Shown: one piece after another, positions 1-64,000 of the stretch
How positions within the stretch are numbered: the first letter of the stretch is position 1
How the letters are laid out: every line of letters begins with the position of its first letter
IMG/VR virus record: IMGVR_UViG_3300020390_000003
Span: 1-64,000 of that record
Source of the DNA: a virus
DNA: 64,000 bases
Direction: 5' to 3' (one strand)
Translations under genes and position numbers: made by a program
The notes under the pieces: generated by a model
Database searches by the model: none
The model's input: the letters and a program-made list of their open reading frames with translations, nothing else
Told to the model about the DNA's origin: nothing

Positions 1-6
1 GCGATT

Positions 7-447
7 GTGATAGGAAGTGAGATGTCTGCCGGGGTTCGTGATGTTTATGTATATAATAACGAAGCTTGGGGCTATCTCAAACGAGGAGTTTATTTTAAAA
101 CCAATTCAGATCGTGGTGGGTCTATCAGAAATATAAATATCAGTGATAATACGTTTAAAACGGTAGAAGATGCCATTTTTATGACGGCCAACTATCACGG
201 TGAAGGCAGCGGGAAGCATATCTCTAAAATCTCTAAGATCCTTTTAAAAAATCTATATTTTGATCAGGCAGAAAATTTTGGTATTGTGTTAGAAGGATAT
301 CCTAAGCAACCTATTTCAGATATTCGGTTAGAAAATATTCAAATTACTAAGGCTAAAAATGCACTTACGATAAGAGATACTGAAGGAGTTCAGTTTAAAA
401 ATATTCAGATCGGGGAAGCGGCGGGAACACCATCTTCGGTTAAATAA
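7..447 (+). CDS. C-terminal part of host glycoside hydrolase family 28 (polygalacturonase-like beta-helix); gene starts upstream of window
   Basis: 'IGSEMSAGVRDV', 'YFKTNSDRGGSIRNI' are typical GH28 C-terminal motifs. Confidence 0.8.
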   Translation: MIGSEMSAGVRDVYVYNNEAWGYLKRGVYFKTNSDRGGSIRNINISDNTFKTVEDAIFMTANYHGEGSGKHISKISKILLKNLYFDQAENFGIVLEGYPKQPISDIRLENIQITKAKNALTIRDTEGVQFKNIQIGEAAGTPSSVK

Positions 448-478
448 AAAAAGCCACTCAATAATTGAGTGGCTTTCC
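447..478. terminator. Bidirectional intrinsic terminator
   Basis: AAAGCCACTCAAT-a-ATTGAGTGGCTTT inverted repeat flanked by A and T tracts. Confidence 0.8.
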
Positions 479-481
479 TTT

Positions 482-497
482 TGTGACCTCGGCAGGA
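482..497 (-). mobile_element. Prophage att core: duplicated 3' end of a tRNA (probably tRNA-Arg)
   Basis: Minus strand reads TCCTGCCGAGGTCACA, a T-stem 3' half plus acceptor strand; the tRNA similarity stops abruptly at the T-loop; integrase starts about 400 bp away. Confidence 0.7.
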
Positions 498-644
498 CTT
501 AGAATTTCTACTATTTTTATATTAAATAATATCAATTTATATAATTGATAAAATATTTTTATATACTTTTGTAACACTAAGTATAAAACGACTACAAATA
601 TGTCGGGAATATATCGGGAAACTTTTAAACACATTTAAGCAACT

Positions 645-869
645 ATGGCAAAGTATTATATTAAAAGCTACAAAAAAATACCACAGCGATTTTTAGCAAT
701 GATTAACTCAATTGACGAAACAACAGGAAGTGTGAAAGAGCCTTATGAGATTACATTAGAGAGAGTAGGTTGGTTTGGTAGAAAATCAGAGGTTGTTAAA
801 AAAGTTGATCTACCAAAAGGTTTCAATCATTCAAAAGAATTATATACGGGTAGAGAGTGGGTTAATTAA
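645..869 (+). CDS. Hypothetical protein
   Basis: 74-aa ORF immediately upstream of the integrase. Confidence 0.5.
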   Translation: MAKYYIKSYKKIPQRFLAMINSIDETTGSVKEPYEITLERVGWFGRKSEVVKKVDLPKGFNHSKELYTGREWVN

Positions 870-903
870 AAAATCACTAATACTAACTTAAACCATCCGG
901 GAA

Positions 904-2190
904 ATGGCAACAGTAAAACTACTGGTAAAAGGGAAGAAAAATCCTTCTACCTTATACATTCGATTTTTAAATGGACGGCAATTTGATAAGATTTGCAGTA
1001 CCAATTTAAGTGTTGATCCTGCGCAATGGGATAACAAAAAATCAAATTACAAAAACCTATCGTCGATCAAAGACCGCGTTAAGAAGCAAGCCAATTTTGA
1101 GAGGCTTAAAATTCACGTGCTCGAATCTTATAATGATGCCTATATGAATGGTGAAGTGATCGACAAAGATTGGCTTAACAATACCGTGAACACGTTTTTC
1201 AACCGACCCAAGCAAGAAACTAAGCTTGCTATTCAAGATCACTATGTGTATTTATCGGACTTTGCCGAATGGTGGATTGAAAACAAGGCGCCAAAATGGA
1301 AAACCGACAAGAATAAATTTCTGAGCAAGCGTGTTATTCAACAATATGAATCTAACATCAAGATTTGGAAAGAATTTGAAGGTAAGAAGAAGTACAAAAT
1401 CAAAGATGTGAGTAACGATGTGCTTGATGCTTTTACTTCCTTTATGGCAGATCAAAGTTATGCTGCAGCAACTACCAAAAGGCATTTATCACGTGCCAAA
1501 TTTTTTATTGCGCGCGCAGCTACCGAAGGCATCCAGATAGATCCTACCTACCAAGACCGGGTTTTTGTAAAGAAAGATGATGAAGATATTTCGCACCCAT
1601 ACCTTAATGAGCAGGAAATAGATGCTATTTACAAGCTAAACCTTTCGCACGACATCAGTCTCGACAACATAAGAGACAATGCAATCATTGGCTTGTGGAC
1701 CGGCCTACGAATTTCTGACTTCAATAAAAACCTTGATATAAGCAATATAGATGGCGATTATATTAAAATTCGTACCAAGAAAACCGGTACATGGGTTACA
1801 ATTCCGCTTCACCCTCAAGTAAAAGAAGTGCTTAATAAACGCCACGGAAACCTTCCTGTTAAGAGCAGCGACAAGCATTTCAACGAAAAAATTAAAGTGA
1901 TTTGTATGCTAGCCAATATTGATCAGAAGATTAAAGGCGGTATTACGATTGTAGATGAAGAAACCGGAGTGAAGCGAAAAGTTTATGATGTGTATAAAAA
2001 ATATAAGCTGGTAAGTTCGCATATTTGTAGACGTTCCTTTGCAACCAACTTATTTGGGAAGGTGCCTAATAGTGTAATACAAGCTATTGGCGGCTGGGCA
2101 AAAGAAGATATGATGCTTCATTACATCAAGAAAACTAAAACAGAATCGGCAGATCAACTTAAACAGTATTGGGATGAGAAATATAGGTAA
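904..2190 (+). CDS. int: Phage integrase (tyrosine recombinase, Bacteroidota Arm-DNA-binding/SAM-like type)
   Basis: TGLRISDF, KTG, SSHICRRSFATN and HY catalytic motifs; N-terminal arm-binding region. Confidence 0.95.
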   Translation: MATVKLLVKGKKNPSTLYIRFLNGRQFDKICSTNLSVDPAQWDNKKSNYKNLSSIKDRVKKQANFERLKIHVLESYNDAYMNGEVIDKDWLNNTVNTFFNRPKQETKLAIQDHYVYLSDFAEWWIENKAPKWKTDKNKFLSKRVIQQYESNIKIWKEFEGKKKYKIKDVSNDVLDAFTSFMADQSYAAATTKRHLSRAKFFIARAATEGIQIDPTYQDRVFVKKDDEDISHPYLNEQEIDAIYKLNLSHDISLDNIRDNAIIGLWTGLRISDFNKNLDISNIDGDYIKIRTKKTGTWVTIPLHPQVKEVLNKRHGNLPVKSSDKHFNEKIKVICMLANIDQKIKGGITIVDEETGVKRKVYDVYKKYKLVSSHICRRSFATNLFGKVPNSVIQAIGGWAKEDMMLHYIKKTKTESADQLKQYWDEKYR

Positions 2191-2364
2191 AACTATGAGC
2201 ACAACAGAAGAAGATTATAGTGTAATTCAAAGACCTTCTTACAAAACAAGTTGTTCAAAAAAAGGATATTTATTGCCAATTGTATTGCCAAACGGTAACG
2301 TATTTAAATACGTCTCTGTTTCAAAAAGAATTTACGAAGAATACAAATCAAAATCGATTTAACT

Positions 2365-2649
2365 ATGTACACAGACAATCCAATTCTAAAAAATATGACG
2401 GGAGAACAGCAAGAGCAGTTCAAACAGAAATGTATTAATTCTGATCAATATTTCTACGAGAATTATATCAAGAAGCTAGGAGGTAATCAACACTTGCCGG
2501 ACTATTCCCCAGAAGTTTTCGCAGAATATAAAAAAGAAGCTGAGCGCATTCAAAATTTGTATAAAATAAAGATGAGAGGCCCAGGACCGAAGCCTACTTA
2601 TTTTATGAGATTGGACGCATATTATAAATTTCCTCATTTTAAAAATTAA
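2365..2649 (+). CDS. Hypothetical protein
   Basis: 94-aa ORF co-oriented with int. Confidence 0.5.
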   Translation: MYTDNPILKNMTGEQQEQFKQKCINSDQYFYENYIKKLGGNQHLPDYSPEVFAEYKKEAERIQNLYKIKMRGPGPKPTYFMRLDAYYKFPHFKN

Positions 2650-2678
2650 CTTACTTAACCCTTAACCTAGAAACCATT

Positions 2679-3086
2679 ATGCAAAAGAAAAAAACACTAT
2701 CAGATGCGCAGATCCTGCAAGAAGTTTTAAACGCTCTTGATTATTCTGCCAACGCACTTAACGACAAGCTTGAATATAGTTCGCCTTCATCAGTACCGCA
2801 CGTACTTAAAGGCCGTAACGAATTAAGCCGGGGAATGAAGCAGCGTATCGTCAACACCTTTCCCAATGTGAATATGGAATTTCTCAATAAAGGTGAATTA
2901 CCGATTTTACTAACCGGTGGAGCGATGCAAGCACAAGCCAATCTACTTAACATTGCAATCAACACCAATCAAGGCCAAAGCCCTATGCTAGACCTTAACA
3001 AGCTGGCGAAAATTCCGCAGCAACTTGATCGCATAGAAACTATGCTTCAAGAATTATTGAGCACAAAAAAAGGTCCTACCGAATAA
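2679..3086 (+). CDS. Putative HTH repressor (CI-like N-terminal domain)
   Basis: 'ANALNDKLEYSSPSSVPHVLKGRNELS...FPNVNMEFLNKGE' resembles Bacteroidota phage repressors. Confidence 0.65.
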   Translation: MQKKKTLSDAQILQEVLNALDYSANALNDKLEYSSPSSVPHVLKGRNELSRGMKQRIVNTFPNVNMEFLNKGELPILLTGGAMQAQANLLNIAINTNQGQSPMLDLNKLAKIPQQLDRIETMLQELLSTKKGPTE

Positions 3087-3101
3087 CCGGAGGACCTTTT
3101 T
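3064..3101. terminator. Bidirectional terminator between convergent regulators
   Basis: AAAAAGGTCCT...AGGACCTTTTT. Confidence 0.7.
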
Positions 3102-3119
3102 ATTTTTCGTCTCGTCAAT

Positions 3120-3368
3120 TTATAGATCGTCAATTTCTGAAAATTTGATTTTTAAAGCGGTAAACAATTTGGCCACGATGCCAAATGTGTAGCCGGGTTT
3201 CTTCCCTAATTCAAGCTTACTAATATACGATTGCTCTACACCGCTGATCTCGCTTAATAACATTTGACTTACACCCATACCTTGGCGCTTATTTCTAATT
3301 AGCGCAGCTACTTTCTGCACTATTTCTGTTTCCGATTCTTTGATTTCTACATAGTTTGTATGTGCCAT
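3120..3368 (-). CDS. XRE-family HTH transcriptional regulator
   Basis: 'IRNKRQGMGVSQMLLSEISGVEQSYISKLELG'. Confidence 0.85.
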   Translation of the reverse strand: MAHTNYVEIKESETEIVQKVAALIRNKRQGMGVSQMLLSEISGVEQSYISKLELGKKPGYTFGIVAKLFTALKIKFSEIDDL

Positions 3369-3457
3369 TTCCCGTGGTTTTTACAGTAAAATTAATACCC
3401 AAAATACTAGCATCAAAATGATGCCCCAATACATTAGGTGCGTTTTGGTTTCTTTTT

Positions 3458-3745
3458 TCATAGTTCTAATTTAAGAATATCAGCCAAATTAAAAGGAAAC
3501 CAGGTGCCTTCGTGATTGAAGCACTTTTGGCCCTGCAATTGGCCATCAATTAAATTCTTTTCTTCAATTAAATCTTTGAGGCTTGTAGATTGGTTAATAA
3601 TAGCCAATGCCAGCCCGTGATCTAAATTGTAAAGGTCGTGCCGCATCATCAAAATAGCTTTTGTGGTCTTGTCTTTATGCTTTGGCGATATAGAAGCAAA
3701 GTATTTTAAACCTTGCTCCTTCATCAATCGTCGTACTTTACTCAT
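3458..3745 (-). CDS. Hypothetical early protein
   Basis: Part of a tightly packed minus-strand small-gene operon. Confidence 0.55.
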   Translation of the reverse strand: MSKVRRLMKEQGLKYFASISPKHKDKTTKAILMMRHDLYNLDHGLALAIINQSTSLKDLIEEKNLIDGQLQGQKCFNHEGTWFPFNLADILKLEL

Positions 3746-3971
3746 CTACTTTATTCCTTAAAACAGTGGTAGCGATTACTTCAGTTCGTAATGTCTGGCC
3801 CATAAATTCGTGCTCAGCATAAAAATGATGCTTTAGCACTTCGCCCGTGATTAAACACTTTTCTTCAGTAATTTGAGTAACTGTAGATATCCTCTTGCTT
3901 TTGCGATGGGTGGTATTGATAAACCTATCGCCGATCGATACACCTCTTACTTTTAAAGTTTCTGTATTCAT
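3738..3971 (-). CDS. Hypothetical early protein
   Basis: Overlaps neighbour, operon context. Confidence 0.55.
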   Translation of the reverse strand: MNTETLKVRGVSIGDRFINTTHRKSKRISTVTQITEEKCLITGEVLKHHFYAEHEFMGQTLRTEVIATTVLRNKVDE

Positions 3972-3973
3972 CG

Positions 3974-4189
3974 TTATAGATTATGAAGATTACAAGCTAC
4001 AAAGCCAGTTTTAGAAAAATGCCCGTTTAATTTTTGGTGAGTTTTGCTGAATTTTTCAGCTTGTTTTTCATTCCAATTAATTAACAAACATTCTTCGTTT
4101 CCTATATTAATAACTTGAGCATTTTTAAACTCTGGGTATTTATTTTTTAGAAAATTACCCTTACCGAAATTTATTACTTTGTTTTTCAT
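3974..4189 (-). CDS. Hypothetical early protein
   Basis: Operon context. Confidence 0.5.
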   Translation of the reverse strand: MKNKVINFGKGNFLKNKYPEFKNAQVINIGNEECLLINWNEKQAEKFSKTHQKLNGHFSKTGFVACNLHNL

Positions 4190-4206
4190 AAAAAATTGAT
4201 TTTAAA

Positions 4207-4252
4207 TTAGTTCCCGTGCCGGTATTGCTCCGGTTGCCATTCGCTGCACGGG
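4207..4252 (-). ncRNA. tRNA top-half mimic (acceptor-like stem + T-arm), element A
   Basis: CCCGUG..CCGG-AGCAAUA-CCGG-CACGGG-AACUAA. Confidence 0.5.
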
Positions 4253-4262
4253 TGGTGGGTGT

Positions 4263-4457
4263 TTATGATTCTTTAATAAAATGGGTTTCTATTTTCGGCC
4301 AGACCGTTCCTGGCGCGTGACTACATTCTATTTTGGCTACTAATTCGCCCGATCTAGTTTTTACGTGGTAATCATAAGGCGAATCACCTACGCAAGATCC
4401 TACAACGTTTTGAGGTCCTATGAATTTGTAAAATTCTTCTTGTGTTACTTTTTTCAT
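4263..4457 (-). CDS. Hypothetical early protein
   Basis: Operon context. Confidence 0.5.
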   Translation of the reverse strand: MKKVTQEEFYKFIGPQNVVGSCVGDSPYDYHVKTRSGELVAKIECSHAPGTVWPKIETHFIKES

Positions 4458-4636
4458 CTTCTCAAGTGTTTAATTAATCCATATTTGAAAGCCTCTCGTC
4501 AATACCTGGGCTTTGTTCTCTTGTATGCAAATACTAAAATTATAGTCCTGCATCAGTCCGTGCGTCTCGTCAATTACTACACCTGCTTCGGGTAAAATTG
4601 TCTTATAACGCTTGCATGTATGGTTTGGGTTTTTCA

Positions 4637-4870
4637 TTAGGCTTTGAGTTTAGTTTTGAGTTCTTCAACTGTACCTGAAAAAATCATTTTTCCGTCCTCT
4701 TGAATGTCAATTATAGGCTGCTCTCTTTGTTGGTATGTATCAGCAAAACCTGTGTAGTTATCAACCAATATCCGTACATCTCCATAAATAGCGCAAATAC
4801 TACCTATTTTCTCTTTGTATTGTGGCGCTCCGCCTTTTGTGTTCTGTGTTTTTAATGATAAATTTTGCAT
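4637..4870 (-). CDS. Hypothetical early protein
   Basis: Starts at a CGGGAA-ATG motif; operon context. Confidence 0.55.
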   Translation of the reverse strand: MQNLSLKTQNTKGGAPQYKEKIGSICAIYGDVRILVDNYTGFADTYQQREQPIIDIQEDGKMIFSGTVEELKTKLKA

Positions 4871-4969
4871 TTCCCGTGCTTTTAAAAATTAATGTAACCG
4901 GAGGGAGAACCCTCCACGCTTGCAGCTTAATACACTGTTTTAAGAGGCTGCAACCTCTAATTCAAATTT

Positions 4970-5188
4970 TTAAGTATGAAGAGTGCATGCGTAATTGTGA
5001 AGCAATCCGCTTTTATACTCGCTTAAATCGTTTTCAATACAAATTGAGTGCGTACTATCGTTAATAATTTGCCTTACTGCCGGCTTGTCGTTTGGGTGCT
5101 TTTTCTTAGCATAAATCGCTATCTCTTTTAATTGCTCTTTTGCAAATTGGTATAAAGTCTTAGTTTTCATCTTGATATTTTTTAGCAT
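4970..5188 (-). CDS. Hypothetical early protein
   Basis: Operon context. Confidence 0.5.
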   Translation of the reverse strand: MLKNIKMKTKTLYQFAKEQLKEIAIYAKKKHPNDKPAVRQIINDSTHSICIENDLSEYKSGLLHNYACTLHT

Positions 5189-5402
5189 CGTTAACGATAT
5201 TTTTTAAATTGTCTCGCATTACTTCACGTGCAGATTGAATACGGCTTTGTAAATCTTCTTCAAATTGCTGCATCACTGTTTTTGCGTTAATTTCTCGAAC
5301 GTTGCAGCTAATTTCTAGCAATAGCGTATCGAAGCTTAAAGCATCAATTATTGATTGATCGCGTTCGTAGCTGCTTTCTAGGTTTACATTTTTCCAGTCC
5401 AT
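5160..5402 (-). CDS. Hypothetical early protein
   Basis: Operon context. Confidence 0.55.
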   Translation of the reverse strand: MDWKNVNLESSYERDQSIIDALSFDTLLLEISCNVREINAKTVMQQFEEDLQSRIQSAREVMRDNLKNIVNDAKKYQDEN

Positions 5403-5450
5403 TGTATAAAAATTAAATTGTTAATACTGTTGCCGTTTCCCGTGGCAATT

Positions 5451-5506
5451 GTCTAAGACGGGCACCGCTGCGCCCGTTTCGCTCATCAAGAGCTCATCAG
5501 TTAGAC
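5451..5506 (-). ncRNA. Type I hammerhead ribozyme
   Basis: Minus strand: GUCUAA-CUGAUGA-GCUC uugau GAGC-GAA-ACGGGC gcagcggu GCCCGU-C-UUAGAC; full catalytic core, three perfect stems, GUC cleavage triplet. Confidence 0.92.
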
Positions 5507-5511
5507 TATAA

Positions 5512-6036
5512 TTAACTCGCTGGTTTATATTGTGCTTTCATCTTCTCAGCATCTAAAAAAGGAGCTACATAGCGGAGCGTTAAATCCGCTATTTTTTTAA
5601 GGGCGTCAATCTTATATACTTTTTTCTGATCTATACCGTGTATATATTTTGACGCTTCTATTAATGCCGTCCGGGCTTCTCGCTCCATACTTTCAGCAAT
5701 TAATAACGGGCAGTAAAAATTGGTTTCCCAATCATCATATTTTTGAAGCAGATAACTAAAACCGTGCTTTATGTGCTGCTCTTGAAGGAGCTTAAAATAT
5801 TTTTGTGCATCTTCATCACTCATCAAATAAGTAAACCTCTCGTCAAGTATTACAAAGTCCTCCGGGCTGTATCTTCGCTCCCTGTGTTCTGGTGCGATCT
5901 CAAACCGATGAGTATTTAAAATTTTCTGTCTGTACTCATCGACTACCGGTTTAATCGTTTGCACGAATGCCTTTGCAGCAATTAAAGTTTCTGCGGCTTC
6001 TTGTAGTTCTGGGCTTGGTGTTGGTGCTTTTTTCAT
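5512..6036 (-). CDS. Hypothetical early protein
   Basis: 174-aa ORF ending 5 nt before the hammerhead. Confidence 0.65.
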   Translation of the reverse strand: MKKAPTPSPELQEAAETLIAAKAFVQTIKPVVDEYRQKILNTHRFEIAPEHRERRYSPEDFVILDERFTYLMSDEDAQKYFKLLQEQHIKHGFSYLLQKYDDWETNFYCPLLIAESMEREARTALIEASKYIHGIDQKKVYKIDALKKIADLTLRYVAPFLDAEKMKAQYKPAS

Positions 6037-6039
6037 AGT

Positions 6040-6234
6040 TTACTGTATTATAATAGGTTCTTGTCTGAATATTATTTGATATTGATCACGACCAATAAAT
6101 TTTTTGATTGCCGGGTGCTTTCTGAAATATTTCTCAGCCTGTTTTGGCGTTCTAACATCGCAGTAAATTGAGGCGATCTCGTTAAACCCGTTAATTTTGT
6201 CTTTTACTTTGCAGATAAAGTGGTTTGTGTCCAT
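6040..6234 (-). CDS. Hypothetical early protein
   Basis: Starts at CGGGAAA-ATG. Confidence 0.5.
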   Translation of the reverse strand: MDTNHFICKVKDKINGFNEIASIYCDVRTPKQAEKYFRKHPAIKKFIGRDQYQIIFRQEPIIIQ

Positions 6235-6263
6235 TTTCCCGAATGAATTAAATTAATATTAGA

Positions 6264-6311
6264 TTAGTTGCACGGGGCGCTATCGCTGCGCCTTCGGTCC
6301 TTCCTCCGTGC
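6264..6311 (-). ncRNA. tRNA top-half mimic, element B
   Basis: GCACGG..GGCGC-AGCGAUA-GCGCC-CCGUGC-AACUAA. Confidence 0.5.
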
Positions 6312-6341
6312 TTGTTGTTTTTATGCCTTCTCGGGCGTTAA

Positions 6342-6614
6342 TTAAAATAATTCGTTGAGCTCAATAGTTTCGCTTACTAATTCAAAACTATTTAACCCCT
6401 GCGTCTGGTCGTGATTCTCTGTTATCATAAAATCATAATGATATTTTACCCACTCGTTGGGGGTTTCCGCTTCCAATGTTTCAGGATCACAGTCTTTTTT
6501 AATGATCTGCTTAACTGTTTGCTTAAACTTCCTTTTGTTCGTAAAAACTCCGATTAAATCCCGGCTGCTAAAAGTGTGGTTAAAATCTGTTTTAAATAAA
6601 ATAATTGCTTCCAT
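6342..6614 (-). CDS. Hypothetical early protein
   Basis: Operon context. Confidence 0.55.
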   Translation of the reverse strand: MEAIILFKTDFNHTFSSRDLIGVFTNKRKFKQTVKQIIKKDCDPETLEAETPNEWVKYHYDFMITENHDQTQGLNSFELVSETIELNELF

Positions 6615-6868
6615 AGTGTTTTAATAAGTGATTAATCCTGTTACTAATAATATTCTAACCGTTAAGCCTCCGAAAAATACCAGTCCCAACGTGATCAAAA
6701 TTACTCTTGCTTCTACATCTGTTCTCATAACTCGAAACCGTTTTTTGCAGCAGAATAAACTACCCCGGCTGCGATCATTAATAAAAATGTGATTCGCACA
6801 ACGTTAATCGCTATGCTTTGCTCCTGAATGTGTTGTAAGTGTTTCATAAATTGAAAATTGTTTGATTG

Positions 6869-7057
6869 TTAGTCCTCTATTCTTGTTAAATGCTTCTCGC
6901 ACCATTCTTGTAGGTCCTGACCTGTTTTAAAGTTCTTCTCCTGTCCGTTTGTTAGTTCTAAGCTTATCTCATAGAATGCTGTAATTGAAATCTTTTGCGC
7001 TTCTTTAAATGTTGTTAGAATCGAATCTAGTTCGTTAAATGCTTCGTTTGTTGTCAT
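6869..7057 (-). CDS. Hypothetical early protein
   Basis: First listed ORF of the minus-strand operon. Confidence 0.5.
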   Translation of the reverse strand: MTTNEAFNELDSILTTFKEAQKISITAFYEISLELTNGQEKNFKTGQDLQEWCEKHLTRIED

Positions 7058-7110
7058 AACTCTAAATTGATTTTAAAGCCCGTCTAAGGCTTGATTAATA
7101 TTTAATTGTA

Positions 7111-7174
7111 TTTGTTCGGCTGTCAGGATTTGAACCCGTTAACGCCTCCTATTAATCAATAGGACCGTGCAGCC
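7111..7174 (-). ncRNA. D-armless tRNA-like element C
   Basis: GGCUG..UCCUAUUGAUUAAUAGGA hairpin..CGGG-UUCAAAU-CCUG-A-CAGCC. Confidence 0.45.
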
Positions 7175-7291
7175 TGTTTGTCTCCGTTGTGCGGTCTTAT
7201 ATTAAGTATAACCTAATCAAGTGCGCACGATGTCAAAGAACCTAAACCCGTCAAGCCAGTAATAATGCGGCTTTATCTGTTTGTTAGGTTC

Positions 7292-7299
7292 AAAAGTAC
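7292..7299 (-). promoter_or_regulatory. Bacteroidota sigma-A -7 box for the leftward early operon
   Basis: TACTTTTG matches TAnnTTTG; tandem TTAGTATAAT boxes directly upstream. Confidence 0.5.
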
Positions 7300-8033
7300 C
7301 TATAATAATTAGTATAATTTTAGTATAATTTATTGTATTTTTCAATCCAAATGCGTATAAATCATAAACTTTGCCTATACCTCACTGTTTACAAGGGTTT
7401 ACAGCGCATTCCTAAATGTTAAAACTTCAATACAAGCCCAAATTTTAACACTTTTAGTATAAACTAGATGTAAATTGAATGTAACTGTATTTCGGGGTTG
7501 AAACCCTTCACGCGATCACGTGAGCGTACATAAAAAAAGGGTTAAGGATATTCAGCAGATTAAAACTAGATCAAAGCAGATTAAAACCGTGATTTATGCA
7601 AATTCGGGAGAATGTCGGGAAAATGTAGTAGTAAAACTTCAACTTTCCTTTATTAGTAAGGCTTCAGCGTATTTTAACCGTTACCGTGATACGATTCAGC
7701 AATTAGTTAGGACCAACGATTCAACATAGTATCACACCAAAAAGTCAAAAATTAGAGCGATCAACCGCCGGAACCGCACCCCGTGGGTAAATTAAAACCG
7801 TTTTCGTTTCGGGCCAGGCTCGCGTAAATATTGTATTCCATCCCAACAACGCTATTATGTACAATGTATTTTTTATAGGATAGGTTGTTTATTTTGGGAG
7901 TTGTTTGGTATAAGTATGGTATAAAAAGCGCGTGAAATTGCTATTTTTGCTCTATGTAATATAATAAGGAAATGCTCGTCAGCCCAGTAAAAAGTTTGTA
8001 AAGTGCTGTTTTATAAAAGATTAACGAAGTGTA

Positions 8034-8097
8034 AAAGTGTTACTTTTTGTTACAGTCTGGGTATGTAAAAAGGGGTAAAGTGTTACTTTTTGTTACA
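8034..8097. repeat. 21-bp direct repeat x2 (iteron-like)
   Basis: AAAGTGTTACTTTTTGTTACA at 8034-8054 and 8077-8097. Confidence 0.85.
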
Positions 8098-8111
8098 CCT
8101 TTTAAACGGGA

Positions 8112-8582
8112 TTGCTTACGAATAATATTCTGAATATGAAAGAAAAAAGTCGGGAAATGATTGCTGAATATTTTTTGGGTAAGAAGCACAAGTTTTATGA
8201 GAGTGAGAAGTTGATACGGTGGAAGTATTCTAGCAGCAGTGGGAAGTTTGGGATCAGTAATTTGTTGTTAGAGACTTTGGTAGAGAAGTGCAGTGCGAGT
8301 GAGGTGAAGTTGATGTTAGCGATCTTGAGCAGGGTGCCACAGAGTCGTAATGTGTTTAAGAGTGGTTGTGTTAGGTTGGTGAGTGGTGATTATGCAGAGG
8401 TATGTAGTAGGCGTGTGTTTGGGGAGGCGGTGAAGAAGTTTGTGGGTTTTGGATATTTTATAGAGACGCCTGATGCGTATTGGTACATATTAAATCCCAG
8501 GTATATCAATAAGTTGTGGAGTGTCAAGGAGTTTAAGGAGGTAAAGAAAAAAGGCGATGATAAAAATAAATCTGCCGAATGA
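8112..8582 (+). CDS. Putative winged-helix / RepL-like protein (start may be 8157)
   Basis: 'SEVKLMLAIL...RRVFGEAVKKFV..YILNPRY' resembles RepL-like wHTH; very G-rich, C-poor coding strand. Confidence 0.45.
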   Translation: MLTNNILNMKEKSREMIAEYFLGKKHKFYESEKLIRWKYSSSSGKFGISNLLLETLVEKCSASEVKLMLAILSRVPQSRNVFKSGCVRLVSGDYAEVCSRRVFGEAVKKFVGFGYFIETPDAYWYILNPRYINKLWSVKEFKEVKKKGDDKNKSAE

Positions 8583-8832
8583 GTTTTTTTGTTGCGTAGT
8601 TTATACTAAGTTTGTATTCAACTTATATTAATTAATACTAAAAACTCAGAATTATGACAGGTGTTATCATTAAGATTATCGAGACAATTTTCGGGTAATC
8701 GCAGAAAAGTTAAAGACGTAGTTAAAAACACTGTTCCCCGTTAATGGTAAGTATGGTCGGGGCGGACGCAACAGAGCCAAACAAAAACCTTAAACATACT
8801 AGCTGAGATTAGTGACTCAGGTCTTTTAAAAC

Positions 8833-8905
8833 ACTTCGGTAGCTCAGTTGGTAGAGCAGCGGTCTCCAAAACCGTAGGTCGTAGGTTCGAGTCCTTCCCG
8901 TTGTG
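8833..8905 (+). tRNA. trnW: tRNA-Trp(CCA), imperfect stems, no encoded CCA end
   Basis: TAGCTCAGTTGGTAGAGC D-arm, GCGGT-CTCCAAA-ACCGT anticodon arm, GGTTCGAGTCC T-arm. Confidence 0.8.
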
Positions 8906-9042
8906 CATACTTAGAGAGAGCGAAAGCGGATCATTGGCATAGATGCGATGAAGTAAGTAGCGCAGAGAAAAGATACCGGGAATTATGCGCCCGGCATCAC
9001 ATTAAACAATCGGGAAACATAACAACTTTTATTACTTAACAA

Positions 9043-10515
9043 ATGGAAAAACAAACTTTCATTACTACCCTAGGGGCTTTGGACGCCCAATTCAGATTTG
9101 ACGAAACATATTGTGAAAAGGTTTCTGAAGCATTAGGCTATGAAGATGGCAAGATGTATAACAACGGTGTGCTGGTTGAAACCCTTATCAATCTTTTAGC
9201 AAGCGGCGTGGACCACGAGGTTGATCACGAAGATGCAGATGCGCTTATTCGCGAGTATATGTATGAGTGTGATTTTGGCAAGGCTCCCAATGCGCGTATT
9301 AGAAATGCTGAAGATTTGTGGAACATATTCCACGTTGGCGACAAAGTAGCAGAGCAGAAACTAAAATCATCAATAGAAACCATTGGTGATTGGGAAGTGG
9401 CGCGAGTAGGTAAGCCATACTTGGAGCAAGCTAAACTTAGATGCCCGGATTTTAATGCTAATGAGCAAGTGCTTTTGGCCATTATTATCGAGTACCAAGA
9501 CTGGTACAAAAGCTGCAAAGATGCTGATATACCTGGTGATTTTTTAGATTTCATTCCAGAATTGAGTAAGAAATATTTCTTAAGTAAAACTCACAGTGAA
9601 GAAAACCCTTCTCCCTATCCTGCTATTTATGCGGAGTTATCAAATGTGATTGAAAAGCATAAGCATTTGATCGAGAACAAAGCGCCTATGGAGGACGTTG
9701 AGCATTTAGAGGAATTGATATCCCATTATTTTGATGCGGCAAAATCGACTGCTTACGCAGATTATGACAAGATGTGGGAGTTTATTAAGCGTGGTATTAA
9801 TGCTGATGTAGAAGCTATGCCGAAAAAATCTGCAGATGAGATTGCGCAGATGCTAAAGCCAAAATCAAAAACACCGATAGCAGATAGCTTAGATGATAAG
9901 AACCATCTTAAACAGGCTATTGAGGAATTTGAAAAGAAAAATCCACATTTTTTTATAGCTGAAAAATCAGTGAGAGAAAAGCTGTTTGATGCTTTTGAAG
10001 GTGAGACTGTAAGAGTTGTTTGCGATAGAGCTTTCCTAGATAAGATAAATACGTCAGGATTAGGAAAGTTAAAATCTATTGAAAAGTTTGAAACCAAAAC
10101 TAAAATCCACTTCGCCTTATTCAACAAGACGTATCAAGAAGGTGCTTTAGAAGAATTTCCAAGCGTTAAAAAACCTCAATCTGAGTTTAATGGATTTGCT
10201 AAGAAGTTTGAAGGTGATAAGGAAGTGAAATCAGTCGAAGAATATCCTTTAATTGACCTTTCAAACTATCCATTCTTAAAATGCAAAGATCAATCGTATA
10301 AACACGGGGATTACGCGACTATTTTCAAAGATGAAATCGACGGGAAAAAAGTTTTGATTGAGTTCAACCTACACGGTTTTATAGCTTCAGATATTAGCAA
10401 TGCAGTAAGTTTTATGAAAAATGATGTTATGCCTACTGCTTCCAGAGCAGCGCTTAATCACTTTTTACGAAGATCAATAGTACGAATCAAAATCACACCC
10501 AATGAGCAATCCTAA
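9043..10515 (+). CDS. Hypothetical multidomain phage protein
   Basis: 490-aa ORF, no recognised motif. Confidence 0.7.
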   Translation: MEKQTFITTLGALDAQFRFDETYCEKVSEALGYEDGKMYNNGVLVETLINLLASGVDHEVDHEDADALIREYMYECDFGKAPNARIRNAEDLWNIFHVGDKVAEQKLKSSIETIGDWEVARVGKPYLEQAKLRCPDFNANEQVLLAIIIEYQDWYKSCKDADIPGDFLDFIPELSKKYFLSKTHSEENPSPYPAIYAELSNVIEKHKHLIENKAPMEDVEHLEELISHYFDAAKSTAYADYDKMWEFIKRGINADVEAMPKKSADEIAQMLKPKSKTPIADSLDDKNHLKQAIEEFEKKNPHFFIAEKSVREKLFDAFEGETVRVVCDRAFLDKINTSGLGKLKSIEKFETKTKIHFALFNKTYQEGALEEFPSVKKPQSEFNGFAKKFEGDKEVKSVEEYPLIDLSNYPFLKCKDQSYKHGDYATIFKDEIDGKKVLIEFNLHGFIASDISNAVSFMKNDVMPTASRAALNHFLRRSIVRIKITPNEQS

Positions 10516-10771
10516 CACCCCATTATTAAAATTCATTCCGGTAAAGAGTTCGCAGCTTAAAGAAGTGGCTTATGATACTGCGAGTGAAACTTTGTATGTA
10601 CGCTTTCATAACACGGGCAAAGTGTATAGTTATTCGCCGGTATCGCAAGAGAAATTTGACGGATTACTGGCTGCAGATAGCGTAGGTAAATATTATCACG
10701 CGCACATACGCAAGGCCGTTACCGGAAAACAAGAGAACCCGGAAAAATTCAAGACTAATATCAAATACTAG
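10502..10771 (+). CDS. KTSC domain protein
   Basis: 'VKSSQLKEVAYD..TLYVRF..GKVYSY..V....FDGLLAADSVGKYYHAHIR'. Confidence 0.9.
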   Translation: MSNPNTPLLKFIPVKSSQLKEVAYDTASETLYVRFHNTGKVYSYSPVSQEKFDGLLAADSVGKYYHAHIRKAVTGKQENPEKFKTNIKY

Positions 10772-10775
10772 GATT

Positions 10776-11411
10776 ATGAACACAGAAACAGTAGGTACAG
10801 GAAAAGCAAGTTTTCAAGAATATAGAAGGTCAGCCATAGCTGAAATGAGGCCGGTTACGAAAGAGGATAGAGAAAACTTTAATGGGAACGGTGAGCTTAA
10901 ATTCATATCTGATTTAGGATGGTACACAGTATCTATTTCGGAACAGGATTTGAAAAACGGCTCTCCTAAAATTGGCGATATGATTGCCCGAAACCCTAAA
11001 AACTACCTTGACCAATGGTTAGTATCTGAGCAATATTTCAAAGATAACTTTATTGGTAAAGAAGGTCCTTCTGAAAACCTTTCATTCGGTGCGGCCATCG
11101 AAGCATTAAAGCAAGGTAAGCGCGTACAACGCTCCGGATGGAATGGTAAAGGGCTATTCATTTTTATGCAGGTGCCTAGCGAAGTGCCAATGGAAGTTGT
11201 TCCAAAAATGAGCAGTTTGCCTCAGTCAGTAAAAGACGAATTTGAACGCCGATTTACTTCCGGAGAAAAAAGAGAAGGCGTAGATCCTATCGAAAACAAT
11301 ACCATCAAGTACAAAAATCAGCTTGCGATGGTATATCCTGATAACAAAATTTATGGTTGGGTAGCAAGTCCAAGTGATGTGCTAGAAGAAGATTGGGTAA
11401 TCCTTGATTAA
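10776..11411 (+). CDS. DUF2829 / Tad2-like anti-defence sponge domain fused to an N-terminal domain
   Basis: 'FGAAIEALKQGKRVQRSGWNGKGLFI...WVASPSDVLEEDW'. Confidence 0.8.
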   Translation: MNTETVGTGKASFQEYRRSAIAEMRPVTKEDRENFNGNGELKFISDLGWYTVSISEQDLKNGSPKIGDMIARNPKNYLDQWLVSEQYFKDNFIGKEGPSENLSFGAAIEALKQGKRVQRSGWNGKGLFIFMQVPSEVPMEVVPKMSSLPQSVKDEFERRFTSGEKREGVDPIENNTIKYKNQLAMVYPDNKIYGWVASPSDVLEEDWVILD

Positions 11412-12124
11412 TGCAATGCCTGTATTGTGATACAGCCATTACTTCAGAGGATGAAGCGGTGCGCTTAGGAGAAAGCAATTTGCGCTTATGCGTACCGTGT
11501 AACAACAGATTTCAAATTATGAAAAAAGCAAAAGACACCATTACAGGAAATTTACCGGCCAAAGATCGCCTTGACAATTATGTGAAGCACGAGAATGGCG
11601 CCGTATTCCTATTAACCGAAAATACACGCGAGAAAGGCAAGGTCTTTTTAGTAAGCAGCAAGTACAAATTTCATAGCGTAAGCCTTCAAAGCATCAAGCA
11701 AGGACTTGTTGACGGCAAATGGCGCTATGTGAATGAGCACGAGGTTCGCAAGTTTGATGATGAGTATATTGAAAACGTAAATGCTATTGTACAAAAGGTA
11801 CTCAAACACGTGATCGCAGCCGAATTATTAATGTCGGTTGATGCAGATTTAGACGCGCAGGAAATAGGTGATCGTTATTTTAGAAGCTTGCTTGCGAAAT
11901 CTAATAAGCACGCTGAGCGTATCGCTAACAAGCACGTAGATAATATCTATGAAGCAGACCCCGAAATGTTTAATCACATTATGCGCACGCTAGAACAGCA
12001 GGTGACGTTGATCGCCGGCCTTCAGCTAGAGGATATTCCTTATTTCGCGCAGTACACCAAGAAGTTTTTTGAAGATCCTAAAGCGTTTAGGACTGATGAT
12101 GTAGAATTTAATACCGAAGTGTGA
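11411..12124 (+). CDS. Hypothetical protein with N-terminal zinc finger
   Basis: CxxC...CxxC at the N-terminus. Confidence 0.6.
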   Translation: MQCLYCDTAITSEDEAVRLGESNLRLCVPCNNRFQIMKKAKDTITGNLPAKDRLDNYVKHENGAVFLLTENTREKGKVFLVSSKYKFHSVSLQSIKQGLVDGKWRYVNEHEVRKFDDEYIENVNAIVQKVLKHVIAAELLMSVDADLDAQEIGDRYFRSLLAKSNKHAERIANKHVDNIYEADPEMFNHIMRTLEQQVTLIAGLQLEDIPYFAQYTKKFFEDPKAFRTDDVEFNTEV

Positions 12125-12579
12125 TGAACATACTTTCCCTTGATTTAGCAACGACAACCGGATGGTCCTATAATCAACCTTCAATTAACGGAGGTGTTTG
12201 GGATTTAAGTCAGAAAAAAGGCAGCAGCGCCGGAATGAAACTCATCAAACTCAGATCATTTCTACAAGACTTTTTGAACACCGTTGGTCAGATAGATTTG
12301 ATTGTTTATGAAAAGCCGGCAGGTAGATTTATTAATGGCGTTATAAGCGTAGCCGAATTGGTTGCTGTGGTTAAAACGTTCTGTGAGGATAATAAAATCG
12401 ATTACACTTCTTACCGTCCTACCGAGGTTAAAAAGTGGGCTACCGGAAAAGGAAACGCCAATAAAGATAAAATGCTTGCTGAGGCGAAAAACCGATGGCC
12501 AAGTATTCATATCATCGACGATAACCAAGCAGATTCAATGCTTATGCTAGCAATGACTCAAGAAGAATATTCATTATGA
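12121..12579 (+). CDS. RuvC-like Holliday junction resolvase
   Basis: 'ILSLDLATTTGW', 'IVYE', 'VKKWATGKGNANKDKM', 'DDNQAD'. Confidence 0.9.
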   Translation: MMNILSLDLATTTGWSYNQPSINGGVWDLSQKKGSSAGMKLIKLRSFLQDFLNTVGQIDLIVYEKPAGRFINGVISVAELVAVVKTFCEDNKIDYTSYRPTEVKKWATGKGNANKDKMLAEAKNRWPSIHIIDDNQADSMLMLAMTQEEYSL

Positions 12580-12773
12580 AAATAGAAACGGAATATGATT
12601 TTGGTGATGAAGTTTATTTAACAACTGACCCTGATCAAGACAAGCATATAATTACCGGATTCACGGTGCGTAAAGGTCAAATTCTGTACGGATGCACATT
12701 TTGCAATAGAGAAAATTGGCATTATGATTTTGAATTGATCAGAGAACGAGATATGGTATTAAAAACTTCTTAG
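12576..12773 (+). CDS. Small SH3-like hypothetical protein
   Basis: 'YDFGDEVYLTTDPDQ'. Confidence 0.55.
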   Translation: MKIETEYDFGDEVYLTTDPDQDKHIITGFTVRKGQILYGCTFCNRENWHYDFELIRERDMVLKTS

Positions 12774-13109
12774 ATGATAGCACAAATTGCAATTATGATT
12801 TTAGGTTCTGCGGCTATATGGTTTGTAGGTCGCAAAGAACAATGGAAACGGTGGGGATATATCTTAGGATTAATCGGGCAACCCTTTTGGTTTTACACCG
12901 CTTACACAAATGAGCAATGGGGAATTTTAATAATGTGCTTATTCTACACCTATTCTTGGGTTCAAGGCATTTACAATTACTGGATTAAAAAACCTGTATC
13001 GCGCATTTCAAATGAATTTGACAATCAAATTCATTGTACTTGTGAGGATATTGTAAATGGCAAGTCAACTTCTGGCTATTGTGCTAAACATCACACTACT
13101 TGGATATGA
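12774..13109 (+). CDS. Small membrane protein (PnuC-like 3-TM)
   Basis: 'RWGYILGLIGQPFWFY...QWGIL'. Confidence 0.6.
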   Translation: MIAQIAIMILGSAAIWFVGRKEQWKRWGYILGLIGQPFWFYTAYTNEQWGILIMCLFYTYSWVQGIYNYWIKKPVSRISNEFDNQIHCTCEDIVNGKSTSGYCAKHHTTWI

Positions 13110-13333
13110 TCTACCACTACCACCCCATTTTAGGATTGCAGTATTATTGTGAAGATTTCATTGTGATTGATTTGAATGCAATACCTCAAAACCCTCCGAT
13201 GAGTATTGAAGAAGCTTTGTATTTAGTAAAAGCACAAGGCATTCAAATTGTTAATTCAAGTTTGAAACCGGCAATTGATTTTTTTGTTTCAATCAAAACC
13301 AACGCAATATCAACTTTTAATAATCTATTTTGA
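13100..13333 (+). CDS. Hypothetical protein
   Basis: Coupled to neighbours. Confidence 0.45.
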   Translation: MDMIYHYHPILGLQYYCEDFIVIDLNAIPQNPPMSIEEALYLVKAQGIQIVNSSLKPAIDFFVSIKTNAISTFNNLF

Positions 13334-13974
13334 TGGTAGTTTATCAAATAACAAACAAAATAAACTTAAAAATATATATAGGGTGTGCTGTGAATTATCA
13401 AGAAAGAATAAGGCAGCACAAAACTTGCAAATTTAAAGGCGCTTTACTTCTTCACAAGGCTTTTTTAAAATATGGAATAGAAAATTTTGAATTTAAAATC
13501 ATTAAAAAATTTAGTTCTAAAGACGAAATGTTAGAAGGAGAAATTGAAGCTATAAAAAATAAAAATTCAATTTCTCCTAATGGCTACAATTTACATTATG
13601 GAGGAAAAGGAGGTAAAATAAAACTAACACCTGAACAACAACAAGCTAGAAGTATTCATTATAAAAATTTGTCTAAAGGAAATATAGGAAACACCTATGG
13701 ATTAGGTTATAAATGGACTAAAGAGCAACGAGATAACCTGAGCAAAGCCACTAAAGGAAAGACGATATCTGAATCTACTAAAAAGAAAATGTCAAAAGCT
13801 ATGCTGGGAAACACTAGATCTAAAGGTGTTGTTAGAAGTGAAGAATATAAATCCAAGATGTCTGAGTCTTTAAAGGGTAGAATTTTCACAGAAGAACATA
13901 AAAAAGCAATATCTGAGTCTGCAAAGAAAAGAGTCACTAAGTCAAAAAGAAATGAAAAAGGACAATTTATTTAA
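13330..13974 (+). CDS. GIY-YIG homing endonuclease with NUMOD3 repeats
   Basis: 'VYQITNKINLKIYIG', 'GYN', repeated 'SEETKKKMS'-like motifs. Confidence 0.9.
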   Translation: MMVVYQITNKINLKIYIGCAVNYQERIRQHKTCKFKGALLLHKAFLKYGIENFEFKIIKKFSSKDEMLEGEIEAIKNKNSISPNGYNLHYGGKGGKIKLTPEQQQARSIHYKNLSKGNIGNTYGLGYKWTKEQRDNLSKATKGKTISESTKKKMSKAMLGNTRSKGVVRSEEYKSKMSESLKGRIFTEEHKKAISESAKKRVTKSKRNEKGQFI

Positions 13975-14007
13975 CAAACAACTTCACGAATTTTTAAAAT
14001 CATTGTA

Positions 14008-14310
14008 ATGAACCTCTTAGGTAAAAAAATATTAGCAGAAGTACTTCCGTCTGAGTCTAAGACTGAAAACGGCGTGATCATTCCTGACAAGCTCAATTTA
14101 GAAAAACATCGTGCCGAAATTGTACAAGTTGGTCCTGATGTAAAATATTACCGTGTAGGCCAGGTGATACAATTCAATCAACATTCAGCGCATTATTATC
14201 CTGTGCGCGGTACTGAGTGTGTTTTTCTTAGAGAAGATCAAGATGTTATCGCTCTTGTTTCAGAGAGTCTAGCAGCGTATCGTTCCACAAGTGATGCCGG
14301 TACTTCTTAG
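14008..14310 (+). CDS. GroES-like co-chaperonin
   Basis: 'KTENGVIIPD...AEIVQVGPDV....VGQVI...FLREDQDVIA'. Confidence 0.8.
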   Translation: MNLLGKKILAEVLPSESKTENGVIIPDKLNLEKHRAEIVQVGPDVKYYRVGQVIQFNQHSAHYYPVRGTECVFLREDQDVIALVSESLAAYRSTSDAGTS

Positions 14311-14911
14311 GCTGCGTTTTAGTTTGGCGCATCATTTTAGTCAATAGCTTGTTGCGCTCATTATCGGCTTTTGTAGCTTCGGGATCATTAAACGGATTGG
14401 TATAACTATTCGGGTTTACCGTTTTCTCACCGCCTAGATACTGGTAATATTCCTTAACGATTTTCTGAGCACGGTCAGTAAGTTGGTAAATATTGCTAGA
14501 AGCATTATTGCGATGATGCACCGCCACTTCGATATAATCAAGATCCATTAACGTATTGAGATAATACCCCATAGACCGTATGGGCAGCGCTTTAAAATCT
14601 TTGATTGTAAAATACTGTATTGGGAACAAGTATAACAAGACGTCTAATTCGACGTCTTTTTTTATGCGGTACTTCCGCAAGATGTAAGGCCGTACCACAA
14701 TATTAAACTGCAGCAAGTCTCGGCCGGCGGTAAAAATCAAATTCTGCGCTTTGTCTCGGCGCGAGTATTTCGCTTTAGCATACGCCGCATTTGTAGATGG
14801 CGTTACATTAACCCCGTGCTGCTGCGCCACTTTTTTAGTTTTATCACTCAATACTTCTTTAGCGGCACCTGTGATAGTGACCTTCTTAACTTTTGGACCA
14901 CGTTTTCCCAT
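14246..14911 (-). CDS. Winged-helix (MarR-like) protein, candidate transcription regulator
   Basis: 'ELDVLLYL...LNTLMDLDYIEV...NIYQLTDRAQKIV'. Confidence 0.6.
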   Translation of the reverse strand: MGKRGPKVKKVTITGAAKEVLSDKTKKVAQQHGVNVTPSTNAAYAKAKYSRRDKAQNLIFTAGRDLLQFNIVVRPYILRKYRIKKDVELDVLLYLFPIQYFTIKDFKALPIRSMGYYLNTLMDLDYIEVAVHHRNNASSNIYQLTDRAQKIVKEYYQYLGGEKTVNPNSYTNPFNDPEATKADNERNKLLTKMMRQTKTQPKKYRHHLWNDTLLDSLKQER

Positions 14912-15013
14912 TACATAAAATTTATACCAAATATAAGTTTAAGCAGCTAATCATATAAATTTAATTTATATTTTTGTTGTATTAAATAGAATTTAACTAT
15001 TAATTACCGCGTT

Positions 15014-18000
15014 ATGCCGCTAACACCAAATATTCCCGGAGGTCAACCAAAACTAGAATCAACCGTTACCGGACTTACAGACGGAAAAGACCAGCAATTT
15101 GAGGTAGCCAAACTCATACAATTGATCAATGAAGCTAATGATGTAAAGCTGCTTAACTTCAAATTTTCTAATGGAAGCATACCAGATGTAAACGCTACAA
15201 CACCGGGATATATGTTTACTGATGCGGCATTAGCAACCGAAGTAACAGAAATTCGTTTGAATAAAATTAGCGCTCAAGATGAAAGCATATCTGAATTACT
15301 TGATTTCATTGAAGCTAATTTTGCAAGAATAGTGCTTAAGTTTTCTAAGCAAGATAACAGCAATGTCATTTTTCAGTACAAAATTACTGCGGTAGCTGAT
15401 TTTGAAAATTACAAAACCTTTACAGTAACTCCATTAAATGCCATCCCAGCAATTGAGTTTTTAAATGGAAGTATTTACAAGTTTACCGCAGACAGCGCTA
15501 CCCTTCAAAAGTTAAGCGAATTAGAAGATGATGTTGAGTTATCTAATAGAACACTTTCAGGAGGGTATGAAGGCACTACACAAGACGTTGTTAATGAAGC
15601 GCAGCGCATTGACAGTGTAAAACTTGAAAAAGGAAATTATACTGGTACAGCAGCAACTTTAAAAGAACAAATTGACGGAATTGTTTTTGAAAGCGCAAAA
15701 ACCTACGACACCTTACAAGATGCCATTGACTTTTATGCAGCTGCAGATCCAAAACCTGCAGACGGCACCGGTTTTAAGGTCTCAAAATTGACAGACCCTG
15801 CAAATGTCGGTAACTATACGTTTCAAAGTGGTGAAGCTAATGGGGTTAGGTTTGAGAGTAGTTTTGGTTTGACTGAATCAGACACAACCAACGACATTAA
15901 TGTTGATGCTGTTGCCAACACGAAAGCGGTAAGGGATGGAATAACTTCAAGAAATCTACTAAAAGACCCATACTATGAGGATTATCAAGACCCAGGTGGC
16001 ACTTGGTATGACCTTCAAAACGGAAATGGAGTAACAGTATCAAATGGAGTTCTAACCCTTGATTCTTTAGTTGCCTCAAATGCTCAAATCGCTCAGACGG
16101 TAGCTGATATTCAAGAGGCTATAATTACAGATAAATACTTTTTCACACTACCTATTTATGTACCTTCTGGCTACACTGGAGATTTAAGGGTTGATATTAA
16201 AGTTTTTGATGCCTCCACAAATTCAGATATAAATCATTTTATTTCCGAATATAAGGTAGGGGCTTGGAATTTTATACCTATTACGGGATTATGGAGTGAT
16301 TCGGGAATTACAGATACTATGACGCAATTTAGGATTGCGATTTATTTGTATGAAGAGGATTTTTCGTTAAGACCTATATCATTATTTAGTGGTAAGGATG
16401 CAACTAATACCATTTACGCAGACCCTGACACTAAAATAAACACTAGGGATTATTATAATTTAATTCCTGACAATACCTTTCAGGATGATATAACATATTT
16501 TCAAGCCGTACCTGCTTTTGGTACTCAAAACGTATCATTATCAAGGGCTACTGACCATCCACACCAATATGGGCGATATTCATTAAAAGCATTAGGTATC
16601 AATGCTGCATCCACGAATAACTATGCGGGGATTTATCAAGATATAACCTCGATTGCAGAAGAAGGTGATATCTTGCAGTTCTATGGTCTTATATACACTG
16701 AAGGCGCGAGTACTTACCTGCAAAGAAGATTTAGGAACGCTTCAAATACCACTATTCAAGAAGTTGGTAATATATCCATAGCGCAAAATCAATGGGTCGA
16801 AGTATCATTTGAAGTTACCGTGCCTGCTAACGGTGTATATGCAAATTTCTTTGTAAGGAACTTCAATCAAAACGATTCAATCTATATCGCAGCGTGGGAT
16901 TTACACCTTAAAAATCCCAAAGGTAAGGCTAAGATAACTTCAAAAAGACCATTAAAAACCAAAGAGGATTTAGCTTACGTTTCCCCTACTGGTGACGATG
17001 ATAATGATGGTACACTAGCTTCGCCATTTGCAACATTTGCTAGAGCTGCAAGTGCTACGGCAAACAGCGCTTTTCCTAAAATTATTTTGCGAGAAGGCGA
17101 TTACAGGGAAAAATTAGACTTTGGAAATTTTAGCGTTTTCACAAAAAAGGTGACTGTTACCAATTATAGGCTCGAAAAAGTCCGTTTCATGGGGTCATTA
17201 TCTATTACAGGCTGGACAAAAACAACAGGATATACAAACGTATATGAGGCCACTTTAAGCAACGCTTTAACCCTGCACGGCTCAAATCTTAATAAGTATG
17301 TGATTTTTGAAGATGGTAACCCGAGTAAGCCAATTACAGAAAGTGAAAGGCATCCATTACAAGCGGGATTAACACACCGTTTGCCTTATACTGAGCTTCT
17401 TAATGAAGATTTCGACACGGATCTAGGAACTACTTTAACGGCTTTGGATGCTTCTGGTGGAGGTCATTATCATGATACGGGGAACAATAAGATTTTTCTA
17501 GTTACTAGTGATAATGACAATCCTGAAACAAATGATTACTCTTATGAATATGCCTATACTTCGGTAGTTGCAAGCCCTACGATTGACAAACATCTAGACC
17601 TTGACCTAATAGGTATTGAAAGTTGGTATGCAAAGGGTAACGGTATGACACTAAGTAACTTTAATAATATTACAAGAAAAAATTGCAGGGTTTTTGGTTC
17701 TACGTCTGACGGTTTTAAGGATAGTGTTAATAGACTTGTCGCATACAGGGATGAAGCAGCAGGTGTAGGTAATGACGGGCAAAACGGACACGTTTATGAT
17801 GTTTCTGGATGGGAAGATTCCGACTTAAGACAAGGTGTAAATCAAGCGTACTATTTCAATTCATGGTGCCACGATAATTATGATGACGGTATGAGCCACC
17901 ACGAACGCGGAGAAGTATTTACCTATGGCGGATTGTACGAGTATAACGGAGATAGGGGTATTGCACCTTCTAACTCCTGTATAATGGAGTGTCACCAACC

Positions 18001-18349
18001 GTTTGTCAGAAAAAATGGACAGTTAGTTGGTGTAGATGGAGGTACGGTAGGTCATGGACTTAGTATTGTAAATGCGCCAGATGCAGGCGATGGAAGATAC
18101 AACTCTTCATTAATAGCTTACGGGGCGCAACTTATTGAAAACACAGTAGGCGCAGCTATTCAGAACACAGCAGGACATAAGATGATACTTGTTGACTGTG
18201 TAGCCAGAGAGAATACTTCTTATAACTACTCAGCAGATGAGGGTGAGATAATAGCCTATAACTGTAAGTCCACACAATCAAGTGGAAACCATAAGGAAGA
18301 AGTAAATGGTGGAGCTGTAACAGTTATAAATGATAATACATTAACATGA
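15014..18349 (+). CDS. Tail spike / receptor-binding protein with CBM-like domains and beta-helix depolymerase
   Basis: 'NLLKDP', 'NLIPDNTF' CBM-like starts; 'YVSPTGDDDNDGTLASPFATFARA'; parallel beta-helix repeats. Confidence 0.75.
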   Translation: MPLTPNIPGGQPKLESTVTGLTDGKDQQFEVAKLIQLINEANDVKLLNFKFSNGSIPDVNATTPGYMFTDAALATEVTEIRLNKISAQDESISELLDFIEANFARIVLKFSKQDNSNVIFQYKITAVADFENYKTFTVTPLNAIPAIEFLNGSIYKFTADSATLQKLSELEDDVELSNRTLSGGYEGTTQDVVNEAQRIDSVKLEKGNYTGTAATLKEQIDGIVFESAKTYDTLQDAIDFYAAADPKPADGTGFKVSKLTDPANVGNYTFQSGEANGVRFESSFGLTESDTTNDINVDAVANTKAVRDGITSRNLLKDPYYEDYQDPGGTWYDLQNGNGVTVSNGVLTLDSLVASNAQIAQTVADIQEAIITDKYFFTLPIYVPSGYTGDLRVDIKVFDASTNSDINHFISEYKVGAWNFIPITGLWSDSGITDTMTQFRIAIYLYEEDFSLRPISLFSGKDATNTIYADPDTKINTRDYYNLIPDNTFQDDITYFQAVPAFGTQNVSLSRATDHPHQYGRYSLKALGINAASTNNYAGIYQDITSIAEEGDILQFYGLIYTEGASTYLQRRFRNASNTTIQEVGNISIAQNQWVEVSFEVTVPANGVYANFFVRNFNQNDSIYIAAWDLHLKNPKGKAKITSKRPLKTKEDLAYVSPTGDDDNDGTLASPFATFARAASATANSAFPKIILREGDYREKLDFGNFSVFTKKVTVTNYRLEKVRFMGSLSITGWTKTTGYTNVYEATLSNALTLHGSNLNKYVIFEDGNPSKPITESERHPLQAGLTHRLPYTELLNEDFDTDLGTTLTALDASGGGHYHDTGNNKIFLVTSDNDNPETNDYSYEYAYTSVVASPTIDKHLDLDLIGIESWYAKGNGMTLSNFNNITRKNCRVFGSTSDGFKDSVNRLVAYRDEAAGVGNDGQNGHVYDVSGWEDSDLRQGVNQAYYFNSWCHDNYDDGMSHHERGEVFTYGGLYEYNGDRGIAPSNSCIMECHQPFVRKNGQLVGVDGGTVGHGLSIVNAPDAGDGRYNSSLIAYGAQLIENTVGAAIQNTAGHKMILVDCVARENTSYNYSADEGEIIAYNCKSTQSSGNHKEEVNGGAVTVINDNTLT

Positions 18350-18395
18350 ACGCCCTATACACAAATAACGTATTGATTGCTTAAATACATAAGAC

Positions 18396-18851
18396 ATGAT
18401 CTACCAAGATACAAATAGCGGTTTTTTAGTAGTGATCACATTGCTGGCAATTACTTTGGTTTGCTTCAATTTTAGTGCGTATTGCTTTATTTCTTATCGC
18501 ATTATCAAGTCGCAACGCAACAATCCGCATTACAAAAAAACGCCTACGGTTATAGGATTTAACTGGCTATTTATTTCAATCATATTACTGCTATTAGCTT
18601 TCATTATAAATTTCTTTTTCAATGCGTTTTGGATTTTGAATATCACTTCAATCATCGCTTGTGTGATATCGTCATACACCACGCATAAGTATTACAGCCA
18701 AACATCAGTTTTTGAAGAAAAGCAGATACCGGAAGATTTAGTGAAAAAAGAAACTGAAGATTTAAAAAAATCAGTTTTAAGGAAAATACAAAAGTATGAA
18801 GTCGATGATTCTATGTTGAATGAAATGACTACGTACATAAACAAGCATTAA
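18396..18851 (+). CDS. Membrane protein (lysis cassette, holin candidate)
   Basis: Three hydrophobic segments, upstream of endolysin. Confidence 0.55.
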   Translation: MIYQDTNSGFLVVITLLAITLVCFNFSAYCFISYRIIKSQRNNPHYKKTPTVIGFNWLFISIILLLLAFIINFFFNAFWILNITSIIACVISSYTTHKYYSQTSVFEEKQIPEDLVKKETEDLKKSVLRKIQKYEVDDSMLNEMTTYINKH

Positions 18852-18852
18852 T

Positions 18853-19209
18853 ATGAGTAACGAACTACTTATAGCACTTTTTGGCGGTGGTTCACTTGCT
18901 GCAATTATTGGTGCGTTAAAACTTCCAGAAACAATTAAAAACTGGAAAGAAGCCAGGCAAATAAAATATGATGGGCTTCAAAAAGAATTAGAAATAGAGC
19001 GCGAGAAAATTAGAGGTTTAGAACTTCAACTTTCATCTAAAAGTAAAGAGTTAGAATTAGAAAAGATGAAAATGATTGAAATAAAAATTTGGTTAAGCGC
19101 TACTATACCAATGATGCGCACACAAAATTCTGACGATCCAAAAACTCTTGAGTTGATCAAAATGATAGAAGATAATATAAAATTTGACGTAACCCCTTCA
19201 AGAACTTAA
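18853..19209 (+). CDS. Holin-like protein (1 TM + coiled coil)
   Basis: N-terminal hydrophobic 'LLIALFGGGSLAAIIG', directly before endolysin. Confidence 0.55.
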   Translation: MSNELLIALFGGGSLAAIIGALKLPETIKNWKEARQIKYDGLQKELEIEREKIRGLELQLSSKSKELELEKMKMIEIKIWLSATIPMMRTQNSDDPKTLELIKMIEDNIKFDVTPSRT

Positions 19210-19211
19210 TT

Positions 19212-19808
19212 ATGATCACTGAAAAGCTATATGAAGAAATCGCCAAAGATTTAGGTGTAGAGGTTGCAGTAGTAAAAGCGGTTCACGAAGTAGAGGCTGC
19301 TGGAAAGGCGTTTAATGAAAATGGCACTATTGTAATTCTATTTGAAGGGCACAAGTTTTATCAGTTTTTAGAAGATAATGGTAAAGATGCAAAAGCTTTA
19401 TCAAATGAATATCCTACACTTATTTATAAAGTTTGGACGAGAAAGCATTATGGTAAAGGAGACACTTTTGAACAACGACAGATAGAGGAACACAAGCGTT
19501 TTAGGAAAGCACTAGAGATAGATGCTGATGCTGCGTTTAGAGCCACAAGCTTTGGAGCCTTTCAAATTATGGGATTCAACGCAAAATCACTAGGATTTAA
19601 AACTGCTTCAGATTTGTACTACTACTTAAAATCAAGCGAAGCAAATCAATTAAAAGTGTTCGGTATTTTCTGCCAGGTAAACAATTTGGTGAGACACCTG
19701 CGGTCAAAAAATTGGGCTGCTTTTGCCAGAGGCTATAACGGCTCCGGTTACGCTGCTAACAAATACGATGTTAAACTGGCAAAAGCCTATAACAAATTTT
19801 CAAAATGA
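19212..19808 (+). CDS. Endolysin, N-acetylmuramidase (DUF3380 family)
   Basis: 'AVHEVE', 'ILFEGHKF', 'SFGAFQIMGFN', 'WAAFARGYNG..Y..NKYD.KL'. Confidence 0.92.
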   Translation: MITEKLYEEIAKDLGVEVAVVKAVHEVEAAGKAFNENGTIVILFEGHKFYQFLEDNGKDAKALSNEYPTLIYKVWTRKHYGKGDTFEQRQIEEHKRFRKALEIDADAAFRATSFGAFQIMGFNAKSLGFKTASDLYYYLKSSEANQLKVFGIFCQVNNLVRHLRSKNWAAFARGYNGSGYAANKYDVKLAKAYNKFSK

Positions 19809-20419
19809 GATTAGTACGCAACATACTTTACTTACTTTTAGTTCTAGCGGTATTGGCCGCAGGAAGTAGTTGCGCCGGTACACGCCAGCGTGACAAATCC
19901 CGTGAGCAGGAAAAAACCAAAACAGAACTTCGCGAACAAATTGAACGTGAGACTTCTGAGCAAAAAGAAAAACTTGAAAACACTACCAAAATAACCAATG
20001 AACAAATCAAAGAGATCGTAAGCAATATTGATTTTGAAAGTATTGATCAAGATAAATATTTTGAACTAAACATTGGTGTAGATGGTAATGGTAATTTGAA
20101 TATCAAAGGCAGAAATGTTCGTGGTTCCAAATCAGAAAAAGAAACCACAGGCAATAAAAGCGATACCACAACTACTACTAAAAAAGAAATATGGCACGCA
20201 GAGGCAAAAGAAGCTATTGACTTAGAACTTGATCAAGAAACCGAAACCGATAATCTGCAAGTGAGTGTTGAAAGCGAAAAAGAAGATTGGTTAGGCAGCT
20301 TGTCGTGGTCCTTGTTTTGGATTGTCGCATTAGTCGTATTGATCGGGATAGCCTATTACAATCGCACATCATTAATAGCAAAAGCAAAAACCATAATTCA
20401 AAAAATCATCGGGAAATGA
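19805..20419 (+). CDS. Probable unimolecular spanin
   Basis: N-terminal lipoprotein signal (..AAGSSC) and C-terminal TM (WSLFWIVALVVLIGIAYY), directly after endolysin. Confidence 0.7.
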   Translation: MRLVRNILYLLLVLAVLAAGSSCAGTRQRDKSREQEKTKTELREQIERETSEQKEKLENTTKITNEQIKEIVSNIDFESIDQDKYFELNIGVDGNGNLNIKGRNVRGSKSEKETTGNKSDTTTTTKKEIWHAEAKEAIDLELDQETETDNLQVSVESEKEDWLGSLSWSLFWIVALVVLIGIAYYNRTSLIAKAKTIIQKIIGK

Positions 20420-21045
20420 GAGCACACAAAGATTTTATTGTACATATACCGGAGCGATACCACAATGGCATCAAAACAGAAAACGGCACCAAAATTCATT
20501 TAGATAGTCGGTTTTCCGGTAAAGAGGTTGCCAATACTATTGTTGAAGTAGTTGCGGTACCAATGATCTATAACGGAGATATAAAACCGGGATGCCGATT
20601 GCTCATTGACCCAATTGTAGTCCATACGCAAGAGTTTCAGAAATGGGGTACAGAAGAAAATCACCACTTGGTTGATCGAGATAAAAAGCTGTACAAAATA
20701 GATCCTTCATTAGTGATTTGCTATTCTTTAGAAGGAAGCACACAGTGGCGCGGTTTTGAAGATAATGTGATTTGCGAATATATCAAGCCACCAAAGCAAG
20801 AAGAAAAAGAACTTGAGAAAATCGGTTCAATCTTCATTCCGGATATGACTAAGCCAAAACCTGCAGATGGGCCGGTGGTTAAAATCATTATTGCCAATGA
20901 TGCCCTTAATGATCAAGGTATTTATGAAGATGATGTTGTTTTTTACAAACCTACCGGAGTTTATGAAGTATGGCTGCGTGATCAAAAAGTAGTTGGCTTA
21001 AAAAACAAATACTTACTTGGCAAACTACTAAAAGAGGCGGTATGA
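20416..21045 (+). CDS. GroES-fold (tandem) phage protein; true start likely 20416
   Basis: ATG overlaps spanin stop, preceded by CGGGAA; two GroES-like segments. Confidence 0.6.
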   Translation: MRAHKDFIVHIPERYHNGIKTENGTKIHLDSRFSGKEVANTIVEVVAVPMIYNGDIKPGCRLLIDPIVVHTQEFQKWGTEENHHLVDRDKKLYKIDPSLVICYSLEGSTQWRGFEDNVICEYIKPPKQEEKELEKIGSIFIPDMTKPKPADGPVVKIIIANDALNDQGIYEDDVVFYKPTGVYEVWLRDQKVVGLKNKYLLGKLLKEAV

Positions 21046-21380
21046 AAACGGAGATAGATGTAAAGAAATATCGTAAAGATCAAACTATTAAACTCATTGA
21101 AAAGTATAAGTCACTTATTGATGATGTTTTTGAGGTCTTTGAGGATAATGTTCCGGAAATTGAGGAAGATGAAAAAGAAGATAGCGAAGAAAAAAAACTC
21201 AATCGCATTAAAAAACGAAGCGCCGCTTTAGAACATGTAGATGGCTTCCTACTCAAAATTGAAAACCTGGAACACCATTTAAAAGAAGCTGAAGAAAATA
21301 GTGATGATGAAACCGTCACCACCAAAAAAGAAGAACCCAAGGGTTTTCAACACCCTACAAAAGCACGAGCTAAAAACTAA
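21042..21380 (+). CDS. Probable terminase small subunit
   Basis: Small helical protein coupled directly upstream of TerL. Confidence 0.5.
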   Translation: MKTEIDVKKYRKDQTIKLIEKYKSLIDDVFEVFEDNVPEIEEDEKEDSEEKKLNRIKKRSAALEHVDGFLLKIENLEHHLKEAEENSDDETVTTKKEEPKGFQHPTKARAKN

Positions 21381-23716
21381 TGATTTTCTACTTAGGAAAT
21401 AAAGTCGAACTTAATTTAAGACCTTCCGCAAAACGGGATCTTAACCGCCTTGGCCATTGGAAATATGGATACAACAAAGAGCACGATGTTGTAGTCATTT
21501 CTAAAGATGGCACTCTTGGTGATGTGTTTGAAATTATGGGCCTAAGAATTGGCTTGCCCGAAATGCCTAAAAAAGATCAAATCATTAATCATAATAAAAT
21601 TCAGTCACAGCAAAAATTTATGCGTGAGCAAATGCCGGCTGAATTAGAATATGAGGCTATTGATGCGGTTACTTCTCAATTCACGGGAACAGCTCCTCAA
21701 AAACAAGAGCAAATTGACGAGTATTTACAAACGCTGTTTCAAAAGCATTCCAAATATATCAATGAGCAATATCGCAAACGCGAGCAAGGGGTATGGATTT
21801 ACCTTAATGGGAACCCGGTGTATTTAACCGGTACATATTGGTTCGGTATTCAGTGGGTGCGTGAGATTAGCGAATATCCCAAGCTGCGAATCATTCAGAA
21901 CGAGTTGATGATCTATTGGGAAGCTTGTAAAGCAGACTCGCGAAGCTTTGGGATGCAATACGTTAAAAACAGACGTATGGGTGCTTCCCTTATGGCAATT
22001 ATGGAAATGCTTGACGCAGCAACGCTTAATGAAGATAAGCTGCTGGGAATGATTTCTAAAAAAGGGGAAGATGCAAGTAAGATTTTCCGTAGATATATTG
22101 CAGCCTTTAAACGCCTTCCTTCATTTTTCAGACCGGTATGGGATGGTACCAATAACCCTAAAAAGAAACTGAACCTTGAAGAAGCTACCAAGCGTAAATC
22201 TGCAGGTAGTTCAATTTCTATGGGTAATGGTTTGGGTACTATGGTAGAGTGGCACAATACCGATTTGAATGCGATGGATGGGGATGCGATTTTCAGATCG
22301 CTATTAGATGAGTCTGGTAAATATCCTAAAGAGGTGCCTTTCTCAAAATATTGGGGTATTGTAAAAACTTCACATAGAAAAGGTATTATCATCACGGGCA
22401 AGTCAATGGTAGTATCAACGGTGAACGCCCTTAAAAAAGGTGGTGCCGAATACAAAAAAGTTTGGGATAATAGCGACTGCAATCAACGTGACCGCAACGG
22501 ACAAACCAAATCGGGATTATACCGCATTTTCATTCCGGCAAAATATTGTCTTGAAGGTATGTTTGATGAATTTGGTTTTTCTATTGTAGAAGATCCTGAC
22601 AAACCTATCAAAACAGATGAAGGCGTTTATGTAGAATACGGCTCAGAAACGCATTTAAAAAACTCTATTGAAGCCTTACAAGATGATCCCGAAGAACTCA
22701 ACGAATTTATGCGCCAAAACCCCGAGACGATTAAAGATGCGTTTCGTAATGAAAGTGGCGATTGTGAGTTTAATGAGATCAAGCTAGATGAGCAAATTGA
22801 GCATAACAAATGGGAGCTCAACGACACTTATAATTCTGAAACCGGAACGTGGCGTGGCAATGACGATGTAGAACGCGGCAACTTCTCTTGGGAAAACGGT
22901 ATTCGCTTTGGTACCGTGCGTTGGAACCCAGACTCGGAGAAAGGTCGTTTCTTTATTAAAAAAGGTTGCCATCCTCCGCTTGAGTTTAGAAACAAGTATG
23001 AGCAAAAGCGCACCAATGGCGGCGTGCTTGCTAACGCTCCTATTGCCGGGCACATTGGCACCATAGGCGTTGATCCCTATAACCGTAGTAAAAATGCCGA
23101 TGGTCGTGGTTCAAAAGGTGCGATCATTATAAAAACCAAAACGCATACGTGCTCAGAGTTACCGAATAATGCGCAGATCGTAGAATACATAGACCGTCCT
23201 AAAAAGGTTGAGATATTTTTTGAAGATGCTTTAATGGTTGCGATCTATTATAGCCTTCCTATGAATATCGAACTTTCAAACGAGCGTTTTTTACACAAGC
23301 TTAAAGATTGGGGTTTCCGGCATTTTGTAATGAACAACCCGTTTAAGAAAAGCTGGAACGAGTTGTCACCGCAGGAAAAAGAAACCGGTGGTTCGCCACA
23401 GCAGGACGCCAAGATTGGGGAAGCACAGTTTTATGCTACTGAAGCATATATAGAAGATCACATAGGGGTAGCCCGAGACAACAAATATAGAATGCAAGGC
23501 GAAATGGGCGATAATCCATTTACACGAACTTTATATCAATATAAAGAAGTAGACACCTCAAATAGAGGTAAATTTGATGCGTATATTGGCGCCAGTTTAG
23601 CAGACGTAGGTAATCAGCCAAGACGCATACAACAACAAGAACAAGAGCAAAAACGTATAACCGTACCTTTTACCAAGTATGATAATAGTGGTGCTGTTTC
23701 TCAAATAGCTGTATAA
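21380..23716 (+). CDS. terL: Terminase large subunit
   Basis: 'KNRRMGAS' Walker A, 'LLDESGK' Walker B, 'GVDPY' RNase-H nuclease motif. Confidence 0.92.
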   Translation: MIFYLGNKVELNLRPSAKRDLNRLGHWKYGYNKEHDVVVISKDGTLGDVFEIMGLRIGLPEMPKKDQIINHNKIQSQQKFMREQMPAELEYEAIDAVTSQFTGTAPQKQEQIDEYLQTLFQKHSKYINEQYRKREQGVWIYLNGNPVYLTGTYWFGIQWVREISEYPKLRIIQNELMIYWEACKADSRSFGMQYVKNRRMGASLMAIMEMLDAATLNEDKLLGMISKKGEDASKIFRRYIAAFKRLPSFFRPVWDGTNNPKKKLNLEEATKRKSAGSSISMGNGLGTMVEWHNTDLNAMDGDAIFRSLLDESGKYPKEVPFSKYWGIVKTSHRKGIIITGKSMVVSTVNALKKGGAEYKKVWDNSDCNQRDRNGQTKSGLYRIFIPAKYCLEGMFDEFGFSIVEDPDKPIKTDEGVYVEYGSETHLKNSIEALQDDPEELNEFMRQNPETIKDAFRNESGDCEFNEIKLDEQIEHNKWELNDTYNSETGTWRGNDDVERGNFSWENGIRFGTVRWNPDSEKGRFFIKKGCHPPLEFRNKYEQKRTNGGVLANAPIAGHIGTIGVDPYNRSKNADGRGSKGAIIIKTKTHTCSELPNNAQIVEYIDRPKKVEIFFEDALMVAIYYSLPMNIELSNERFLHKLKDWGFRHFVMNNPFKKSWNELSPQEKETGGSPQQDAKIGEAQFYATEAYIEDHIGVARDNKYRMQGEMGDNPFTRTLYQYKEVDTSNRGKFDAYIGASLADVGNQPRRIQQQEQEQKRITVPFTKYDNSGAVSQIAV

Positions 23717-23717
23717 G

Positions 23718-26141
23718 ATGAACAACAATTTACAACCTAAAAACAAAATGGGAATCCCGGACCCATTGGCTCCCGAAAATGAAAAAAGGGATGCTGATTA
23801 TGGATTAAAATGGGCAATGGCTATACAAGCAGAATGGTTTGGTGGCGGTTTGATCAATGATAAATGTTTGTTTACCCAACGACACAAAGAAATTCGGGAT
23901 TTACGTTTGTATGTGCGTGGTGAATATGATCTTGCCGGAGACAAGAACCATATCGCGCGCCAGCCTGATGATTTAAGTCTGCACAACCTGGACTTCACCC
24001 CAATTAATTACGCAGAAAAATTCACCAATAAAGTGCGTAACGGGATAAGTGATGATTTTTACCGTATTGATGTACGTTCAGTAGATCGTTTTGCTGCGCT
24101 TGCCAAAAAGAAAAACTACGAGCGCCACAAAACCAATATGGCTTCACGTGCGATGCTTGAGAAAGCGGCCGCAATGGGATTGCCAGACCTTACCGAAAAA
24201 GGTTTTATCCCGGAAGATGATGAGGAATTAAGCTTATACACACAGATCAAAGAACGTCCTATGCAAGAGATCGCAGAGGAAATTATGATCAATTTTGTGA
24301 AGCGCACAAACAACTGGACGCAGACCAAAAAGAAAACCAATAGCGATTTGGTTAATGTTGATTTGCAAGTAGCACAGTTGATTACAGATGATAATAATGG
24401 CGTAGTGCCTATTTATCGTGACCCCGAAGCTTTTGTACACAGCTTTGTAGAATTAGACGATTTTAGCGATGCTTTTTATTATGGCTATGTAGATACTATT
24501 ACTATCAACGAACTGCGCAGAGAGAGCGGCTATGATGATGTAAAGTGCCGTAAGATTGCCAAGTTATATGCCGGAGTCAATAAGATTAATGAATTAGGCT
24601 TCAACTTCTCACACGCGCCAATGCAGGATATTATCAATATTCAAGTACAAGTATTGCGTTTTGCATTCAAGAGCGATAAAGAAATTATTTGGAAAAAATA
24701 TACTGATAAGCGTAATCGCACCAATAAAGTGGCGCGTAGAAGCGTAGATTGGAAGGTGCCGGAAGAAGCAGCACACAAACGTTTATCAAAACGTCTTGAT
24801 ACCTGGTATGAAGGCAGCTACATCATAGGTAGTAATGAGTTTATTTACAACTACCAAGAGACTGAGATATTGGCAAAAGACAATATGAATAAAGTGGTGC
24901 CGCCATTTATCGCGCAATCTACCAATATCTATCGCAATAAATTACGCAGTTTCTTGAGCAATATCATTCCGCTTTGTAAAGAGTTGCAGCGTATTCACTT
25001 AAAAATTCAGCATTTAATAGCCGAATTAAAACCTGACCTTATCGAGATCGATATTGATCAAGTGGCCGAACTCATTCCGGACGCCAAAGGAGATCCCGAA
25101 GCCAATATCAAAAAAGCGCTTTCCTATCTTAACGTAAAAGGTGTGGTGTTGAAAAAGCGTGTGAATATGGGTGAAGATGGTATGAAAGACGGTAATGCTG
25201 CGCGGCCAATGCCTAACCAACAAGGTAGCGCACTAGGCGCATTGCTTAATTCGTGGCAATTTTATTACAAGCAGATACAAGATATTACCGGTCTTGACCC
25301 ATTGCAAGCAGAATCGCTTGTGGGTACAAACCAGATGATACAATTGGCTAACAATACCGCTACCAAGCACATTGTTGAAGCTGCAGTTGCTTTTGATAAG
25401 CGGGTATGCGAGGCTATTAGCGCACGCGTAAAAGGGGTTTTTAAATTCCCAAGATTAAAGCATCTTGCAAAGACCTATGCTGATGCTGTGGGTAAAGAAA
25501 ATATTGATGCGTTAGAAGGTTTAGAAAACCGAAGCTTGCACGAGTTTGGATTTACGGTAGAAATGGTGCCGGCCAAAGAAGAACTTGACGAATTACGTGA
25601 GGATTTAGGTCTTGCTTTAAAAGATGGAAGCATTGATGTTTCTGATAAGTCTGAGATTATGGTTATTGCGCGCAACAATATGAAGCAAGCACGCCAATAT
25701 ATGCACTTTGTACGCCGCCGAAACATTAAGCAACGTATGAAAGAAACTGAGTTTAACAATAAAACTCAGGCGCAAAACAATATGCAAGCTGCACAAGCCA
25801 AGCAGCAAGGAGAAATCGCTTTGTATCAACAAAAGAAGATGATTGATTTAGAATATGAAGGTCAAAAATCGATGATTGATTTACGTAAACTTGCGCAGGA
25901 ATTACAGATCAAAGAACCTACGGAGCAAAAACGTTTTGAAGAAAAAGCGTATATCGAGCAAATGAAAGCGGCAATGACGATAAACCTCACTAAGTACAAG
26001 GAGAATGAAAAAGAACGCCGTGAGGAAAAAACCGGAACCCGTCAAAGTAAGATGATCGAGCAACGTCAAAAAGATAAGCCTGCATTTGACTTTACAAAAC
26101 CCGATATCGACTTGGATGCTATTTTAGGACAGGTTGGTTAA
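23718..26141 (+). CDS. Portal protein
   Basis: 807 aa, follows TerL, long C-terminal coiled coil (P22/crAss-type barrel). Confidence 0.85.
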   Translation: MNNNLQPKNKMGIPDPLAPENEKRDADYGLKWAMAIQAEWFGGGLINDKCLFTQRHKEIRDLRLYVRGEYDLAGDKNHIARQPDDLSLHNLDFTPINYAEKFTNKVRNGISDDFYRIDVRSVDRFAALAKKKNYERHKTNMASRAMLEKAAAMGLPDLTEKGFIPEDDEELSLYTQIKERPMQEIAEEIMINFVKRTNNWTQTKKKTNSDLVNVDLQVAQLITDDNNGVVPIYRDPEAFVHSFVELDDFSDAFYYGYVDTITINELRRESGYDDVKCRKIAKLYAGVNKINELGFNFSHAPMQDIINIQVQVLRFAFKSDKEIIWKKYTDKRNRTNKVARRSVDWKVPEEAAHKRLSKRLDTWYEGSYIIGSNEFIYNYQETEILAKDNMNKVVPPFIAQSTNIYRNKLRSFLSNIIPLCKELQRIHLKIQHLIAELKPDLIEIDIDQVAELIPDAKGDPEANIKKALSYLNVKGVVLKKRVNMGEDGMKDGNAARPMPNQQGSALGALLNSWQFYYKQIQDITGLDPLQAESLVGTNQMIQLANNTATKHIVEAAVAFDKRVCEAISARVKGVFKFPRLKHLAKTYADAVGKENIDALEGLENRSLHEFGFTVEMVPAKEELDELREDLGLALKDGSIDVSDKSEIMVIARNNMKQARQYMHFVRRRNIKQRMKETEFNNKTQAQNNMQAAQAKQQGEIALYQQKKMIDLEYEGQKSMIDLRKLAQELQIKEPTEQKRFEEKAYIEQMKAAMTINLTKYKENEKERREEKTGTRQSKMIEQRQKDKPAFDFTKPDIDLDAILGQVG

Positions 26142-26932
26142 AAAGTAAGCGCTAATTGATCAGTATTTTTTAATCTTGAAACAGCACTATCAAAATAATC
26201 TTTTTCTTTTTCGCAAGCGGTAAGATGCAACTGTAATTTATCAATGCGGTTGCATTCTCTTACCACAAAAGCAATATTACCTGAGCCGAATCCCGAATCA
26301 AATATTGAATACCCTTTTAAGCAGTAATTCAGAATCATCCATCTGTACAATTTACGAGGCTTTTGGGTAGGATGATAGCGCTTTTCATTAAGCCTTTTGT
26401 TGCCTTCTTGTTTAGTAGGGTTCAGCAAACTGCCCTGCATCATCCCAGCCCACATATATTGATAAATAAAGCTTGGTCTATCAAAAGAAGTCCAAGCCAA
26501 TTCACAATCATATTGATCAGAAGTGCCATTACACTTATCCCAAAGAATCCATCCTTTAGGGTTTTCCTTTAAAAACTTATCAAAATCCTTTCGCCTAGGT
26601 GGTTCAAATGGTTTTTCTACAATCCAATCAAAGAAATTAGCACCCCAAATTATTTGATTTTTTGAAACTCGGAAGATTTCTTTGCCATATTCATCATTTG
26701 CCGGTAAAGCATCCCAATTTTTTTTGACGTAGTTGTTATTAGGTGATTTTAGAGTTGCACCATTTTTTTGTTTAATAGGTGTATTTCTGCTTTTATGATT
26801 TTTGGAGCTTTCACCAATACCATACTCAGGATCTAAAATTGCTATATCAAAGTAAGCATCAGATAACTCACCCATCAACCTCATACGATCCTCACAAGTC
26901 AATTTAAAGTCAGAAGTTTCGTATAGCATCAT
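26138..26932 (-). CDS. DNA N6-adenine/N4-cytosine methyltransferase (beta class)
   Basis: 'DPEYGI' motif IV, 'HPTQKP', 'FDSGFGSG' motif I. Confidence 0.88.
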   Translation of the reverse strand: MMLYETSDFKLTCEDRMRLMGELSDAYFDIAILDPEYGIGESSKNHKSRNTPIKQKNGATLKSPNNNYVKKNWDALPANDEYGKEIFRVSKNQIIWGANFFDWIVEKPFEPPRRKDFDKFLKENPKGWILWDKCNGTSDQYDCELAWTSFDRPSFIYQYMWAGMMQGSLLNPTKQEGNKRLNEKRYHPTQKPRKLYRWMILNYCLKGYSIFDSGFGSGNIAFVVRECNRIDKLQLHLTACEKEKDYFDSAVSRLKNTDQLALTF

Positions 26933-27056
26933 TACACTAAAATTTACATTTTTTCAAATTTAGTATAAGTAAAATATACTTTTAATATAAATTAATTTGT
27001 ATTTGAATACTTTATTTCTATACTTTTGCTTTAAACAATAAGTAAAGTTTATAGTT

Positions 27057-28304
27057 ATGACGATCGGGAAAAATATGTTAGGGTATATGAAGTTAGGTGG
27101 TGATCCTACACCTACACCTACACCTGCGCAACCACAACAACAGGCACAAGAACCTGCTCCGGCAGCACAACAACCTAAACAACCCGAACCCAAACCGGCT
27201 GAACCTGCACAACCTAGTCCTGAGCCAGCAGCACAGGAACCACAACCGGCTGCACAGCCAGACCCAAATAAAGGTGCTGATCCTAAACCGGCTGCACAAC
27301 CTCAAGCAGCAGAACCAGCACAAGGACCTGAGCCAACCCCTGCACCACAACCCGAATTGAACGAAGAAGCTTTTTTAAGCTATATCAAAGAGAAAAAAGG
27401 ATTTAAAGGAGAAAGCCTTGACGAGTTGTTTAAAAAGCCCGAACCGGCAGCAGACCCATTTGAGGGATTAAGTGATGAAGCGGTACAATTTGTTAAGTAC
27501 AACAAAGAAACCCAACGTAGCTATAAAGAATTTGAAGCGCTTAACCGCGATTATTCAAAAGTGAGTCCGTTAGAAGCGGCACGTGAGAAAGCCCTTGCAA
27601 TAGGTGGTGATTACATTGATCAAAGCAATGTAGATGAATACCTAGAAGCAGAATTAGGAATAGATGTTTCTGACTTTGAAAATCTTTCTGCAGTCGAGAA
27701 GATGCGTTTAAAGAATTTCGGTCAAGATTATATACAGTCTCAGATAGAGGCACAACAAAAATATAAGCAACCTATTGAGCGCCCCGGTCAGCCGGAAATG
27801 GTCACGTTAGAAAACGGCCAGACAATGCCAAAGGAAACTTATGACAAATTAGTAGATCAACAATTAGCATATCAAAATAGCATCAAAGAGGCTTCGGATA
27901 AGATCAATGCGTCTGCTTATGATATTAAGATTGATGATAACGGTACTGAAAAAGTGATGAATGTTGCTTATGAGTATTCAAAAGATGATAAGCAGGATAT
28001 GGTATCATCAGCACTCAATATTGACGCGTTTTATCAAAAAGCATTCGGTACTGAAAAGGGATTAGACTACGCAAAACTTGAAGAAGGATTGCATTGGGCT
28101 GACCCTGCAAAACGGGAAAAATCAATCACAGCCATTGTTCACAAAGCCTTAGCACAGCAAGCCGAAGAATTTGCAGCTATTGAGCATAATGCAGAAGTAA
28201 AAACCAAGCAGATGCCTCACAGCGCTACGCAAACTTCAAATAACAACATCGCTAGTTGGCGAGGTGGCAATACAACTACAGGAAGGATTCCATTTAAAGT
28301 TTAA
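27057..28304 (+). CDS. Capsid scaffolding protein
   Basis: Pro/Gln/Ala-rich N-terminus, acidic helical body, directly before the major capsid gene. Confidence 0.75.
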   Translation: MTIGKNMLGYMKLGGDPTPTPTPAQPQQQAQEPAPAAQQPKQPEPKPAEPAQPSPEPAAQEPQPAAQPDPNKGADPKPAAQPQAAEPAQGPEPTPAPQPELNEEAFLSYIKEKKGFKGESLDELFKKPEPAADPFEGLSDEAVQFVKYNKETQRSYKEFEALNRDYSKVSPLEAAREKALAIGGDYIDQSNVDEYLEAELGIDVSDFENLSAVEKMRLKNFGQDYIQSQIEAQQKYKQPIERPGQPEMVTLENGQTMPKETYDKLVDQQLAYQNSIKEASDKINASAYDIKIDDNGTEKVMNVAYEYSKDDKQDMVSSALNIDAFYQKAFGTEKGLDYAKLEEGLHWADPAKREKSITAIVHKALAQQAEEFAAIEHNAEVKTKQMPHSATQTSNNNIASWRGGNTTTGRIPFKV

Positions 28305-28322
28305 CAGAAAAAATTAGAACTA

Positions 28323-29660
28323 ATGGCTTTTGACCTTTTAGCAAACAACTTATCCGGAGGCCCAGCAGTAATTGATGCTCCCGGTGGTGTTCTCGCAACT
28401 GAAGCGAATTTCATCGACGATTATACTTATGCAAATAAGTATCAACCAGAACTTTTAAAAGATTTACACATGGCGTATGGCCGTGGTAAAATCTTAAAAC
28501 TTACCGAACTTATTGGTAACACAAGAAGCTACGCTTCTGATCAAATGATTCACGCAGAAGAAGGGCGTTTACATAACAAGCTTACCAATGTAGCTGTTTC
28601 CGGCACAACCTTTACTTCGCCTACACCTCACAACGCTCGTGTAAATGACACGATCTTAGTAACTGATGGTGTTGTACAAGTACAAGCTACTGTTCAGTCA
28701 GTAACAAGTACTACTGTTTTTGTAGCAACTAAAGATGATGGCACTGCTTTCAACTTTACCGATACCGTTGATATTATGGTGGATTTCTCTAACTCTTGGG
28801 GTAAAGGGGATGATACTTTTGATGAAGCGCGCGAGTGGGACCCTACTAAATTTTATGCGCATACGCATATCATTAAGGAAACCTACAAGAAAAACAACTC
28901 AGACCGTATTCACAGAACTTGGATTCAAACACCTGATGGTCCACGCTGGTATAACCACGAAATGATGAATACTTCTACCTTGTTTGATAATAAAGTAGAA
29001 TTTACTCACATTTTCCACGAGCGTAAGGCTACCGGCCGTAATCGAGGTATGAACGGTCTTGTTCCTACTGTTGAAACCTATGGTAACATCGCGAATGAGT
29101 ACATCACAGATATTGAAGAATTGTCTGAGATCGTTCGCAGATTAAAGCAACAAGGTGGTGCTTGTAACTCATACAATGTATGGCACGATCACCAGCAAGG
29201 CGCTTATTTCCGTCAGATGTTATCTGGTGTAAACTCTGCTTATTCAGAAGGAAGTAATTATGGTGCTTTTGACAACAGTAAGGATATGGCCTTATTCTTA
29301 GGTTTCAAATCAGTTTACATTGACGGAGTTACTTTCCATTTCCAATCATTGGATATTTTGGAAGATCCTTCACTAATGGGGAGTGATAAATTCCGTGCAA
29401 CCGGTCTTGCATACTTAATGGTTCCTAACGGAAACATGAGTATTACTGAAGGTGGTAAAACGGTTAGCCGTCCATTCTACTCAGTAGGATATAGAGAGGA
29501 TGAGCAATATAGCCGTAGACGTGAACTGAAATTGTTCGGTCCTGGTGGTACTGCTATTTCTGGTGACTATTCTAAATGGGATTGGTTGTCTGAAACAATG
29601 GGCCAAATTGTAGGAGCTAATAACTACCTAGTAGGTAGAACAGGAGCATTCTACTCTTAG
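28323..29660 (+). CDS. Major capsid protein
   Basis: 445 aa, position after scaffold, HK97-like 'HIIKETY', 'GMNGL' segments, followed by strong terminator. Confidence 0.85.
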   Translation: MAFDLLANNLSGGPAVIDAPGGVLATEANFIDDYTYANKYQPELLKDLHMAYGRGKILKLTELIGNTRSYASDQMIHAEEGRLHNKLTNVAVSGTTFTSPTPHNARVNDTILVTDGVVQVQATVQSVTSTTVFVATKDDGTAFNFTDTVDIMVDFSNSWGKGDDTFDEAREWDPTKFYAHTHIIKETYKKNNSDRIHRTWIQTPDGPRWYNHEMMNTSTLFDNKVEFTHIFHERKATGRNRGMNGLVPTVETYGNIANEYITDIEELSEIVRRLKQQGGACNSYNVWHDHQQGAYFRQMLSGVNSAYSEGSNYGAFDNSKDMALFLGFKSVYIDGVTFHFQSLDILEDPSLMGSDKFRATGLAYLMVPNGNMSITEGGKTVSRPFYSVGYREDEQYSRRRELKLFGPGGTAISGDYSKWDWLSETMGQIVGANNYLVGRTGAFYS

Positions 29661-29675
29661 AATAAACTAAATAAT

Positions 29676-29703
29676 AAGCAGGGGTTTAGAGCCCCTGCTT
29701 TTA
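29676..29703 (+). terminator. Intrinsic terminator after capsid gene
   Basis: AAGCAGGGG..CCCCTGCTT followed by T. Confidence 0.75.
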
Positions 29704-29727
29704 TATAATAACTTAAAGCAAACGGAA

Positions 29728-30690
29728 ATGGCAAGTAAAACACACGTACAGTTTCAATTGATGGGCAAAAAACGCCCACGAAATTGGCAATTACCAATTA
29801 CAGGTATGATGTTACCACGATATGTTGATGGTAAATACAAAGGAAATAAACAAGTTGAATACATAAAAGGACACGATAGCATCTTTAAAGAAGATCATAT
29901 TGGTGATGAAAAACCAAGTTGGGTATGGTTTACCGATGGTCTTTTAGATGTATCAACGGGAGATTTAGCGCTATTGCAAATTCTTGAAAATCATAAAATG
30001 AAAGACCGTGTTTTTGAGAAAGTAGATGAAGATAAGCAAGCTAAAACTAACCTTGAGCTTATTGAGAAAAAGCAAAAAGCACTTGAAATGGTTGATATCG
30101 CAGACGAAGATAAAATGTATGCAATTGCTACAATTTTAGTAGGGCCACACGTGACTTCTTTTACACCTGCAATGGTAGAGCATAATCTTAAATCTATGGC
30201 ATTAGAGCAGCCGGAAAAGATTATGGAAGAAATGGATAACCCTAATTACAATGCAAAAGTATTAGGTGCGTTGGCCGTGCGTAGAGGTGTTATTGTAATC
30301 AACCCTCAGCAAACCTTGATCAGTTGGAAAAATGGAAAAGCAATTTCTCCTGTTGCAGCAGGTCAAGATCCTATTGTGAAGCTTAGTGATTTCCTTTCTG
30401 GCAAGGATGAATTGACACGTAATACGATTCAAGCAATTCAAGAAGAAATCAAACGCAGTTATAATTTCAAAAAGGATTATACTGCAGAAGAAGAACTCGC
30501 TGAATTGTTAGGTGATAATGCTCCCGAAGCTGTAACTTTGCCGGACACAGACGTTGATCCTACTGAGAAAGAATTGGAAGAAGCAAGAGCCTCTTACAAA
30601 GAAACGTTTGGCAAAGAAGTTTCAAACAACAAGAAAAACGACCTTGAGTGGATCAAGGAAAAAATAGCCGAAGGTCCTACTGAGGACTAG
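29728..30690 (+). CDS. Conserved morphogenesis-associated protein
   Basis: 320 aa immediately after the major capsid gene. Confidence 0.6.
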   Translation: MASKTHVQFQLMGKKRPRNWQLPITGMMLPRYVDGKYKGNKQVEYIKGHDSIFKEDHIGDEKPSWVWFTDGLLDVSTGDLALLQILENHKMKDRVFEKVDEDKQAKTNLELIEKKQKALEMVDIADEDKMYAIATILVGPHVTSFTPAMVEHNLKSMALEQPEKIMEEMDNPNYNAKVLGALAVRRGVIVINPQQTLISWKNGKAISPVAAGQDPIVKLSDFLSGKDELTRNTIQAIQEEIKRSYNFKKDYTAEEELAELLGDNAPEAVTLPDTDVDPTEKELEEARASYKETFGKEVSNNKKNDLEWIKEKIAEGPTED

Positions 30691-30772
30691 GATTAAAATA
30701 CTTTCCAGTTGTAATACTGGTTGTGCGTTTCCCGGACGCTTCAATCCCCTCGATAATGAGGGGATTGTCTTT

Positions 30773-31288
30773 TTATACTAATTCCTTTAAAGCTTTTTGA
30801 TAAGCATTATGGGCATCAAGTTCAACATCAAACACACCTAGTGCTATTCTTTTATTGCCAATCTCGATGGCTGACGTCCATTTTTTTCTTTTCCTATTCC
30901 AATAAACGCCTGTATATTTTGAAGAACAGCCTTTTTTATCTTTTGATGAATTTTCTCTATTAGTAATAAGTTGAAGATTTTCTAAATGATTATTTAGTCT
31001 ATTATTATCAATATGATCAACAACAATTTTGTTGGTTCCGTCTGACACATAATTTAAAAAAGCCATTGCTACTAGTCTGTGTACTTTGATATTTTGTTTT
31101 TTCCTATTAACACAGAGAATAACCATCAAATACCCCTTACCATCACTACCTGGCTTTAAAATTTTTTCATCATAATTGTACGTTCGACCGTCTTTGTAAG
31201 TTAATGTTTTGGCTAAACTTTTTACATTACCTTTATTACTCACTTGATAAAAGCCTTCATATCCTGGTATATCTTTGAAAATCTCCAT
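30773..31288 (-). CDS. NUMOD4-HNH homing endonuclease with AP2-like C-terminus
   Basis: 'FKDIPGYEGFYQVSNKGNVKS', 'VHRLVA', 'VDHIDNNRLNNHLENL'. Confidence 0.92.
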   Translation of the reverse strand: MEIFKDIPGYEGFYQVSNKGNVKSLAKTLTYKDGRTYNYDEKILKPGSDGKGYLMVILCVNRKKQNIKVHRLVAMAFLNYVSDGTNKIVVDHIDNNRLNNHLENLQLITNRENSSKDKKGCSSKYTGVYWNRKRKKWTSAIEIGNKRIALGVFDVELDAHNAYQKALKELV

Positions 31289-31300
31289 CTTTAGAATATT

Positions 31301-31627
31301 TTAATCTACTGTTTCGAGTTCGCGTGTTAATTCTTCAATATTGATATCGGGTATTCCGTTGAGTTGTGCGCATTCTTTGATGAGTGCGATGAGCTTTCCT
31401 AAATCTTCGGGTTTAAAAGCGAAGCGTGACAAGCGATAACAGTTGTAAGGCGCGTGCATAGAAATATCAAATTCGCTCAATTCGCAGCCTTGTATGCCGT
31501 TTTGGTTAACCATTATAAACACGTGGTTGATATGGTATTTATCACCTTCTACCGGCCATTTCTCTTGCGGTATTTCTTTTGGTTTGTTCTTGGCATCAAT
31601 ACAGATGCAGGGTACAGATTTACTCAT
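31301..31627 (-). CDS. Hypothetical protein
   Basis: Minus-strand island. Confidence 0.6.
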   Translation of the reverse strand: MSKSVPCICIDAKNKPKEIPQEKWPVEGDKYHINHVFIMVNQNGIQGCELSEFDISMHAPYNCYRLSRFAFKPEDLGKLIALIKECAQLNGIPDINIEELTRELETVD

Positions 31628-31638
31628 TGTTAATTTTA

Positions 31639-32121
31639 TTAAGCGTTTCGCTTTTTTATCTCATTATTTTTATAGGTAAGTAGGCAGCTCCCAAGATATT
31701 TTCGTTCGCTTTTTACGCGGCAAAATTTGGTGAGTAGCTTTAAAATATCGTGCTTGTATCGGTGAAGTATTTTGGCTTTTTTGATTATAGTGATCTCACC
31801 ATCTTTGTAATACGCTAAACCGGCAAAGTCTTGGATTTCTGAAACATCAATCATACCTTCTGGGCACACATACCAAAAGTAGTTTGGTATTCCTTTTTCT
31901 ATTCTCATGTCATAGTAGCGCCACTTTGATTTCTTTGCATCTGCTTTAAAATCTGATCTGCTAATCTTAACTTCATATTCAACCACATAGCCGCTTTTTA
32001 AAATGCTTGCTACATCTGATTCACTACAAAAGAAAAAGTTGCTCAAATTCTCACAAGGTAGATTTCCTTTGAGTACTTCGGCTTTACAAATAGCGCTTTG
32101 TATTGCTTTGGTTTTTTTCAT
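31639..32121 (-). CDS. MmcB-like PD-(D/E)xK nuclease
   Basis: 'ESDV...EYEVKISRSDFKADAKK', 'NYFWYVCP'. Confidence 0.75.
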   Translation of the reverse strand: MKKTKAIQSAICKAEVLKGNLPCENLSNFFFCSESDVASILKSGYVVEYEVKISRSDFKADAKKSKWRYYDMRIEKGIPNYFWYVCPEGMIDVSEIQDFAGLAYYKDGEITIIKKAKILHRYKHDILKLLTKFCRVKSERKYLGSCLLTYKNNEIKKRNA

Positions 32122-32423
32122 TATTCAAATGAATTTAAATCGCCTTCAGCTCTAAACTTAGTTAGCTGTGAAAGTTCTTTGAGAAGGATTTTGTTTTTTA
32201 CTTCGCTATCCTCCAAGAATAATTCCATCAAGGCTTGAAGTATTGCAAAAGTTTCAATACTGTACAGGTTATCAGTTTTTAAGATTTTACGTTCTTTAAA
32301 AGATGCAAGGGTCTTGGTTACTACTCGAAAAGCTTTATATCCTTCTTTATCTTGACACAGGTAAATGCCTATTCGCTTATTATTTCCTTTTGCTTGGATA
32401 AATTTTAGTACTTTGTTACTCAT
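32121..32423 (-). CDS. Hypothetical protein
   Basis: Coupled ORF. Confidence 0.55.
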   Translation of the reverse strand: MSNKVLKFIQAKGNNKRIGIYLCQDKEGYKAFRVVTKTLASFKERKILKTDNLYSIETFAILQALMELFLEDSEVKNKILLKELSQLTKFRAEGDLNSFE

Positions 32424-32680
32424 TTCTCGGCTTCTATAATTCGTTGTTCTAGTTTTTGGTACAGATTCATTAAGGCTATCAAGTGATCACGTAATTGATC
32501 TTTATCAGCATTGTTTACTAAAGCGTGTTGTGCATCACGCACAGGTTTGATATCCTTTTTAAATTGCTTGTGGGAATAGCAGGTGCAGCAACTTTTATCT
32601 TCTTGATGTAATGAGCCGTAACAACCCGGAATTAAAATCTTTTCACCGGTATCAGGATCTTTCACATAGTGGCACACCAT
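32420..32680 (-). CDS. Cys-rich hypothetical protein
   Basis: 'CHY...IPGC...CCTC'. Confidence 0.55.
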   Translation of the reverse strand: MVCHYVKDPDTGEKILIPGCYGSLHQEDKSCCTCYSHKQFKKDIKPVRDAQHALVNNADKDQLRDHLIALMNLYQKLEQRIIEAEK

Positions 32681-32870
32681 TATTCTTACATTTACAGGTT
32701 TCGTTTTTCATCCAGCAATCACATTGGCGGCTGATTTCGGTATCGAGGTTAAGGCTTGTTTGGGTCATTTTTCAAATAGTGTTTTTCCGGTTAAAACTGT
32801 TTTACCGCAAGAAGTACACTTCATTAAAGTTCTTCCTTGAAGCGTAACACCTGTATTCTGTAAAGTATGC

Positions 32871-33215
32871 TTATGCGTGTAGATCAGTTTCATCGTTCTT
32901 GTTTTTAGCAATAGTCACATCTAACTGCGCAGCCATAAGCGCACCAGACTTTTCAAATTCGCGTTGGCGGTTGTCCGGTGTTGGGTTCCAAAATTCTTGA
33001 TGCCACGGCCAAAATTCTTCTCTACGCCAATCTGTATTATTCATTGCGTATGCTAATGACGCGGAAGCCAATTCCTCATTTTCGTAATAGACTTGAAGAT
33101 CGCGCTCAAAATCATAGCCTTTAACTTCTTTTTGTCTTGCGCGTTCTTTACAGATTGCAGCGCATCCGGCGCCAAATTCTTTTTCGATTGCTTCTAATAA
33201 TTCTTGTCGTTTCAT
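32871..33215 (-). CDS. Conserved phage protein with ERxRQ...WPW motifs
   Basis: 'KERARQKEVKGY...ELASAS.AY...WPW...W.P...GALMAA'. Confidence 0.7.
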   Translation of the reverse strand: MKRQELLEAIEKEFGAGCAAICKERARQKEVKGYDFERDLQVYYENEELASASLAYAMNNTDWRREEFWPWHQEFWNPTPDNRQREFEKSGALMAAQLDVTIAKNKNDETDLHA

Positions 33216-33761
33216 CGTTTATATTGGTTTTAAATTACTTCTCTTGATCTCTGGCATCCCATATAAAGTATAGCCTTAAGCTGATATCTTTATCGCAGCA
33301 CGTGCACAAGTATTCTGCCCTTCCTAGTCTTTTGATTTCAGCATTGCAGCACGGGGATTTTTCCATTACGGTAGTATGTGAAATTCCTCACTTTTTTTGG
33401 CGTATCTGGCGACAAAGTGTTTTTGGGCTGCTTTAAAAGCTTCCATCGCTTTGTCTGGTGGAAACGTGTTAAACATTGTTTCGGCGAATGCTTCTCCTTT
33501 TAATTGCGCCTCAGACTTTAGCTGCATTGCGCTTTCTGCTTTTTTAAGTAGTGACATATTACTTTTTGATTAAATCCTTTACAATTTGCTTTACGCGCTC
33601 TGTGGGGTTGCATTTATCTACCCAAAAATCAAAGCTTTGCAGGGTGCTCATATTGATCCCTAGCGTGATCTTATCTAGATTGACTTTTTTGCATATCATT
33701 GTCTTAGCGATATGCCCTAACCCATTAAAATACGGGCTGTTCTTTAAGGTGTGTTGTGTGA

Positions 33762-33968
33762 TCATTTCTTAAAAATTAAAATGTTGTTGATGCCTTCACG
33801 CACGGTAAAGACGTTGTTATCATTCAGATCATTGAGCGCATCGCGTATTTCTAAAAAGGTGGAGTTTAGATGTTGTGCAATTTGAATGGCACTTATACCG
33901 CATTTCCCTCCCGTTTTTTCGTGATAATCTTCAATCACTTTTATGATCTGCTGCTCCTGTTCTGTCAT
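33762..33968 (-). CDS. Small winged-helix protein
   Basis: 'QIAQHLN....IRDALNDL......VREGIN'. Confidence 0.55.
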   Translation of the reverse strand: MTEQEQQIIKVIEDYHEKTGGKCGISAIQIAQHLNSTFLEIRDALNDLNDNNVFTVREGINNILIFKK

Positions 33969-34012
33969 TTACACCAAATATATATCTGATTTACATTAAA
34001 TATAAACTTATT

Positions 34013-34061
34013 TAATACTATAATTCTATTATTTTTGTATTAGATATAATTTTTATTTATA
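34013..34061 (+). promoter_or_regulatory. Conserved late-type promoter, copy identical to 50785-50833
   Basis: 49-bp exact repeat containing TTCTAT-TATTTTTG (TAnnTTTG). Confidence 0.8.
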
Positions 34062-34066
34062 CCGGA

Positions 34067-34756
34067 ATGATTAATCGTATAAAAAAGAAGGTGGAGTTTT
34101 TCTTGAATACTGAGGCGCGAGGCAACTTTACACCGCAGTCTTTTGAAGAAGCATTGCACGATGCTATACAAGGCCGTAATGAAGAATATTTTTACGACTT
34201 AAACCGATTGATCGTTAGAGAAAACCGCGCGATGATCACCGGCGGTATTGCAAACATCACTGATAAATACAGTGAGAAGATTTTGCACTACTTAGAAGAA
34301 ACAAGTCCTATTCCTGTGGTGAATAAGCGTATTACTTTGCCTGATGATTGGCGCTATTTAGACGTTTCAGAATTTTCAGATGGTAGTATGATTGAGTTTT
34401 GCAAGGATAAGCGCGAGTTTAATATTCTAAAGACTGAAGCTACCAAGCAATATCCTGTGTGTATGCTGGCCGGGAATGTATTGTCAATCGCTCCGGCTAC
34501 CGACACCGATACGGTAACGCTATCCTACCTGAGACAAGTAAAATATCCTAAATGGACCTACACTACGATTGATGATGTAGAACTTTTTAATCCGGATGCC
34601 GCCGATTTTCAAGATGCAGATATTCACCCGAGCGAAGAAAATGAAATGGTGCGCCGCGTGTTGATGGCTTTTGGCGTAAATCTTAGCCAAACAGATATTT
34701 TGAATTTCACTGTAAACGAAGAAAGAACGGATAATCAACAAGAAAACCAAACATAA
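34067..34756 (+). CDS. Tail tubular / head-tail adaptor protein
   Basis: Position and 'SYLRQVKYPKW' motif typical of crAss-related tail ring proteins. Confidence 0.7.
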   Translation: MINRIKKKVEFFLNTEARGNFTPQSFEEALHDAIQGRNEEYFYDLNRLIVRENRAMITGGIANITDKYSEKILHYLEETSPIPVVNKRITLPDDWRYLDVSEFSDGSMIEFCKDKREFNILKTEATKQYPVCMLAGNVLSIAPATDTDTVTLSYLRQVKYPKWTYTTIDDVELFNPDAADFQDADIHPSEENEMVRRVLMAFGVNLSQTDILNFTVNEERTDNQQENQT

Positions 34757-35322
34757 TGGAAGAGTGGAAAGATGTTAATGGGTATGAGGGAATGTACCAA
34801 ATATCTAACAAAGGGAACGTACGCTCTTTGGATAGAATTTCCTATCACAAGAGAGGAGTGAGTAGATACAAAGGGAAACCTAAAAAAAAACGTATGTCGA
34901 CTTTTGGTTATTGGATGGTTAGTTTTTCTAAAGAAAATAAAAGCAAGAATTTCTACGTACACAAATTAATGGGGATTGCATTCATTCCTAATCCAAAAAA
35001 TAAAAAGTTTATTAATCATAAAAATGGCATTAAAACCGATAATCAATTAGAAAATTTAGAATGGGTTACTCATAGTGAAAATATGAATCACGCACTTGAC
35101 ACAGGTCTTAGAGTTATGCCTAAAGGTGTTAAAGTCTACAATTCAAAATTAAACCCAGAAATTATTATATCCGCTAGAAAGGAATACAGCAGAGGTGGTA
35201 TAACTTATCAAGAAATAGCAGATAAAAACGGTGTATGTAAAAGAGTTATGATGAATGCAATGAAAGGAAAACACTGGCAGCATGTTACAGAATGTTTGGA
35301 CTATGAATCTAAAAAATATTAA
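34756..35322 (+). CDS. NUMOD4-HNH homing endonuclease
   Basis: 'EEWKDVNGYEGMYQISNKGNVRS', 'INHKNGIKTDNQLENLEWVT'. Confidence 0.92.
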   Translation: MEEWKDVNGYEGMYQISNKGNVRSLDRISYHKRGVSRYKGKPKKKRMSTFGYWMVSFSKENKSKNFYVHKLMGIAFIPNPKNKKFINHKNGIKTDNQLENLEWVTHSENMNHALDTGLRVMPKGVKVYNSKLNPEIIISARKEYSRGGITYQEIADKNGVCKRVMMNAMKGKHWQHVTECLDYESKKY

Positions 35323-35324
35323 TT

Positions 35325-36140
35325 ATGGCAGCACAAACACCGTCAGAATATTATGCAGATGATGCAAGTTGGGGAAACTACCAGTTTATCACGCTGAAAG
35401 AATTGGTAGATGAAATGCTTGCCGATAGTACTGATAGTGATAGTTACCTTGCTAATACCAAGCGATCACAAATTGTACGCAATCTTAAACGCGGTATTAA
35501 AGAACTCAATAGAGATACTAAAAAAACCGTGTATGCTGCACAGCTTACGCTAGGTCCTAAATTATATTTTGCCTTACCTCAAAGCTATATTGATTGGGTG
35601 CGTGTTTCGGTAATTGACGAGCACGGCCGTATGCAGCCGCTTAACATCAATAACAAGATCAACACCGCCGCAGGATATCTTCAGAATTATAAGCACGAGC
35701 TTTTATTTGATTATCAAGGCCAATTGCTTACTACCGATATGGCCAATGCGTTTCAAAAACCTTTTATACGCCATACGGTTTGCACCACCAATGATACTTC
35801 GTTGCTTTCCAAATTTGGGGAGTTTAAGGTAAGTGATGATCGTAGCACTATTCATTTCAGTTCTAATCTGCAGGGTAAAGATATTGTGATCGAGTACTTG
35901 TCTGATGGTTTAGAAATGGAGAAGATTAAAGAAACTGAAATCAAGGTGAACAAAAGCTTAACCCAAGCTATACGTTGGTTTGCAATTTCAGAAATTCTTG
36001 CATTACGCCGCAATGCTACGCAGTATGATAAAACCACCACACGCAATCGCTATTTAAAAGAACGTCACAAAGCTTTAATAGATGCTTTGAATTTAGATTT
36101 TAATGAGATTGCCCGTGTAATCCCTTCAATGCCCAACTAA
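35325..36140 (+). CDS. Tail ring/structural protein
   Basis: 'LPQSYIDWVRVS', 'IVIEYLSDGL'. Confidence 0.7.
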   Translation: MAAQTPSEYYADDASWGNYQFITLKELVDEMLADSTDSDSYLANTKRSQIVRNLKRGIKELNRDTKKTVYAAQLTLGPKLYFALPQSYIDWVRVSVIDEHGRMQPLNINNKINTAAGYLQNYKHELLFDYQGQLLTTDMANAFQKPFIRHTVCTTNDTSLLSKFGEFKVSDDRSTIHFSSNLQGKDIVIEYLSDGLEMEKIKETEIKVNKSLTQAIRWFAISEILALRRNATQYDKTTTRNRYLKERHKALIDALNLDFNEIARVIPSMPN

Positions 36141-39100
36141 TGCTTAGACAAAATTTCATATCAGGTAGAATGAACAAGGATGCAGATATACGTTTGCTTC
36201 CTAAAGGTGAATATCGCGATGCTTTTGGTATTGAAGTGATCAACAGTGAAGGTGATGATGTAGGCGCTATTGAACCGATGTTATCAAATAAGCAACTCAC
36301 GAGTTACGATGTAGGTGCCAATCCTTACGATATGGGGGATTATGCTGATGAGTTTCGCAAGAAGATTTATTGGCTTGTCGTTTCTGATTCCGGAAGTTTT
36401 CTATTTGAATGGGATGATACAAACAAAGTACAATCTTTAGTACTTGGCGATACCCGGCCAGAGACTACACGCGTATTTAATCTACACAAAGACTATATGG
36501 TGACCGGTATGGTAAAAGTCACCACCCAGAATGTAGAAGATGATTTGCTTTTGTTTACCGATGATAATATGCAACCTATTTGCATTAACATCGAGCGCGC
36601 AAAATCTTGGGGAGTTAATGGTTTTGTTGAAGAAGATATTTTACTCATTAAAAAGCCACCGCGTTACGCACCAAGTATTACACCTACCTATACCAATGAC
36701 GGCAGCAATAACATTGAAGAACGCTTTTTACTATTTGCTTATCGCTATCGCTATTTAGATGGGGAATATAGTGCCCCGTCAGATTTCAGCAATTACAATT
36801 TTAATCCTAAGCCTTTTGATCTTGATTATTTCAGCTTAGACAACTTGGGGATGATCAATGCGTTTAACGCAGTAAAGATTGACTTTAATACCGGTGAACG
36901 CCAGGTGACGGAAATACAGCTTTTGGTAAAAGAAAGTCTAAGTAACAACCTAAGTATCATTGAAACCTTTAGCAAAGAGAAAGAAGGATGGGGAGACAAC
37001 TTGATCAAGAGTTTTGTTTTTGCCAATGATAAATCGGTTACAGATTTACCCAGCGATCAATTGTTGCGCAGCTTTGACAATGTGCCTTTAAAAGCAAAAG
37101 CCTTATCCCTTATAGAAAACTTGCCGGTATTCTCAAACTACCTTGAAGGCTACGATATCAAGGACCAAGACGGCAACGAAATAAATATCGATTATAATAT
37201 CGCGCTTCAAAACAACATCATTGAAAGCGGTGATGATTTAACGATCGCTATTTCGCCGGATACAAAACTTGCAGTCACCAATCCTAATAATTATCCACTT
37301 ACCGAAGGCCGTCGAATAGTGATTGATTTATCTATGGAGATCAACGGGCTACCGGGATATGATAATTCTTTTTTTCATACGCTTGATAGCGATTATCCTA
37401 CGCTTCACAATGTATTTAATAGCCTTGAGTTTAGAAACTTGCTTGAAGTGATCAATAGTGATTTTCAGAAAAATTACAATCAGCAAGGCGAATACAGCGT
37501 TCCTCCTTCTTACACTTTATCCCAAGATCCTGAGATCACCTATGCCCAAGAAGTTGGCGTTCCTACTTTTACCGTAAGTCCGGTAACATTTACCGATTCT
37601 GACAATGGCGGTGCCACGGTAGAAGTGCCTATCACCTTTGCAGAAAGCAGCAACTTTGGTGTAGTGGATAATATCAATAGCGGCACTTGTAAAACCAACC
37701 GTAATTATGAGGTTGGTCCTGTGTATATGGATAAGTATGGTAGGCGCTCTACTGTGCTCACTTCAAAAAACAATACGCTTTTTATTCCGCAAGAATATTC
37801 TGTGTTTCAGAATAAGTTGATTGCTACAATCAATAGCCCGGCACCGTATTGGGCAGACCGCTATAAGCTTGTGGTAAAAGCCACACCATTAGCATATCAA
37901 ACCATTTACATCACAGAGTTTTATTCTGAGGACTTTTTCACATGGTGCAAGCTAGAAGGTAAGAATAAAGATAAAGTTGTGATTGGTGACTTCCTGATCG
38001 TGAAAAAGGCCGGTGATCAGATTGTTGCTGAGCCTATCAAAGTCAAGGTGCTTGACATTAAAGAATTTGACGAGGACTTTATCAAGAACAATACAGATCA
38101 AGAAGGTGAAGATATTATTGAGCGAGCTGGACTTTATATGAAAATTAGACCATTGGGCTTTTCAATGGATAATGATGATTTTGATGTTGAAACAAGAAAA
38201 TCTCCGATAGGAGCAAATAAAAGTGGTTATCCTAGAACTGTACTTGATTTATTTACATCAGGAACAGACCCCGATTTGCAAGAGTTGGCTATACCTGCAG
38301 GAACTTCAATTACATTACGCTTAAATAGTTCACGTAATTATGATGATGGTTGGGTAAATATAGATTATGATAATGAGTTTTATGCTCAAAGGGATTATGA
38401 TACAATAGAAGATTGGTTTGACGAAATAATCTTTGGGCGCACTTCTTTAAAAGCAGATGATGGAAGCGGTGAGTTTGATTATGATTATTTAGATAGTCCT
38501 GACCCTAATCGTGAAAATATGGAACTTATTCGCGATGAAAATGGTTATTTAAAGCTAATTGTATGGGGGCTTTTATCTGGAGGAACGCGCAATCGTAGAG
38601 GCCGAGTAAGTGCAGAAATTATTGTGCGCACCGGTAGCGGTGTTTATGCTTTTGAAACCTTACCCAAGCAAGCAGAAAGTGAACGTTTCTATGAGACAGC
38701 ACAATGCTTTGATATCGTTAATGGCAATCACTTAGGAAACACCCAAGATCAAGATTTTGAAAATGGAGCTCCGGCGATTGTAGAAATGGACTTTTTTAAT
38801 TGCTATACACAAGGCAATGGTATAGAAAGTTTTCGGGTGCGCGATGAATTTAATACCAACTATCTAAGCATCGACACCAGACCATCATCAACAAGCGTTG
38901 AGCAGTATAGAGCCGTGCGTAGATTCGCCGATATGACTTACGGTAAGCCTTATATTGAAAGCACCAATATTAATGGCTTAAACGAGTTTAATTTAAGTAA
39001 TGCCAATTTCAAAGAGTTAGACAAGCAGTATGGTAGCATTCAGAAAACTTTAAATCGAGAAGGCAATATCCTTGTGCTTCAAGAAGAAAAAGCCGGTTAT

Positions 39101-40801
39101 GTGCTGTTTGGTAAAGATTTGCTTACCACCGCAAACGGCGAAAGCGTACTAAGTAAAATTCCGGAGGTCCTTGGGAGTTATAGAACTTATGCCGGTAATA
39201 ATGGTGTAGGCAATAATCCGGAGAGTGTTGCGGTTGACGGTGATCGTGTCTATTGGGCAAATGCCAGACGCGGCACACCAGTAAGATTATCTATTGACGG
39301 CACCACCGAAATCAATTACGGGATGGTTGCGCATTTTAGAAACCTGTTCATTCAAAATCCTACTTCGCGCAAGATTGGCGGTTATGACCCGTATTTTAAA
39401 AAATACACTTTGACCATTGAAGATGAAGTAGCACAAACCTTAAATGCGTATTGTGGCAACGTAATTCACAAAACTATAACGGAACCATTCACCTACATTC
39501 TAAACCTCAATTATTTACTAGGCGATACCGTGCTTAACTTTAATGTTTCTGATGGAGAAGCAAACATTGTTGCAACGTATGCCGGAAGCCCATATACTGC
39601 CAATGGAGTGACCGGCCTTGCAACTTTGACTATACCGCGCACAGATTTAGAAGAACGACAAGTGGTGATCACTATAACGCCGGTAACGGCCAGCGCTCAA
39701 GTACAAGTAACCCATACGTGCCCGGTAGGATTACCAATGAAAGTGATAAGCATTGTACTTGCCGATGAAGATGATCTAGGCAGAACGATGATCAACCGCT
39801 ACCGATGGGGAGCGAGTTCGTTCTTTAGCGAGGACCACTTATTCCAAAACTCAGAATTGAGTCAGTTTGTTATTGAAAGCGGACTTGAAGGTACAAGCAA
39901 ATTCCCTAAACGCGGTACTTCTGTGAATATTCAAGCATATAAAGACGGCAGCAATACCGGAAGTTTTAAAGTAGATCGCGAGAATAAATTAGGGTATTTG
40001 ATAAGCAGCGCTAATTACACCGATGCTGATTTAGAAACGATCCTTACTGAAGCAACATTTTTAGAAACTACCAATACGCAGATATCGTTAACCAACTTTA
40101 TTGATCAAGCAAGCTTTGCTTTTGACCGTCCTAATGGGGATGAAAACCTGTATTTAATTTGGGATTATCGCGATAACGAATTGGCTATTAATGTCGATAC
40201 TAAAATCATATTTGCTTTTGATGCTTCTGGAAGTATGGATGCGACATTGGCACCGCTTCAAACAATGAAAGATACAATTCTCAAAGATCGATTATTGCCT
40301 TTGTATGACAATGATTCTGATTTATATGATGAAAGTGTAGAGATCATTGCTTGGGGAAGCGGCTCAGGTGATCAATATCCTGAGTATAATGAGCAGACCT
40401 TACAAGCGCTGAATATGTTTGGCGATACACCAGAAGGTAATGTGATTGTAATGGTATTCCAAGATGAGGCGAGCAATATTTACGAAGATGGAACCTTTGA
40501 CCCTGTTGATCCACGTACTGCCACGTATGACGCTGATATGACCACGTTACGCACCAGACTTAATTCATTTCCTAATAATTATTATCGCGGTGTGATTTTC
40601 CAGGTAGAGCCAGCAAGCGGCACCAGCTTCAAAGATTTTATACAAGCAATACAAAACGGTACAGGCAACTACTCAGGCAATAACGGGCTAAGCAACCGTG
40701 GAGAGTTCAACTACAAATATGATATTGCTGATGGAGAGACACCGCAATACTACTTAGACAAGATTGTAGAAGCATTAACCGAATTAGGATATACACTTTA
40801 A
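36140..40801 (+). CDS. Tail stabilisation (P22 gp10-like/muzzle) protein, N-terminal part, with C-terminal vWA domain
   Basis: 'GRMNKDAD.RLLPKGEYRDA', 'FAYRYRYLDGEYS', 'YGSIQK', 'NPES', 'GGYDPY'; MIDAS 'DASGSM'. Confidence 0.8.
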   Translation: MLRQNFISGRMNKDADIRLLPKGEYRDAFGIEVINSEGDDVGAIEPMLSNKQLTSYDVGANPYDMGDYADEFRKKIYWLVVSDSGSFLFEWDDTNKVQSLVLGDTRPETTRVFNLHKDYMVTGMVKVTTQNVEDDLLLFTDDNMQPICINIERAKSWGVNGFVEEDILLIKKPPRYAPSITPTYTNDGSNNIEERFLLFAYRYRYLDGEYSAPSDFSNYNFNPKPFDLDYFSLDNLGMINAFNAVKIDFNTGERQVTEIQLLVKESLSNNLSIIETFSKEKEGWGDNLIKSFVFANDKSVTDLPSDQLLRSFDNVPLKAKALSLIENLPVFSNYLEGYDIKDQDGNEINIDYNIALQNNIIESGDDLTIAISPDTKLAVTNPNNYPLTEGRRIVIDLSMEINGLPGYDNSFFHTLDSDYPTLHNVFNSLEFRNLLEVINSDFQKNYNQQGEYSVPPSYTLSQDPEITYAQEVGVPTFTVSPVTFTDSDNGGATVEVPITFAESSNFGVVDNINSGTCKTNRNYEVGPVYMDKYGRRSTVLTSKNNTLFIPQEYSVFQNKLIATINSPAPYWADRYKLVVKATPLAYQTIYITEFYSEDFFTWCKLEGKNKDKVVIGDFLIVKKAGDQIVAEPIKVKVLDIKEFDEDFIKNNTDQEGEDIIERAGLYMKIRPLGFSMDNDDFDVETRKSPIGANKSGYPRTVLDLFTSGTDPDLQELAIPAGTSITLRLNSSRNYDDGWVNIDYDNEFYAQRDYDTIEDWFDEIIFGRTSLKADDGSGEFDYDYLDSPDPNRENMELIRDENGYLKLIVWGLLSGGTRNRRGRVSAEIIVRTGSGVYAFETLPKQAESERFYETAQCFDIVNGNHLGNTQDQDFENGAPAIVEMDFFNCYTQGNGIESFRVRDEFNTNYLSIDTRPSSTSVEQYRAVRRFADMTYGKPYIESTNINGLNEFNLSNANFKELDKQYGSIQKTLNREGNILVLQEEKAGYVLFGKDLLTTANGESVLSKIPEVLGSYRTYAGNNGVGNNPESVAVDGDRVYWANARRGTPVRLSIDGTTEINYGMVAHFRNLFIQNPTSRKIGGYDPYFKKYTLTIEDEVAQTLNAYCGNVIHKTITEPFTYILNLNYLLGDTVLNFNVSDGEANIVATYAGSPYTANGVTGLATLTIPRTDLEERQVVITITPVTASAQVQVTHTCPVGLPMKVISIVLADEDDLGRTMINRYRWGASSFFSEDHLFQNSELSQFVIESGLEGTSKFPKRGTSVNIQAYKDGSNTGSFKVDRENKLGYLISSANYTDADLETILTEATFLETTNTQISLTNFIDQASFAFDRPNGDENLYLIWDYRDNELAINVDTKIIFAFDASGSMDATLAPLQTMKDTILKDRLLPLYDNDSDLYDESVEIIAWGSGSGDQYPEYNEQTLQALNMFGDTPEGNVIVMVFQDEASNIYEDGTFDPVDPRTATYDADMTTLRTRLNSFPNNYYRGVIFQVEPASGTSFKDFIQAIQNGTGNYSGNNGLSNRGEFNYKYDIADGETPQYYLDKIVEALTELGYTL

Positions 40802-40812
40802 ATCATAATACA

Positions 40813-41103
40813 ATGGCAAAATTTAGAAAAAAACCGGTAGTTATTGAAGCAATTACATTTAATGAGTTTGTAGAGTATGGAAAAACTCAAATGCCGTCAG
40901 AGCATTTAAATGATGGGATGCCTTGGAGTTTCAACTATGGAGGACATCAAGTAACACACGAAAATGACGAATGTTACTTAATACCGACATTAGAAGGAAC
41001 ACACAATTTTACCCCTAAAGATGTTCTTATTACAGGGGTTAATGGAGAAATATATCCTTGTAAAATAGAGATATTCGAAAAAACCTATGAACCTGCAGAC
41101 TAA
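40813..41103 (+). CDS. Conserved small phage protein (RKKPVVIEA...IPTLEG...GEIYPCK..IF.KTY family)
   Basis: Recognisable widespread phage family motifs. Confidence 0.75.
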   Translation: MAKFRKKPVVIEAITFNEFVEYGKTQMPSEHLNDGMPWSFNYGGHQVTHENDECYLIPTLEGTHNFTPKDVLITGVNGEIYPCKIEIFEKTYEPAD

Positions 41104-41831
41104 TGGCTGAGACACTAACATTTTCTGAACAGAATAAGGGATGGACGGGCGAAAGTCCGTTTAAGCCCGGTGGTATGACCTTGCTCAATAACAGGTTTTA
41201 TACCTTTAAAAACGGGCAACTCTACTTGCATAATGACGCCGATAATCCCGTGCGCTGCAATTTTTATAGGGAGCAATTTTACCCACGAGTAAAAACGGTG
41301 TTTAATGATAATCCGGAGACCGACAAGATTTTTAAGAACCTTGTGACCGAAGGAGATAGCAAATGGAAGGTGTTAGTAGAAACCAACTTTGTACAGTCTA
41401 GCATTCGCACCAATGAGTTTGTGACTAAGGAAAGTAGAGAATTTGCATACCTAAGACAAGCGGAGTCAGAAACATCGTTACGCGGCGGCGCTGCACAAGG
41501 CATAGGAAACATCAAAACCATTGACAACCTCACGATCACGGTGACTAAAACGCCAGACAATTTAAATAATGGTGACGCGCTGTTTCAAGTTAATGGTAGT
41601 GGTGATCAAGAATTGATAGGTGTAATTACAGACCATACTTCGAGCAGTATTACAGTAGCCTCCGCAGCCGTGGTTCCCGAGGAAAATGCGTATTGCTTTA
41701 TCAAGAAAGTAAGCAGAATAGAAGGTGCCGAAATACGTGGGTATTATATGGAAGTCACTCTTGAGTTAGAAAGTACAGGACCGGCCGAGTTGTTTGCAAT
41801 AAGCACCAATGCAGTTAAAAGCGGATTATGA
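41103..41831 (+). CDS. Tail stabilisation protein, separated C-terminal part
   Basis: 'TLTFSEQNKGW...LNNRFYTFKNGQLYLHN...VFND.P..DKIFKNL...GYY.EV.L.....ELFA'. Confidence 0.7.
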   Translation: MAETLTFSEQNKGWTGESPFKPGGMTLLNNRFYTFKNGQLYLHNDADNPVRCNFYREQFYPRVKTVFNDNPETDKIFKNLVTEGDSKWKVLVETNFVQSSIRTNEFVTKESREFAYLRQAESETSLRGGAAQGIGNIKTIDNLTITVTKTPDNLNNGDALFQVNGSGDQELIGVITDHTSSSITVASAAVVPEENAYCFIKKVSRIEGAEIRGYYMEVTLELESTGPAELFAISTNAVKSGL

Positions 41832-42241
41832 TGCAAGCACGCCTTTTAGAAAACAGCGATTATCCTACGCTTGTAAAATGGTGGACCGACAACCGGTTTA
41901 CACCGATAAGATTTGATTATCTACCGCAGGTTAATGGCGAGTTGCAAGGTATTATGGTTTTTAATGAAACCGACTTAATCTGCGCCGGATTTATAATAGA
42001 TACCACCATAAAAAAAGGCGCAATGTTAGAATACATTGTCGCCAATTTTGATATTAAAGATCGAGACTTACGCAAGAAAGCAATCAACCTGCTTATTGAT
42101 ACGATGTGCGCCACGTGTAAAGCAATGGGGAAAACTTTTGTATTCACCAGCCTTAAAAACCACGGACTACAAGCGCGATTTAAAGATTGCGATTTTGTTG
42201 TAGGAAGCAATAATACGTGTGAAATGATTAGGTCGCTTTAA
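41828..42241 (+). CDS. GNAT-like protein (T7 gp13-like position)
   Basis: 'DYPTLVKWW', 'ICAGF', precedes ejection genes. Confidence 0.6.
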   Translation: MMQARLLENSDYPTLVKWWTDNRFTPIRFDYLPQVNGELQGIMVFNETDLICAGFIIDTTIKKGAMLEYIVANFDIKDRDLRKKAINLLIDTMCATCKAMGKTFVFTSLKNHGLQARFKDCDFVVGSNNTCEMIRSL

Positions 42242-42680
42242 AAGTTAACTCTTGACCACTTAATGAATGAAATATATTTTGTAGGTTATGCAGAAAATGA
42301 GCTCTTGGATATCCAGATTTATTACCTAGTTCTATTTCAGCAAACTCACCTTTTAAGTAAATATTTATTCTGCCTCTAGGAATTACATCAATAATGTAGT
42401 GACTATCAGAATCTTTTCGACACTCTTGTATTTTATCTAATATTTCTCGGGTTAGTTGGATTGGTTTTAAATATTCAATCCATTGACCTGTTGAGTCTTT
42501 AAACTTATCTTCTTTAGCATAGACCGTTATGCTTGCTGAGGGTTCATTTGCTAATCCGGGCTTAACTCTATCGGTATTAATTCCAGAAACCACCATAACC
42601 TTATCCTTCAAATCTGGTCTGTGTTTCTTATTTTCTACTAACACCAAATTTCCAATTCTTAATTCGTTTGATTGTATCAT
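42228..42680 (-). CDS. YopX-like phage protein
   Basis: 'NELRIGNLV', 'KPIQLT.E.L', 'LHNLQNIFHSLSGQEL'. Confidence 0.7.
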   Translation of the reverse strand: MIQSNELRIGNLVLVENKKHRPDLKDKVMVVSGINTDRVKPGLANEPSASITVYAKEDKFKDSTGQWIEYLKPIQLTREILDKIQECRKDSDSHYIIDVIPRGRINIYLKGEFAEIELGNKSGYPRAHFLHNLQNIFHSLSGQELTFKAT

Positions 42681-42942
42681 TTCCCGGTTATTTTTGACTT
42701 GTTAAGTGCCACTCTTTACACTTAGAACATTGGTAGGCGTTCATACGTGATCTTTTGCGCAGTTTTCCTTTTACGTATAAGTGTTGGTATTCGGGAAGTT
42801 TACGCATTAGTTTAGCGGCAAGTTCTGCATCCTCTTTGCTTACATAAGATTTTTTAAAGCATAAAGGCATTGTTTTGAGTTTAGTGATTAAAAAAGCCTC
42901 AAGAGTTGCATTGAGGCTTTTTGTATTTTCGGCTAGGGTATT

Positions 42943-43341
42943 CTATATGTTGCCAGTGAAATTGAGTCCGTCACGCGCATTGCGATAATTCAAGGGGTAA
43001 AAGACGGTAGCTTCAAGAGTAGTAGATTTATTATAATGTTTTTGGCCAGCCCTATATAAATCAGGTTCTAGTACGCGCCCCACATTACTAAATTGCGAAG
43101 TAATTTTATCTACTTCTACTCCCGTTTTGATATCGTCAGCAGCAGATACCGGAAGCACCACAGCATTAATATCAAGTACTGCAACATCAGCCACAGCAAC
43201 AATTACATTTTGAGAAACCATATCGTCAATAGACAATACGACATTCTCTTTTTGATCTTCGGCACGGACAGATGTAGAACTGTAACCGCTGCTTACCCCT
43301 ACTAAAAGCATAAGCATCAAAGCCATAAACATTCGTTTCAT
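42943..43341 (-). CDS. Secreted hypothetical protein
   Basis: Clear signal peptide; own promoter and terminator (about 42890-42921). Confidence 0.6.
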   Translation of the reverse strand: MKRMFMALMLMLLVGVSSGYSSTSVRAEDQKENVVLSIDDMVSQNVIVAVADVAVLDINAVVLPVSAADDIKTGVEVDKITSQFSNVGRVLEPDLYRAGQKHYNKSTTLEATVFYPLNYRNARDGLNFTGNI

Positions 43342-43437
43342 ACCTCAAATATAAAAATTAATTATACTTAGTTTATATTTAAACTATACTTTTATTCTAT
43401 TAAATTTGCAATAAGTATAATTTTAATAGATACTACA

Positions 43438-44157
43438 ATGGCCATCGCAACTTCGGCTGCTATTATGGGCGGCGCAGCATTAGCAGGATCAGGACTACAA
43501 ATAGCGCAGGGAGCAAAGCAAACACGTGATGCTAAACGCGCTATGAATAACTTTGAGCGTCAAACCTTAGAGAATGTGTATGAAGATATGCCTATCTCGT
43601 TATTAGGATCTAATTTACGTAGGCAAGATGCGAGTCAGACTACTGCAGATTTAACCAATGCCGCACAAGGAGCCGGAATACGCGGTGTATTTGGAGCGCT
43701 TCCTAGAATACAAGCCGGTGCCAATGATGCTGCACGTCAAAACCAACTTGATGTAGATAACCAAGTGTCACGCCGTAACTATGCTATTGCCGGTGATAAT
43801 GCGCGTATTCAAAACATACAAGAAAACCGCGATAATCAAGAACTTGCCGGAATAGGCCAGCAGCTTGCCGTAGGTCAACAAAACACGTGGTCTGGTATTC
43901 AAGGTGCTTTTAATGGTATAGGAATGGCTGCATCCGGATTATCGGGTACTATTGGCGGTGATGGAGCCACTGCTGCAGCAGGAGGAAGTCAAACCCCTAT
44001 GATGCTACCTACTATACCGGCAATGCAATTAGGAAGTGGTATTCCTTCTATGCCAGGTTACATGTCACCTGTAAGTCAAGCTTCACCAATAGACGATTAT
44101 TATAGACGTCAAGAAGAACGCCGAATGTATGAAGAAGCGGCTCCTAAACGTTTTTAG
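43438..44157 (+). CDS. Internal virion / ejection protein 1
   Basis: Gly/Ala-rich hydrophobic N-terminus, Q/A-rich helices. Confidence 0.65.
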   Translation: MAIATSAAIMGGAALAGSGLQIAQGAKQTRDAKRAMNNFERQTLENVYEDMPISLLGSNLRRQDASQTTADLTNAAQGAGIRGVFGALPRIQAGANDAARQNQLDVDNQVSRRNYAIAGDNARIQNIQENRDNQELAGIGQQLAVGQQNTWSGIQGAFNGIGMAASGLSGTIGGDGATAAAGGSQTPMMLPTIPAMQLGSGIPSMPGYMSPVSQASPIDDYYRRQEERRMYEEAAPKRF

Positions 44158-44200
44158 AAAAAACTTACTATCTTAGCTTCATAATCAACACCGGGAACTT

Positions 44201-44689
44201 ATGAAGCTTTTTTTATACTCAATCCTCAGTATATTTTTACTTAGCGCTTGCTCAAGCACAGATGATACCGCTATTGATCAAAAAACAGAAATAGAAGGTA
44301 ATAACGAATTGCAAGGGGTTTGGATTCTTGAAAATAAAATAAATAAAAATTCTAAAGCCGAAATAACTACTGATTGTGATTTACAACACGGTAAAATTAT
44401 TTTTACAGAAAGAGGTAGTGAAGCTGAAATAACAATAGGGTCTATAAATACAGTGGGTGATTGTGAAAAATCGATAACATCATTTAATCAAGTTTTTATT
44501 AATCCAAGGTTAAGGCTGAGGATATTGACTCCTTATGATGTAAATAAACCTGATTTAGAATACGAGTATGAAGCTTATTTTTTAGGAGATAAATTATCTA
44601 TAACTTTTATTGGAAAAGGAGAGATAGGATACCCTAAAGATTACATTACTGTTTCTGAACAAGAAACTTTCATATATAGAAAACAATAA
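44201..44689 (+). CDS. Lipoprotein (lipocalin-like), moron candidate
   Basis: Lipobox 'LLSAC', 'LQGVWIL'; followed by terminator. Confidence 0.7.
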   Translation: MKLFLYSILSIFLLSACSSTDDTAIDQKTEIEGNNELQGVWILENKINKNSKAEITTDCDLQHGKIIFTERGSEAEITIGSINTVGDCEKSITSFNQVFINPRLRLRILTPYDVNKPDLEYEYEAYFLGDKLSITFIGKGEIGYPKDYITVSEQETFIYRKQ

Positions 44690-44709
44690 AGGGGCCGAAG
44701 CCCCTATTT

Positions 44710-45324
44710 TTATAATCTTACTTGCGTAAATACCTGTTCTAATATTTGAGCAGGGTACATCTTGACTTTACCAAAACGAGGATCCGGTATTTCATCAGTT
44801 AGCAATCCTTTCTCTTTACATAATTTTGAAGCTGCACGTCCTAGACGGCTTGCTAGTTTAATGTTTACAGACACCCCGTTAAGATTGCCATATCCTACTA
44901 CTGTAAAATATTCCGGGCGTGTACTTGTTTTAGCTTTAAGTTCCCCTACTTCACGTCTTACTTCTGCTAAAGCCTCCTGATTTTCACGCATCATACGTAT
45001 GGATTGTTCCATAATATCAAGGGTGCTCATAGGTTTACTTTGTGCTTTTTCAAGTTCTTCCCATCGCAATATCAACTTTGCACGAGCTTCATCATTAAAC
45101 TTTGTAGCAATATATAAACTTTCGGTTTTTGAAAGTTGATACATTGGTTTTGCACGATTCTGAGAATCAATATAAGAGGTCAATCCAAATTTGGATTGAC
45201 CTAAATTAACCCAAGTTTCTTCCATCTTGCGAATATCACGCATTAAATGACCGTGATTTTTACCTGTTACTTCTGAAATTTGTAAACTGGTTATTTTACC
45301 GTTGTCTAAAACTAAATTTCTCAT
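44710..45324 (-). CDS. Rha-family antirepressor/regulator
   Basis: 'ITSLQISEVTGKNHGHLMRDIR', 'MYQLSKTESLYIATKFNDEARAKLILRWEELE'. Confidence 0.88.
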   Translation of the reverse strand: MRNLVLDNGKITSLQISEVTGKNHGHLMRDIRKMEETWVNLGQSKFGLTSYIDSQNRAKPMYQLSKTESLYIATKFNDEARAKLILRWEELEKAQSKPMSTLDIMEQSIRMMRENQEALAEVRREVGELKAKTSTRPEYFTVVGYGNLNGVSVNIKLASRLGRAASKLCKEKGLLTDEIPDPRFGKVKMYPAQILEQVFTQVRL

Positions 45325-45629
45325 AGCGCATTTGTATTAAGATTAGACAATGTAGTTTGGTGAGTCAACAACTCTTTTAAAGAAGCAATGAGCGTGATTT
45401 GTTGTTGTAGGCTATTGACAATTTGAGAAGCAGTTTTCGGCTTAAAACTGCTTTGTTTAGAAAGCACATAATTAACTAGTTGATGATGCGCTTTTAAATG
45501 ATCACTAATATCTGCTTGCTCATAAAATTCAGAAAGCTTGTCATGTAAAACTTGCGAATTGGCTTTAACAAATAATTGATTTGCAATTTGAGAATTGCGT
45601 TTACTGGTTTTCTTTTCTGTGTTTCGCAT
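45321..45629 (-). CDS. Hypothetical protein translationally coupled to Rha gene
   Basis: Start codon lies in an antisense target repeat. Confidence 0.6.
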   Translation of the reverse strand: MRNTEKKTSKRNSQIANQLFVKANSQVLHDKLSEFYEQADISDHLKAHHQLVNYVLSKQSSFKPKTASQIVNSLQQQITLIASLKELLTHQTTLSNLNTNAL

Positions 45630-45800
45630 TAGAAAAAAATTAAATTAAACAATAAGAGCGTAGCTCCCTCTAAGTTGCGAAACACACCAGTTGACGAGCA
45701 AATGGAATCGAGAGAGACTACGCCTGTATTGTAGCCTAAATATTCGGTAAAAAAAAGATTGAAATACTCAATCAACTGTATGTTTCGCATTTCAAACATA
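45617..45800 (-). ncRNA. c4-like antisense RNA / leader switch
   Basis: TGCGAAACA sense copies at the transcript 5' end and at the start codon; complementary copy in a hairpin loop; TAnnTTTG promoter at 45793-45800. Confidence 0.6.
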
Positions 45801-45890
45801 CAAAAGAAATTTTAATCTACACCATTAGTACTTAAAAAAAATAAATGTTACAGTATTGTTCAATCAAATAACGGTGTATTATAGTAAAGG

Positions 45891-46063
45891 TTAGATAGGT
45901 GGATTTACCTGAGCTAAGAATTGATAGCCTTTGGTTCAACCTCATTTTTAAAATGCACAAGAAACTTTTTCACACAAGCTGTGTAAGTCTTACGGGTGCT
46001 TGGTGAGTTGTATTTTAACTCACAATCTCTCGAATACTTAGTTAACCATTTTCGAGTATTCAT
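45891..46063 (-). pseudogene. Integron-type tyrosine integrase with large internal deletion
   Basis: N-terminal SAM-like 'LKYNSPSTRKTYTACVKKFLVHF' joined out of frame to a C-terminal remnant 'QFLAQVNPPI*'. Confidence 0.7.
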
Positions 46064-46099
46064 AATTGACGTGTTAATTTTATTGGTGTTAGTGATGGG

Positions 46100-46126
46100 T
46101 TTGCATATATAGTAGTTGTGTGCAAT
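46100..46126 (+). other. attI-like primary recombination site
   Basis: CATATATAGTA-GTTGTGTGC about 50 bp upstream of the integrase start, resembling an attC right arm; first GTT of the array. Confidence 0.6.
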
Positions 46127-46316
46127 AAAAAATTGATGCAGCCCACTTAACCGATATTCCGTTCGGGTTGCTTTCACACCTCGGTGGGAAGTATTAACGA
46201 GCTTTGGACACTCTTACTTTTTAAGGTTTCTAATACATTAGTGGTAATCCCGCTGGTTTCTGCATCAATTCAATTTTTTACTGTTCACTTCGCCATACAA
46301 CAACGTATAACAAAAA

Positions 46317-46463
46317 TTACTTACTATTCGTTTCTTGATGAAGTTTGTTTATCATATAGCTTATCAGCCCACTAAAGTTCTCAACTCCAAGCACCAAAAC
46401 AGATAAGTCATTACCCTTTTGGTGCATTTCGTCAGTTATTGTAATTGTTACTTTTTTAGTCAT
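46317..46463 (-). CDS. 48-aa ribbon-helix-helix-like protein (not in ORF track)
   Basis: MTKKVTITITDEMHQKGNDLSVLVLGVENFSGLISYMINKLHQETNSK; alternating beta strand then helices. Confidence 0.55.
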   Translation of the reverse strand: MTKKVTITITDEMHQKGNDLSVLVLGVENFSGLISYMINKLHQETNSK

Positions 46464-46464
46464 T

Positions 46465-46644
46465 TTAAAAAATTAGTTTAGCGTTTAATATTCCTTTTTC
46501 AGTAAAGTCAACTTTTTTTAATTCCTTATAATCACATTCAGGATAAAAAGAAAGTAAATCTTTTGCGCATTCTCTATTGCTAATAGTCCAACCTATTTGT
46601 TTAGTTATTAAATCAACTAATTTTTTAAAATTTTGTAAGTACAT
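46465..46644 (-). CDS. Small hypothetical protein inside the attC1 loop
   Basis: MYLQNF start; TAnnTTTG promoter at 46672-46679 with TTTG at 46699-46702. Confidence 0.55.
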   Translation of the reverse strand: MYLQNFKKLVDLITKQIGWTISNRECAKDLLSFYPECDYKELKKVDFTEKGILNAKLIF

Positions 46645-46794
46645 AATATCTGTTTTTAATTGTTTACTTGTCAAAGATAGTAAATACTTTATACATACCA
46701 AACAAATACAATAATTTTTTTCACGTAACTTTTGTTATACAATTCCGTTAGCCTACAATAGCCCATCGAGGGCACGCAATCAAACCAGTAAAAA

Positions 46795-46962
46795 TCAATT
46801 CTCCACCAAAGGTTTTAAGCAAAGTCTGGCTTCATTTGCATACTGCTTTAACGTATCAATTTGATAGTCTGTAATTGGTTTCTTTTGGTTGAGAATACGC
46901 CACATATAGGTATTGTAACAATGTGCATTATGTATTCTTTGTTCTTTCTCTGAAGCATCCAT
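46795..46962 (-). CDS. Cassette 2 gene, hypothetical protein
   Basis: MDASEKEQ...; enclosed by 16-bp inverted repeat 46745-46760 / 46995-47010. Confidence 0.55.
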   Translation of the reverse strand: MDASEKEQRIHNAHCYNTYMWRILNQKKPITDYQIDTLKQYANEARLCLKPLVEN

Positions 46963-47001
46963 AGTGATGATTTTTAATAGTTTAAAAGATTGCTTATTGT
47001 A

Positions 47002-47178
47002 GGCTAACGGGCGGTGTATGGCCACGCATCGGCAATCGTCGGTTAATATTTGTTCAATTCATTTATAATTCGATTGGCTACAGATAGCTAACAAAATGTA
47101 AAGCTTATAGATGCGTAGCTCAATCGGCTTTTACGTGTATGCTACGCATCCACAAGCCTTACACACCGCCCGTTGTGC
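47002..47178 (+). repeat. attC-like site 2 (nested, double-headed)
   Basis: Outer AACGGGCGGTGT/ACACCGCCCGTT; inner GCTAAC-aaaa-TGTAA..GATGCGTAGC/GCTACGCATC..TTACA. Confidence 0.8.
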
Positions 47179-47184
47179 ATAATA

Positions 47185-47604
47185 CTACAACTCGATTTGT
47201 AAATTGATATTACCAGACAAAACGCTTTCAATATCAATGGTGTATCTTAATTCGTGCCATATTGCAACCTTGTAGTTATTCCATTCCATATACTTTTTTT
47301 CTTTGTACTTGTCTTTAACCTCTTTAAGCCTTTCTCTTTTTGCTTTTGGTAGTTTAGAAGTGCAGAAGTATGCTAATCTCAAATCAACCTTATCCAAGGT
47401 TAAAGAATCTCGCCAATGAGATAGTTGTGCGTTTACATCACCTAATTCAAATTCTAATCCATCGGCAAAAAGTATATTATCTTTGTACTTTTTTAAAGTG
47501 GTTTGTTCAGCTATTTCCGTTATTTGCTTTTCAATAGCTTTAACAGTTGCGTTTGCACTAAAGCGTTTTTGTAGTGCTTCTATTAAAAATTTTTGTAATT
47601 CCAT
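47185..47604 (-). CDS. Cassette 3 gene, hypothetical protein
   Basis: 139-aa ORF exactly filling the space between GTTGTGCATAATAC and GTACTATGCACAAC. Confidence 0.75.
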   Translation of the reverse strand: MELQKFLIEALQKRFSANATVKAIEKQITEIAEQTTLKKYKDNILFADGLEFELGDVNAQLSHWRDSLTLDKVDLRLAYFCTSKLPKAKRERLKEVKDKYKEKKYMEWNNYKVAIWHELRYTIDIESVLSGNINLQIEL

Positions 47605-47614
47605 ACCGTACTAT

Positions 47615-47746
47615 GCACAACACTATATATAATTAATAGCCTGTGTTGTGCTTAATTTAAAGGCTATTAAGTGTTTAATAATTCAGTTTTAATTCGATAG
47701 GCAATCGCTTATTTACGTCTACTAATCATATATTTTAACGTTAGGA
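47615..47746 (+). repeat. attC-like site 3
   Basis: GCACAAC-acta-TATATAATTAATAG ... CTACTAATCATATA-ttttaac-GTTAGGA. Confidence 0.75.
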
Positions 47747-47770
47747 AAAATGTCCTAAAGGCACGTATTG

Positions 47771-47953
47771 CTACGCTTTTAAAATTTGGTCAACCTCATT
47801 GTCCGTTAATTGTCCGGTGTGTTCATAGCCTTGCTTTAACCCATATTCTAAAACCTTTTTAACTTGTAATTTAGTCATAGGCTTACCTTTATGAGTAAAG
47901 GCTTTATAACTTCTGTCTAATTGGGTTAAAGCACCCTCAATATCTGCATTCAT
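47771..47953 (-). CDS. Cassette 4 gene, hypothetical protein
   Basis: 60-aa ORF between attC3 and attC4. Confidence 0.6.
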   Translation of the reverse strand: MNADIEGALTQLDRSYKAFTHKGKPMTKLQVKKVLEYGLKQGYEHTGQLTDNEVDQILKA

Positions 47954-47989
47954 ATTATTAATTTTAAATTCCTTCGCTTGCTCGATTGC

Positions 47990-48160
47990 CTCTAACGGTC
48001 AGGGTATGTCTACACATCGACAATCAATATGTGTATTTGCTATTTAAAGACTTACGCTAAGTCAACTACATCTAACAAAATATATACTCCATAGATGCGT
48101 AGCCAATGCTTCTCCTGTGTAGGCTACGCCTCCACGAAGCATATACCCTGACCGTTAAAC
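47990..48160 (+). repeat. attC-like site 4 (nested, paralogous to site 2)
   Basis: Outer TAACGGTCAGGGTAT/ATACCCTGACCGTTA (15 bp perfect), ends GTTAAAC (GTTRRRY). Confidence 0.8.
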
Positions 48161-48256
48161 CGCCACTAAACTAATCTTTAATTTATACTAGATATAATTA
48201 TAATGCTATTAATTTTCTATTAAATTTGTATTTAGTATAGATTTTGATTATAGAAA

Positions 48257-49780
48257 ATGGCACAGCAAGGTAATTTTGCAGCATTGCAGCGTTTACAGCC
48301 TACTCAGGGCTTATCGCGTGATGTTCAGTATTGGAATAGTGATGCGGCAAGACGCCGAACTGAGAATCGTATTGATGAAAATATTCAGTATCAACGGGAG
48401 CAAGCGCGTAAAAAAGCACAATCAGAACTTTATGATAAATGGGTAAAACCCGGGCAAATGTATGATACGGGTAGTGCGTCTTTAAATGAAGTGCTTGCCC
48501 GTGGATTAAGCCAAGCGCGTGAACAATATTTGCCTAACCTTCAGATTTTAGAAAACCCCAATGCTTCGCAAGAAGAAAAGATCAAAGCACGCCTTCGCTT
48601 AGATAATCTTAATCAACTTCCTGAGCGTTTTAAAACCGTTACAGATAAATACACCGCAGAATGGAATGCCTATCAAGAAGCCAAGCAAAATGGCAATGCG
48701 TATGATCAGCCGGAACTTGATAAAGCATTTCAAGGTGGTTTTAAAAGCTATGAAATTGGCCTTGATGATATGGCTAATCCTGTTATTGCTTTTGTAGATA
48801 AGAATGGGGATGGCCAAAACGATTTGATAGGTGCACAAACCTTTGATCAAATTAGTCAAGGTATGCCGCTTTTTGACTGGCAGAAAAAATACAATATTGA
48901 TACGATGGCAGAAGATGTTGCCAAGCGTATAGGCACCACAGATAAGACCGAAGTAACTAATGGCGGTTTTGGTAGCATTCAAGAAAAATCTGCAAACCTT
49001 GATGGTATTCGCACAGCCGCACAAAAACTGTTTTATGATGCTAATGGTGGCGCTACCGAAGTAGCAAAAAGCGCGCTAAGAGAATCCGGATTGAATTATC
49101 AAAACCCCACTGCACAAGACTTGCTGCAGGTTGAAGATAGTTTTGTCAAACAAGCAATGTCTTATACTGATTATATGCGCAAGGAAACCCTTGATGCTAG
49201 TGGGCAAACATCGCGTATGCGTGAGAATCGACTTGCTAGTGGTGATAATCCTAATGCTGTGATCACCGAGCCGGTAAATCCTTCACAAGAAGTTTGGGGT
49301 GATGCTTATAGTACAATTGCGCCTAATGCAAAAAGTGTAGGTGTAAACGGCGTTAAGTTAAGCGCCATACGTGACGGAGAAAATACCATTACCGATGCCA
49401 ATGTGCAAAACGTGACTTATGATGCCAATGGCAATATGCTTGTAGATGTGGTTTATCAAGACATAAAAAGCTCTACGTATAAAGCGAAAGAAGCAAGCAT
49501 ACTAGAACAGCTCGCACAAGCGCAAAAATCTCAGGACGTATTAGAAGAAGCCGGGAATACCGAAGAAGCTAAAAAATTTGACGATAAGATACAAGGCTAT
49601 AATATGGAATTAAATCGACTTTCTACCGGAGCTCAAAACAAGCGTAAAGTAGTACGCATACCTAAAGAAGATGAAGCAAGTGTTGCACAACAACTAGGCG
49701 GTATTGAAGCGATAAAACAGCGCGTAGGAGTTCAAAATAACACTACCCAAACTAATGATCCACTAGGAATATTTGAATAA
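48257..49780 (+). CDS. Internal virion / ejection protein 2
   Basis: 507 aa, helical, between ejection genes, own late promoter. Confidence 0.65.
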   Translation: MAQQGNFAALQRLQPTQGLSRDVQYWNSDAARRRTENRIDENIQYQREQARKKAQSELYDKWVKPGQMYDTGSASLNEVLARGLSQAREQYLPNLQILENPNASQEEKIKARLRLDNLNQLPERFKTVTDKYTAEWNAYQEAKQNGNAYDQPELDKAFQGGFKSYEIGLDDMANPVIAFVDKNGDGQNDLIGAQTFDQISQGMPLFDWQKKYNIDTMAEDVAKRIGTTDKTEVTNGGFGSIQEKSANLDGIRTAAQKLFYDANGGATEVAKSALRESGLNYQNPTAQDLLQVEDSFVKQAMSYTDYMRKETLDASGQTSRMRENRLASGDNPNAVITEPVNPSQEVWGDAYSTIAPNAKSVGVNGVKLSAIRDGENTITDANVQNVTYDANGNMLVDVVYQDIKSSTYKAKEASILEQLAQAQKSQDVLEEAGNTEEAKKFDDKIQGYNMELNRLSTGAQNKRKVVRIPKEDEASVAQQLGGIEAIKQRVGVQNNTTQTNDPLGIFE

Positions 49781-49797
49781 AACAGATTAGCACTTTT

Positions 49798-50031
49798 TTA
49801 TAAGTTTGTCTTTTCTTCAAAAAACGATAAATCTTTTTTATGCTTTGTTATTTTTTTATACTCCAAATCATTTACGTTATTCTTGTTAATTTTATCAGCA
49901 ATTAAAGTTATACTTTTTACTGTATCGTGATCTAGATTACCACGTCTTACATCCATTAAAACACCTGTAAGCATTTGGTTTAATTGCTTAGAGTTATTTA
50001 CTTCAAAATTCAAATCTCTTTTAGCTTCCAT
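49798..50031 (-). CDS. Hypothetical protein
   Basis: Coupled to zinc-finger ORF. Confidence 0.6.
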   Translation of the reverse strand: MEAKRDLNFEVNNSKQLNQMLTGVLMDVRRGNLDHDTVKSITLIADKINKNNVNDLEYKKITKHKKDLSFFEEKTNL

Positions 50032-50446
50032 TTTTTAATTCTCTTTTAAGTTTTATTATTAATCTTTTTGTTTCAATCATCCCTTTTGGAATTGAATTTT
50101 TATTCTTTCTCAATAAATTCGATATGTAATAGTCTGTTAAGTTTCTAGAATGAAATTTTGAAACGGTATCTTTATCTGATTTCAGTTTGATTTTAGTTCT
50201 GGTTTTAGAATATTGATCTTTCCATTTTTGACGATATTCTGAAATATCACATTCCAATTCTATACATCTTTTTTTTATTCTATTTAACTCTCCTGTTTTT
50301 ATGAGGCAAGATTTACAAAAGCTTCTGAAAGAATTATATATTTTCAATTCGCCTTTAGCGTTTTCTTGCTTTATCTTCTTTATATAAAAAAATTCTTTTG
50401 TCTTTGGATAAGACAGATTACACTTTCCACATTTTTTATATTCCAT
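50021..50446 (-). CDS. Zinc-finger protein (CxxC..CxxC)
   Basis: 'KKCGKC...EFF...SFCKSC'. Confidence 0.6.
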   Translation of the reverse strand: MEYKKCGKCNLSYPKTKEFFYIKKIKQENAKGELKIYNSFRSFCKSCLIKTGELNRIKKRCIELECDISEYRQKWKDQYSKTRTKIKLKSDKDTVSKFHSRNLTDYYISNLLRKNKNSIPKGMIETKRLIIKLKRELKNGS

Positions 50447-50717
50447 TTTTTAATGGGGTTAATGATTCAAGTACCTCGCTACGTTTATAATACACTCGCC
50501 TTCCTTGTCCGTAAGCCTTAAGCTTACCGCTTTTCGTACGTTTCCAAAGGGTTGACTTTGTAATCTGTAATAAATCACAAACCTCATCCCTAGTCATTAT
50601 CTGCTCAGCTGGCTTGTCTGAATTTTTGGGTTGATGCTGTATGCAAGCTTTTACACAATCAACTATGATTGCTTGGAATTCAGACATAGGCAATGAAATC
50701 AATACAATTTTTTCCAT
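50436..50717 (-). CDS. Excisionase-like HTH_17 protein
   Basis: 'IMTRDEVCDLLQITKSTLWKRTKSGKLKAYGQGRRVYYKRSEV'. Confidence 0.88.
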   Translation of the reverse strand: MEKIVLISLPMSEFQAIIVDCVKACIQHQPKNSDKPAEQIMTRDEVCDLLQITKSTLWKRTKSGKLKAYGQGRRVYYKRSEVLESLTPLKNGI

Positions 50718-50837
50718 AATTATAATTCATTTTTTAAATAGTTTATCAAAACTAATCTTTAGTTTATACTAATTATAGTAATAGTAATACTATAATTCTA
50801 TTATTTTTGTATTAGATATAATTTTTATTTATATAAA

Positions 50838-53800
50838 ATGCAAAATCAAAATACAGACCCTGGCAAAAAATTAAGCCCTGCAGATTTTGCGGCTAAAATT
50901 AAAACGAAATATCCTCAATACGCAGATATTGAAGATGGTCAACTTATTGATAAAATCACGGCTAAATATCCTCAATACAAAGAGCAAATAGATTTTAGTG
51001 TAAAAAAAAAAGAACCTTACAAAACTACTGCTACTGCTCCAAAACCTGTATCGGGTTTGGAAACCACGACCCAAGAACCGGCGAAAAAGGATGGTTCATT
51101 GGCTACTACACCACCGGTAGAAATTCAGCAAAATGAAAAGCTTCAAACGCTATTATCAGAATATGATGCCGCGAAGCAACTCACCCCGGAAGATGAGCAA
51201 GAAATAGCACAGACAGTTGAGCAAGAAAGCACTATGAATTTTGGCTTTTTTGACCGTATGAAGCAAGCGTATTCCGTAGCTTCTCAAGCCAATCCTTTTT
51301 TACCTACTTACAATTATCAAGATCCTAATGCAAAACTGCGCCGTAAATCTGCAGAGGCCATCGCGCGGGATCAAGAAATTGATGTAAATGAGGTGAGCCC
51401 AGAGCAAGTAAATGAGCGTGTGATGCAAGAGCGCACCCGTGAATTGGCACAGCAAAAGATCGATAATAAAACCGAAGAATTTATCGAATCGCGCAGCGCA
51501 GAAACGCAGCAGATATTGAATGAACATTTCAATATTAAAAGTGAAAAACTTACCAATCAGTCAAAACGTATTCTTTTAGAGAATGAAGATGCTTATAAGC
51601 AAGTTGAAGCCTTAGACGCGCAATTAGAAAGCATCAAAGCAAATCATAGTAAAGACCAAGAATATACTGAGGAATACTACGCTAATAATCAAAAGTTGGT
51701 AGCACAGCGTAATGCCTTAGTTGATCAAATCATCAAGCGCAATGAAACGCTGAATGAAACGAATGAGGATTTACTTTCAACGCAGAATGAGATCGACTTG
51801 TTTAAGCGTAATTATGGCAAGGTTTATAATATGCTTAGCAAGTTTGGAAATGCAACAGAGGAAATGTCTGCAAACCTTATTGAATTTGGATATCGATTTT
51901 CTACGCTTCCTTTACTTGATAATGTACTTCCGGAAGGCACAGAAACCAGTATTGCTTTTGACGCAATGATGAAGAATATACGTGAAGGTATTGCTGCTGA
52001 AAAGGAAACTCTACGACGGCCAAGAGATTTAAGCAACTTGCAAAGCGCTGAAGATTTTACGGAATGGGCAATGGATCTTGTTGCAGAGCAGACACCTAAC
52101 ACTATTGTTATGGCTTCAACCGGCGGCAGTAGTTCGCTTGCAGTTTTAGGAGCAAGTGCCGGAGGTGCCAAGTTTAATGAAATGACCGAGGAAGAAAAGA
52201 ATAGCCTAGGCGCCGTTAACTATACCGAAGCACAAAAATATTTATCGGCAATGGGTGCATTTGTATTTGAGGCCGGTAGTGAGCGTATTTCATTAGGTCA
52301 GATCAGGCAAGCCAAGCGTGTATTTCAAACCATTGGTAGAGATCAACTTAAAGAATCTGCTTCAAAATATCTTAAAAGGCAGGTTCCAGAATATATACAG
52401 CGTGTTACAGAAGAAGGAGGAACAGAAGCAATTGCGCAATTCTCGCAAAATTTAGCTGATAAATATTATTTAGGTAAGGATATTGATTTAATGCAAGGCG
52501 TTGGGGAATCGTTTATAAGTGGTGCGTTTATGAGTGGTGTAATTTATCAAGCACCTGGTATTTTTAGCGGTATTGCAAAGTCGTTTTCTACTAAAGACAA
52601 CAATCAGAAAATAGGTGAAAATCTTGCTAAGATCAAGCAGTTTAATGAGCAGTTGAACTCAGAATTGTCACCGGAAGTTGCTACTAAAATCGCAGCCAAG
52701 CGCGATGCGTTAATCCTGCAAAACAAGAATATCCTTGACAAGTCGATTGCAGATATAGACGAACTCACTTATGAGCAAAAACAGGAAATCCTTGATATTG
52801 AAAATCAAAAGTACAAACTACGCCAAGAGACACAGCGCTTAAACGAAGAATCAAATTTAAGTGATGATGTACGCAAGCAATTGATTGAAGAAAATGCTGC
52901 TAAAATCGAGAAACTAGATGAGCAACGTCAAGGTATTTTATTAGAGCGTGAGCAAAACTTTTTGAGCGTACTTCCTGCGGAAGAACAACAAGCCTTAAAA
53001 GATCAAGCACAACGTGAGTTGATGGCCGAGTATGAAGCCCAAGGCGTTGAAGAATACGAGATCAGCGATCAAGAAATTACCGCGCGCGCAGTAAGCCTAT
53101 TTGAAAATCAAAATACAGAAACCAATGCCGAAACCCAAGAGACAACCACAGAAGAAACGCAGCCAGAGGTATTACCTGCGCAAGATCAAAAAAGTAAAAA
53201 AATAAAAGTATACCACGGCACATCAGGCGACTTTGATAGGTTTGATTTCAACAGTGAATCTAAAGGATTTGGGCAGCAAGATTTAGGAAAAGGTGTTTAC
53301 TTCACAGAGTCTAAAGAACGTGCTGACGGCTACCGAAAGAATGCAAATATTAATAATAATCTTCCTGCTGAATCAGGTAGAGTAATGGAGGTTTCTATCA
53401 CGGTAAACAACCCTATTGATATTGCCTCAGAAGAATATGGAAACTTAGAAGAAACTTATTCTGATAAAGGTGAACTTAGTCAAGCTATTCAAGATGCAGG
53501 ATATGATGGTATTGTTTACACAGTAAACGGCAAGAAAAATTATGTTGTTTTTAATGAAAATCAAATAGAATATTCTAATGAAAGTACACCGGCACAAGAT
53601 CCTGCAATTGATGAAGATGTTCGACCTGAGCCTTCACAAGACAATAACACCACAGAAAACCAAGACGTACAACCCACCGTTGAGTCTGAGCCAAGTACAA
53701 CAGAAGCTCAAACCACTACCAAACGCGTCAACCCAAAAGGTGTAAAAGGGGAATTTGATGTAGAACTTGACACTGATGGTGAAGTTACCCGAGTGATCAG

Positions 53801-56800
53801 CGTAAAAGACGGTAGAGAAATTCCAAAATTCACCGAGCGTACTAATAAGCGTACTGGCAAAAAAACAATGGTTCGAAATGCAAACTACTCGCGTATCGCT
53901 AATGAGGCCATAGGCCAAAAGACCGAAAACCAATTGCGCGAAGAAGCAAAAGCAAAGACCAATGTCGCAATTGACAATTACACACCTACCAATGCGTATG
54001 AAGCCGCTTTAGATTACTTTGCTCGTGGCGGTAACATAAGCCTTGCTTCCGCGACTAAAGAAACAGGATATACCCAAGTAGAAGTTAAATGGGCAGCAGG
54101 TTTTAATAAAGACACAGACTTACCAAGCATAGAACGTGCTGCAGAAGGTATTGTTGCAGAGTCTGATCTTGACCTTGATGTAAATGAAGTACGTAATGAA
54201 ATCATTGCTATACTTCAAGCCAAGCAAAGTGTTTCTGAGGTACAAAATGAAATTGTAGCTTTACAAGAAGAAGCAAATGCACGTCAAAATGAAGAAGAAC
54301 TTTATCAATATTTAGGCACGCTATCAGAGGCACAACTTACTGCATATGAATCACAAGTAGCAGAAGATACCTATTTAGAACAACTCACTTACGAAGAACA
54401 AATCGAATATTATGAAGGACAATACGGCACCCAAGACCAGCGCATTGAAGCAGAAATTGAAGGAAACAGGCAAACTAAGCCAGAATCAGAGAGCAGCCCT
54501 GCAAGCATTCAAGAACGTTCAAGACCGCAAGGAGAAGAAGAATCCGGGCAGTCAGACGATGCCTTCCTAAAATGGCTTAATAAACAAAGTCAGGATCTTG
54601 ATGATTTTAGCAAAGGCACTTTAGGAATCAACCTTCCGGTGGCCGTTGCGCAAGGAGCCATTAAAATTGTACGCACCGCATACACCGCCGGTAAAAGTGC
54701 AAGCCAAGCCATTAAAGAAGCGCTTGATTATATCAAAGCTACTGATTGGTACAAAGGTTTATCTAAAAAAGAACAGCGCGAGGTAAATGCTGATCTTGTA
54801 AAACGTGCCGTTGTTCAAGAAAATATGAGCGATGAGCAAACCTTTGACTATATAGAAAAGGAATTTGAAGAAGCTGATAAAGCTTTGGAGAATAAACAAC
54901 CTGCTAAGAAAAAGCGCCAATCCCTCATTCGTAAATTCATTCAAAAAGTAAGTGATCGCCAATTCATTTCTAAAAAGTTGGTTGATGAAGTGGGTGCCCA
55001 GCAGACTAAAGATGCAATGATCAATAGCCACGGGGCTTCCGGAAAGGCTAAACGCATCTTTGATAAGGCATTTTATCAGATATATTCAGACAACCTTTAC
55101 TACAATCAACAAGGTTTACAAGGTTATAAGTACACTTGGAAACCTATGAGCAATGCAGATCGTGCAATGCTTGATAAAATCATTCAGCTTAAACGCTTTA
55201 TTGCTATTGATAAGAACCGTACAGAAAAAGGACTTCCACCGGTAACACACCCGGGATTTATTAACGGTAAAATGGCGCAAAAATATTTGAACCACGTTAA
55301 GGTAAAACTAGGTGATGAGAAATTTGCAGATATTGAGAAGCGCGCAGCTATTTACTTCAAAACTTACCACACTTTACTTGAAGAAATGCGTAAGAACGGT
55401 TTGATTAGCGATGCTGTTTTTGAAAGTCTTGACGGTCTTGATTATCAACCGCGATTATTCTTGCAGCATATTACTGATTTTGAAGGCAATGTTTCATTAG
55501 GAGCAGCGCAAAGCGAGAAAAGCGATACCGGCGGTTTATCACAAGACCAGATCAAAGCGCTGGGAGAAGGAAGCAGCGGCGTTTTGGTACGTAATTCTGA
55601 ATGGTTGCTTGCAACTTCTATTGTAGCAAGACAACGCGCAATGGCAATGAATACCGTAAACAAGGTATTTATGACTAAGGAATTTCCTGCTGCAAAAAAA
55701 CGCTATCAAGAATTAAAAAAGGATATCAAAAACCGCAAGAAGTGGAGCCGCGAAGATGAGCGCTTTTACACGTATTTTACGGAGCTCAATAGTAAGATCA
55801 AGGATAATCCTATTATCAAGCAGAAAAAGAATACGGAGCAAGAGGTAATTGACGGGATGGAGCCTGAATACATCTATACGCGTAAATATGACAAGACACC
55901 GGCCAATTTTAAAAAGGCGTATTATTATGAAAACGGTGTGCGTCACGAGTTCTTTATTGAAGAAAACTTACATGATGCGTGGTTTGACAATATACCTGGA
56001 TTTTTAAATGCTAAAGCTAAAGAGTTTCTTGGATATGCTATGGGCGCTTCATTACTTAAAGGTATAGCGACCGGTAATAACCCGGCATTTGCTTTAGTCA
56101 ACACACCGCGTGACTACATTTTCAACGTAGTTTTCAGCGATCAATACAGTTCGATCGTTCCAAAAGCGATGTATCAAGTGGCTAAAGATACGTTTAAAGC
56201 AATACGCGAAATCAAGCGTTCTAATGGCAGTTTTGGTGCAGATGGCAGTTTGCTAGATAAATACATTTATTATGGCGGTGATATGGCGTTTTTAAGCACA
56301 CAAGGCCGCTTAAAGCAAAATACCAGACTTGCTAAGACTATTGACAAGCTACTTACGCCACGGGTGAAAAACATCGCCGGAACCATTTTTAAAGCGGTTA
56401 CGCTAAGAAAGCTTTCAGAATATAGTGAGGTGATGTTTAGAATGGCGTTGTTTCAACGTACTATTAAGAACGAATTAGATGCGCGCGGACTCAAATCTAT
56501 GAATGCGGTTAAAACCCAAGCAGAAAAAGACCAAATCTATATGCGTGCGGTTGCTGAGGCACGTAGCTTGCTTGACTTTAATCAAGGCGGTAGTTATACT
56601 AAAGATGCCGAAGCTTTTATTCCGTATATCAATACGGCGGTACAAGGTACGCGTGTTGCTGCAGATGCCTTTCAGAAAAACCCTGATAAAATATTCTTTA
56701 AAGTAATGCAATCAGCGGTAATGTTAAGCGGTGCATCTGTATTAGGTTCGCTTGCTTTGATTAAAGCTAACAAAGATGATGAGGAAGAAAAATCTGCTTA

Positions 56801-57875
56801 CGAGATTTGGTTAGAAGCAATGGAAGGTGTTAGTCAATACCAACGCATACAGTATTTTAATATTGTAGATGGTACCAAAGATGAGAATGGGGAATATCGC
56901 GTATGGAAAATTGCAAAAAACCAGCAGCTTGCACCGGTGCTCAACATAGCTGATAATGTGTACACGCAATGGGTTTCTGATATCGCCGGTGTAAAACGTA
57001 AGGATAGCAATGTGAATTATGCCGAAGCCTGGACCGCTATTCAAAACAACATTATTCCTTTTGATCTTGAAAAACCGATCACGGGGAATTTAACTAAGAC
57101 GCCTGTTATTAAAGCTGGATTTACTTATGGTACTGGTCACGATTTTTACCGAGATCAACCTTTAACCTTTGATCAAAATCAAGATAATCCGGTAATGGAA
57201 GGCGCTCAGGATAAAAATGTAGACGATTTTTATAAAGAGATTGGCCGCGAATACCGTTTATCTCCGGCACGCTTAAAAGGCGCTGTGGAATCTTTGATCA
57301 CTACACCACGTACCAATCCTTTTATTGGCGTGCTATATGCCGGTGCAGATGGTATTGCTTCAGAAGATAAGACCTTGAAGGATATGGCCGGCAAAGTAGG
57401 AAAAGATATGTTGAGTTCGTTTGATAAACGCGTGATAAGCCATACCAGCGATTTTAATAGACAAATAAACCGACTGCGGCCGGTAGAAGATGATCTTAAA
57501 GAGATTAAAACAGTGAATGATTATCGTGAGGTGGATTTAGAAGAATTGACCAAGGACCTTTACAACAACAAAGTAAGCATACCTGTTTTCTTGGAGAAAT
57601 TACAGGAAATGAAACCTACTGAGAAGGAAGCCAAAAAGATTGAAAGCAAGCTAAAAAGCTTATTCAAGTACAAAGATGTAGATCGCTATGTAATAGGACT
57701 TGCTTTTGAGTCTGATCGTGAAGCACGCGCGCTTAAAATCGCTAGGTACTACGGCAATGTATTTGACGGAAGCCCTGAGAATGATCGCGTATTCTCGCAA
57801 ATGGTAGATATGAATGTGCTAGATCCCGAGACGATTGTAGAGTACCAAAAATTGGTTAACAAAATGAACCAATAA
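50838..57875 (+). CDS. Giant ejection / polyvalent protein with ART-like domain and LPD38-like C-terminus
   Basis: 'VYHGT..DFDRF...GKGVYFT...AGYDGI...YVVFNENQI'; 'DFNQGG......FIPYINTAVQG'. Confidence 0.8.
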   Translation: MQNQNTDPGKKLSPADFAAKIKTKYPQYADIEDGQLIDKITAKYPQYKEQIDFSVKKKEPYKTTATAPKPVSGLETTTQEPAKKDGSLATTPPVEIQQNEKLQTLLSEYDAAKQLTPEDEQEIAQTVEQESTMNFGFFDRMKQAYSVASQANPFLPTYNYQDPNAKLRRKSAEAIARDQEIDVNEVSPEQVNERVMQERTRELAQQKIDNKTEEFIESRSAETQQILNEHFNIKSEKLTNQSKRILLENEDAYKQVEALDAQLESIKANHSKDQEYTEEYYANNQKLVAQRNALVDQIIKRNETLNETNEDLLSTQNEIDLFKRNYGKVYNMLSKFGNATEEMSANLIEFGYRFSTLPLLDNVLPEGTETSIAFDAMMKNIREGIAAEKETLRRPRDLSNLQSAEDFTEWAMDLVAEQTPNTIVMASTGGSSSLAVLGASAGGAKFNEMTEEEKNSLGAVNYTEAQKYLSAMGAFVFEAGSERISLGQIRQAKRVFQTIGRDQLKESASKYLKRQVPEYIQRVTEEGGTEAIAQFSQNLADKYYLGKDIDLMQGVGESFISGAFMSGVIYQAPGIFSGIAKSFSTKDNNQKIGENLAKIKQFNEQLNSELSPEVATKIAAKRDALILQNKNILDKSIADIDELTYEQKQEILDIENQKYKLRQETQRLNEESNLSDDVRKQLIEENAAKIEKLDEQRQGILLEREQNFLSVLPAEEQQALKDQAQRELMAEYEAQGVEEYEISDQEITARAVSLFENQNTETNAETQETTTEETQPEVLPAQDQKSKKIKVYHGTSGDFDRFDFNSESKGFGQQDLGKGVYFTESKERADGYRKNANINNNLPAESGRVMEVSITVNNPIDIASEEYGNLEETYSDKGELSQAIQDAGYDGIVYTVNGKKNYVVFNENQIEYSNESTPAQDPAIDEDVRPEPSQDNNTTENQDVQPTVESEPSTTEAQTTTKRVNPKGVKGEFDVELDTDGEVTRVISVKDGREIPKFTERTNKRTGKKTMVRNANYSRIANEAIGQKTENQLREEAKAKTNVAIDNYTPTNAYEAALDYFARGGNISLASATKETGYTQVEVKWAAGFNKDTDLPSIERAAEGIVAESDLDLDVNEVRNEIIAILQAKQSVSEVQNEIVALQEEANARQNEEELYQYLGTLSEAQLTAYESQVAEDTYLEQLTYEEQIEYYEGQYGTQDQRIEAEIEGNRQTKPESESSPASIQERSRPQGEEESGQSDDAFLKWLNKQSQDLDDFSKGTLGINLPVAVAQGAIKIVRTAYTAGKSASQAIKEALDYIKATDWYKGLSKKEQREVNADLVKRAVVQENMSDEQTFDYIEKEFEEADKALENKQPAKKKRQSLIRKFIQKVSDRQFISKKLVDEVGAQQTKDAMINSHGASGKAKRIFDKAFYQIYSDNLYYNQQGLQGYKYTWKPMSNADRAMLDKIIQLKRFIAIDKNRTEKGLPPVTHPGFINGKMAQKYLNHVKVKLGDEKFADIEKRAAIYFKTYHTLLEEMRKNGLISDAVFESLDGLDYQPRLFLQHITDFEGNVSLGAAQSEKSDTGGLSQDQIKALGEGSSGVLVRNSEWLLATSIVARQRAMAMNTVNKVFMTKEFPAAKKRYQELKKDIKNRKKWSREDERFYTYFTELNSKIKDNPIIKQKKNTEQEVIDGMEPEYIYTRKYDKTPANFKKAYYYENGVRHEFFIEENLHDAWFDNIPGFLNAKAKEFLGYAMGASLLKGIATGNNPAFALVNTPRDYIFNVVFSDQYSSIVPKAMYQVAKDTFKAIREIKRSNGSFGADGSLLDKYIYYGGDMAFLSTQGRLKQNTRLAKTIDKLLTPRVKNIAGTIFKAVTLRKLSEYSEVMFRMALFQRTIKNELDARGLKSMNAVKTQAEKDQIYMRAVAEARSLLDFNQGGSYTKDAEAFIPYINTAVQGTRVAADAFQKNPDKIFFKVMQSAVMLSGASVLGSLALIKANKDDEEEKSAYEIWLEAMEGVSQYQRIQYFNIVDGTKDENGEYRVWKIAKNQQLAPVLNIADNVYTQWVSDIAGVKRKDSNVNYAEAWTAIQNNIIPFDLEKPITGNLTKTPVIKAGFTYGTGHDFYRDQPLTFDQNQDNPVMEGAQDKNVDDFYKEIGREYRLSPARLKGAVESLITTPRTNPFIGVLYAGADGIASEDKTLKDMAGKVGKDMLSSFDKRVISHTSDFNRQINRLRPVEDDLKEIKTVNDYREVDLEELTKDLYNNKVSIPVFLEKLQEMKPTEKEAKKIESKLKSLFKYKDVDRYVIGLAFESDREARALKIARYYGNVFDGSPENDRVFSQMVDMNVLDPETIVEYQKLVNKMNQ

Positions 57876-58384
57876 TATATACTAAAAAGGCGATAATTAG
57901 TTTTATCGCCTATTGGTGTTATAATTCGTATGAGGGTGCATTTACATAAAACAAGGTTTAGATTCTTGCAAGAATAATATTAGATTTTCAACATCTTTTT
58001 TGCTTTTAATAGTCGCTTGTAATTGGATTTCGTCAAGTTTTAAACCATTAAAAACGTGTTCAAGTCCACTAGAATTAACTGTGCTTTTTTCAATCTCTCT
58101 TTTTCCTTTTAAAAATCCTTGAACTTTAAAGTCTTGATTTCTCATAAGTTATTGCTTTTCAATATAATTTACTCTAAGGAATTTATGTATAATGCCAGCA
58201 TCAATGGCGTTAAAATCAAAACTTTGAGAAGAAGTGCCGTCACTATAATAAATTGACCATCTAGGGAATTTAAGAACGACTAAATCACTTACCACATTAT
58301 CATTAAGTGCAGACGCTATCGCTTTTTTCACATCTTCAATATCTTTTTGCCGTTTGATTGAATATTGTAAACTCATAATTTTCT

Positions 58385-58921
58385 TTATTTAATCCCGGCA
58401 CAAATCGCACCGTAGTCGGTTAGTTTAATTGGTTGATAAGCATTTTGAAGTAGGTGTTCTATATTAAACCAATCTTGACCAAATAAAGCAGTTTCAAAAT
58501 GTACTTGATTAGGATAGTACAATTCGCCGTGATGGATATAAAACCCTTTAAACAACACTTTTTCTTCTGCTTGTTGGTAGATTTCATAATATTTATTGTG
58601 AAGTTCAAATTCTTGGTAATCATAACCATCGTCATAAGTGGCTCCTGTTTCAGTATTAAATCTTTCGATTTTGTAATCTGCTAATACAGGCTCGCCTGAA
58701 AAAGAATCATCTAAAACATTCCCTTCATCATCACAAGGCACAAACATTCCAAGGGTTAAAGGTTGTTTTAGAAAGTTGTTGTAACCTGCTATTGATTCTA
58801 AAGCGCCTGCTTCACACATACCATATTTATACTTCTGATAGTCGCATTCCACTCTCTCGCTTAATGATGTTAGTTTATTACTCATTGCATTTCCCTTTAG
58901 AGCAATCTGAATATGCGCCAT
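58385..58921 (-). CDS. Hypothetical phage protein
   Basis: 'NFLKQPLTLGMFVPCDDEGNVL...YQQAEEKVLFKGF' Flavobacteria-phage family. Confidence 0.65.
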   Translation of the reverse strand: MAHIQIALKGNAMSNKLTSLSERVECDYQKYKYGMCEAGALESIAGYNNFLKQPLTLGMFVPCDDEGNVLDDSFSGEPVLADYKIERFNTETGATYDDGYDYQEFELHNKYYEIYQQAEEKVLFKGFYIHHGELYYPNQVHFETALFGQDWFNIEHLLQNAYQPIKLTDYGAICAGIK

Positions 58922-59106
58922 ATTCTCTTGCTTGCGTTTCTTTAATCGTTTCTAATTTCACCTCAAAACCTTCATTGGTTAAGTCGGTAAATTCTTTTTC
59001 GGTTTCCTCGTCTAAGCAATCTACGTGACAAGCTAAAGTAAAGCCCTTGCATTTGGGGCAAATTGCTACTTTAGATACGTTTCCCTCGGTTCTCATAAAT
59101 TATCTG

Positions 59107-59373
59107 TTATTTAATAGTGTCTATTTGTAATATTTTAAAATCTCTCACGCCACATTTTAAGGTATTTACGCTACCAGTAACAAATGTTTGTTTGAGACAA
59201 CCATCTTTATTATAAAAAATGTTTGGGTAAGCTGGATAAGAATAAAGTACAGTGTCTTTTTCACCATTAAAATATTCTACACTGATTCTATATTTTACCA
59301 CGTGCATCGGTCTATTTTCACACGCCAAAAGCATACTTAATGCCATAATATAAAAGACAAAATATTTTACCAT
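59107..59373 (-). CDS. Small lipoprotein
   Basis: Lipobox 'LLAC'. Confidence 0.55.
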   Translation of the reverse strand: MVKYFVFYIMALSMLLACENRPMHVVKYRISVEYFNGEKDTVLYSYPAYPNIFYNKDGCLKQTFVTGSVNTLKCGVRDFKILQIDTIK

Positions 59374-59710
59374 TACTATCTGTTTTTACGTTTTTTGGCG
59401 CGTCTCTCGCGTCTTGTTTCTTTAATTCTTGTAGGTCTAAATTCACGCGGTATGGTCATTAAAGTAGGAGTCAAATCTTCTAAAAAACTAGGTATCGGTG
59501 GTGGTTGATCTTTAAGTTTGTTAAACATATCTTGTAAAGCATCAACATCTAAGTCGTTAATATTTTCTGCGGTGACAATACTTAAACCACGCTTAGCAGC
59601 CAGTGCATGTAATGCAGCTAAATTACCGTGATTTCCGCAGCCCACAACAAGGATATCTTTTGGCTTATCTTCCGGAGCGACTGGTTCGGTGTTTTTAAAT
59701 TCTGAGGCCA

Positions 59711-60286
59711 TTATTCAAGTGATTTTAATTCGTTAGTAAGATGTTGTACTCGGTCCTCATACATTTTCATTCGGTCTTTTGCTTTTTGCAAATCACGTTT
59801 TCTATCCTCAACAATTTCTTTCATATTTTCAACACCTCCCTTACTGTCACTCAGCCCTTTTTCTAACGCTTCTTTTGCCGTAGGAAAGTGTGTGTTTTCA
59901 TACATACAAATTCCGTTATCATCAGTATTTGGCCATCCATATTCATCGGTCACACTCTCAACTAACTTTCCTTGATATACTGTAAAAACAGGAAGTGGAT
60001 TTTCTATATGATCGCGACCTTCTATGATTTCTTTAATCGCTCCTGATACAATCAATTCGTGCAGCTTATCCCAAATAAATAGCAGTTCTTCATTTCCTCT
60101 TTGCTCTAAATACGCACGGCCTTTATTCCACGTATCAAGCGAGTATTTCACTTTTAAAGTTTCCTTATCTACCTTGATTAAATCGTGGCACATTGGAGAT
60201 CCTACCGCGATATACCCCTCGTTATTAGATATTGAATAGCCGGTGTCGTTGAGCAGTTTTCTTAATAGTCTGGCTTTCATAAGCAC
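59711..60286 (-). CDS. Hypothetical protein
   Basis: Coupled minus-strand operon. Confidence 0.65.
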   Translation of the reverse strand: MLMKARLLRKLLNDTGYSISNNEGYIAVGSPMCHDLIKVDKETLKVKYSLDTWNKGRAYLEQRGNEELLFIWDKLHELIVSGAIKEIIEGRDHIENPLPVFTVYQGKLVESVTDEYGWPNTDDNGICMYENTHFPTAKEALEKGLSDSKGGVENMKEIVEDRKRDLQKAKDRMKMYEDRVQHLTNELKSLE

Positions 60287-60634
60287 TACTTGATTATTAA
60301 ATGATCAAAATGATATTTTTCTTGAATGTAAGATTTGAGAATTTTCAATTGCCTTTCTGATAAAAACACATCTTCATTGATTGTCACTTCGCATATTTTA
60401 CCTTCTCGCATTTCGCTCCACGGGGCAGAACGACCATCACCACCTAGAATAAATTCATAATCTCCTATATGTTCATAGACCGTAAAAAATGAAGCAGGTG
60501 TTGCAAACAAATCATCTATATCTGGCTGGGTTTTATTGCATAAAACAGCTATTTCATCGGTTATTTCAGAAAGCTTAGTAGCATATTCTTCACGCTGTTT
60601 TTTATAGTATTGTATTGTCTCTTTTAAGTTCATC

Positions 60635-61444
60635 CTACTTGATTTTATTAATGATTTGATCTACATTTTTGTACTCTTTGAATAAGCGTTCAAGGCTTAT
60701 TTCTTTACAAGCAAGCACTACTTTTTTTGAAGGTTTACCGTTAACCGTGATATCATACAAGGCACGTTCTACCTGTGTTAACGCTGCTTTTTGACGTTCA
60801 AGCAAGCGTTTTTCAGCAAGTGCTTTAACACGCTCTTTCACTTTTAGGTCTGTGGGCATAATCCCGTGCTCGTCTAAAAAATCGTAGAGGTAAATGCGTC
60901 CGGGAGCAATGCTTTGTGTGTCTTGATATTCTTGATGCGCAGCACGAAGTCCGTTTAAAATGATTTCACGCTTTTGGCTTTCGGTTAATTCCGGAAGTTG
61001 GTTGGTTACAGGTTTTGAAATGGAAATATTATTATCCTGACGGGTTTTTAGTAGCCATTTTTTATATTGATCCAATACTTTTGAAACGTATTCTGCATTA
61101 AAAAGCTGAAAGTGTTGTATGCGTTCACCATAAACACCGTATCGCTCAAGCTTAAAAGCATAATCAATTTCTTCAATGGAAATGTTTTTAAAACGAACCA
61201 AAATCATTTCCTTGATATCTTGTTTGTTGATATCGCTAATAGGGTCTTTCAAACCGGTAAGGTTTGCGGCTTTTACAAAAACCATCCCGAGCAGACCTCC
61301 TAACTGATCAAGAGGTATATTCTTGACTTTATCAAAATCAATAACTTTTCTAGCAAAAGCCACTTCAGTCAAACTACCAGCCTTGGCTATTCTGTTTGAT
61401 AGTTTCTGCTGACTGACGGTTAATTGTTGGTTCTGATTTTCCAT
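60635..61444 (-). CDS. Replication-associated protein (helicase-loader-like position)
   Basis: Overlaps initiator gene; 'SIEEIDYAF','FNAEYVSKVL'. Confidence 0.55.
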   Translation of the reverse strand: MENQNQQLTVSQQKLSNRIAKAGSLTEVAFARKVIDFDKVKNIPLDQLGGLLGMVFVKAANLTGLKDPISDINKQDIKEMILVRFKNISIEEIDYAFKLERYGVYGERIQHFQLFNAEYVSKVLDQYKKWLLKTRQDNNISISKPVTNQLPELTESQKREIILNGLRAAHQEYQDTQSIAPGRIYLYDFLDEHGIMPTDLKVKERVKALAEKRLLERQKAALTQVERALYDITVNGKPSKKVVLACKEISLERLFKEYKNVDQIINKIK

Positions 61445-62096
61445 TGCGATCTGATTTTAAATAAGGCAAAGTGTTGAGTAAGGTTGTTTTCCAGTTTTTA
61501 ATCGGGGTTAGCTTTTTACCAGACTTCCATCCTGCTTCTTGCCAAGCCCGGTATTTAAGTCTGACTTTTGATTCATCTGCTTGCACTTCGTTAGCGAAGG
61601 CATACTCTATAAATTCTTCTTCGGTTGGTATTTTAATTTTTTTTGGTTTTGATTTTTCTGTTTTTTCCCCCACACCCCCTTTTTCTTTATCTTCTACTTC
61701 TACTCCAACCACAACTCCTACCACAAGCTTCAGTGAAGCTTGATTCAAGCTTGGATTAAGCTTAACATCGTTTTTTAATAATGCTCTAAAAACAGGCTTA
61801 TGAGGGTTATAATCGCTGTTCAATTTTTGAAGGTCGCATTGATTGATGGCAATAAAATCTTTAATCAAAATCAATTCTTTTTCGTGCGAAATTTCTAAAA
61901 GATCACCGAGGTTTTTTTCAAGATTTTCTAAGTCTAAATCAAAGCCATTTTCAAACTCAAACAAGTCCTCATCAATTTCCCAAACTCCTGCAGGATCACA
62001 ATTGTTCCAGATGTAATACCAAGCTAGCTTTAAGCTTGGATTAAGCTTGCGGAAAGATTTAGGAAGTATGCTGTTATCAATAAATCTTTTACTCAT
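61374..62096 (-). CDS. Phage replication initiator
   Basis: 'SKRFID...YIWNNCDPAGVW', low-complexity linker, C-terminal 'PT.EE...GW...IKNWK'. Confidence 0.75.
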   Translation of the reverse strand: MSKRFIDNSILPKSFRKLNPSLKLAWYYIWNNCDPAGVWEIDEDLFEFENGFDLDLENLEKNLGDLLEISHEKELILIKDFIAINQCDLQKLNSDYNPHKPVFRALLKNDVKLNPSLNQASLKLVVGVVVGVEVEDKEKGGVGEKTEKSKPKKIKIPTEEEFIEYAFANEVQADESKVRLKYRAWQEAGWKSGKKLTPIKNWKTTLLNTLPYLKSDRNGKSEPTINRQSAETIKQNSQGW

Positions 62097-62446
62097 AATC
62101 GTTTATATAAATCGTTTCGATCTGCGGCATCCCAGGCGCGTTCTGCAAGTATTTTTTGGGTGCGTAATTGATCTTGTAGGGTGTTATCTTCTTCGGTGCA
62201 TTTATCTATCATTTGCAGCCTTGTATTGGCGTCAAAATGTTTTGATAACAGGAGCCATCCTTTTTTTGTGACGCGATACATAATACACCGTACACCGGCC
62301 GCATTTTTATACCGGCTTATGTTCCATAAATGGTTGTATTTACGCCCGGGAATAGCCTCTTGTGCTTCCCGTAGATAGCGCAATACTTCTGCGTGGGTTT
62401 TATTACCCAGCCGCGCGATTTCTAATGTGGTGGTGAGGGTGTTCAT
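62093..62446 (-). CDS. Rha-like regulator
   Basis: 'TTLEIA...KTHAEVLR.LR...MYRVTKKGW'. Confidence 0.65.
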   Translation of the reverse strand: MNTLTTTLEIARLGNKTHAEVLRYLREAQEAIPGRKYNHLWNISRYKNAAGVRCIMYRVTKKGWLLLSKHFDANTRLQMIDKCTEEDNTLQDQLRTQKILAERAWDAADRNDLYKRL

Positions 62447-62493
62447 AAGTGTAGAAATAAATAAGGCCCTGCTAGGGGTACAGGACCTTGATT

Positions 62494-63216
62494 TTAGTGA
62501 TAGATTACTGTCACAAATTCTTTGATCTTATCTACTTCTTCTTCAACTCGCTGAGCAAAAAGTTCTTCGATCATTTCTGAAGCATCAATGCTTTCTAAGT
62601 AGCAAACAATTTGGTTAGAGCCATTTGCTTCGAGAATAACATTAACTTCAAATTCTACAGGATCTTCCCCTTCAAGTAGTGGTAACTTTAAAGTGATTGC
62701 ATCCGGCATATTACTTTCAACGGTCTGTTTGAAATTATCACTCACATTGCCACGTCTATCATCTAATTGCTCTATGGTTCTATTGATATCCGCTTTTAGA
62801 TTACGAAGTGTAGCGCAAATGGTGGCGTGTTCCATTTTTTTTGCGAAAATTGAACGTAAAAGCTTCAGCTTATTAGCAAGTTCTTCCGGATTGTAACCTT
62901 TTTCAGAATTGATACCTAAAGCTTCAAACTTTTTACCTATTTCAATCTTACCGGAAACAGTGTATTTATCTACCACTGATTGTTCATTAAGATGCAGGAC
63001 TATGGTTCCGTCTGTTTTGGAAACCATACAATGGCGCTGGCTATTAGCAAAATCATTTTTACGTCCTTCAATAAATAGACTTGGAGCATCAATATTACCT
63101 GATATTGAAACCGGTTGAGGATTATGCTGTTTTGGGGCATCACCTCTTAGAATTGTTAAATGTGCAATTTCATTTTCAACTGCAGCTTTTTCTAAATGTT
63201 TGTTTTCGTCCGACAT
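62494..63216 (-). CDS. Conserved Bacteroidota phage protein (DUF2303-like)
   Basis: 'LKLPLLEGE' and pairing with the neighbouring gene. Confidence 0.55.
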   Translation of the reverse strand: MSDENKHLEKAAVENEIAHLTILRGDAPKQHNPQPVSISGNIDAPSLFIEGRKNDFANSQRHCMVSKTDGTIVLHLNEQSVVDKYTVSGKIEIGKKFEALGINSEKGYNPEELANKLKLLRSIFAKKMEHATICATLRNLKADINRTIEQLDDRRGNVSDNFKQTVESNMPDAITLKLPLLEGEDPVEFEVNVILEANGSNQIVCYLESIDASEMIEELFAQRVEEEVDKIKEFVTVIYH

Positions 63217-63221
63217 GGTGT

Positions 63222-63656
63222 TTACGAGTTAATGGTTTTTAATCGGGTTTGTCTTTCCTCACGGGTAAGTGCTCGTGCATCTACGCATACGCCGGTTTCG
63301 TCAAATATGTACATCATACCAGCTTCTTGATCATCTACGCCGTAGAGCATTCCGTAACGTTGTTCTGAACGGAATTTAATAGCCGTCATAAGTTGCTTAG
63401 CGTGTTCTTCTTTTGGCTTTAAGCGCAGTTTGATTTCATCCAAAAAATCCTTTTTTTCATCTTTGATTTCTGAAATCTCTAAACCTACTTCTGCATATTC
63501 TTCCTTTCGATCAAGGAGTTCATCTTCAGTAAGTGTTTTGGTGTAATTTTTTTCCTTGCCTTCATAGCAAATACCGGCGAGGTTGTCTTTTCTTTCTTGA
63601 GGTGTAAGCTTCGCAAAGGAAGGGTCATACAGTTCTCCAATTTTAAATCCTGACAT
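63222..63656 (-). CDS. Conserved Bacteroidota phage coiled-coil protein
   Basis: 'Y.K.LTEDEL','D.EAGMM..FD..G.....R.L..EERQ'. Confidence 0.6.
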   Translation of the reverse strand: MSGFKIGELYDPSFAKLTPQERKDNLAGICYEGKEKNYTKTLTEDELLDRKEEYAEVGLEISEIKDEKKDFLDEIKLRLKPKEEHAKQLMTAIKFRSEQRYGMLYGVDDQEAGMMYIFDETGVCVDARALTREERQTRLKTINS

Positions 63657-63708
63657 AATAAAGATTAGCGATTAACCTGTTATCGCGAGGTTTCGTTACT
63701 AAAGCGGT

Positions 63709-63821
63709 AAAAAAAAAGCCCGTACTTATTGAATCGGCTAGAGACAAGGAAAGAGTACGGGCAATTTTTCGGGTGTTATCCCTAAATATCGTTATGTAAT
63801 TCTCTAGCCGCATCAAATATA
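63709..63821 (-). promoter_or_regulatory. Promoter plus attenuator-like leader of the replication operon
   Basis: TATATTTG promoter; terminator GCCCGTACT/AGTACGGGC + U9; its loop is complementary to the leader 5' end. Confidence 0.6.
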
Positions 63822-64000
63822 TAAATAAAATATAAATTAGTATATACTTGATATAATATTTAAGGCAAATTTTTTTCTATGAATTTGCGTTCGCTTGGGG
63901 TGAGGTTAACAAGTGAATGAATATGATTGTTTTTGAGTTCGATCTTTATTTCTTGATACGCAGTAGGGCTCAACTCTCTAAATATGAAGTACACGCGCGG

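Follow-up and report, generated by a model that had tools for sequence, protein, structure and literature searches.

An integron-like array of four small gene cassettes beside a recombinase remnant in a marine flavobacterial phage

Anatomy of the array

The window, a 64,000-nt stretch of the 72,457-base record of a marine flavobacterial phage (IMG/VR record IMGVR_UViG_3300020390_000003), carries at 45891-48175 a recombinase remnant, an attI-like site and four small gene cassettes joined at folding DNA hairpins, as seen on inspection of the sequence. All five GTT triplets that a preliminary description of this DNA had named (46115, 46747, 47172, 47740 and 48154) are present, and they coincide with the presumed cut positions of the cassettes (G|TT). 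By eye, GTT is invariably followed by A or G, and the three bases beyond that often depart from the RRY that completes the classical GTTRRRY box. Scanning for inverted repeats with arms of at least 13 nt, an exact 10-nt seed and a spacing of 60-1200 nt returned 34 in the 64 kb, 8 of which are tiled end to end within 2.1 kb (46123-48216); units closed by AAC..GTT alternate there with units closed by GTT..AAC, overlapping at the triplets. All five cassette ORFs lie on the minus strand, which is the folded strand, and point towards the recombinase, an arrangement shared by the ORFs of other phage arrays.

Cassette 1 (46116-46746, minus strand) consists of a 180-nt non-coding stretch (46118-46297) and a stem-closed unit, in which a 16-bp stem (46305-46320 / 46725-46740, 15/16 matched) encloses two ORFs (46465-46701, 59 aa from the ATG at 46644; 46317-46463, 48 aa) and the motif TTTG-N19-TATCTTTG, with its -7 box at about 46672-46679, which we take to be a candidate promoter of Bacteroidota type. 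Cassette 2 (46747-47171, minus strand) joins an ORF (46795-46962; 55 aa from ATG, 76 aa from the GTG at 47025) to the hairpin element E1, and its arms (46745-46760 / 46995-47010) match perfectly over 16 nt. Within cassette 3 (47172-47739, minus strand), a 139-aa ORF (47185-47604) is flanked by arms at 47172-47185 and 47608-47621 that agree at 13 of 14 positions, the sole mismatch, at arm position 11, being G.T when read on the minus strand. Cassette 4 (47740-48153, minus strand) pairs a 60-aa ORF (47771-47953) with a second hairpin element, E2; its arm at 47980-47996 has lost its partner, of which GTTAG at 47740 alone remains. The self-complementary ends previously described for cassettes 2 and 3 are thus borne out, and the stem of cassette 1 adds a third pair. 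The two cassettes said to match more weakly differ in kind: the end pairing of cassette 4 is down to GTTAG/CTAAC, as that description implied, and cassette 1 is not a simple gene-plus-palindrome unit.

None of the five cassette ORFs matched a PHROG family at E <= 0.001 or a Pfam family at or above its curated cut-off, with one sub-threshold Pfam match (E 0.02). The 60-aa ORF of cassette 4 has a homologue (56% identity) in Flavobacterium, at a recombinase-containing locus (L052). The neighbours of the array had been called ejection genes, a label that their matches, to PHROGs annotated only 'virion structural protein', do not bear out; the flanking 507-aa gene has no relative in the viral contigs and none in the five E-bearing records.

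The claim of a tyrosine-integrase remnant stands. It lies at 45891-46063 on the minus strand, and tblastn with the 266-aa recombinase of another genome (G002) aligned its codons 1-48 (46063->45920, with a stop at 45914) to residues 1-48 of the query at 50% identity (E 1e-12), identifying it as the start of a Xer-like tyrosine recombinase whose full relatives measure ~266 aa. The same search found nothing of the gene beyond codon 48 in the window, and the catalytic domain is wholly missing. Translation of another frame (45935->45891) gives ...LAQVNPPI*, a short and weak match to the family's C-termini that fits a putative internal deletion of the gene. The remnant resembles Pfam Phage_int_SAM_4 weakly and below the cut-off (E 7e-4). 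Because this 48-codon remnant is all that the phage keeps, its 72,457 bases containing no second small recombinase, the array would be frozen unless the enzyme were served in trans.

Directly upstream lies the attI-like platform (46064-46117, minus strand), with its AAC on the minus strand (GTT at 46115-46117 on the plus strand) 51 nt before the recombinase ATG, followed by the conserved leader TACTATATAT..ACCAATAAA..AACAC. When the upstream regions of 13 recombinase genes were aligned side by side, 12 showed an AAC 50-52 nt before the ATG, so that the attI-like site proposed earlier has the spacing seen in its relatives. The gene side of this AAC is conserved and the array side is unrelated between loci; homology between related loci begins at the platform AAC (L039/L040, L049/L050 and L050/L052).

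Strand-specific folding of the hairpin elements

E1 (47004-47175) and E2 (47992-48158, the outer end of the array) are two homologous copies of a structured, attC-like element of 170 nt on the minus strand, with 79% column identity. E1 is closed by a 13-bp stem that starts with AAC and ends with GTT; it also has a 22-bp hairpin, P2, whose G.U/G.T pairs on the minus strand are conserved. Minimum free energies were -67.2 (minus) versus -63.2 (plus) kcal/mol for E1 (z -7.1) and -71.0 versus -55.7 kcal/mol for E2 (z -9.4), and shuffle tests on the pair gave z values from -6.7 to -9.4; both the G.U/G.T pairs and the lower energies favour the minus, ORF-sense strand. The window thus holds two strong attC-like sites and one weak one: the predicted folding of sites 2 and 4 (E1 and E2) far exceeds that of shuffled sequences, whereas site 3 (47619-47743) folds poorly (z -1.9, with 11 of 200 shuffles as good).

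Comparison of eight copies of E demonstrates covariation, with 94.4% of cells paired, both sides changed in 18 of 38 pairs and none of 500 shuffles matching this. The closing stem AAC/GTT covaries across E1, E2 and six relatives, one of which reads AAT/ATT, a compensated change. E also contains a second, mutually exclusive helix. The interior of E is conserved far beyond the needs of a mere recombination site. These two features count against the explanation we favour below, as does the mRNA sense of the folded strand, since the same structures may act as RNA too. A promoter inside E, suggested by a TA..TTTG-like motif, was rejected, as the motif varies between copies.

Model R1, which scores E1 at 179.7 bits and E2 at 177.3 bits, found E in just one of 92 other loci (G003), plus two weak matches. 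Another type of hairpin, exemplified by locus L040, measures 110-127 nt, has single-base bulges and is more stable on the recombinase-sense strand. E is therefore one site family among several and not the universal site of the recombinase family. At gathering thresholds, Rfam matched only a tRNA and a pistol ribozyme across the whole window, both elsewhere in it, and at E <= 10 the segment 45500-48400 gave one chance-level match.

Recombinase relatives and cassette boundaries in other genomes

Intact relatives keep the catalytic R-K-H-R-H-Y set, with R131, K156, H216, R219, H242 and Y251 invariant. Used as a query, the single recombinase of phage contig G001 found itself alone, and queries built from small alignments extended further. 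Aligned to Vibrio cholerae IntI4 (2a3v), a profile of five members falls into two pieces (10-176 with 9-179, and 209-263 with 260-314), leaving ~48 IntI4 residues without counterpart; between profile positions 176 and 209 there are ~32 residues versus ~80 in IntI4. The IntI-specific insertion is thus absent from the family. Its best solved relatives are archaeal XerA proteins (4a8e, E 7e-46; 5hxy), and NCBIfam integron-integrase models all score far below their cut-off (92 versus 265 bits). The preliminary description of an integron-like platform is supported as regards cassette exchange at G|TT beside a dedicated tyrosine recombinase; its term 'integron-like' is right, and 'integron' would be wrong.

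The arrays are linked to this gene and to its conserved upstream site. Intact recombinase genes lie directly downstream of arrays in G001, G003 and L040. Across 80 bacterial loci around recombinase relatives, GTT-headed repeats form the commonest class (68 of 977), and 46 of these 68 have a single mismatch at arm position 11, which is G.T in 28 cases, upstream of the gene, and A.C in 12, downstream of it. Among 41 loci with a recombinase of at most 300 aa, 13 have such arrays upstream and none downstream. All five E-bearing bacterial genomes match the recombinase profile; since 106 of 151 sampled genomes of the bacterial family also match (E <= 1e-45), mostly through open frames of ~380 aa, this co-occurrence does not discriminate.

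The cassettes themselves recur elsewhere, and E is carried by phages unrelated to one another. Cassette 2 is found in the unrelated phage contig G001 (locus L003), where both flanks turn unrelated at CC|GTT; positions 46744-46792 are 100% identical, 46938-47164 are 87% identical, and the ORF body between them has diverged. Over 47978-48156, E2 and its arm match a copy in provirus G004 at 98.3% identity; G004 has the partner arm too, around a different ORF, so that E2 is shared without its ORF. Together, these two cases indicate that homologous recombination within conserved flanks also shapes the arrays. The outer arm beside E predicted a partner beyond the adjacent ORF, and this partner was found in G002 (GTTGGTGGGGAATGA / TCATTCCCCACCAAC) and in G004. 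The arms of cassette 3 flank other genes in Polaribacter phage P12002S, and a Mesonia genome (L057) has them upstream of the recombinase.

Exact boundaries emerged from duplicated and dispersed copies. In G003, a provirus with an intact recombinase, a 440-nt cassette is duplicated with 100% identity; the ends read ..AA|C and ..AA|C versus ..AA|T, and the nucleotide that follows AA is paired with the next hairpin. A flavobacterial genome (G045) that holds only a long-type relative of the recombinase contains 10 scattered copies of a ~345-nt E cassette on 8 contigs, and in all five of the copies examined the cassette starts at ..AA|C and ends at ..CTAA|C, while the surrounding sequences are unrelated. 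The AA|C rule is not followed by every shared block: the unit at 46298-46750 of cassette 1, common to Tenacibaculum phage JQ (84-88%) and Polaribacter phage Danklef (73%), has sharp ends and stops at GTTGTT, short of the next AA|C. The rule of gene orientation is not general either, as the ORFs between E copies in bacterial genome G007 lie on the other strand. By BLAST, 81 of 128 ends of 64 internal blocks fell within ~4 nt of AAC/GTT versus 36% of random positions, a statistic in which the ends are fuzzy and many blocks are recombinase genes, and we relied on the individually inspected cases instead. Collectively, comparison with other loci supports the capture and shuffling proposed earlier, as site-specific exchange at G|TT, which reads AA|C on the strand that folds.

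Contigs of four sequencing runs on 44500-49500 showed no joint, circle, deletion or inversion, and at ~5-fold and fragmented coverage they are uninformative on excision. Loose contig ends from the same samples carry further variants of E, as well as different cassettes preceded by the leader seen here.

Interpretation and comparison with known systems

We consider it probable (roughly 0.8) that the locus is a relic array of four mobile cassettes belonging to an integron-like system of Bacteroidota and their phages, run by a ~266-aa Xer-like recombinase and not by IntI. That the substrates are single-stranded, where exactly the cut falls and which protein acts are points that we infer from this comparative picture. 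On the ORF-sense (minus) strand, a cassette would consist of a hairpin element and then a gene. The recombinase may act on this strand folded as single-stranded DNA, cleaving at the hairpin's 5' foot, between AA and C, and swapping strands either with a second hairpin or with the docking site that precedes its own gene by ~50 nt. The cut would fall midway in a long stem, whose inner half would be kept after insertion as the closing stem (AAC...GTT) and whose outer half would be split between the two ends of the gene (GTT...AAC), which would leave each cassette with self-complementary ends. With its recombinase gene reduced to 48 codons, the array studied here would change only if another element supplied the enzyme.

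Sites of the attC type have the same AAC/GTT triplets and the same G|TT boundary, and clusters of attC sites in phages have been published, one site of which IntI1 could recombine (Qi et al. 2023, PMC9892861). The array could accordingly be a classical integron fragment (CALIN) from a bacterial host, with attC sites served by a host IntI and the Xer-like remnant unrelated to them. We regard this as decidedly unlikely, since the gene that recurs beside the arrays is a small Xer-like recombinase that lacks the IntI insertion and has its own conserved site at a fixed distance, since the ORFs run the wrong way round for classical cassettes, and since the self-complementary ends span 13-19 nt and not 7. 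Furthermore, the IntegronFinder 2.0 paper (PMC9024848) reports a single complete integron for Bacteroidetes, in Salinibacter ruber. The stems might instead function in the RNA of a polycistronic early transcript, as processing sites, UTR switches or terminators, with the mosaic sharing owed to ordinary homologous or illegitimate recombination at conserved intergenic sequences, a route that has been proposed for the promoter-stem-loop cassettes of T4-type phages. The folded strand is indeed mRNA-sense in 8 of 8 phage and provirus copies, G.U pairs are conserved, the two exclusive helices of E are switch-like, a pistol ribozyme occurs in the same genome, and ORFs have been replaced between conserved flanks. 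Metatranscriptome contigs also cover 46100-46436 and 45664-45818, though they do not show the strand and do not exclude DNA as their source. Such an origin nevertheless appears unlikely given the precise AA|C ends of the duplicated cassette and of the chromosomal copies with unrelated flanks, the constant recombinase neighbour with its docking site, the lack of any matching Rfam family, and the position of the 5' arm of the stem at 46305-46320 / 46725-46740, upstream of the promoter-like motif that belongs to the unit itself.

Terminal inverted repeats, copies scattered through one bacterial genome and the recombinase's weak NCBIfam matches to tyrosine-type invertases (E 6e-10, far below cut-off) could also point to transposon-type repeats (MITEs or IS200/IS605-like), retron-like ncRNAs or invertase-flipped segments. 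These are very improbable: the arms covary between copies rather than keeping one sequence, no target duplication was seen, the duplications are direct and not inverted, and the arms differ from unit to unit, so that one sequence-specific invertase could not serve them all. Retron and IS200-like readings were rejected because neither a reverse transcriptase (PF00078) nor a Y1 transposase (PF01797) matched anywhere in the phage record, in searches whose controls did match.

Beyond the preferred reading of a relic, recombinase-run array, we lean slightly towards a broader proposal, taken as a whole: that these arrays represent a second, IntI-independent integron lineage, widespread in Bacteroidota chromosomes and in unrelated phages infecting Bacteroidota, in which a ~266-aa recombinase close to archaeal XerA captures [hairpin + gene] units 50 nt upstream of its gene. 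Cassettes would move between phages and could scatter to chromosomal AAC sites, the 170-nt E would be switchable, its two exclusive helices gating recombination or expression, and phages would use the platform to exchange small accessory genes, which in relatives are methyltransferases, probably to counter host defences. If true, a parallel Xer-like system would widen the known routes by which phages and hosts exchange accessory and anti-defence genes, would bear on the origin of integrons from Xer recombinases, and would make a compact pair of structure-specific recombinase and site available for testing. The window holds a decayed member, yet it yields the well-defined site family E and a candidate rule, that long complementarity of cassette ends reflects the split outer half of a hairpin stem, and it led to the exact duplication and dispersal events that would fix the crossover at AA|C.

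Integrons are the textbook gene-capture device of bacteria and are defined by IntI. The present arrays resemble them in having a Xer-clade tyrosine recombinase beside a cassette array with a docking site just upstream of its gene, and AAC...GTT-closed hairpins for which one strand, the one that is sense for the recombinase gene, gives the better fold. The boundary likewise falls at G|TT (AA|C), the first bases of a cassette are complementary to those before its own hairpin, cassettes without ORFs occur, and insertions are found at AAC/GTT sites outside the array. Near-identical hairpins beside unrelated genes recall sedentary chromosomal integrons with homogeneous attC sites. The arrays differ from integrons in their ~266-aa recombinase, which is without the IntI-specific insertion and has archaeal XerA as its nearest solved relatives, in ends that are self-complementary over 13-19 nt with a conserved G.T at position 11 versus a 7-nt R box, and in the 170-nt length and conserved, branched interior of E. 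In the phage arrays, the folded strand carries the ORFs, which run towards the recombinase, whereas classical ORFs lie on the top strand and run outward; and unlike promoterless integron cassettes, at least one unit here carries its own promoter-like motif.

Among elements that exploit XerCD and dif, folded single-stranded CTX phage DNA integrates at dif, which parallels the action proposed here of a Xer-type enzyme on a duplex made by folding one DNA strand. Those elements use the host chromosomal Xer, one dif site and a whole element, in contrast to a dedicated recombinase beside many cassettes. The pdif modules of Acinetobacter plasmids have sites that share one 28-bp consensus, and homologous recombination is the mechanism given for the shuffling of promoter-stem-loop (PeSL) cassettes in T4-type phages. 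Both resemble the present arrays as small gene modules bounded by inverted repeats in varied contexts, and PeSL cassettes also as accessory genes shuffled in phage hyperplastic regions; the arms described here, unlike either, vary from cassette to cassette, show covariation and have their breaks at a fixed trinucleotide.

Clusters of attC sites in phages are already known (Qi et al. 2023). We found no published account of a cassette system run by a small Xer-like recombinase. In the portion of Qi et al. (PMC9892861) available to us, 17 attC clusters are described in phages, one of them in Polaribacter phage P12002L, a site of which was recombined into attI1 by IntI1 in Escherichia coli. The sites are regarded there as parts of integrons that bacterial IntI1 recognises, and that portion makes no mention of a small Xer-like recombinase borne by phages, of a docking site belonging to it or of long self-complementary ends. 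The phage CALINs presented there resemble our array in belonging to marine Flavobacteriia phages, in their rows of small genes, often DNA methyltransferases, and in their attC-like sites without IntI. Polaribacter phage P12002S, sister to the CALIN-bearing P12002L, has the arms of cassette 3 of the window in common with it.

A recombinase remnant and its probable docking site

The viral record comprises 72,457 bases, is estimated to be 99% complete and is covered for 64 kb by the window, which has a GC content of about 0.37 and DNA matches to phages of marine Flavobacteriia (Polaribacter and Tenacibaculum). The cassette array is held by a minus-strand island that starts with a Rha-family gene (44710-45324), and the plus-strand genes on both sides of this island have their matches among PHROG families annotated 'virion structural protein'. 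A single gene of the record falls in PF00589; it encodes a 428-aa tyrosine integrase (904-2190, plus strand), which together with a tRNA-Trp (8833-8906, plus strand) forms the usual lysogeny module, distinct from the cassette recombinase. Elsewhere in the window, a minus-strand pistol ribozyme (4893-4958) scored 55.5 bits against an Rfam gathering score of 34.5, and Rfam at gathering thresholds gave no report for a hammerhead claimed at 5451-5506. A minus-strand 93-aa ORF amid the structural genes (50436-50717) is, by eye, a candidate small helix-turn-helix (excisionase-like) protein.

The array features listed in the preliminary description, among them a truncated recombinase gene, an attI-like GTT and four units with self-complementary ends, are all present in the sequence. 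Within an 87-codon frame (45914-46177), the 48 codons from the minus-strand ATG at 46063 align to residues 1-48 of the 266-aa recombinase of contig G002 (50% identity, E 1e-12), and the rest of that recombinase has no match elsewhere in the window. A tail in another frame (45935 to 45891, ending LAQVNPPI-stop) resembles the C-termini of intact relatives, a short match that would fit an internal deletion of the gene. The window copy of the array is dead. Intact relatives of the remnant (266-271 aa) carry the catalytic residues R, K, H, R, H and Y and, judged by sequence, are Xer-like recombinases; among solved structures, archaeal XerA proteins come closest (E 7e-46 and 3e-38) and V. cholerae IntI4 next. 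Alignment to IntI4 leaves out about 48 IntI residues, which we take to be the IntI-specific domain, and against all NCBIfam models the family scores far below the cut-offs.

Upon comparing the regions upstream of 13 recombinase genes, we found an AAC 50-52 nt before the ATG in 12 of the 13, with a conserved leader after this AAC and unrelated sequence before it. The window carries exactly this arrangement at 46064-46117, and the GTT at 46115 previously described as attI-like proved to be the AAC of the conserved site. Three pairs of related loci (L039/L040, L049/L050 and L050/L052) share gene and leader, with homology beginning at or beside the AAC and unrelated sequence upstream; the conserved AAC is thus placed where, on sequence, an attI-like insertion point would be expected and looks as such a point should.

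Between the remnant and a 102-aa ORF, we also observed a structured non-coding stretch (45605-45815, minus strand; z -3.6) with a 27-nt imperfect inverted repeat at its borders; Polaribacter phage Leef_1 matches this stretch at 72% identity. The stretch contains a TATTGTAGCCTAAA motif resembling the cassette 2 arm, and a metatranscriptome contig spans 45664-45818.

Tiled hairpins and genes

Eight of the 34 long-range inverted repeats of the window fall in 46123-48216, where they abut one another. Read on the minus strand, a hairpin (AAC-stem...stem-GTT) is followed by a gene enclosed in its own arms (GTT-arm...ORF...arm-AAC) and then by the next hairpin, with neighbouring stems having a triplet in common. 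If a cassette starts with the C of one AAC and ends with the AA of the following one, its circle would form one long unbroken stem in which outer arm, AAC and inner arm pair with inner arm, GTT and outer arm. Insertion would split this stem at its middle, which would be why the cassette ends are self-complementary. A prediction from this reading held: judging by the bases beside the attC-like hairpin element E in contig G002 and provirus G004, each should have a partner arm on the far side of the neighbouring ORF, and each does. The same architecture extends for kilobases in G002, G004, a further contig (G001) and a further provirus (G003), and locus L040 has five GTT...AAC gene modules with hairpins between them. 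These hairpins contain single-base bulges and measure 108-121 nt, or 114-127 nt once the AAC and GTT triplets they share are included; the L040 array stops 50 nt before an intact recombinase gene.

Two hairpins of the window, E1 (47004-47175) and E2 (47992-48158), represent the same 170-nt element, E. Both are far more stable than shuffled sequence (z down to -9.4), with folding energies on the minus versus plus strand of -67.2 versus -63.2 kcal/mol for E1 and -71.0 versus -55.7 kcal/mol for E2; three A.C mismatches in the long hairpin on the plus strand become G.U/G.T pairs on the minus strand. Searching viral contigs by pattern gave four further copies and one chance match, and with a covariance model the set rose to eight copies spread over six records, one of which is the cultured Tenacibaculum phage JQ. 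Across these eight, pairing extends to 94.4% of cells and both sides have changed in 18 of 38 pairs, values matched by none of 500 shuffles; slid registers pair at 31-44%. One copy replaces AAC...GTT with AAT...ATT, a compensated change. No Rfam family matches the element or the array region. A second helix (alignment A5 columns 64-73 with 154-163; about 47020-47031 and 47110-47120 in E1) excludes the long hairpin and has support of its own: 93.7% of its cells pair, both sides have changed in 5 of its 10 pairs, and other registers reach 15-39%. It may be a conformational switch.

Evidence of cassette movement, and the wider family

Cassette 2 (46744-47171) recurs in G001, where the flanks turn unrelated at CC|GTT on both sides. 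In G003, which has an intact recombinase, a 440-nt cassette is present twice at 100% identity; it starts at AA|C in both copies and ends at AA|C in one and AA|T in the other, and its final base pairs inside the stem of the next hairpin. These differing ends put the exchange point directly after AA. Between E2 and the G004 copy, identity is 98.3%, with homology beginning at the AAC. Among 151 genomes of one flavobacterial family, 5 contain E, and one of them, G045, has it ten times, on eight contigs. We examined five of these copies (L130, L134, L136, L138 and L140), which are ORF-less cassettes of about 345 nt, comprising E and a GTT...AAC module. Each spans ..AA|C to ..CTAA|C and is set in unrelated flanks that show no target duplication. 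In G045 the cassette has thus spread to AAC sites that belong to no array; the recombinase relative in this assembly is of the long type only. Unit 1, a part of cassette 1 (46298-46750) common to phages JQ and Danklef, ends in GTTGTT, not AA|C. ORF bodies are swapped between conserved flanks, indicating that homologous exchange also acts on the array.

Scanning one genome per species yielded 474 recombinase relatives, of which the best 80 loci were analysed; relatives in these 80 are mostly from Bacteroidota, with some from Clostridia. GTT-headed inverted repeats were the commonest of 64 trinucleotide classes in the best 80 of 474 loci (68 of 977), and 46 of the 68 carry a single mismatch at arm position 11. 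This mismatch is G.T on the recombinase-sense strand, upstream of the gene, in 28 of the 46 and A.C, downstream of the gene, in 12; the cassette 3 arms of the window obey the same rule, with G.T at position 11 on the minus strand. In the same best 80 of 474, recombinases of at most 300 aa are accompanied by upstream G.T arrays at 13 of 41 loci and by downstream A.C arrays at none of the 41, whereas for longer recombinases the corresponding figures are 2 and 9 of 33, the 9 downstream arrays being of opposite strand polarity.

The longer relative (350-600 aa with an N-terminal extension; loci L072-L128) is found in most genomes of the family sample, with 106 of 151 matching at E <= 1e-45. Locus L151 (G007:C13:54000-67000) has a 272-aa recombinase preceded by four copies of E, and here the intervening ORFs are not on the folded strand but on the other one, so gene orientation in the recombinase family is not fixed.

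Class of element and relation to integrons

We consider it probable, at roughly 80%, that the array is integron-like and served by an enzyme other than IntI. The integron-like reading of the preliminary description is supported to this extent, but the enzyme is not IntI and the window copy is dead. The array is not a strict-sense integron, since it lacks the IntI hallmark and its genes are oriented the other way round. A retron or an IS200-type element is rejected as well, since neither a reverse transcriptase nor a Y1 transposase is present in the record, while the controls matched. The array structures belong to the sense strand and may have a role as RNA as well, yet an explanation in terms of RNA only fails on the DNA-level events, namely duplication, dispersal and a shared cassette. 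A single-strand mechanism with the exact cut set out here is less secure, about an even bet.

The nearest work, Qi et al. 2023 (PMC9892861), describes, in the portion consulted, CALINs in 17 phages, Polaribacter phage P12002L among them, and recombination of one P12002L site by IntI1; that portion makes no mention of a phage-borne Xer-like recombinase or docking site. The consulted part of IntegronFinder 2.0 (PMC9024848) lists one complete integron in Bacteroidetes, and that of Ghaly et al. 2021 (PMC8618304) names Bacteroidota among phyla with integrons, giving no detail. In the literature searched on integrons and attC sites of phages, Flavobacteria and Bacteroidota, we found no description of a cassette system run by such a recombinase. 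Four things are new from the window: the E site family, whose interior resembles a switch; the rule of a G.T at arm position 11; precise duplication and dispersal events, by which the crossover point is fixed; and the division by enzyme length, in which short enzymes go with upstream arrays and long ones with downstream arrays. Near recombinase relatives in Clostridia and other Bacteroidota, L089, L113 (Alkaliphilus peptidifermentans) and L096/L107/L112 hold arrays of uniform 125-130-nt repeats with ..AAC and GTT.. as their bounds, similar in this to the homogeneous attC sites that chromosomal integrons carry. Integron cassettes follow the split-stem logic proposed here for the array, with an outer stem of 6 nt as opposed to 13-19 nt.

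What the first reader, a model, noticed from the sequence alone, without database searches (positions are those of the whole stretch)
47002..48160. Two nested 'double-headed' attC-like elements with covarying outer arms
Seen: sites 2 and 4 are paralogous, sharing CATCGRCAATC, CTAACAAAAT, ATAGATGCGTAGC and GCTACGCMTCCAC. Each has a normal inner site (from 47087 and about 48071) plus an extra upstream segment of about 80 bp. That segment begins with a perfect inverted copy of the distal right arm: AACGGGCGGTGT/ACACCGCCCGTT in site 2 and TAACGGTCAGGGTAT/ATACCCTGACCGTTA in site 4. The outer sequences differ between the two elements yet stay complementary within each. Inference: the right arm has two mutually exclusive partners. 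This could give a conformational switch, an invertible symmetric element, or a footprint of how new cassettes are made.
Basis: partly seen in the sequence, partly recalled or inferred. Interest (0 to 1): 0.75.

Follow-up and report, generated by a model that had tools for sequence, protein, structure and literature searches.

The report
Two-state hairpin site of phage gene cassettes
The two elements are members of a conserved, roughly 165-base folded DNA site that marks the borders of small mobile gene cassettes in marine flavobacterial phages and their hosts, and it carries a built-in pair of alternative folds not seen in ordinary integron sites.

Summary
Observation confirmed. Both elements (47006-47174, 47994-48156; functional sense = minus strand) belong to a family of 29 matches (28 distinct) in 21 stretches of phage, prophage and Flavobacteriaceae DNA.

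Best reading (0.55): an attC-like folded-strand recombination site of an integron-like cassette system. The likely recombinase is a small Xer-type tyrosine recombinase that lacks the IntI insertion.
- The outer GTT is the real cassette border: 20 of 28 rows have a matching inverted arm downstream, against 0 of 28 for the inner GTT.
- Identical element-plus-cassette units are duplicated or dispersed, with edges at AAC.

The outer and inner helices are nested, not exclusive. A different, covarying two-state design exists: b pairs with b' or b'', and X' pairs with X1 or X2. Its function is unknown. No inversion was seen.

The scan had already noted this array in this genome, not on other DNA. New variant of a known kind.

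The parts
47006..47174 (-). Read on the minus strand: AAC, a, b, X1, loop with b'', X', b', yTTTGTT(inner), AT-rich spacer, X2, CATAC, a', GTT(outer).
   Evidence: Covariance model R1 gives 163.5 bits.
47163..47174 (-). W2 outer helix P1, 5' strand in functional sense (AAC + a). Pairs with 47006-47017.
   Evidence: Perfect 12-bp inverted repeat. P1 is paired in 99.4% of cells across 28 sequences.
47006..47017 (-). W2 outer helix P1, 3' strand (a' + outer GTT). The outer GTT is the plus-strand AAC at 47006-47008. This is the cassette border.
   Evidence: The 14-mer from the outer GTT has its exact reverse complement 220 nt into the downstream flank scanned.
47097..47163 (-). W2 hairpin P2/P3. 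Arms are 47097-47119 and 47141-47163. X1/X' is the GATGCGTAGC/GCTACGCATC core. The loop is 47120-47140 and contains b'' (47126-47131).
   Evidence: (I9).
47090..47092 (-). W2 inner GTT (plus-strand AAC of CTAACAAAAT). It is the second 'head'. It is present in every family member but has no matching distal arm.
   Evidence: Alignment viewed; inner 14-mer best match has 4 mismatches.
47021..47030 (-). W2 X2, a second copy of the hairpin 5' arm and the alternative partner of X'.
   Evidence: X':X2 duplex -18.2 kcal/mol.
47994..48156 (-). It is the element farthest from the recombinase remnant and abuts the divergent intergenic region 48157-48256.
   Evidence: R1 gives 162.2 bits. ORF map.
48143..48156 (-). 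W4 P1 5' strand (AAC + a). Pairs with 47994-48007 (a' + outer GTT).
   Evidence: Perfect 14-bp inverted repeat.
48081..48145 (-). W4 hairpin P2/P3. Arms are 48081-48104 and 48122-48145. The loop contains b'' (48105-48113). The inner GTT is the plus-strand AAC at 48074-48076. X2 is at 48009-48018.
   Evidence: (I17). The DNA minimum-energy fold already uses the alternative pairing.
46745..47010 (-). Cassette following W2. Arm alpha (GTTAGCCTACAAT...) is at 46988-47010. The leader and a 58-codon ORF follow (ATG 46972 to stop 46795). The matching arm alpha' + AAC is at 46745-46767.
   Evidence: I8: 23 nt, 87%; 14-mer, 0 mismatches; ends conserved in L005, ORF interior not.
47185..47604 (-). 139-codon ORF between the degenerate site 3 and W2. 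No family match.
47771..47953 (-). 60-codon ORF following W4. No family match.
45914..46177 (-). 87-codon remnant of a small Xer-type recombinase (N-terminal SAM-like domain only). It lies downstream of the array on the same strand.
   Evidence: Phage_int_SAM_4, E 6.9e-4, below cut-off. (40% identity over 40 aa to the 265-aa recombinase of L097, E 1e-5).

Best explanation
Proposed identity. The two elements are folded-strand recombination sites, functional analogues of integron attC sites. They belong to an integron-like cassette system of marine Flavobacteriaceae and their temperate phages.

Anatomy (shown). The functional strand is the window's minus strand. It reads: alpha'(previous cassette), AAC, a, b, X1, loop, X', b', TTT-GTT(inner), spacer of about 55 nt, X2, CATAC, a', GTT(outer), alpha(next cassette).
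- The strand folds into one long quasi-continuous helix (a:a', b:b', X1:X').
- An 85-nt bulge sits on the 3' arm.

Mobile unit (shown by comparison). The unit is 'element + cassette': a...a'-GTT-alpha...ORF...alpha'-AAC. Exchange happens at or next to AAC.

Mechanism (inferred).
- A small Xer-type tyrosine recombinase is encoded downstream on the same strand. It is decayed to a remnant in this phage.
- It is proposed to recognise the fold rather than the arm sequences, and to cut at AAC.
- It would then excise, insert and duplicate units, as IntI does with attC bottom strands.

Relation of the parts.
- The inner site is the ancestral, simple form of the site.
- In this family its 5-6 nt spacer has grown into arm a.
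- The appended segment supplies a', a second GTT that now serves as the cassette border, and X2.

Two-state core (shown by covariation; function inferred). The interior can adopt two mutually exclusive folds: A = b:b' + X1:X', and B = b:b'' + X':X2. I take this to gate either recombination competence or read-through transcription. Which of the two is not decided.
For: Structure.
- 29 model matches (28 distinct) in 21 sources.
- P1 is paired in 99.4% of cells, P2 in 92.9% and P3 in 97.4%.
- 26 of 32 pairs change on both sides, and 0 of 500 shuffles reach the observed values.
- Slid controls pair only 32-42%.

Strand.
- P2 carries 56 G.U cells and 0 A.C cells.
- The minus-sense strand folds better in 27 of 28 sequences.

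Cassette grammar.
- The 14-mer starting at the outer GTT has its reverse complement, ending in AAC, within about 90-410 nt downstream.
- This holds at no more than 1 mismatch in 20 of 28 rows, including one duplicate pair.
- For the inner GTT it holds in 0 of 28 at no more than 2 mismatches. Reversed-needle controls give 0 and 2.

Mobility.
- A 390-bp unit (AAC...AACG) occurs twice with 0 mismatches inside one provirus array.
- At least 10 near-identical units are dispersed over 8 contigs of one Flavobacteriaceae genome, and at least 9 occur in another. Their flanks diverge at AAC.
- One copy splits a CTnDOT-type integrase gene: Arm-DNA-bind_5 + SAM_5 on one side, the catalytic C-terminus on the other.

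Recombinase.
- A gene of 265-289 codons lies downstream on the same strand within 8 kb. The records are G159, G156, G160, G004:C82, G006:C13, G001:C159 and L128, weakly L134, and as a remnant the window.
- Its best solved relative is archaeal XerA (4A8E, E 1e-31).
- Against IntI4 (2A3V), 44 residues face 87, so the IntI insertion is absent.

From the recombinase side.
- In 24 viral loci with homologues, GTT...AAC palindromic module pairs number 183 in 175.6 kb upstream.
- They number 14 in 176.5 kb downstream.

Precedent. IntegronFinder-type attC clusters were reported in Polaribacter phage P12002L, and one site was recombined by IntI1 (Qi et al. 2023, PMC9892861; abstract, section 3.4 and search passages read).
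Against: - No recombination was observed directly. All evidence is comparative.
- The recombinase is not within 10 kb in G157 (12 kb away), G158 (71% complete), G002, G003, G057 and Tenacibaculum phage JQ.
- This phage keeps only an 87-codon remnant.
- The specific model R1 hit only 3 of 75 loci carrying homologous recombinases. The link to this particular element family therefore rests on about 9 records.
- P1 has no bulged bases, the element is longer than known attC sites, and the recombinase lacks the domain that reads attC's extrahelical bases.
- In phages the cassette ORFs run in the same sense as the folding strand, which is the reverse of classical cassettes.
- G.U-rich pairing, a T-rich tail after the hairpin and a two-state design would fit an RNA element equally well.
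- Conserved repeats can create mosaic borders by homologous recombination alone.
Confidence: 0.55

Rival explanations
1. A cis-acting RNA. The hairpin b-X1...X'-b' followed by yUUUGUU is an intrinsic terminator or insulator between cassettes. The alternative fold (b:b'' early, X':X2 after read-through) is an antiterminated state, giving factor-dependent attenuation of transcription towards the next cassette and the recombinase gene. The AAC/GTT arms would then merely be the borders of the module that carries it. This reading can coexist with the recombination-site reading.
For: - The folding strand is the sense strand of the cassettes in all phage arrays and of the recombinase gene everywhere.
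- P2 has 56 G.U cells against 0 A.C cells.
- Two mutually exclusive folds are each supported by cognate-specific complementarity. X':X2 is -14.7 (cognate) against -8.8 kcal/mol (non-cognate). b:b'' is -8.1 against -4.5 (non-cognate) and -4.7 (shuffled loops).
- With RNA parameters fold A is favoured by 5 kcal/mol on average, close enough to switch.
- The tail after b' is T-rich in most members (alignment viewed).
- Each element is followed within 35-50 nt by a conserved leader and a start codon.
Against: - The simple terminator scan found none of these hairpins. The loops are 17-21 nt and the T run is short and interrupted.
- The strictly conserved part of the tail is GTT, not the T run.
- In G006 all copies are antisense to the flanking ORFs.
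- No Rfam family matched, even at E up to 10.
- An RNA role does not explain the perfect Watson-Crick P1, the matched cassette arms, or dispersal with edges at AAC.
- No expression data could be laid. The RNA runs hold 0.07 of the sampled words or less, and only as contigs.
Confidence: 0.25
2. Passive recombination hot spots. Like the PeSL cassettes of T4-type phages, these would be conserved intergenic regulatory repeats that shuffle neighbouring genes by homologous recombination. No dedicated recombinase and no folded intermediate would be involved.
For: - Near-identical elements sit next to unrelated genes. W4 and L009 are 98.3% identical over 179 nt, and their flanks diverge.
- Cassette ends are conserved while ORF interiors differ (joints in run X9).
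- Each element sits in front of a leader and a start codon.
Against: - Homologous recombination does not require or maintain compensatory changes in arms 150 nt apart, nor matched inverted arms around every cassette.
- It does not explain insertion into unrelated chromosomal sites with edges exactly at AAC.
- It does not explain the 13-fold excess of palindromic modules upstream over downstream of one recombinase family.
Confidence: 0.1
3. A miniature inverted-repeat transposon (MITE) moved by a transposase that recognises its terminal inverted repeats.
For: - It has terminal inverted repeats of 12-15 bp.
- It is non-coding and about 165 nt long.
- It is multi-copy and dispersed in two bacterial genomes.
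Against: - The inverted repeats differ between copies except for AAC/GTT, so no transposase could read them.
- The dispersed unit is not the element alone but the element plus a second module.
- No direct target duplication beyond AAC is seen.
- No transposase is linked. No reverse transcriptase is present in the record.
Confidence: 0.05

Closest known systems
Integron attC sites, including attC clusters without integrase (CALIN) reported in phages such as Polaribacter phage P12002L (Qi et al. 2023, PMC9892861)
   Same: - Imperfect palindromes bounded by ...AAC and GTT....
- Arm sequences are free to vary while pairing is kept.
- One strand folds better than the other.
- Sites alternate with short, mostly unannotated ORFs in arrays next to the 5' end of a tyrosine recombinase gene. 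The folding strand is that gene's sense strand.
- Each cassette's first bases are complementary to the start of its own site.
- Unit borders lie at the AAC/GTT core.
   Different: - Length is 163-250 nt, against a recalled 57-141 nt for attC.
- The outer helix is perfect, without bulged bases.
- There are two GTT heads for one AAC.
- An 85-nt bulge carries a second copy of a hairpin arm, and the interior has two alternative folds.
- The linked recombinase is Xer-like and lacks the IntI insertion.
- In phages the ORFs run in the same sense as the folding strand.
- The P12002-type sequence that matches this window (47596-47696) is site 3, not these elements. Model R1 found nothing in the P12002S locus.
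pdif modules of Acinetobacter plasmids (genes flanked by inversely oriented XerC/XerD sites); recalled, with abstracts of PMC7399989 and PMC9771954 seen in a search listing
   Same: - Modules are bounded by inversely oriented sites.
- Neighbouring modules share a site.
- Xer-family recombinases are implicated.
- The cargo is small accessory genes.
   Different: - pdif arms are conserved protein-binding sequences on duplex DNA.
- Here the arms are module-specific and covary, which points to strand folding.
- Non-coding structured modules alternate with coding ones.
CTX-phage attP(+), a folded single-strand site used by XerCD (recalled)
   Same: - A hairpin of about 150 nt in one strand creates the substrate of a Xer-type recombinase.
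- The reaction is strand-specific.
   Different: - It is a single site for whole-phage integration at dif, not an array of cassette borders.
- Its arms mimic dif rather than varying freely.
PeSL regulatory cassettes of T4-type phages (recalled)
   Same: - Repeated intergenic promoter/stem-loop units between small accessory genes in a plastic region.
- They are associated with gene shuffling.
   Different: - PeSLs are about 50 nt.
- They have no long-range covarying arms, no linked recombinase and no AAC/GTT cores.

Membership tests
Integron attC site | Inverse core RYYYAAC at one end and core GTTRRRY at the other, in inverted orientation (consensus recalled; G|TTRRRY also quoted in PMC9892861 section 3.4) | tested here: met
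   AAC and both GTTs are found in almost every one of the 29 aligned matches. L008 has AAT/ATT at the outer core and L097 is shifted by one base. The flanks fit the consensus loosely, for example GCACAAC, GTTAGCC, GTTAGAG, GTTGTGG.
Integron attC site | Second inverted pair (L boxes) with extrahelical bases and an unpaired central spacer that set strand polarity (recalled) | tested here: not met
   The outer helix is 99.4% Watson-Crick or wobble paired, with no bulged bases. Asymmetry comes instead from an 85-nt bulge on the 3' arm and from G.U pairs in P2. The inner site, taken alone, does have an unequal spacer (9-12 nt against 3-4 nt).
Integron attC site | Length about 57-141 nt (recalled) | tested here: not met
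   Elements are 163-177 nt, with variants of 245-249 nt.
Integron attC site | Recombined as a folded bottom strand by an integron integrase | not testable with these tools
   Only comparative traces are available: duplicated and dispersed units with edges at AAC.
Integron (platform with IntI) | Tyrosine recombinase with the IntI-specific insertion in the catalytic domain | tested here: not met
   TIGR02249 positions 180-238 are unmatched and scores are below the cut-off. Against 2A3V, 44 residues face 87. The best family is NF040815 (XerA-like): 225 bits against a cut-off of 220 for the G006 protein, and 167 bits for L097.
Integron (platform with IntI) | Cassette array adjacent to the 5' end of the recombinase gene, with the folding strand equal to the recombinase sense strand | tested here: met
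   Met in G159, G156, G160, G004:C82, G006:C13, G001:C159, L128, the window (remnant) and weakly L134. Palindromic modules number 183 upstream and 14 downstream in 24 loci.
pdif / Xer modules | Conserved 11-6-11 XerC/XerD binding sites read on duplex DNA | tested here: not met
   Arms next to AAC/GTT differ from module to module and covary within a module.
MITE | Terminal inverted repeats conserved between copies, plus target-site duplication | tested here: not met
   The arms differ between copies apart from AAC/GTT. The dispersed unit is two modules long and shows no duplication beyond AAC.
Retron msr/msd | Adjacent reverse transcriptase | tested here: not met
   PF00078 gives no match in the 72-kb record.
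Any Rfam family | Match to a curated covariance model | tested here: not met
   There is no match in 45500-48700 at E up to 10, except a chance DUF2815 hit of 19 bits elsewhere in that stretch.
Intrinsic terminator / attenuator RNA | G+C-rich hairpin immediately followed by a U run; alternative pairing that precludes it | tested here: inconclusive
   Alternative pairings are present and covary. The consensus terminator scan does not call the hairpin. The tail is T-rich but short.

The most novel reading that the evidence does not exclude
The element is a nucleic-acid switch built into a recombination site. Two mutually exclusive folds are each kept by covariation: b:b' + X1:X', or b:b'' + X':X2. 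They would decide whether a cassette border is competent for exchange, or is read through. The system is a so far undescribed integron-like platform of Flavobacteriia and their phages. It runs on a compact Xer-type recombinase without the IntI domain, and the hypertrophied bulge replaces attC's extrahelical bases as the polarity cue.
Probability: 0.3. Interest if true: 0.85.

Novelty: new variant of a known kind. Interest (0 to 1): 0.7.

Why it matters
Integrons are the textbook case of recombination that reads DNA shape rather than sequence. So far they are tied to one recombinase lineage carrying a special domain.

Here a compact Xer-type enzyme appears linked to cassette arrays in marine phages and their Flavobacteriaceae hosts. 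One site family within those arrays has evolved a much larger architecture with two heads and two alternative folds.

If the link is confirmed, three things follow:
- It widens the set of enzymes known to run cassette systems.
- It gives phages a route for swapping small accessory genes.
- It offers a natural, compact example of a bistable folded DNA or RNA that can be dissected with simple mutants, because every helix has a covarying partner.

Tried and rejected
Readings rejected
- Retron-like ncRNA (outer a1/a2-type stem plus long hairpin): no reverse transcriptase in the record.
- Known RNA family: none.
- Hairpin promoters of an N4-type virion RNA polymerase: the 2345-aa protein carries only an ART-PolyVal domain.
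- REP/BIME-type genome-wide repeats: host genomes hold 1-5 copies, except two genomes with at least 9-10.
- A compact H-type pseudoknot that would let b:b'' and X1:X' coexist. I judged it sterically unlikely from loop lengths (0-3 and 3-4 nt). This is my own reasoning, not computed.

Checks that gave nothing
- Sigma-70 promoter scan of 45800-48400: 10 sites against 11.2 expected, so no signal.
- A conserved TTGACT-like box after the inner GTT was seen by eye only and was not tested.
- Inversion test. Contigs of runs X5, X6, X7 and X9 laid on 45600-48500 showed no strand-changing joints. Contigs drop rare variants, so this neither supports nor excludes inversion.
- The skips of 176-196 nt in X9 over the 58-codon ORF are 'between: not known'. 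I read them as replacement of the ORF, but that is unproven.
- A single-protein search for recombinase relatives in viral contigs found only the source contig. It was repeated with a 5-protein alignment.
- The G044:C21 'integrase fragment' next to an element was first counted as a linked recombinase. I dropped it once it proved to be a gene split by the insertion.

Limits of the literature check
- Three searches found only Qi et al. 2023 linking attC to flavobacterial phages.
- The passages of Smyshlyaev et al. 2021 (PMC8138268) returned by a term search did not mention this system.
Full report
**What is there**

The window is the first 64 kb of a 72,457-base IMG/VR virus record.
- It carries a Bacteroidetes-type phage integrase at 904-2190.
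- Short stretches match Polaribacter and Tenacibaculum phages.
- Between 45.9 and 48.2 kb a run of small minus-strand ORFs without family matches is interrupted by structured intergenic elements.
- The two elements of the finding lie at 47006-47174 and 47994-48156.
- Both fold far better than shuffled sequence: z = -5.7 and -7.8 as DNA.

**Homologues and anatomy**

Pattern scans of viral and genome collections gave a 12-sequence seed and a covariance model R1. R1 recovered 29 matches (28 distinct) in 21 sources. These include:
- the cultured Tenacibaculum phage JQ (121 bits);
- proviruses;
- Flavobacteriaceae genomes. In a sample of 151 genomes of the family, 7 had a match.

Read on the strand that is minus in the window, the plan is: AAC, a (9-12 nt), b (about 10 nt), X1 (GATGCGTAGC in most), loop of 17-21 nt, X', b', yTTT-GTT, AT-rich spacer of about 55 nt, X2, CATAC, a', GTT.
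- About 35-50 nt further on lie a conserved leader and the next start codon.
- The three nested helices a:a' (P1), b:b' (P2) and X1:X' (P3) are paired in 99.4, 92.9 and 97.4% of cells.
- 26 of 32 pairs change on both sides. No shuffle of 500 reaches the observed values, and slid controls pair only 32-42%.
- P2 holds 56 G.U cells and no A.C cell, and this strand has the lower folding energy in 27 of 28 sequences. So one particular strand is under selection to fold.

**Which head is the border**

I took the 14 bases beginning at each GTT and searched the next 3 kb for their reverse complement.
- Outer GTT: found within roughly 90-410 nt, ending in AAC, with at most 1 mismatch in 20 of 28 rows (one duplicate pair included). 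Two further rows had 2 mismatches, two had 3, and four had 4 or more. W4 is among the last group. One row had too little flank.
- Inner GTT: no row had fewer than 3 mismatches, the same as reversed-needle controls.

Every cassette is thus framed by GTT-alpha ... alpha'-AAC, and every element by AAC-a ... a'-GTT. In the window the 58-codon ORF is framed by 46988-47010 and 46745-46767 (I8).

The inner GTT is conserved but is not a module border.

**The inner site is the standard site**

Homologues of the linked recombinase in 24 other viral loci have 183 GTT...AAC palindromic pairs (both strands counted) in 175.6 kb upstream. Downstream they have 14 in 176.5 kb.

In three of those arrays I looked at the gaps between modules. 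In most of the nine stretches viewed they hold simple sites: AAC, 5-6 unpaired bases (GGTTGG, GGCATC...), a long hairpin beginning GTRTA and ending TAYAC, YTT, GTT.

R1 itself hits only 3 of the 75 searched loci. The double-headed form is therefore one narrow family inside a wider system. In this family the short spacer has become arm a, and an appended segment provides its complement and a second GTT.

**Mobility**
- In provirus G159 a 390-bp unit (AAC, element, GTT, cassette, AACG) occurs twice without a single mismatch. Its flanks differ from 3 bases before the first AAC and directly after AACG.
- In genome G044 at least 10 near-identical units of about 330 bp lie on 8 contigs.
- In G006 at least 9 units of about 275 bp occur.
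- In both genomes the unit is element plus a short second module, and homology ends at the AAC.
- One G044 copy splits an integrase gene.
- W4 and a provirus copy (L009) are 98.3% identical over 179 nt, but upstream they diverge exactly at AAC.

**Recombinase**

A gene of 265-289 codons lies downstream of the elements on the same strand in these records:
- G159: six strong matches and one weak one within 4.3 kb, the nearest about 0.8 kb from the gene.
- G156, G160, G004:C82, G006:C13, G001:C159 and L128 (about 280 nt away).
- L134, weakly.

The window keeps an 87-codon N-terminal remnant at 45914-46177.

No such gene lies within 10 kb in G157, G158, G002, G003, G057 or phage JQ.

The protein is a simple SAM_4 + catalytic-domain recombinase.
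- It is closest to archaeal XerA (4A8E).
- The catalytic motifs are visible in the alignment.
- It lacks about 43 residues where IntI4 has its special insertion.
- It scores below the integron-integrase cut-off.

The geometry matches a classical integron: the array lies 5' of the gene, and the folding strand is the gene's sense strand. In G006 the flanking ORFs are also antisense to that strand, as in classical cassettes. In the phages they are sense.

**A two-state core**

It does not: P1 and P2/P3 are nested. Two other parts do have alternative partners.

X' and its two partners:
- X2 is complementary to X' in 85.8% of cells, and 7 of 10 pairs change on both sides.
- Cognate X':X2 duplexes average -14.7 kcal/mol against -8.8 for non-cognate pairs.
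- In divergent members X2 follows X' even where X1 does not. In G044, X' reads ...GCGCTCT and X2 reads AGAGCG..., while X1 keeps GGATGC.

b and its two partners:
- The 'loop' contains b'', a second complement of b.
- Cognate duplexes average -8.1 kcal/mol against -4.5 (non-cognate) and -4.7 (shuffled loops).
- In one subfamily b:b'' is stronger than b:b'.

Fold A (b:b' + X1:X') and fold B (b:b'' + X':X2) are nearly isoenergetic as DNA: means of -31.1 and -33.1 kcal/mol over 22 elements. As RNA, fold A is favoured by 5 kcal/mol. The DNA minimum-energy fold of W4 already uses fold B.

Four helices with covariation in two exclusive sets are the signature of a switch. I cannot tell what it senses or controls.

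**Weighing**
- The ends of the element (AAC, a/a', outer GTT, matched cassette arms, dispersal, recombinase linkage) are best explained by structure-specific site-specific recombination (0.55).
- The interior could serve that reaction, through strand choice or competence.
- It could instead be an RNA-level insulator or attenuator riding in the same module (0.25, not exclusive).
- Passive homologous shuffling (0.10) and a MITE (0.05) explain much less.
- No inversion was seen (contigs only).

**Novelty**
- attC clusters in a Polaribacter phage are in print (PMC9892861; abstract, section 3.4 and search passages read).
- The scan's earlier notes on this genome already call the region an integron-like array.
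- Three literature searches found no description of the double-headed architecture, its two-state core, or the link to a Xer-type recombinase. Supplementary tables could not be opened.

Noticed in passing
window 4893-4958 (-): Pistol self-cleaving ribozyme. It scores 55.5 bits against a gathering score of 34.5, over the full model.
   Followed up: no
window 8833-8906 (+): tRNA-Trp (CCA), found by both ARAGORN and Rfam.
   Followed up: no
window 50838-57875 (+): A 2345-aa protein whose only Pfam match is an ADP-ribosyltransferase of polyvalent proteins, at residues 784-911. It may be an injected multi-domain protein.
   Followed up: no
window 46744-46792, 46972-47010; L005 5228-5276: Cassette ends are far better conserved than the ORF they frame. 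A 49-nt 3' end (TTTTACTGGTTTG..., small hairpin, alpha'-AAC) is 100% identical between two phages, while the ORF between gives no nucleotide match. The same 3' motif ends most cassettes of provirus G159. In run X9, contigs join the two ends across a different interior.
   Followed up: partly
window 47605-47770 (site 3): A degenerate or rearranged site. It holds a 9-bp AAC...GTT minimal hairpin (GCACAACAC...GTGTTGTGC). It also holds a piece resembling W2's spacer (47680-47702 against 47056-47078, 87%, D8). A 100-nt stretch matches Polaribacter phage P12002S at 79%.
   Followed up: partly
L098 (G044:C21) 4772-6321 (-): A 330-bp element-plus-module unit is inserted inside a CTnDOT-type integrase gene, after a GAAC in the coding sequence.
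   Followed up: partly
L084/L085/L086 (G006:C13): The copies are G+C-rich (0.61) in an A+T-rich genome, and the AT-rich spacer is replaced by a G+C-rich one. All are antisense to the neighbouring ORFs, with the AAC end 12-25 nt from their start codons.
   Followed up: partly
L109 (G159) 9683-9931 and 11229-11473 of the record: Two variant elements whose hairpin loop is expanded to about 97 nt. They use a different X1/X'/X2 triplet (AAGGCGTAT) from the canonical copies in the same array.
   Followed up: partly
run X9 on window 46958-47151 and 47637-47733: Summed contig depth of 215-305 over the element and over site 3, against 0-25 on most neighbouring bins. The run is a 2025 aquatic metagenome from a different study. 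This suggests many related sites from several genomes in that sample.
   Followed up: no
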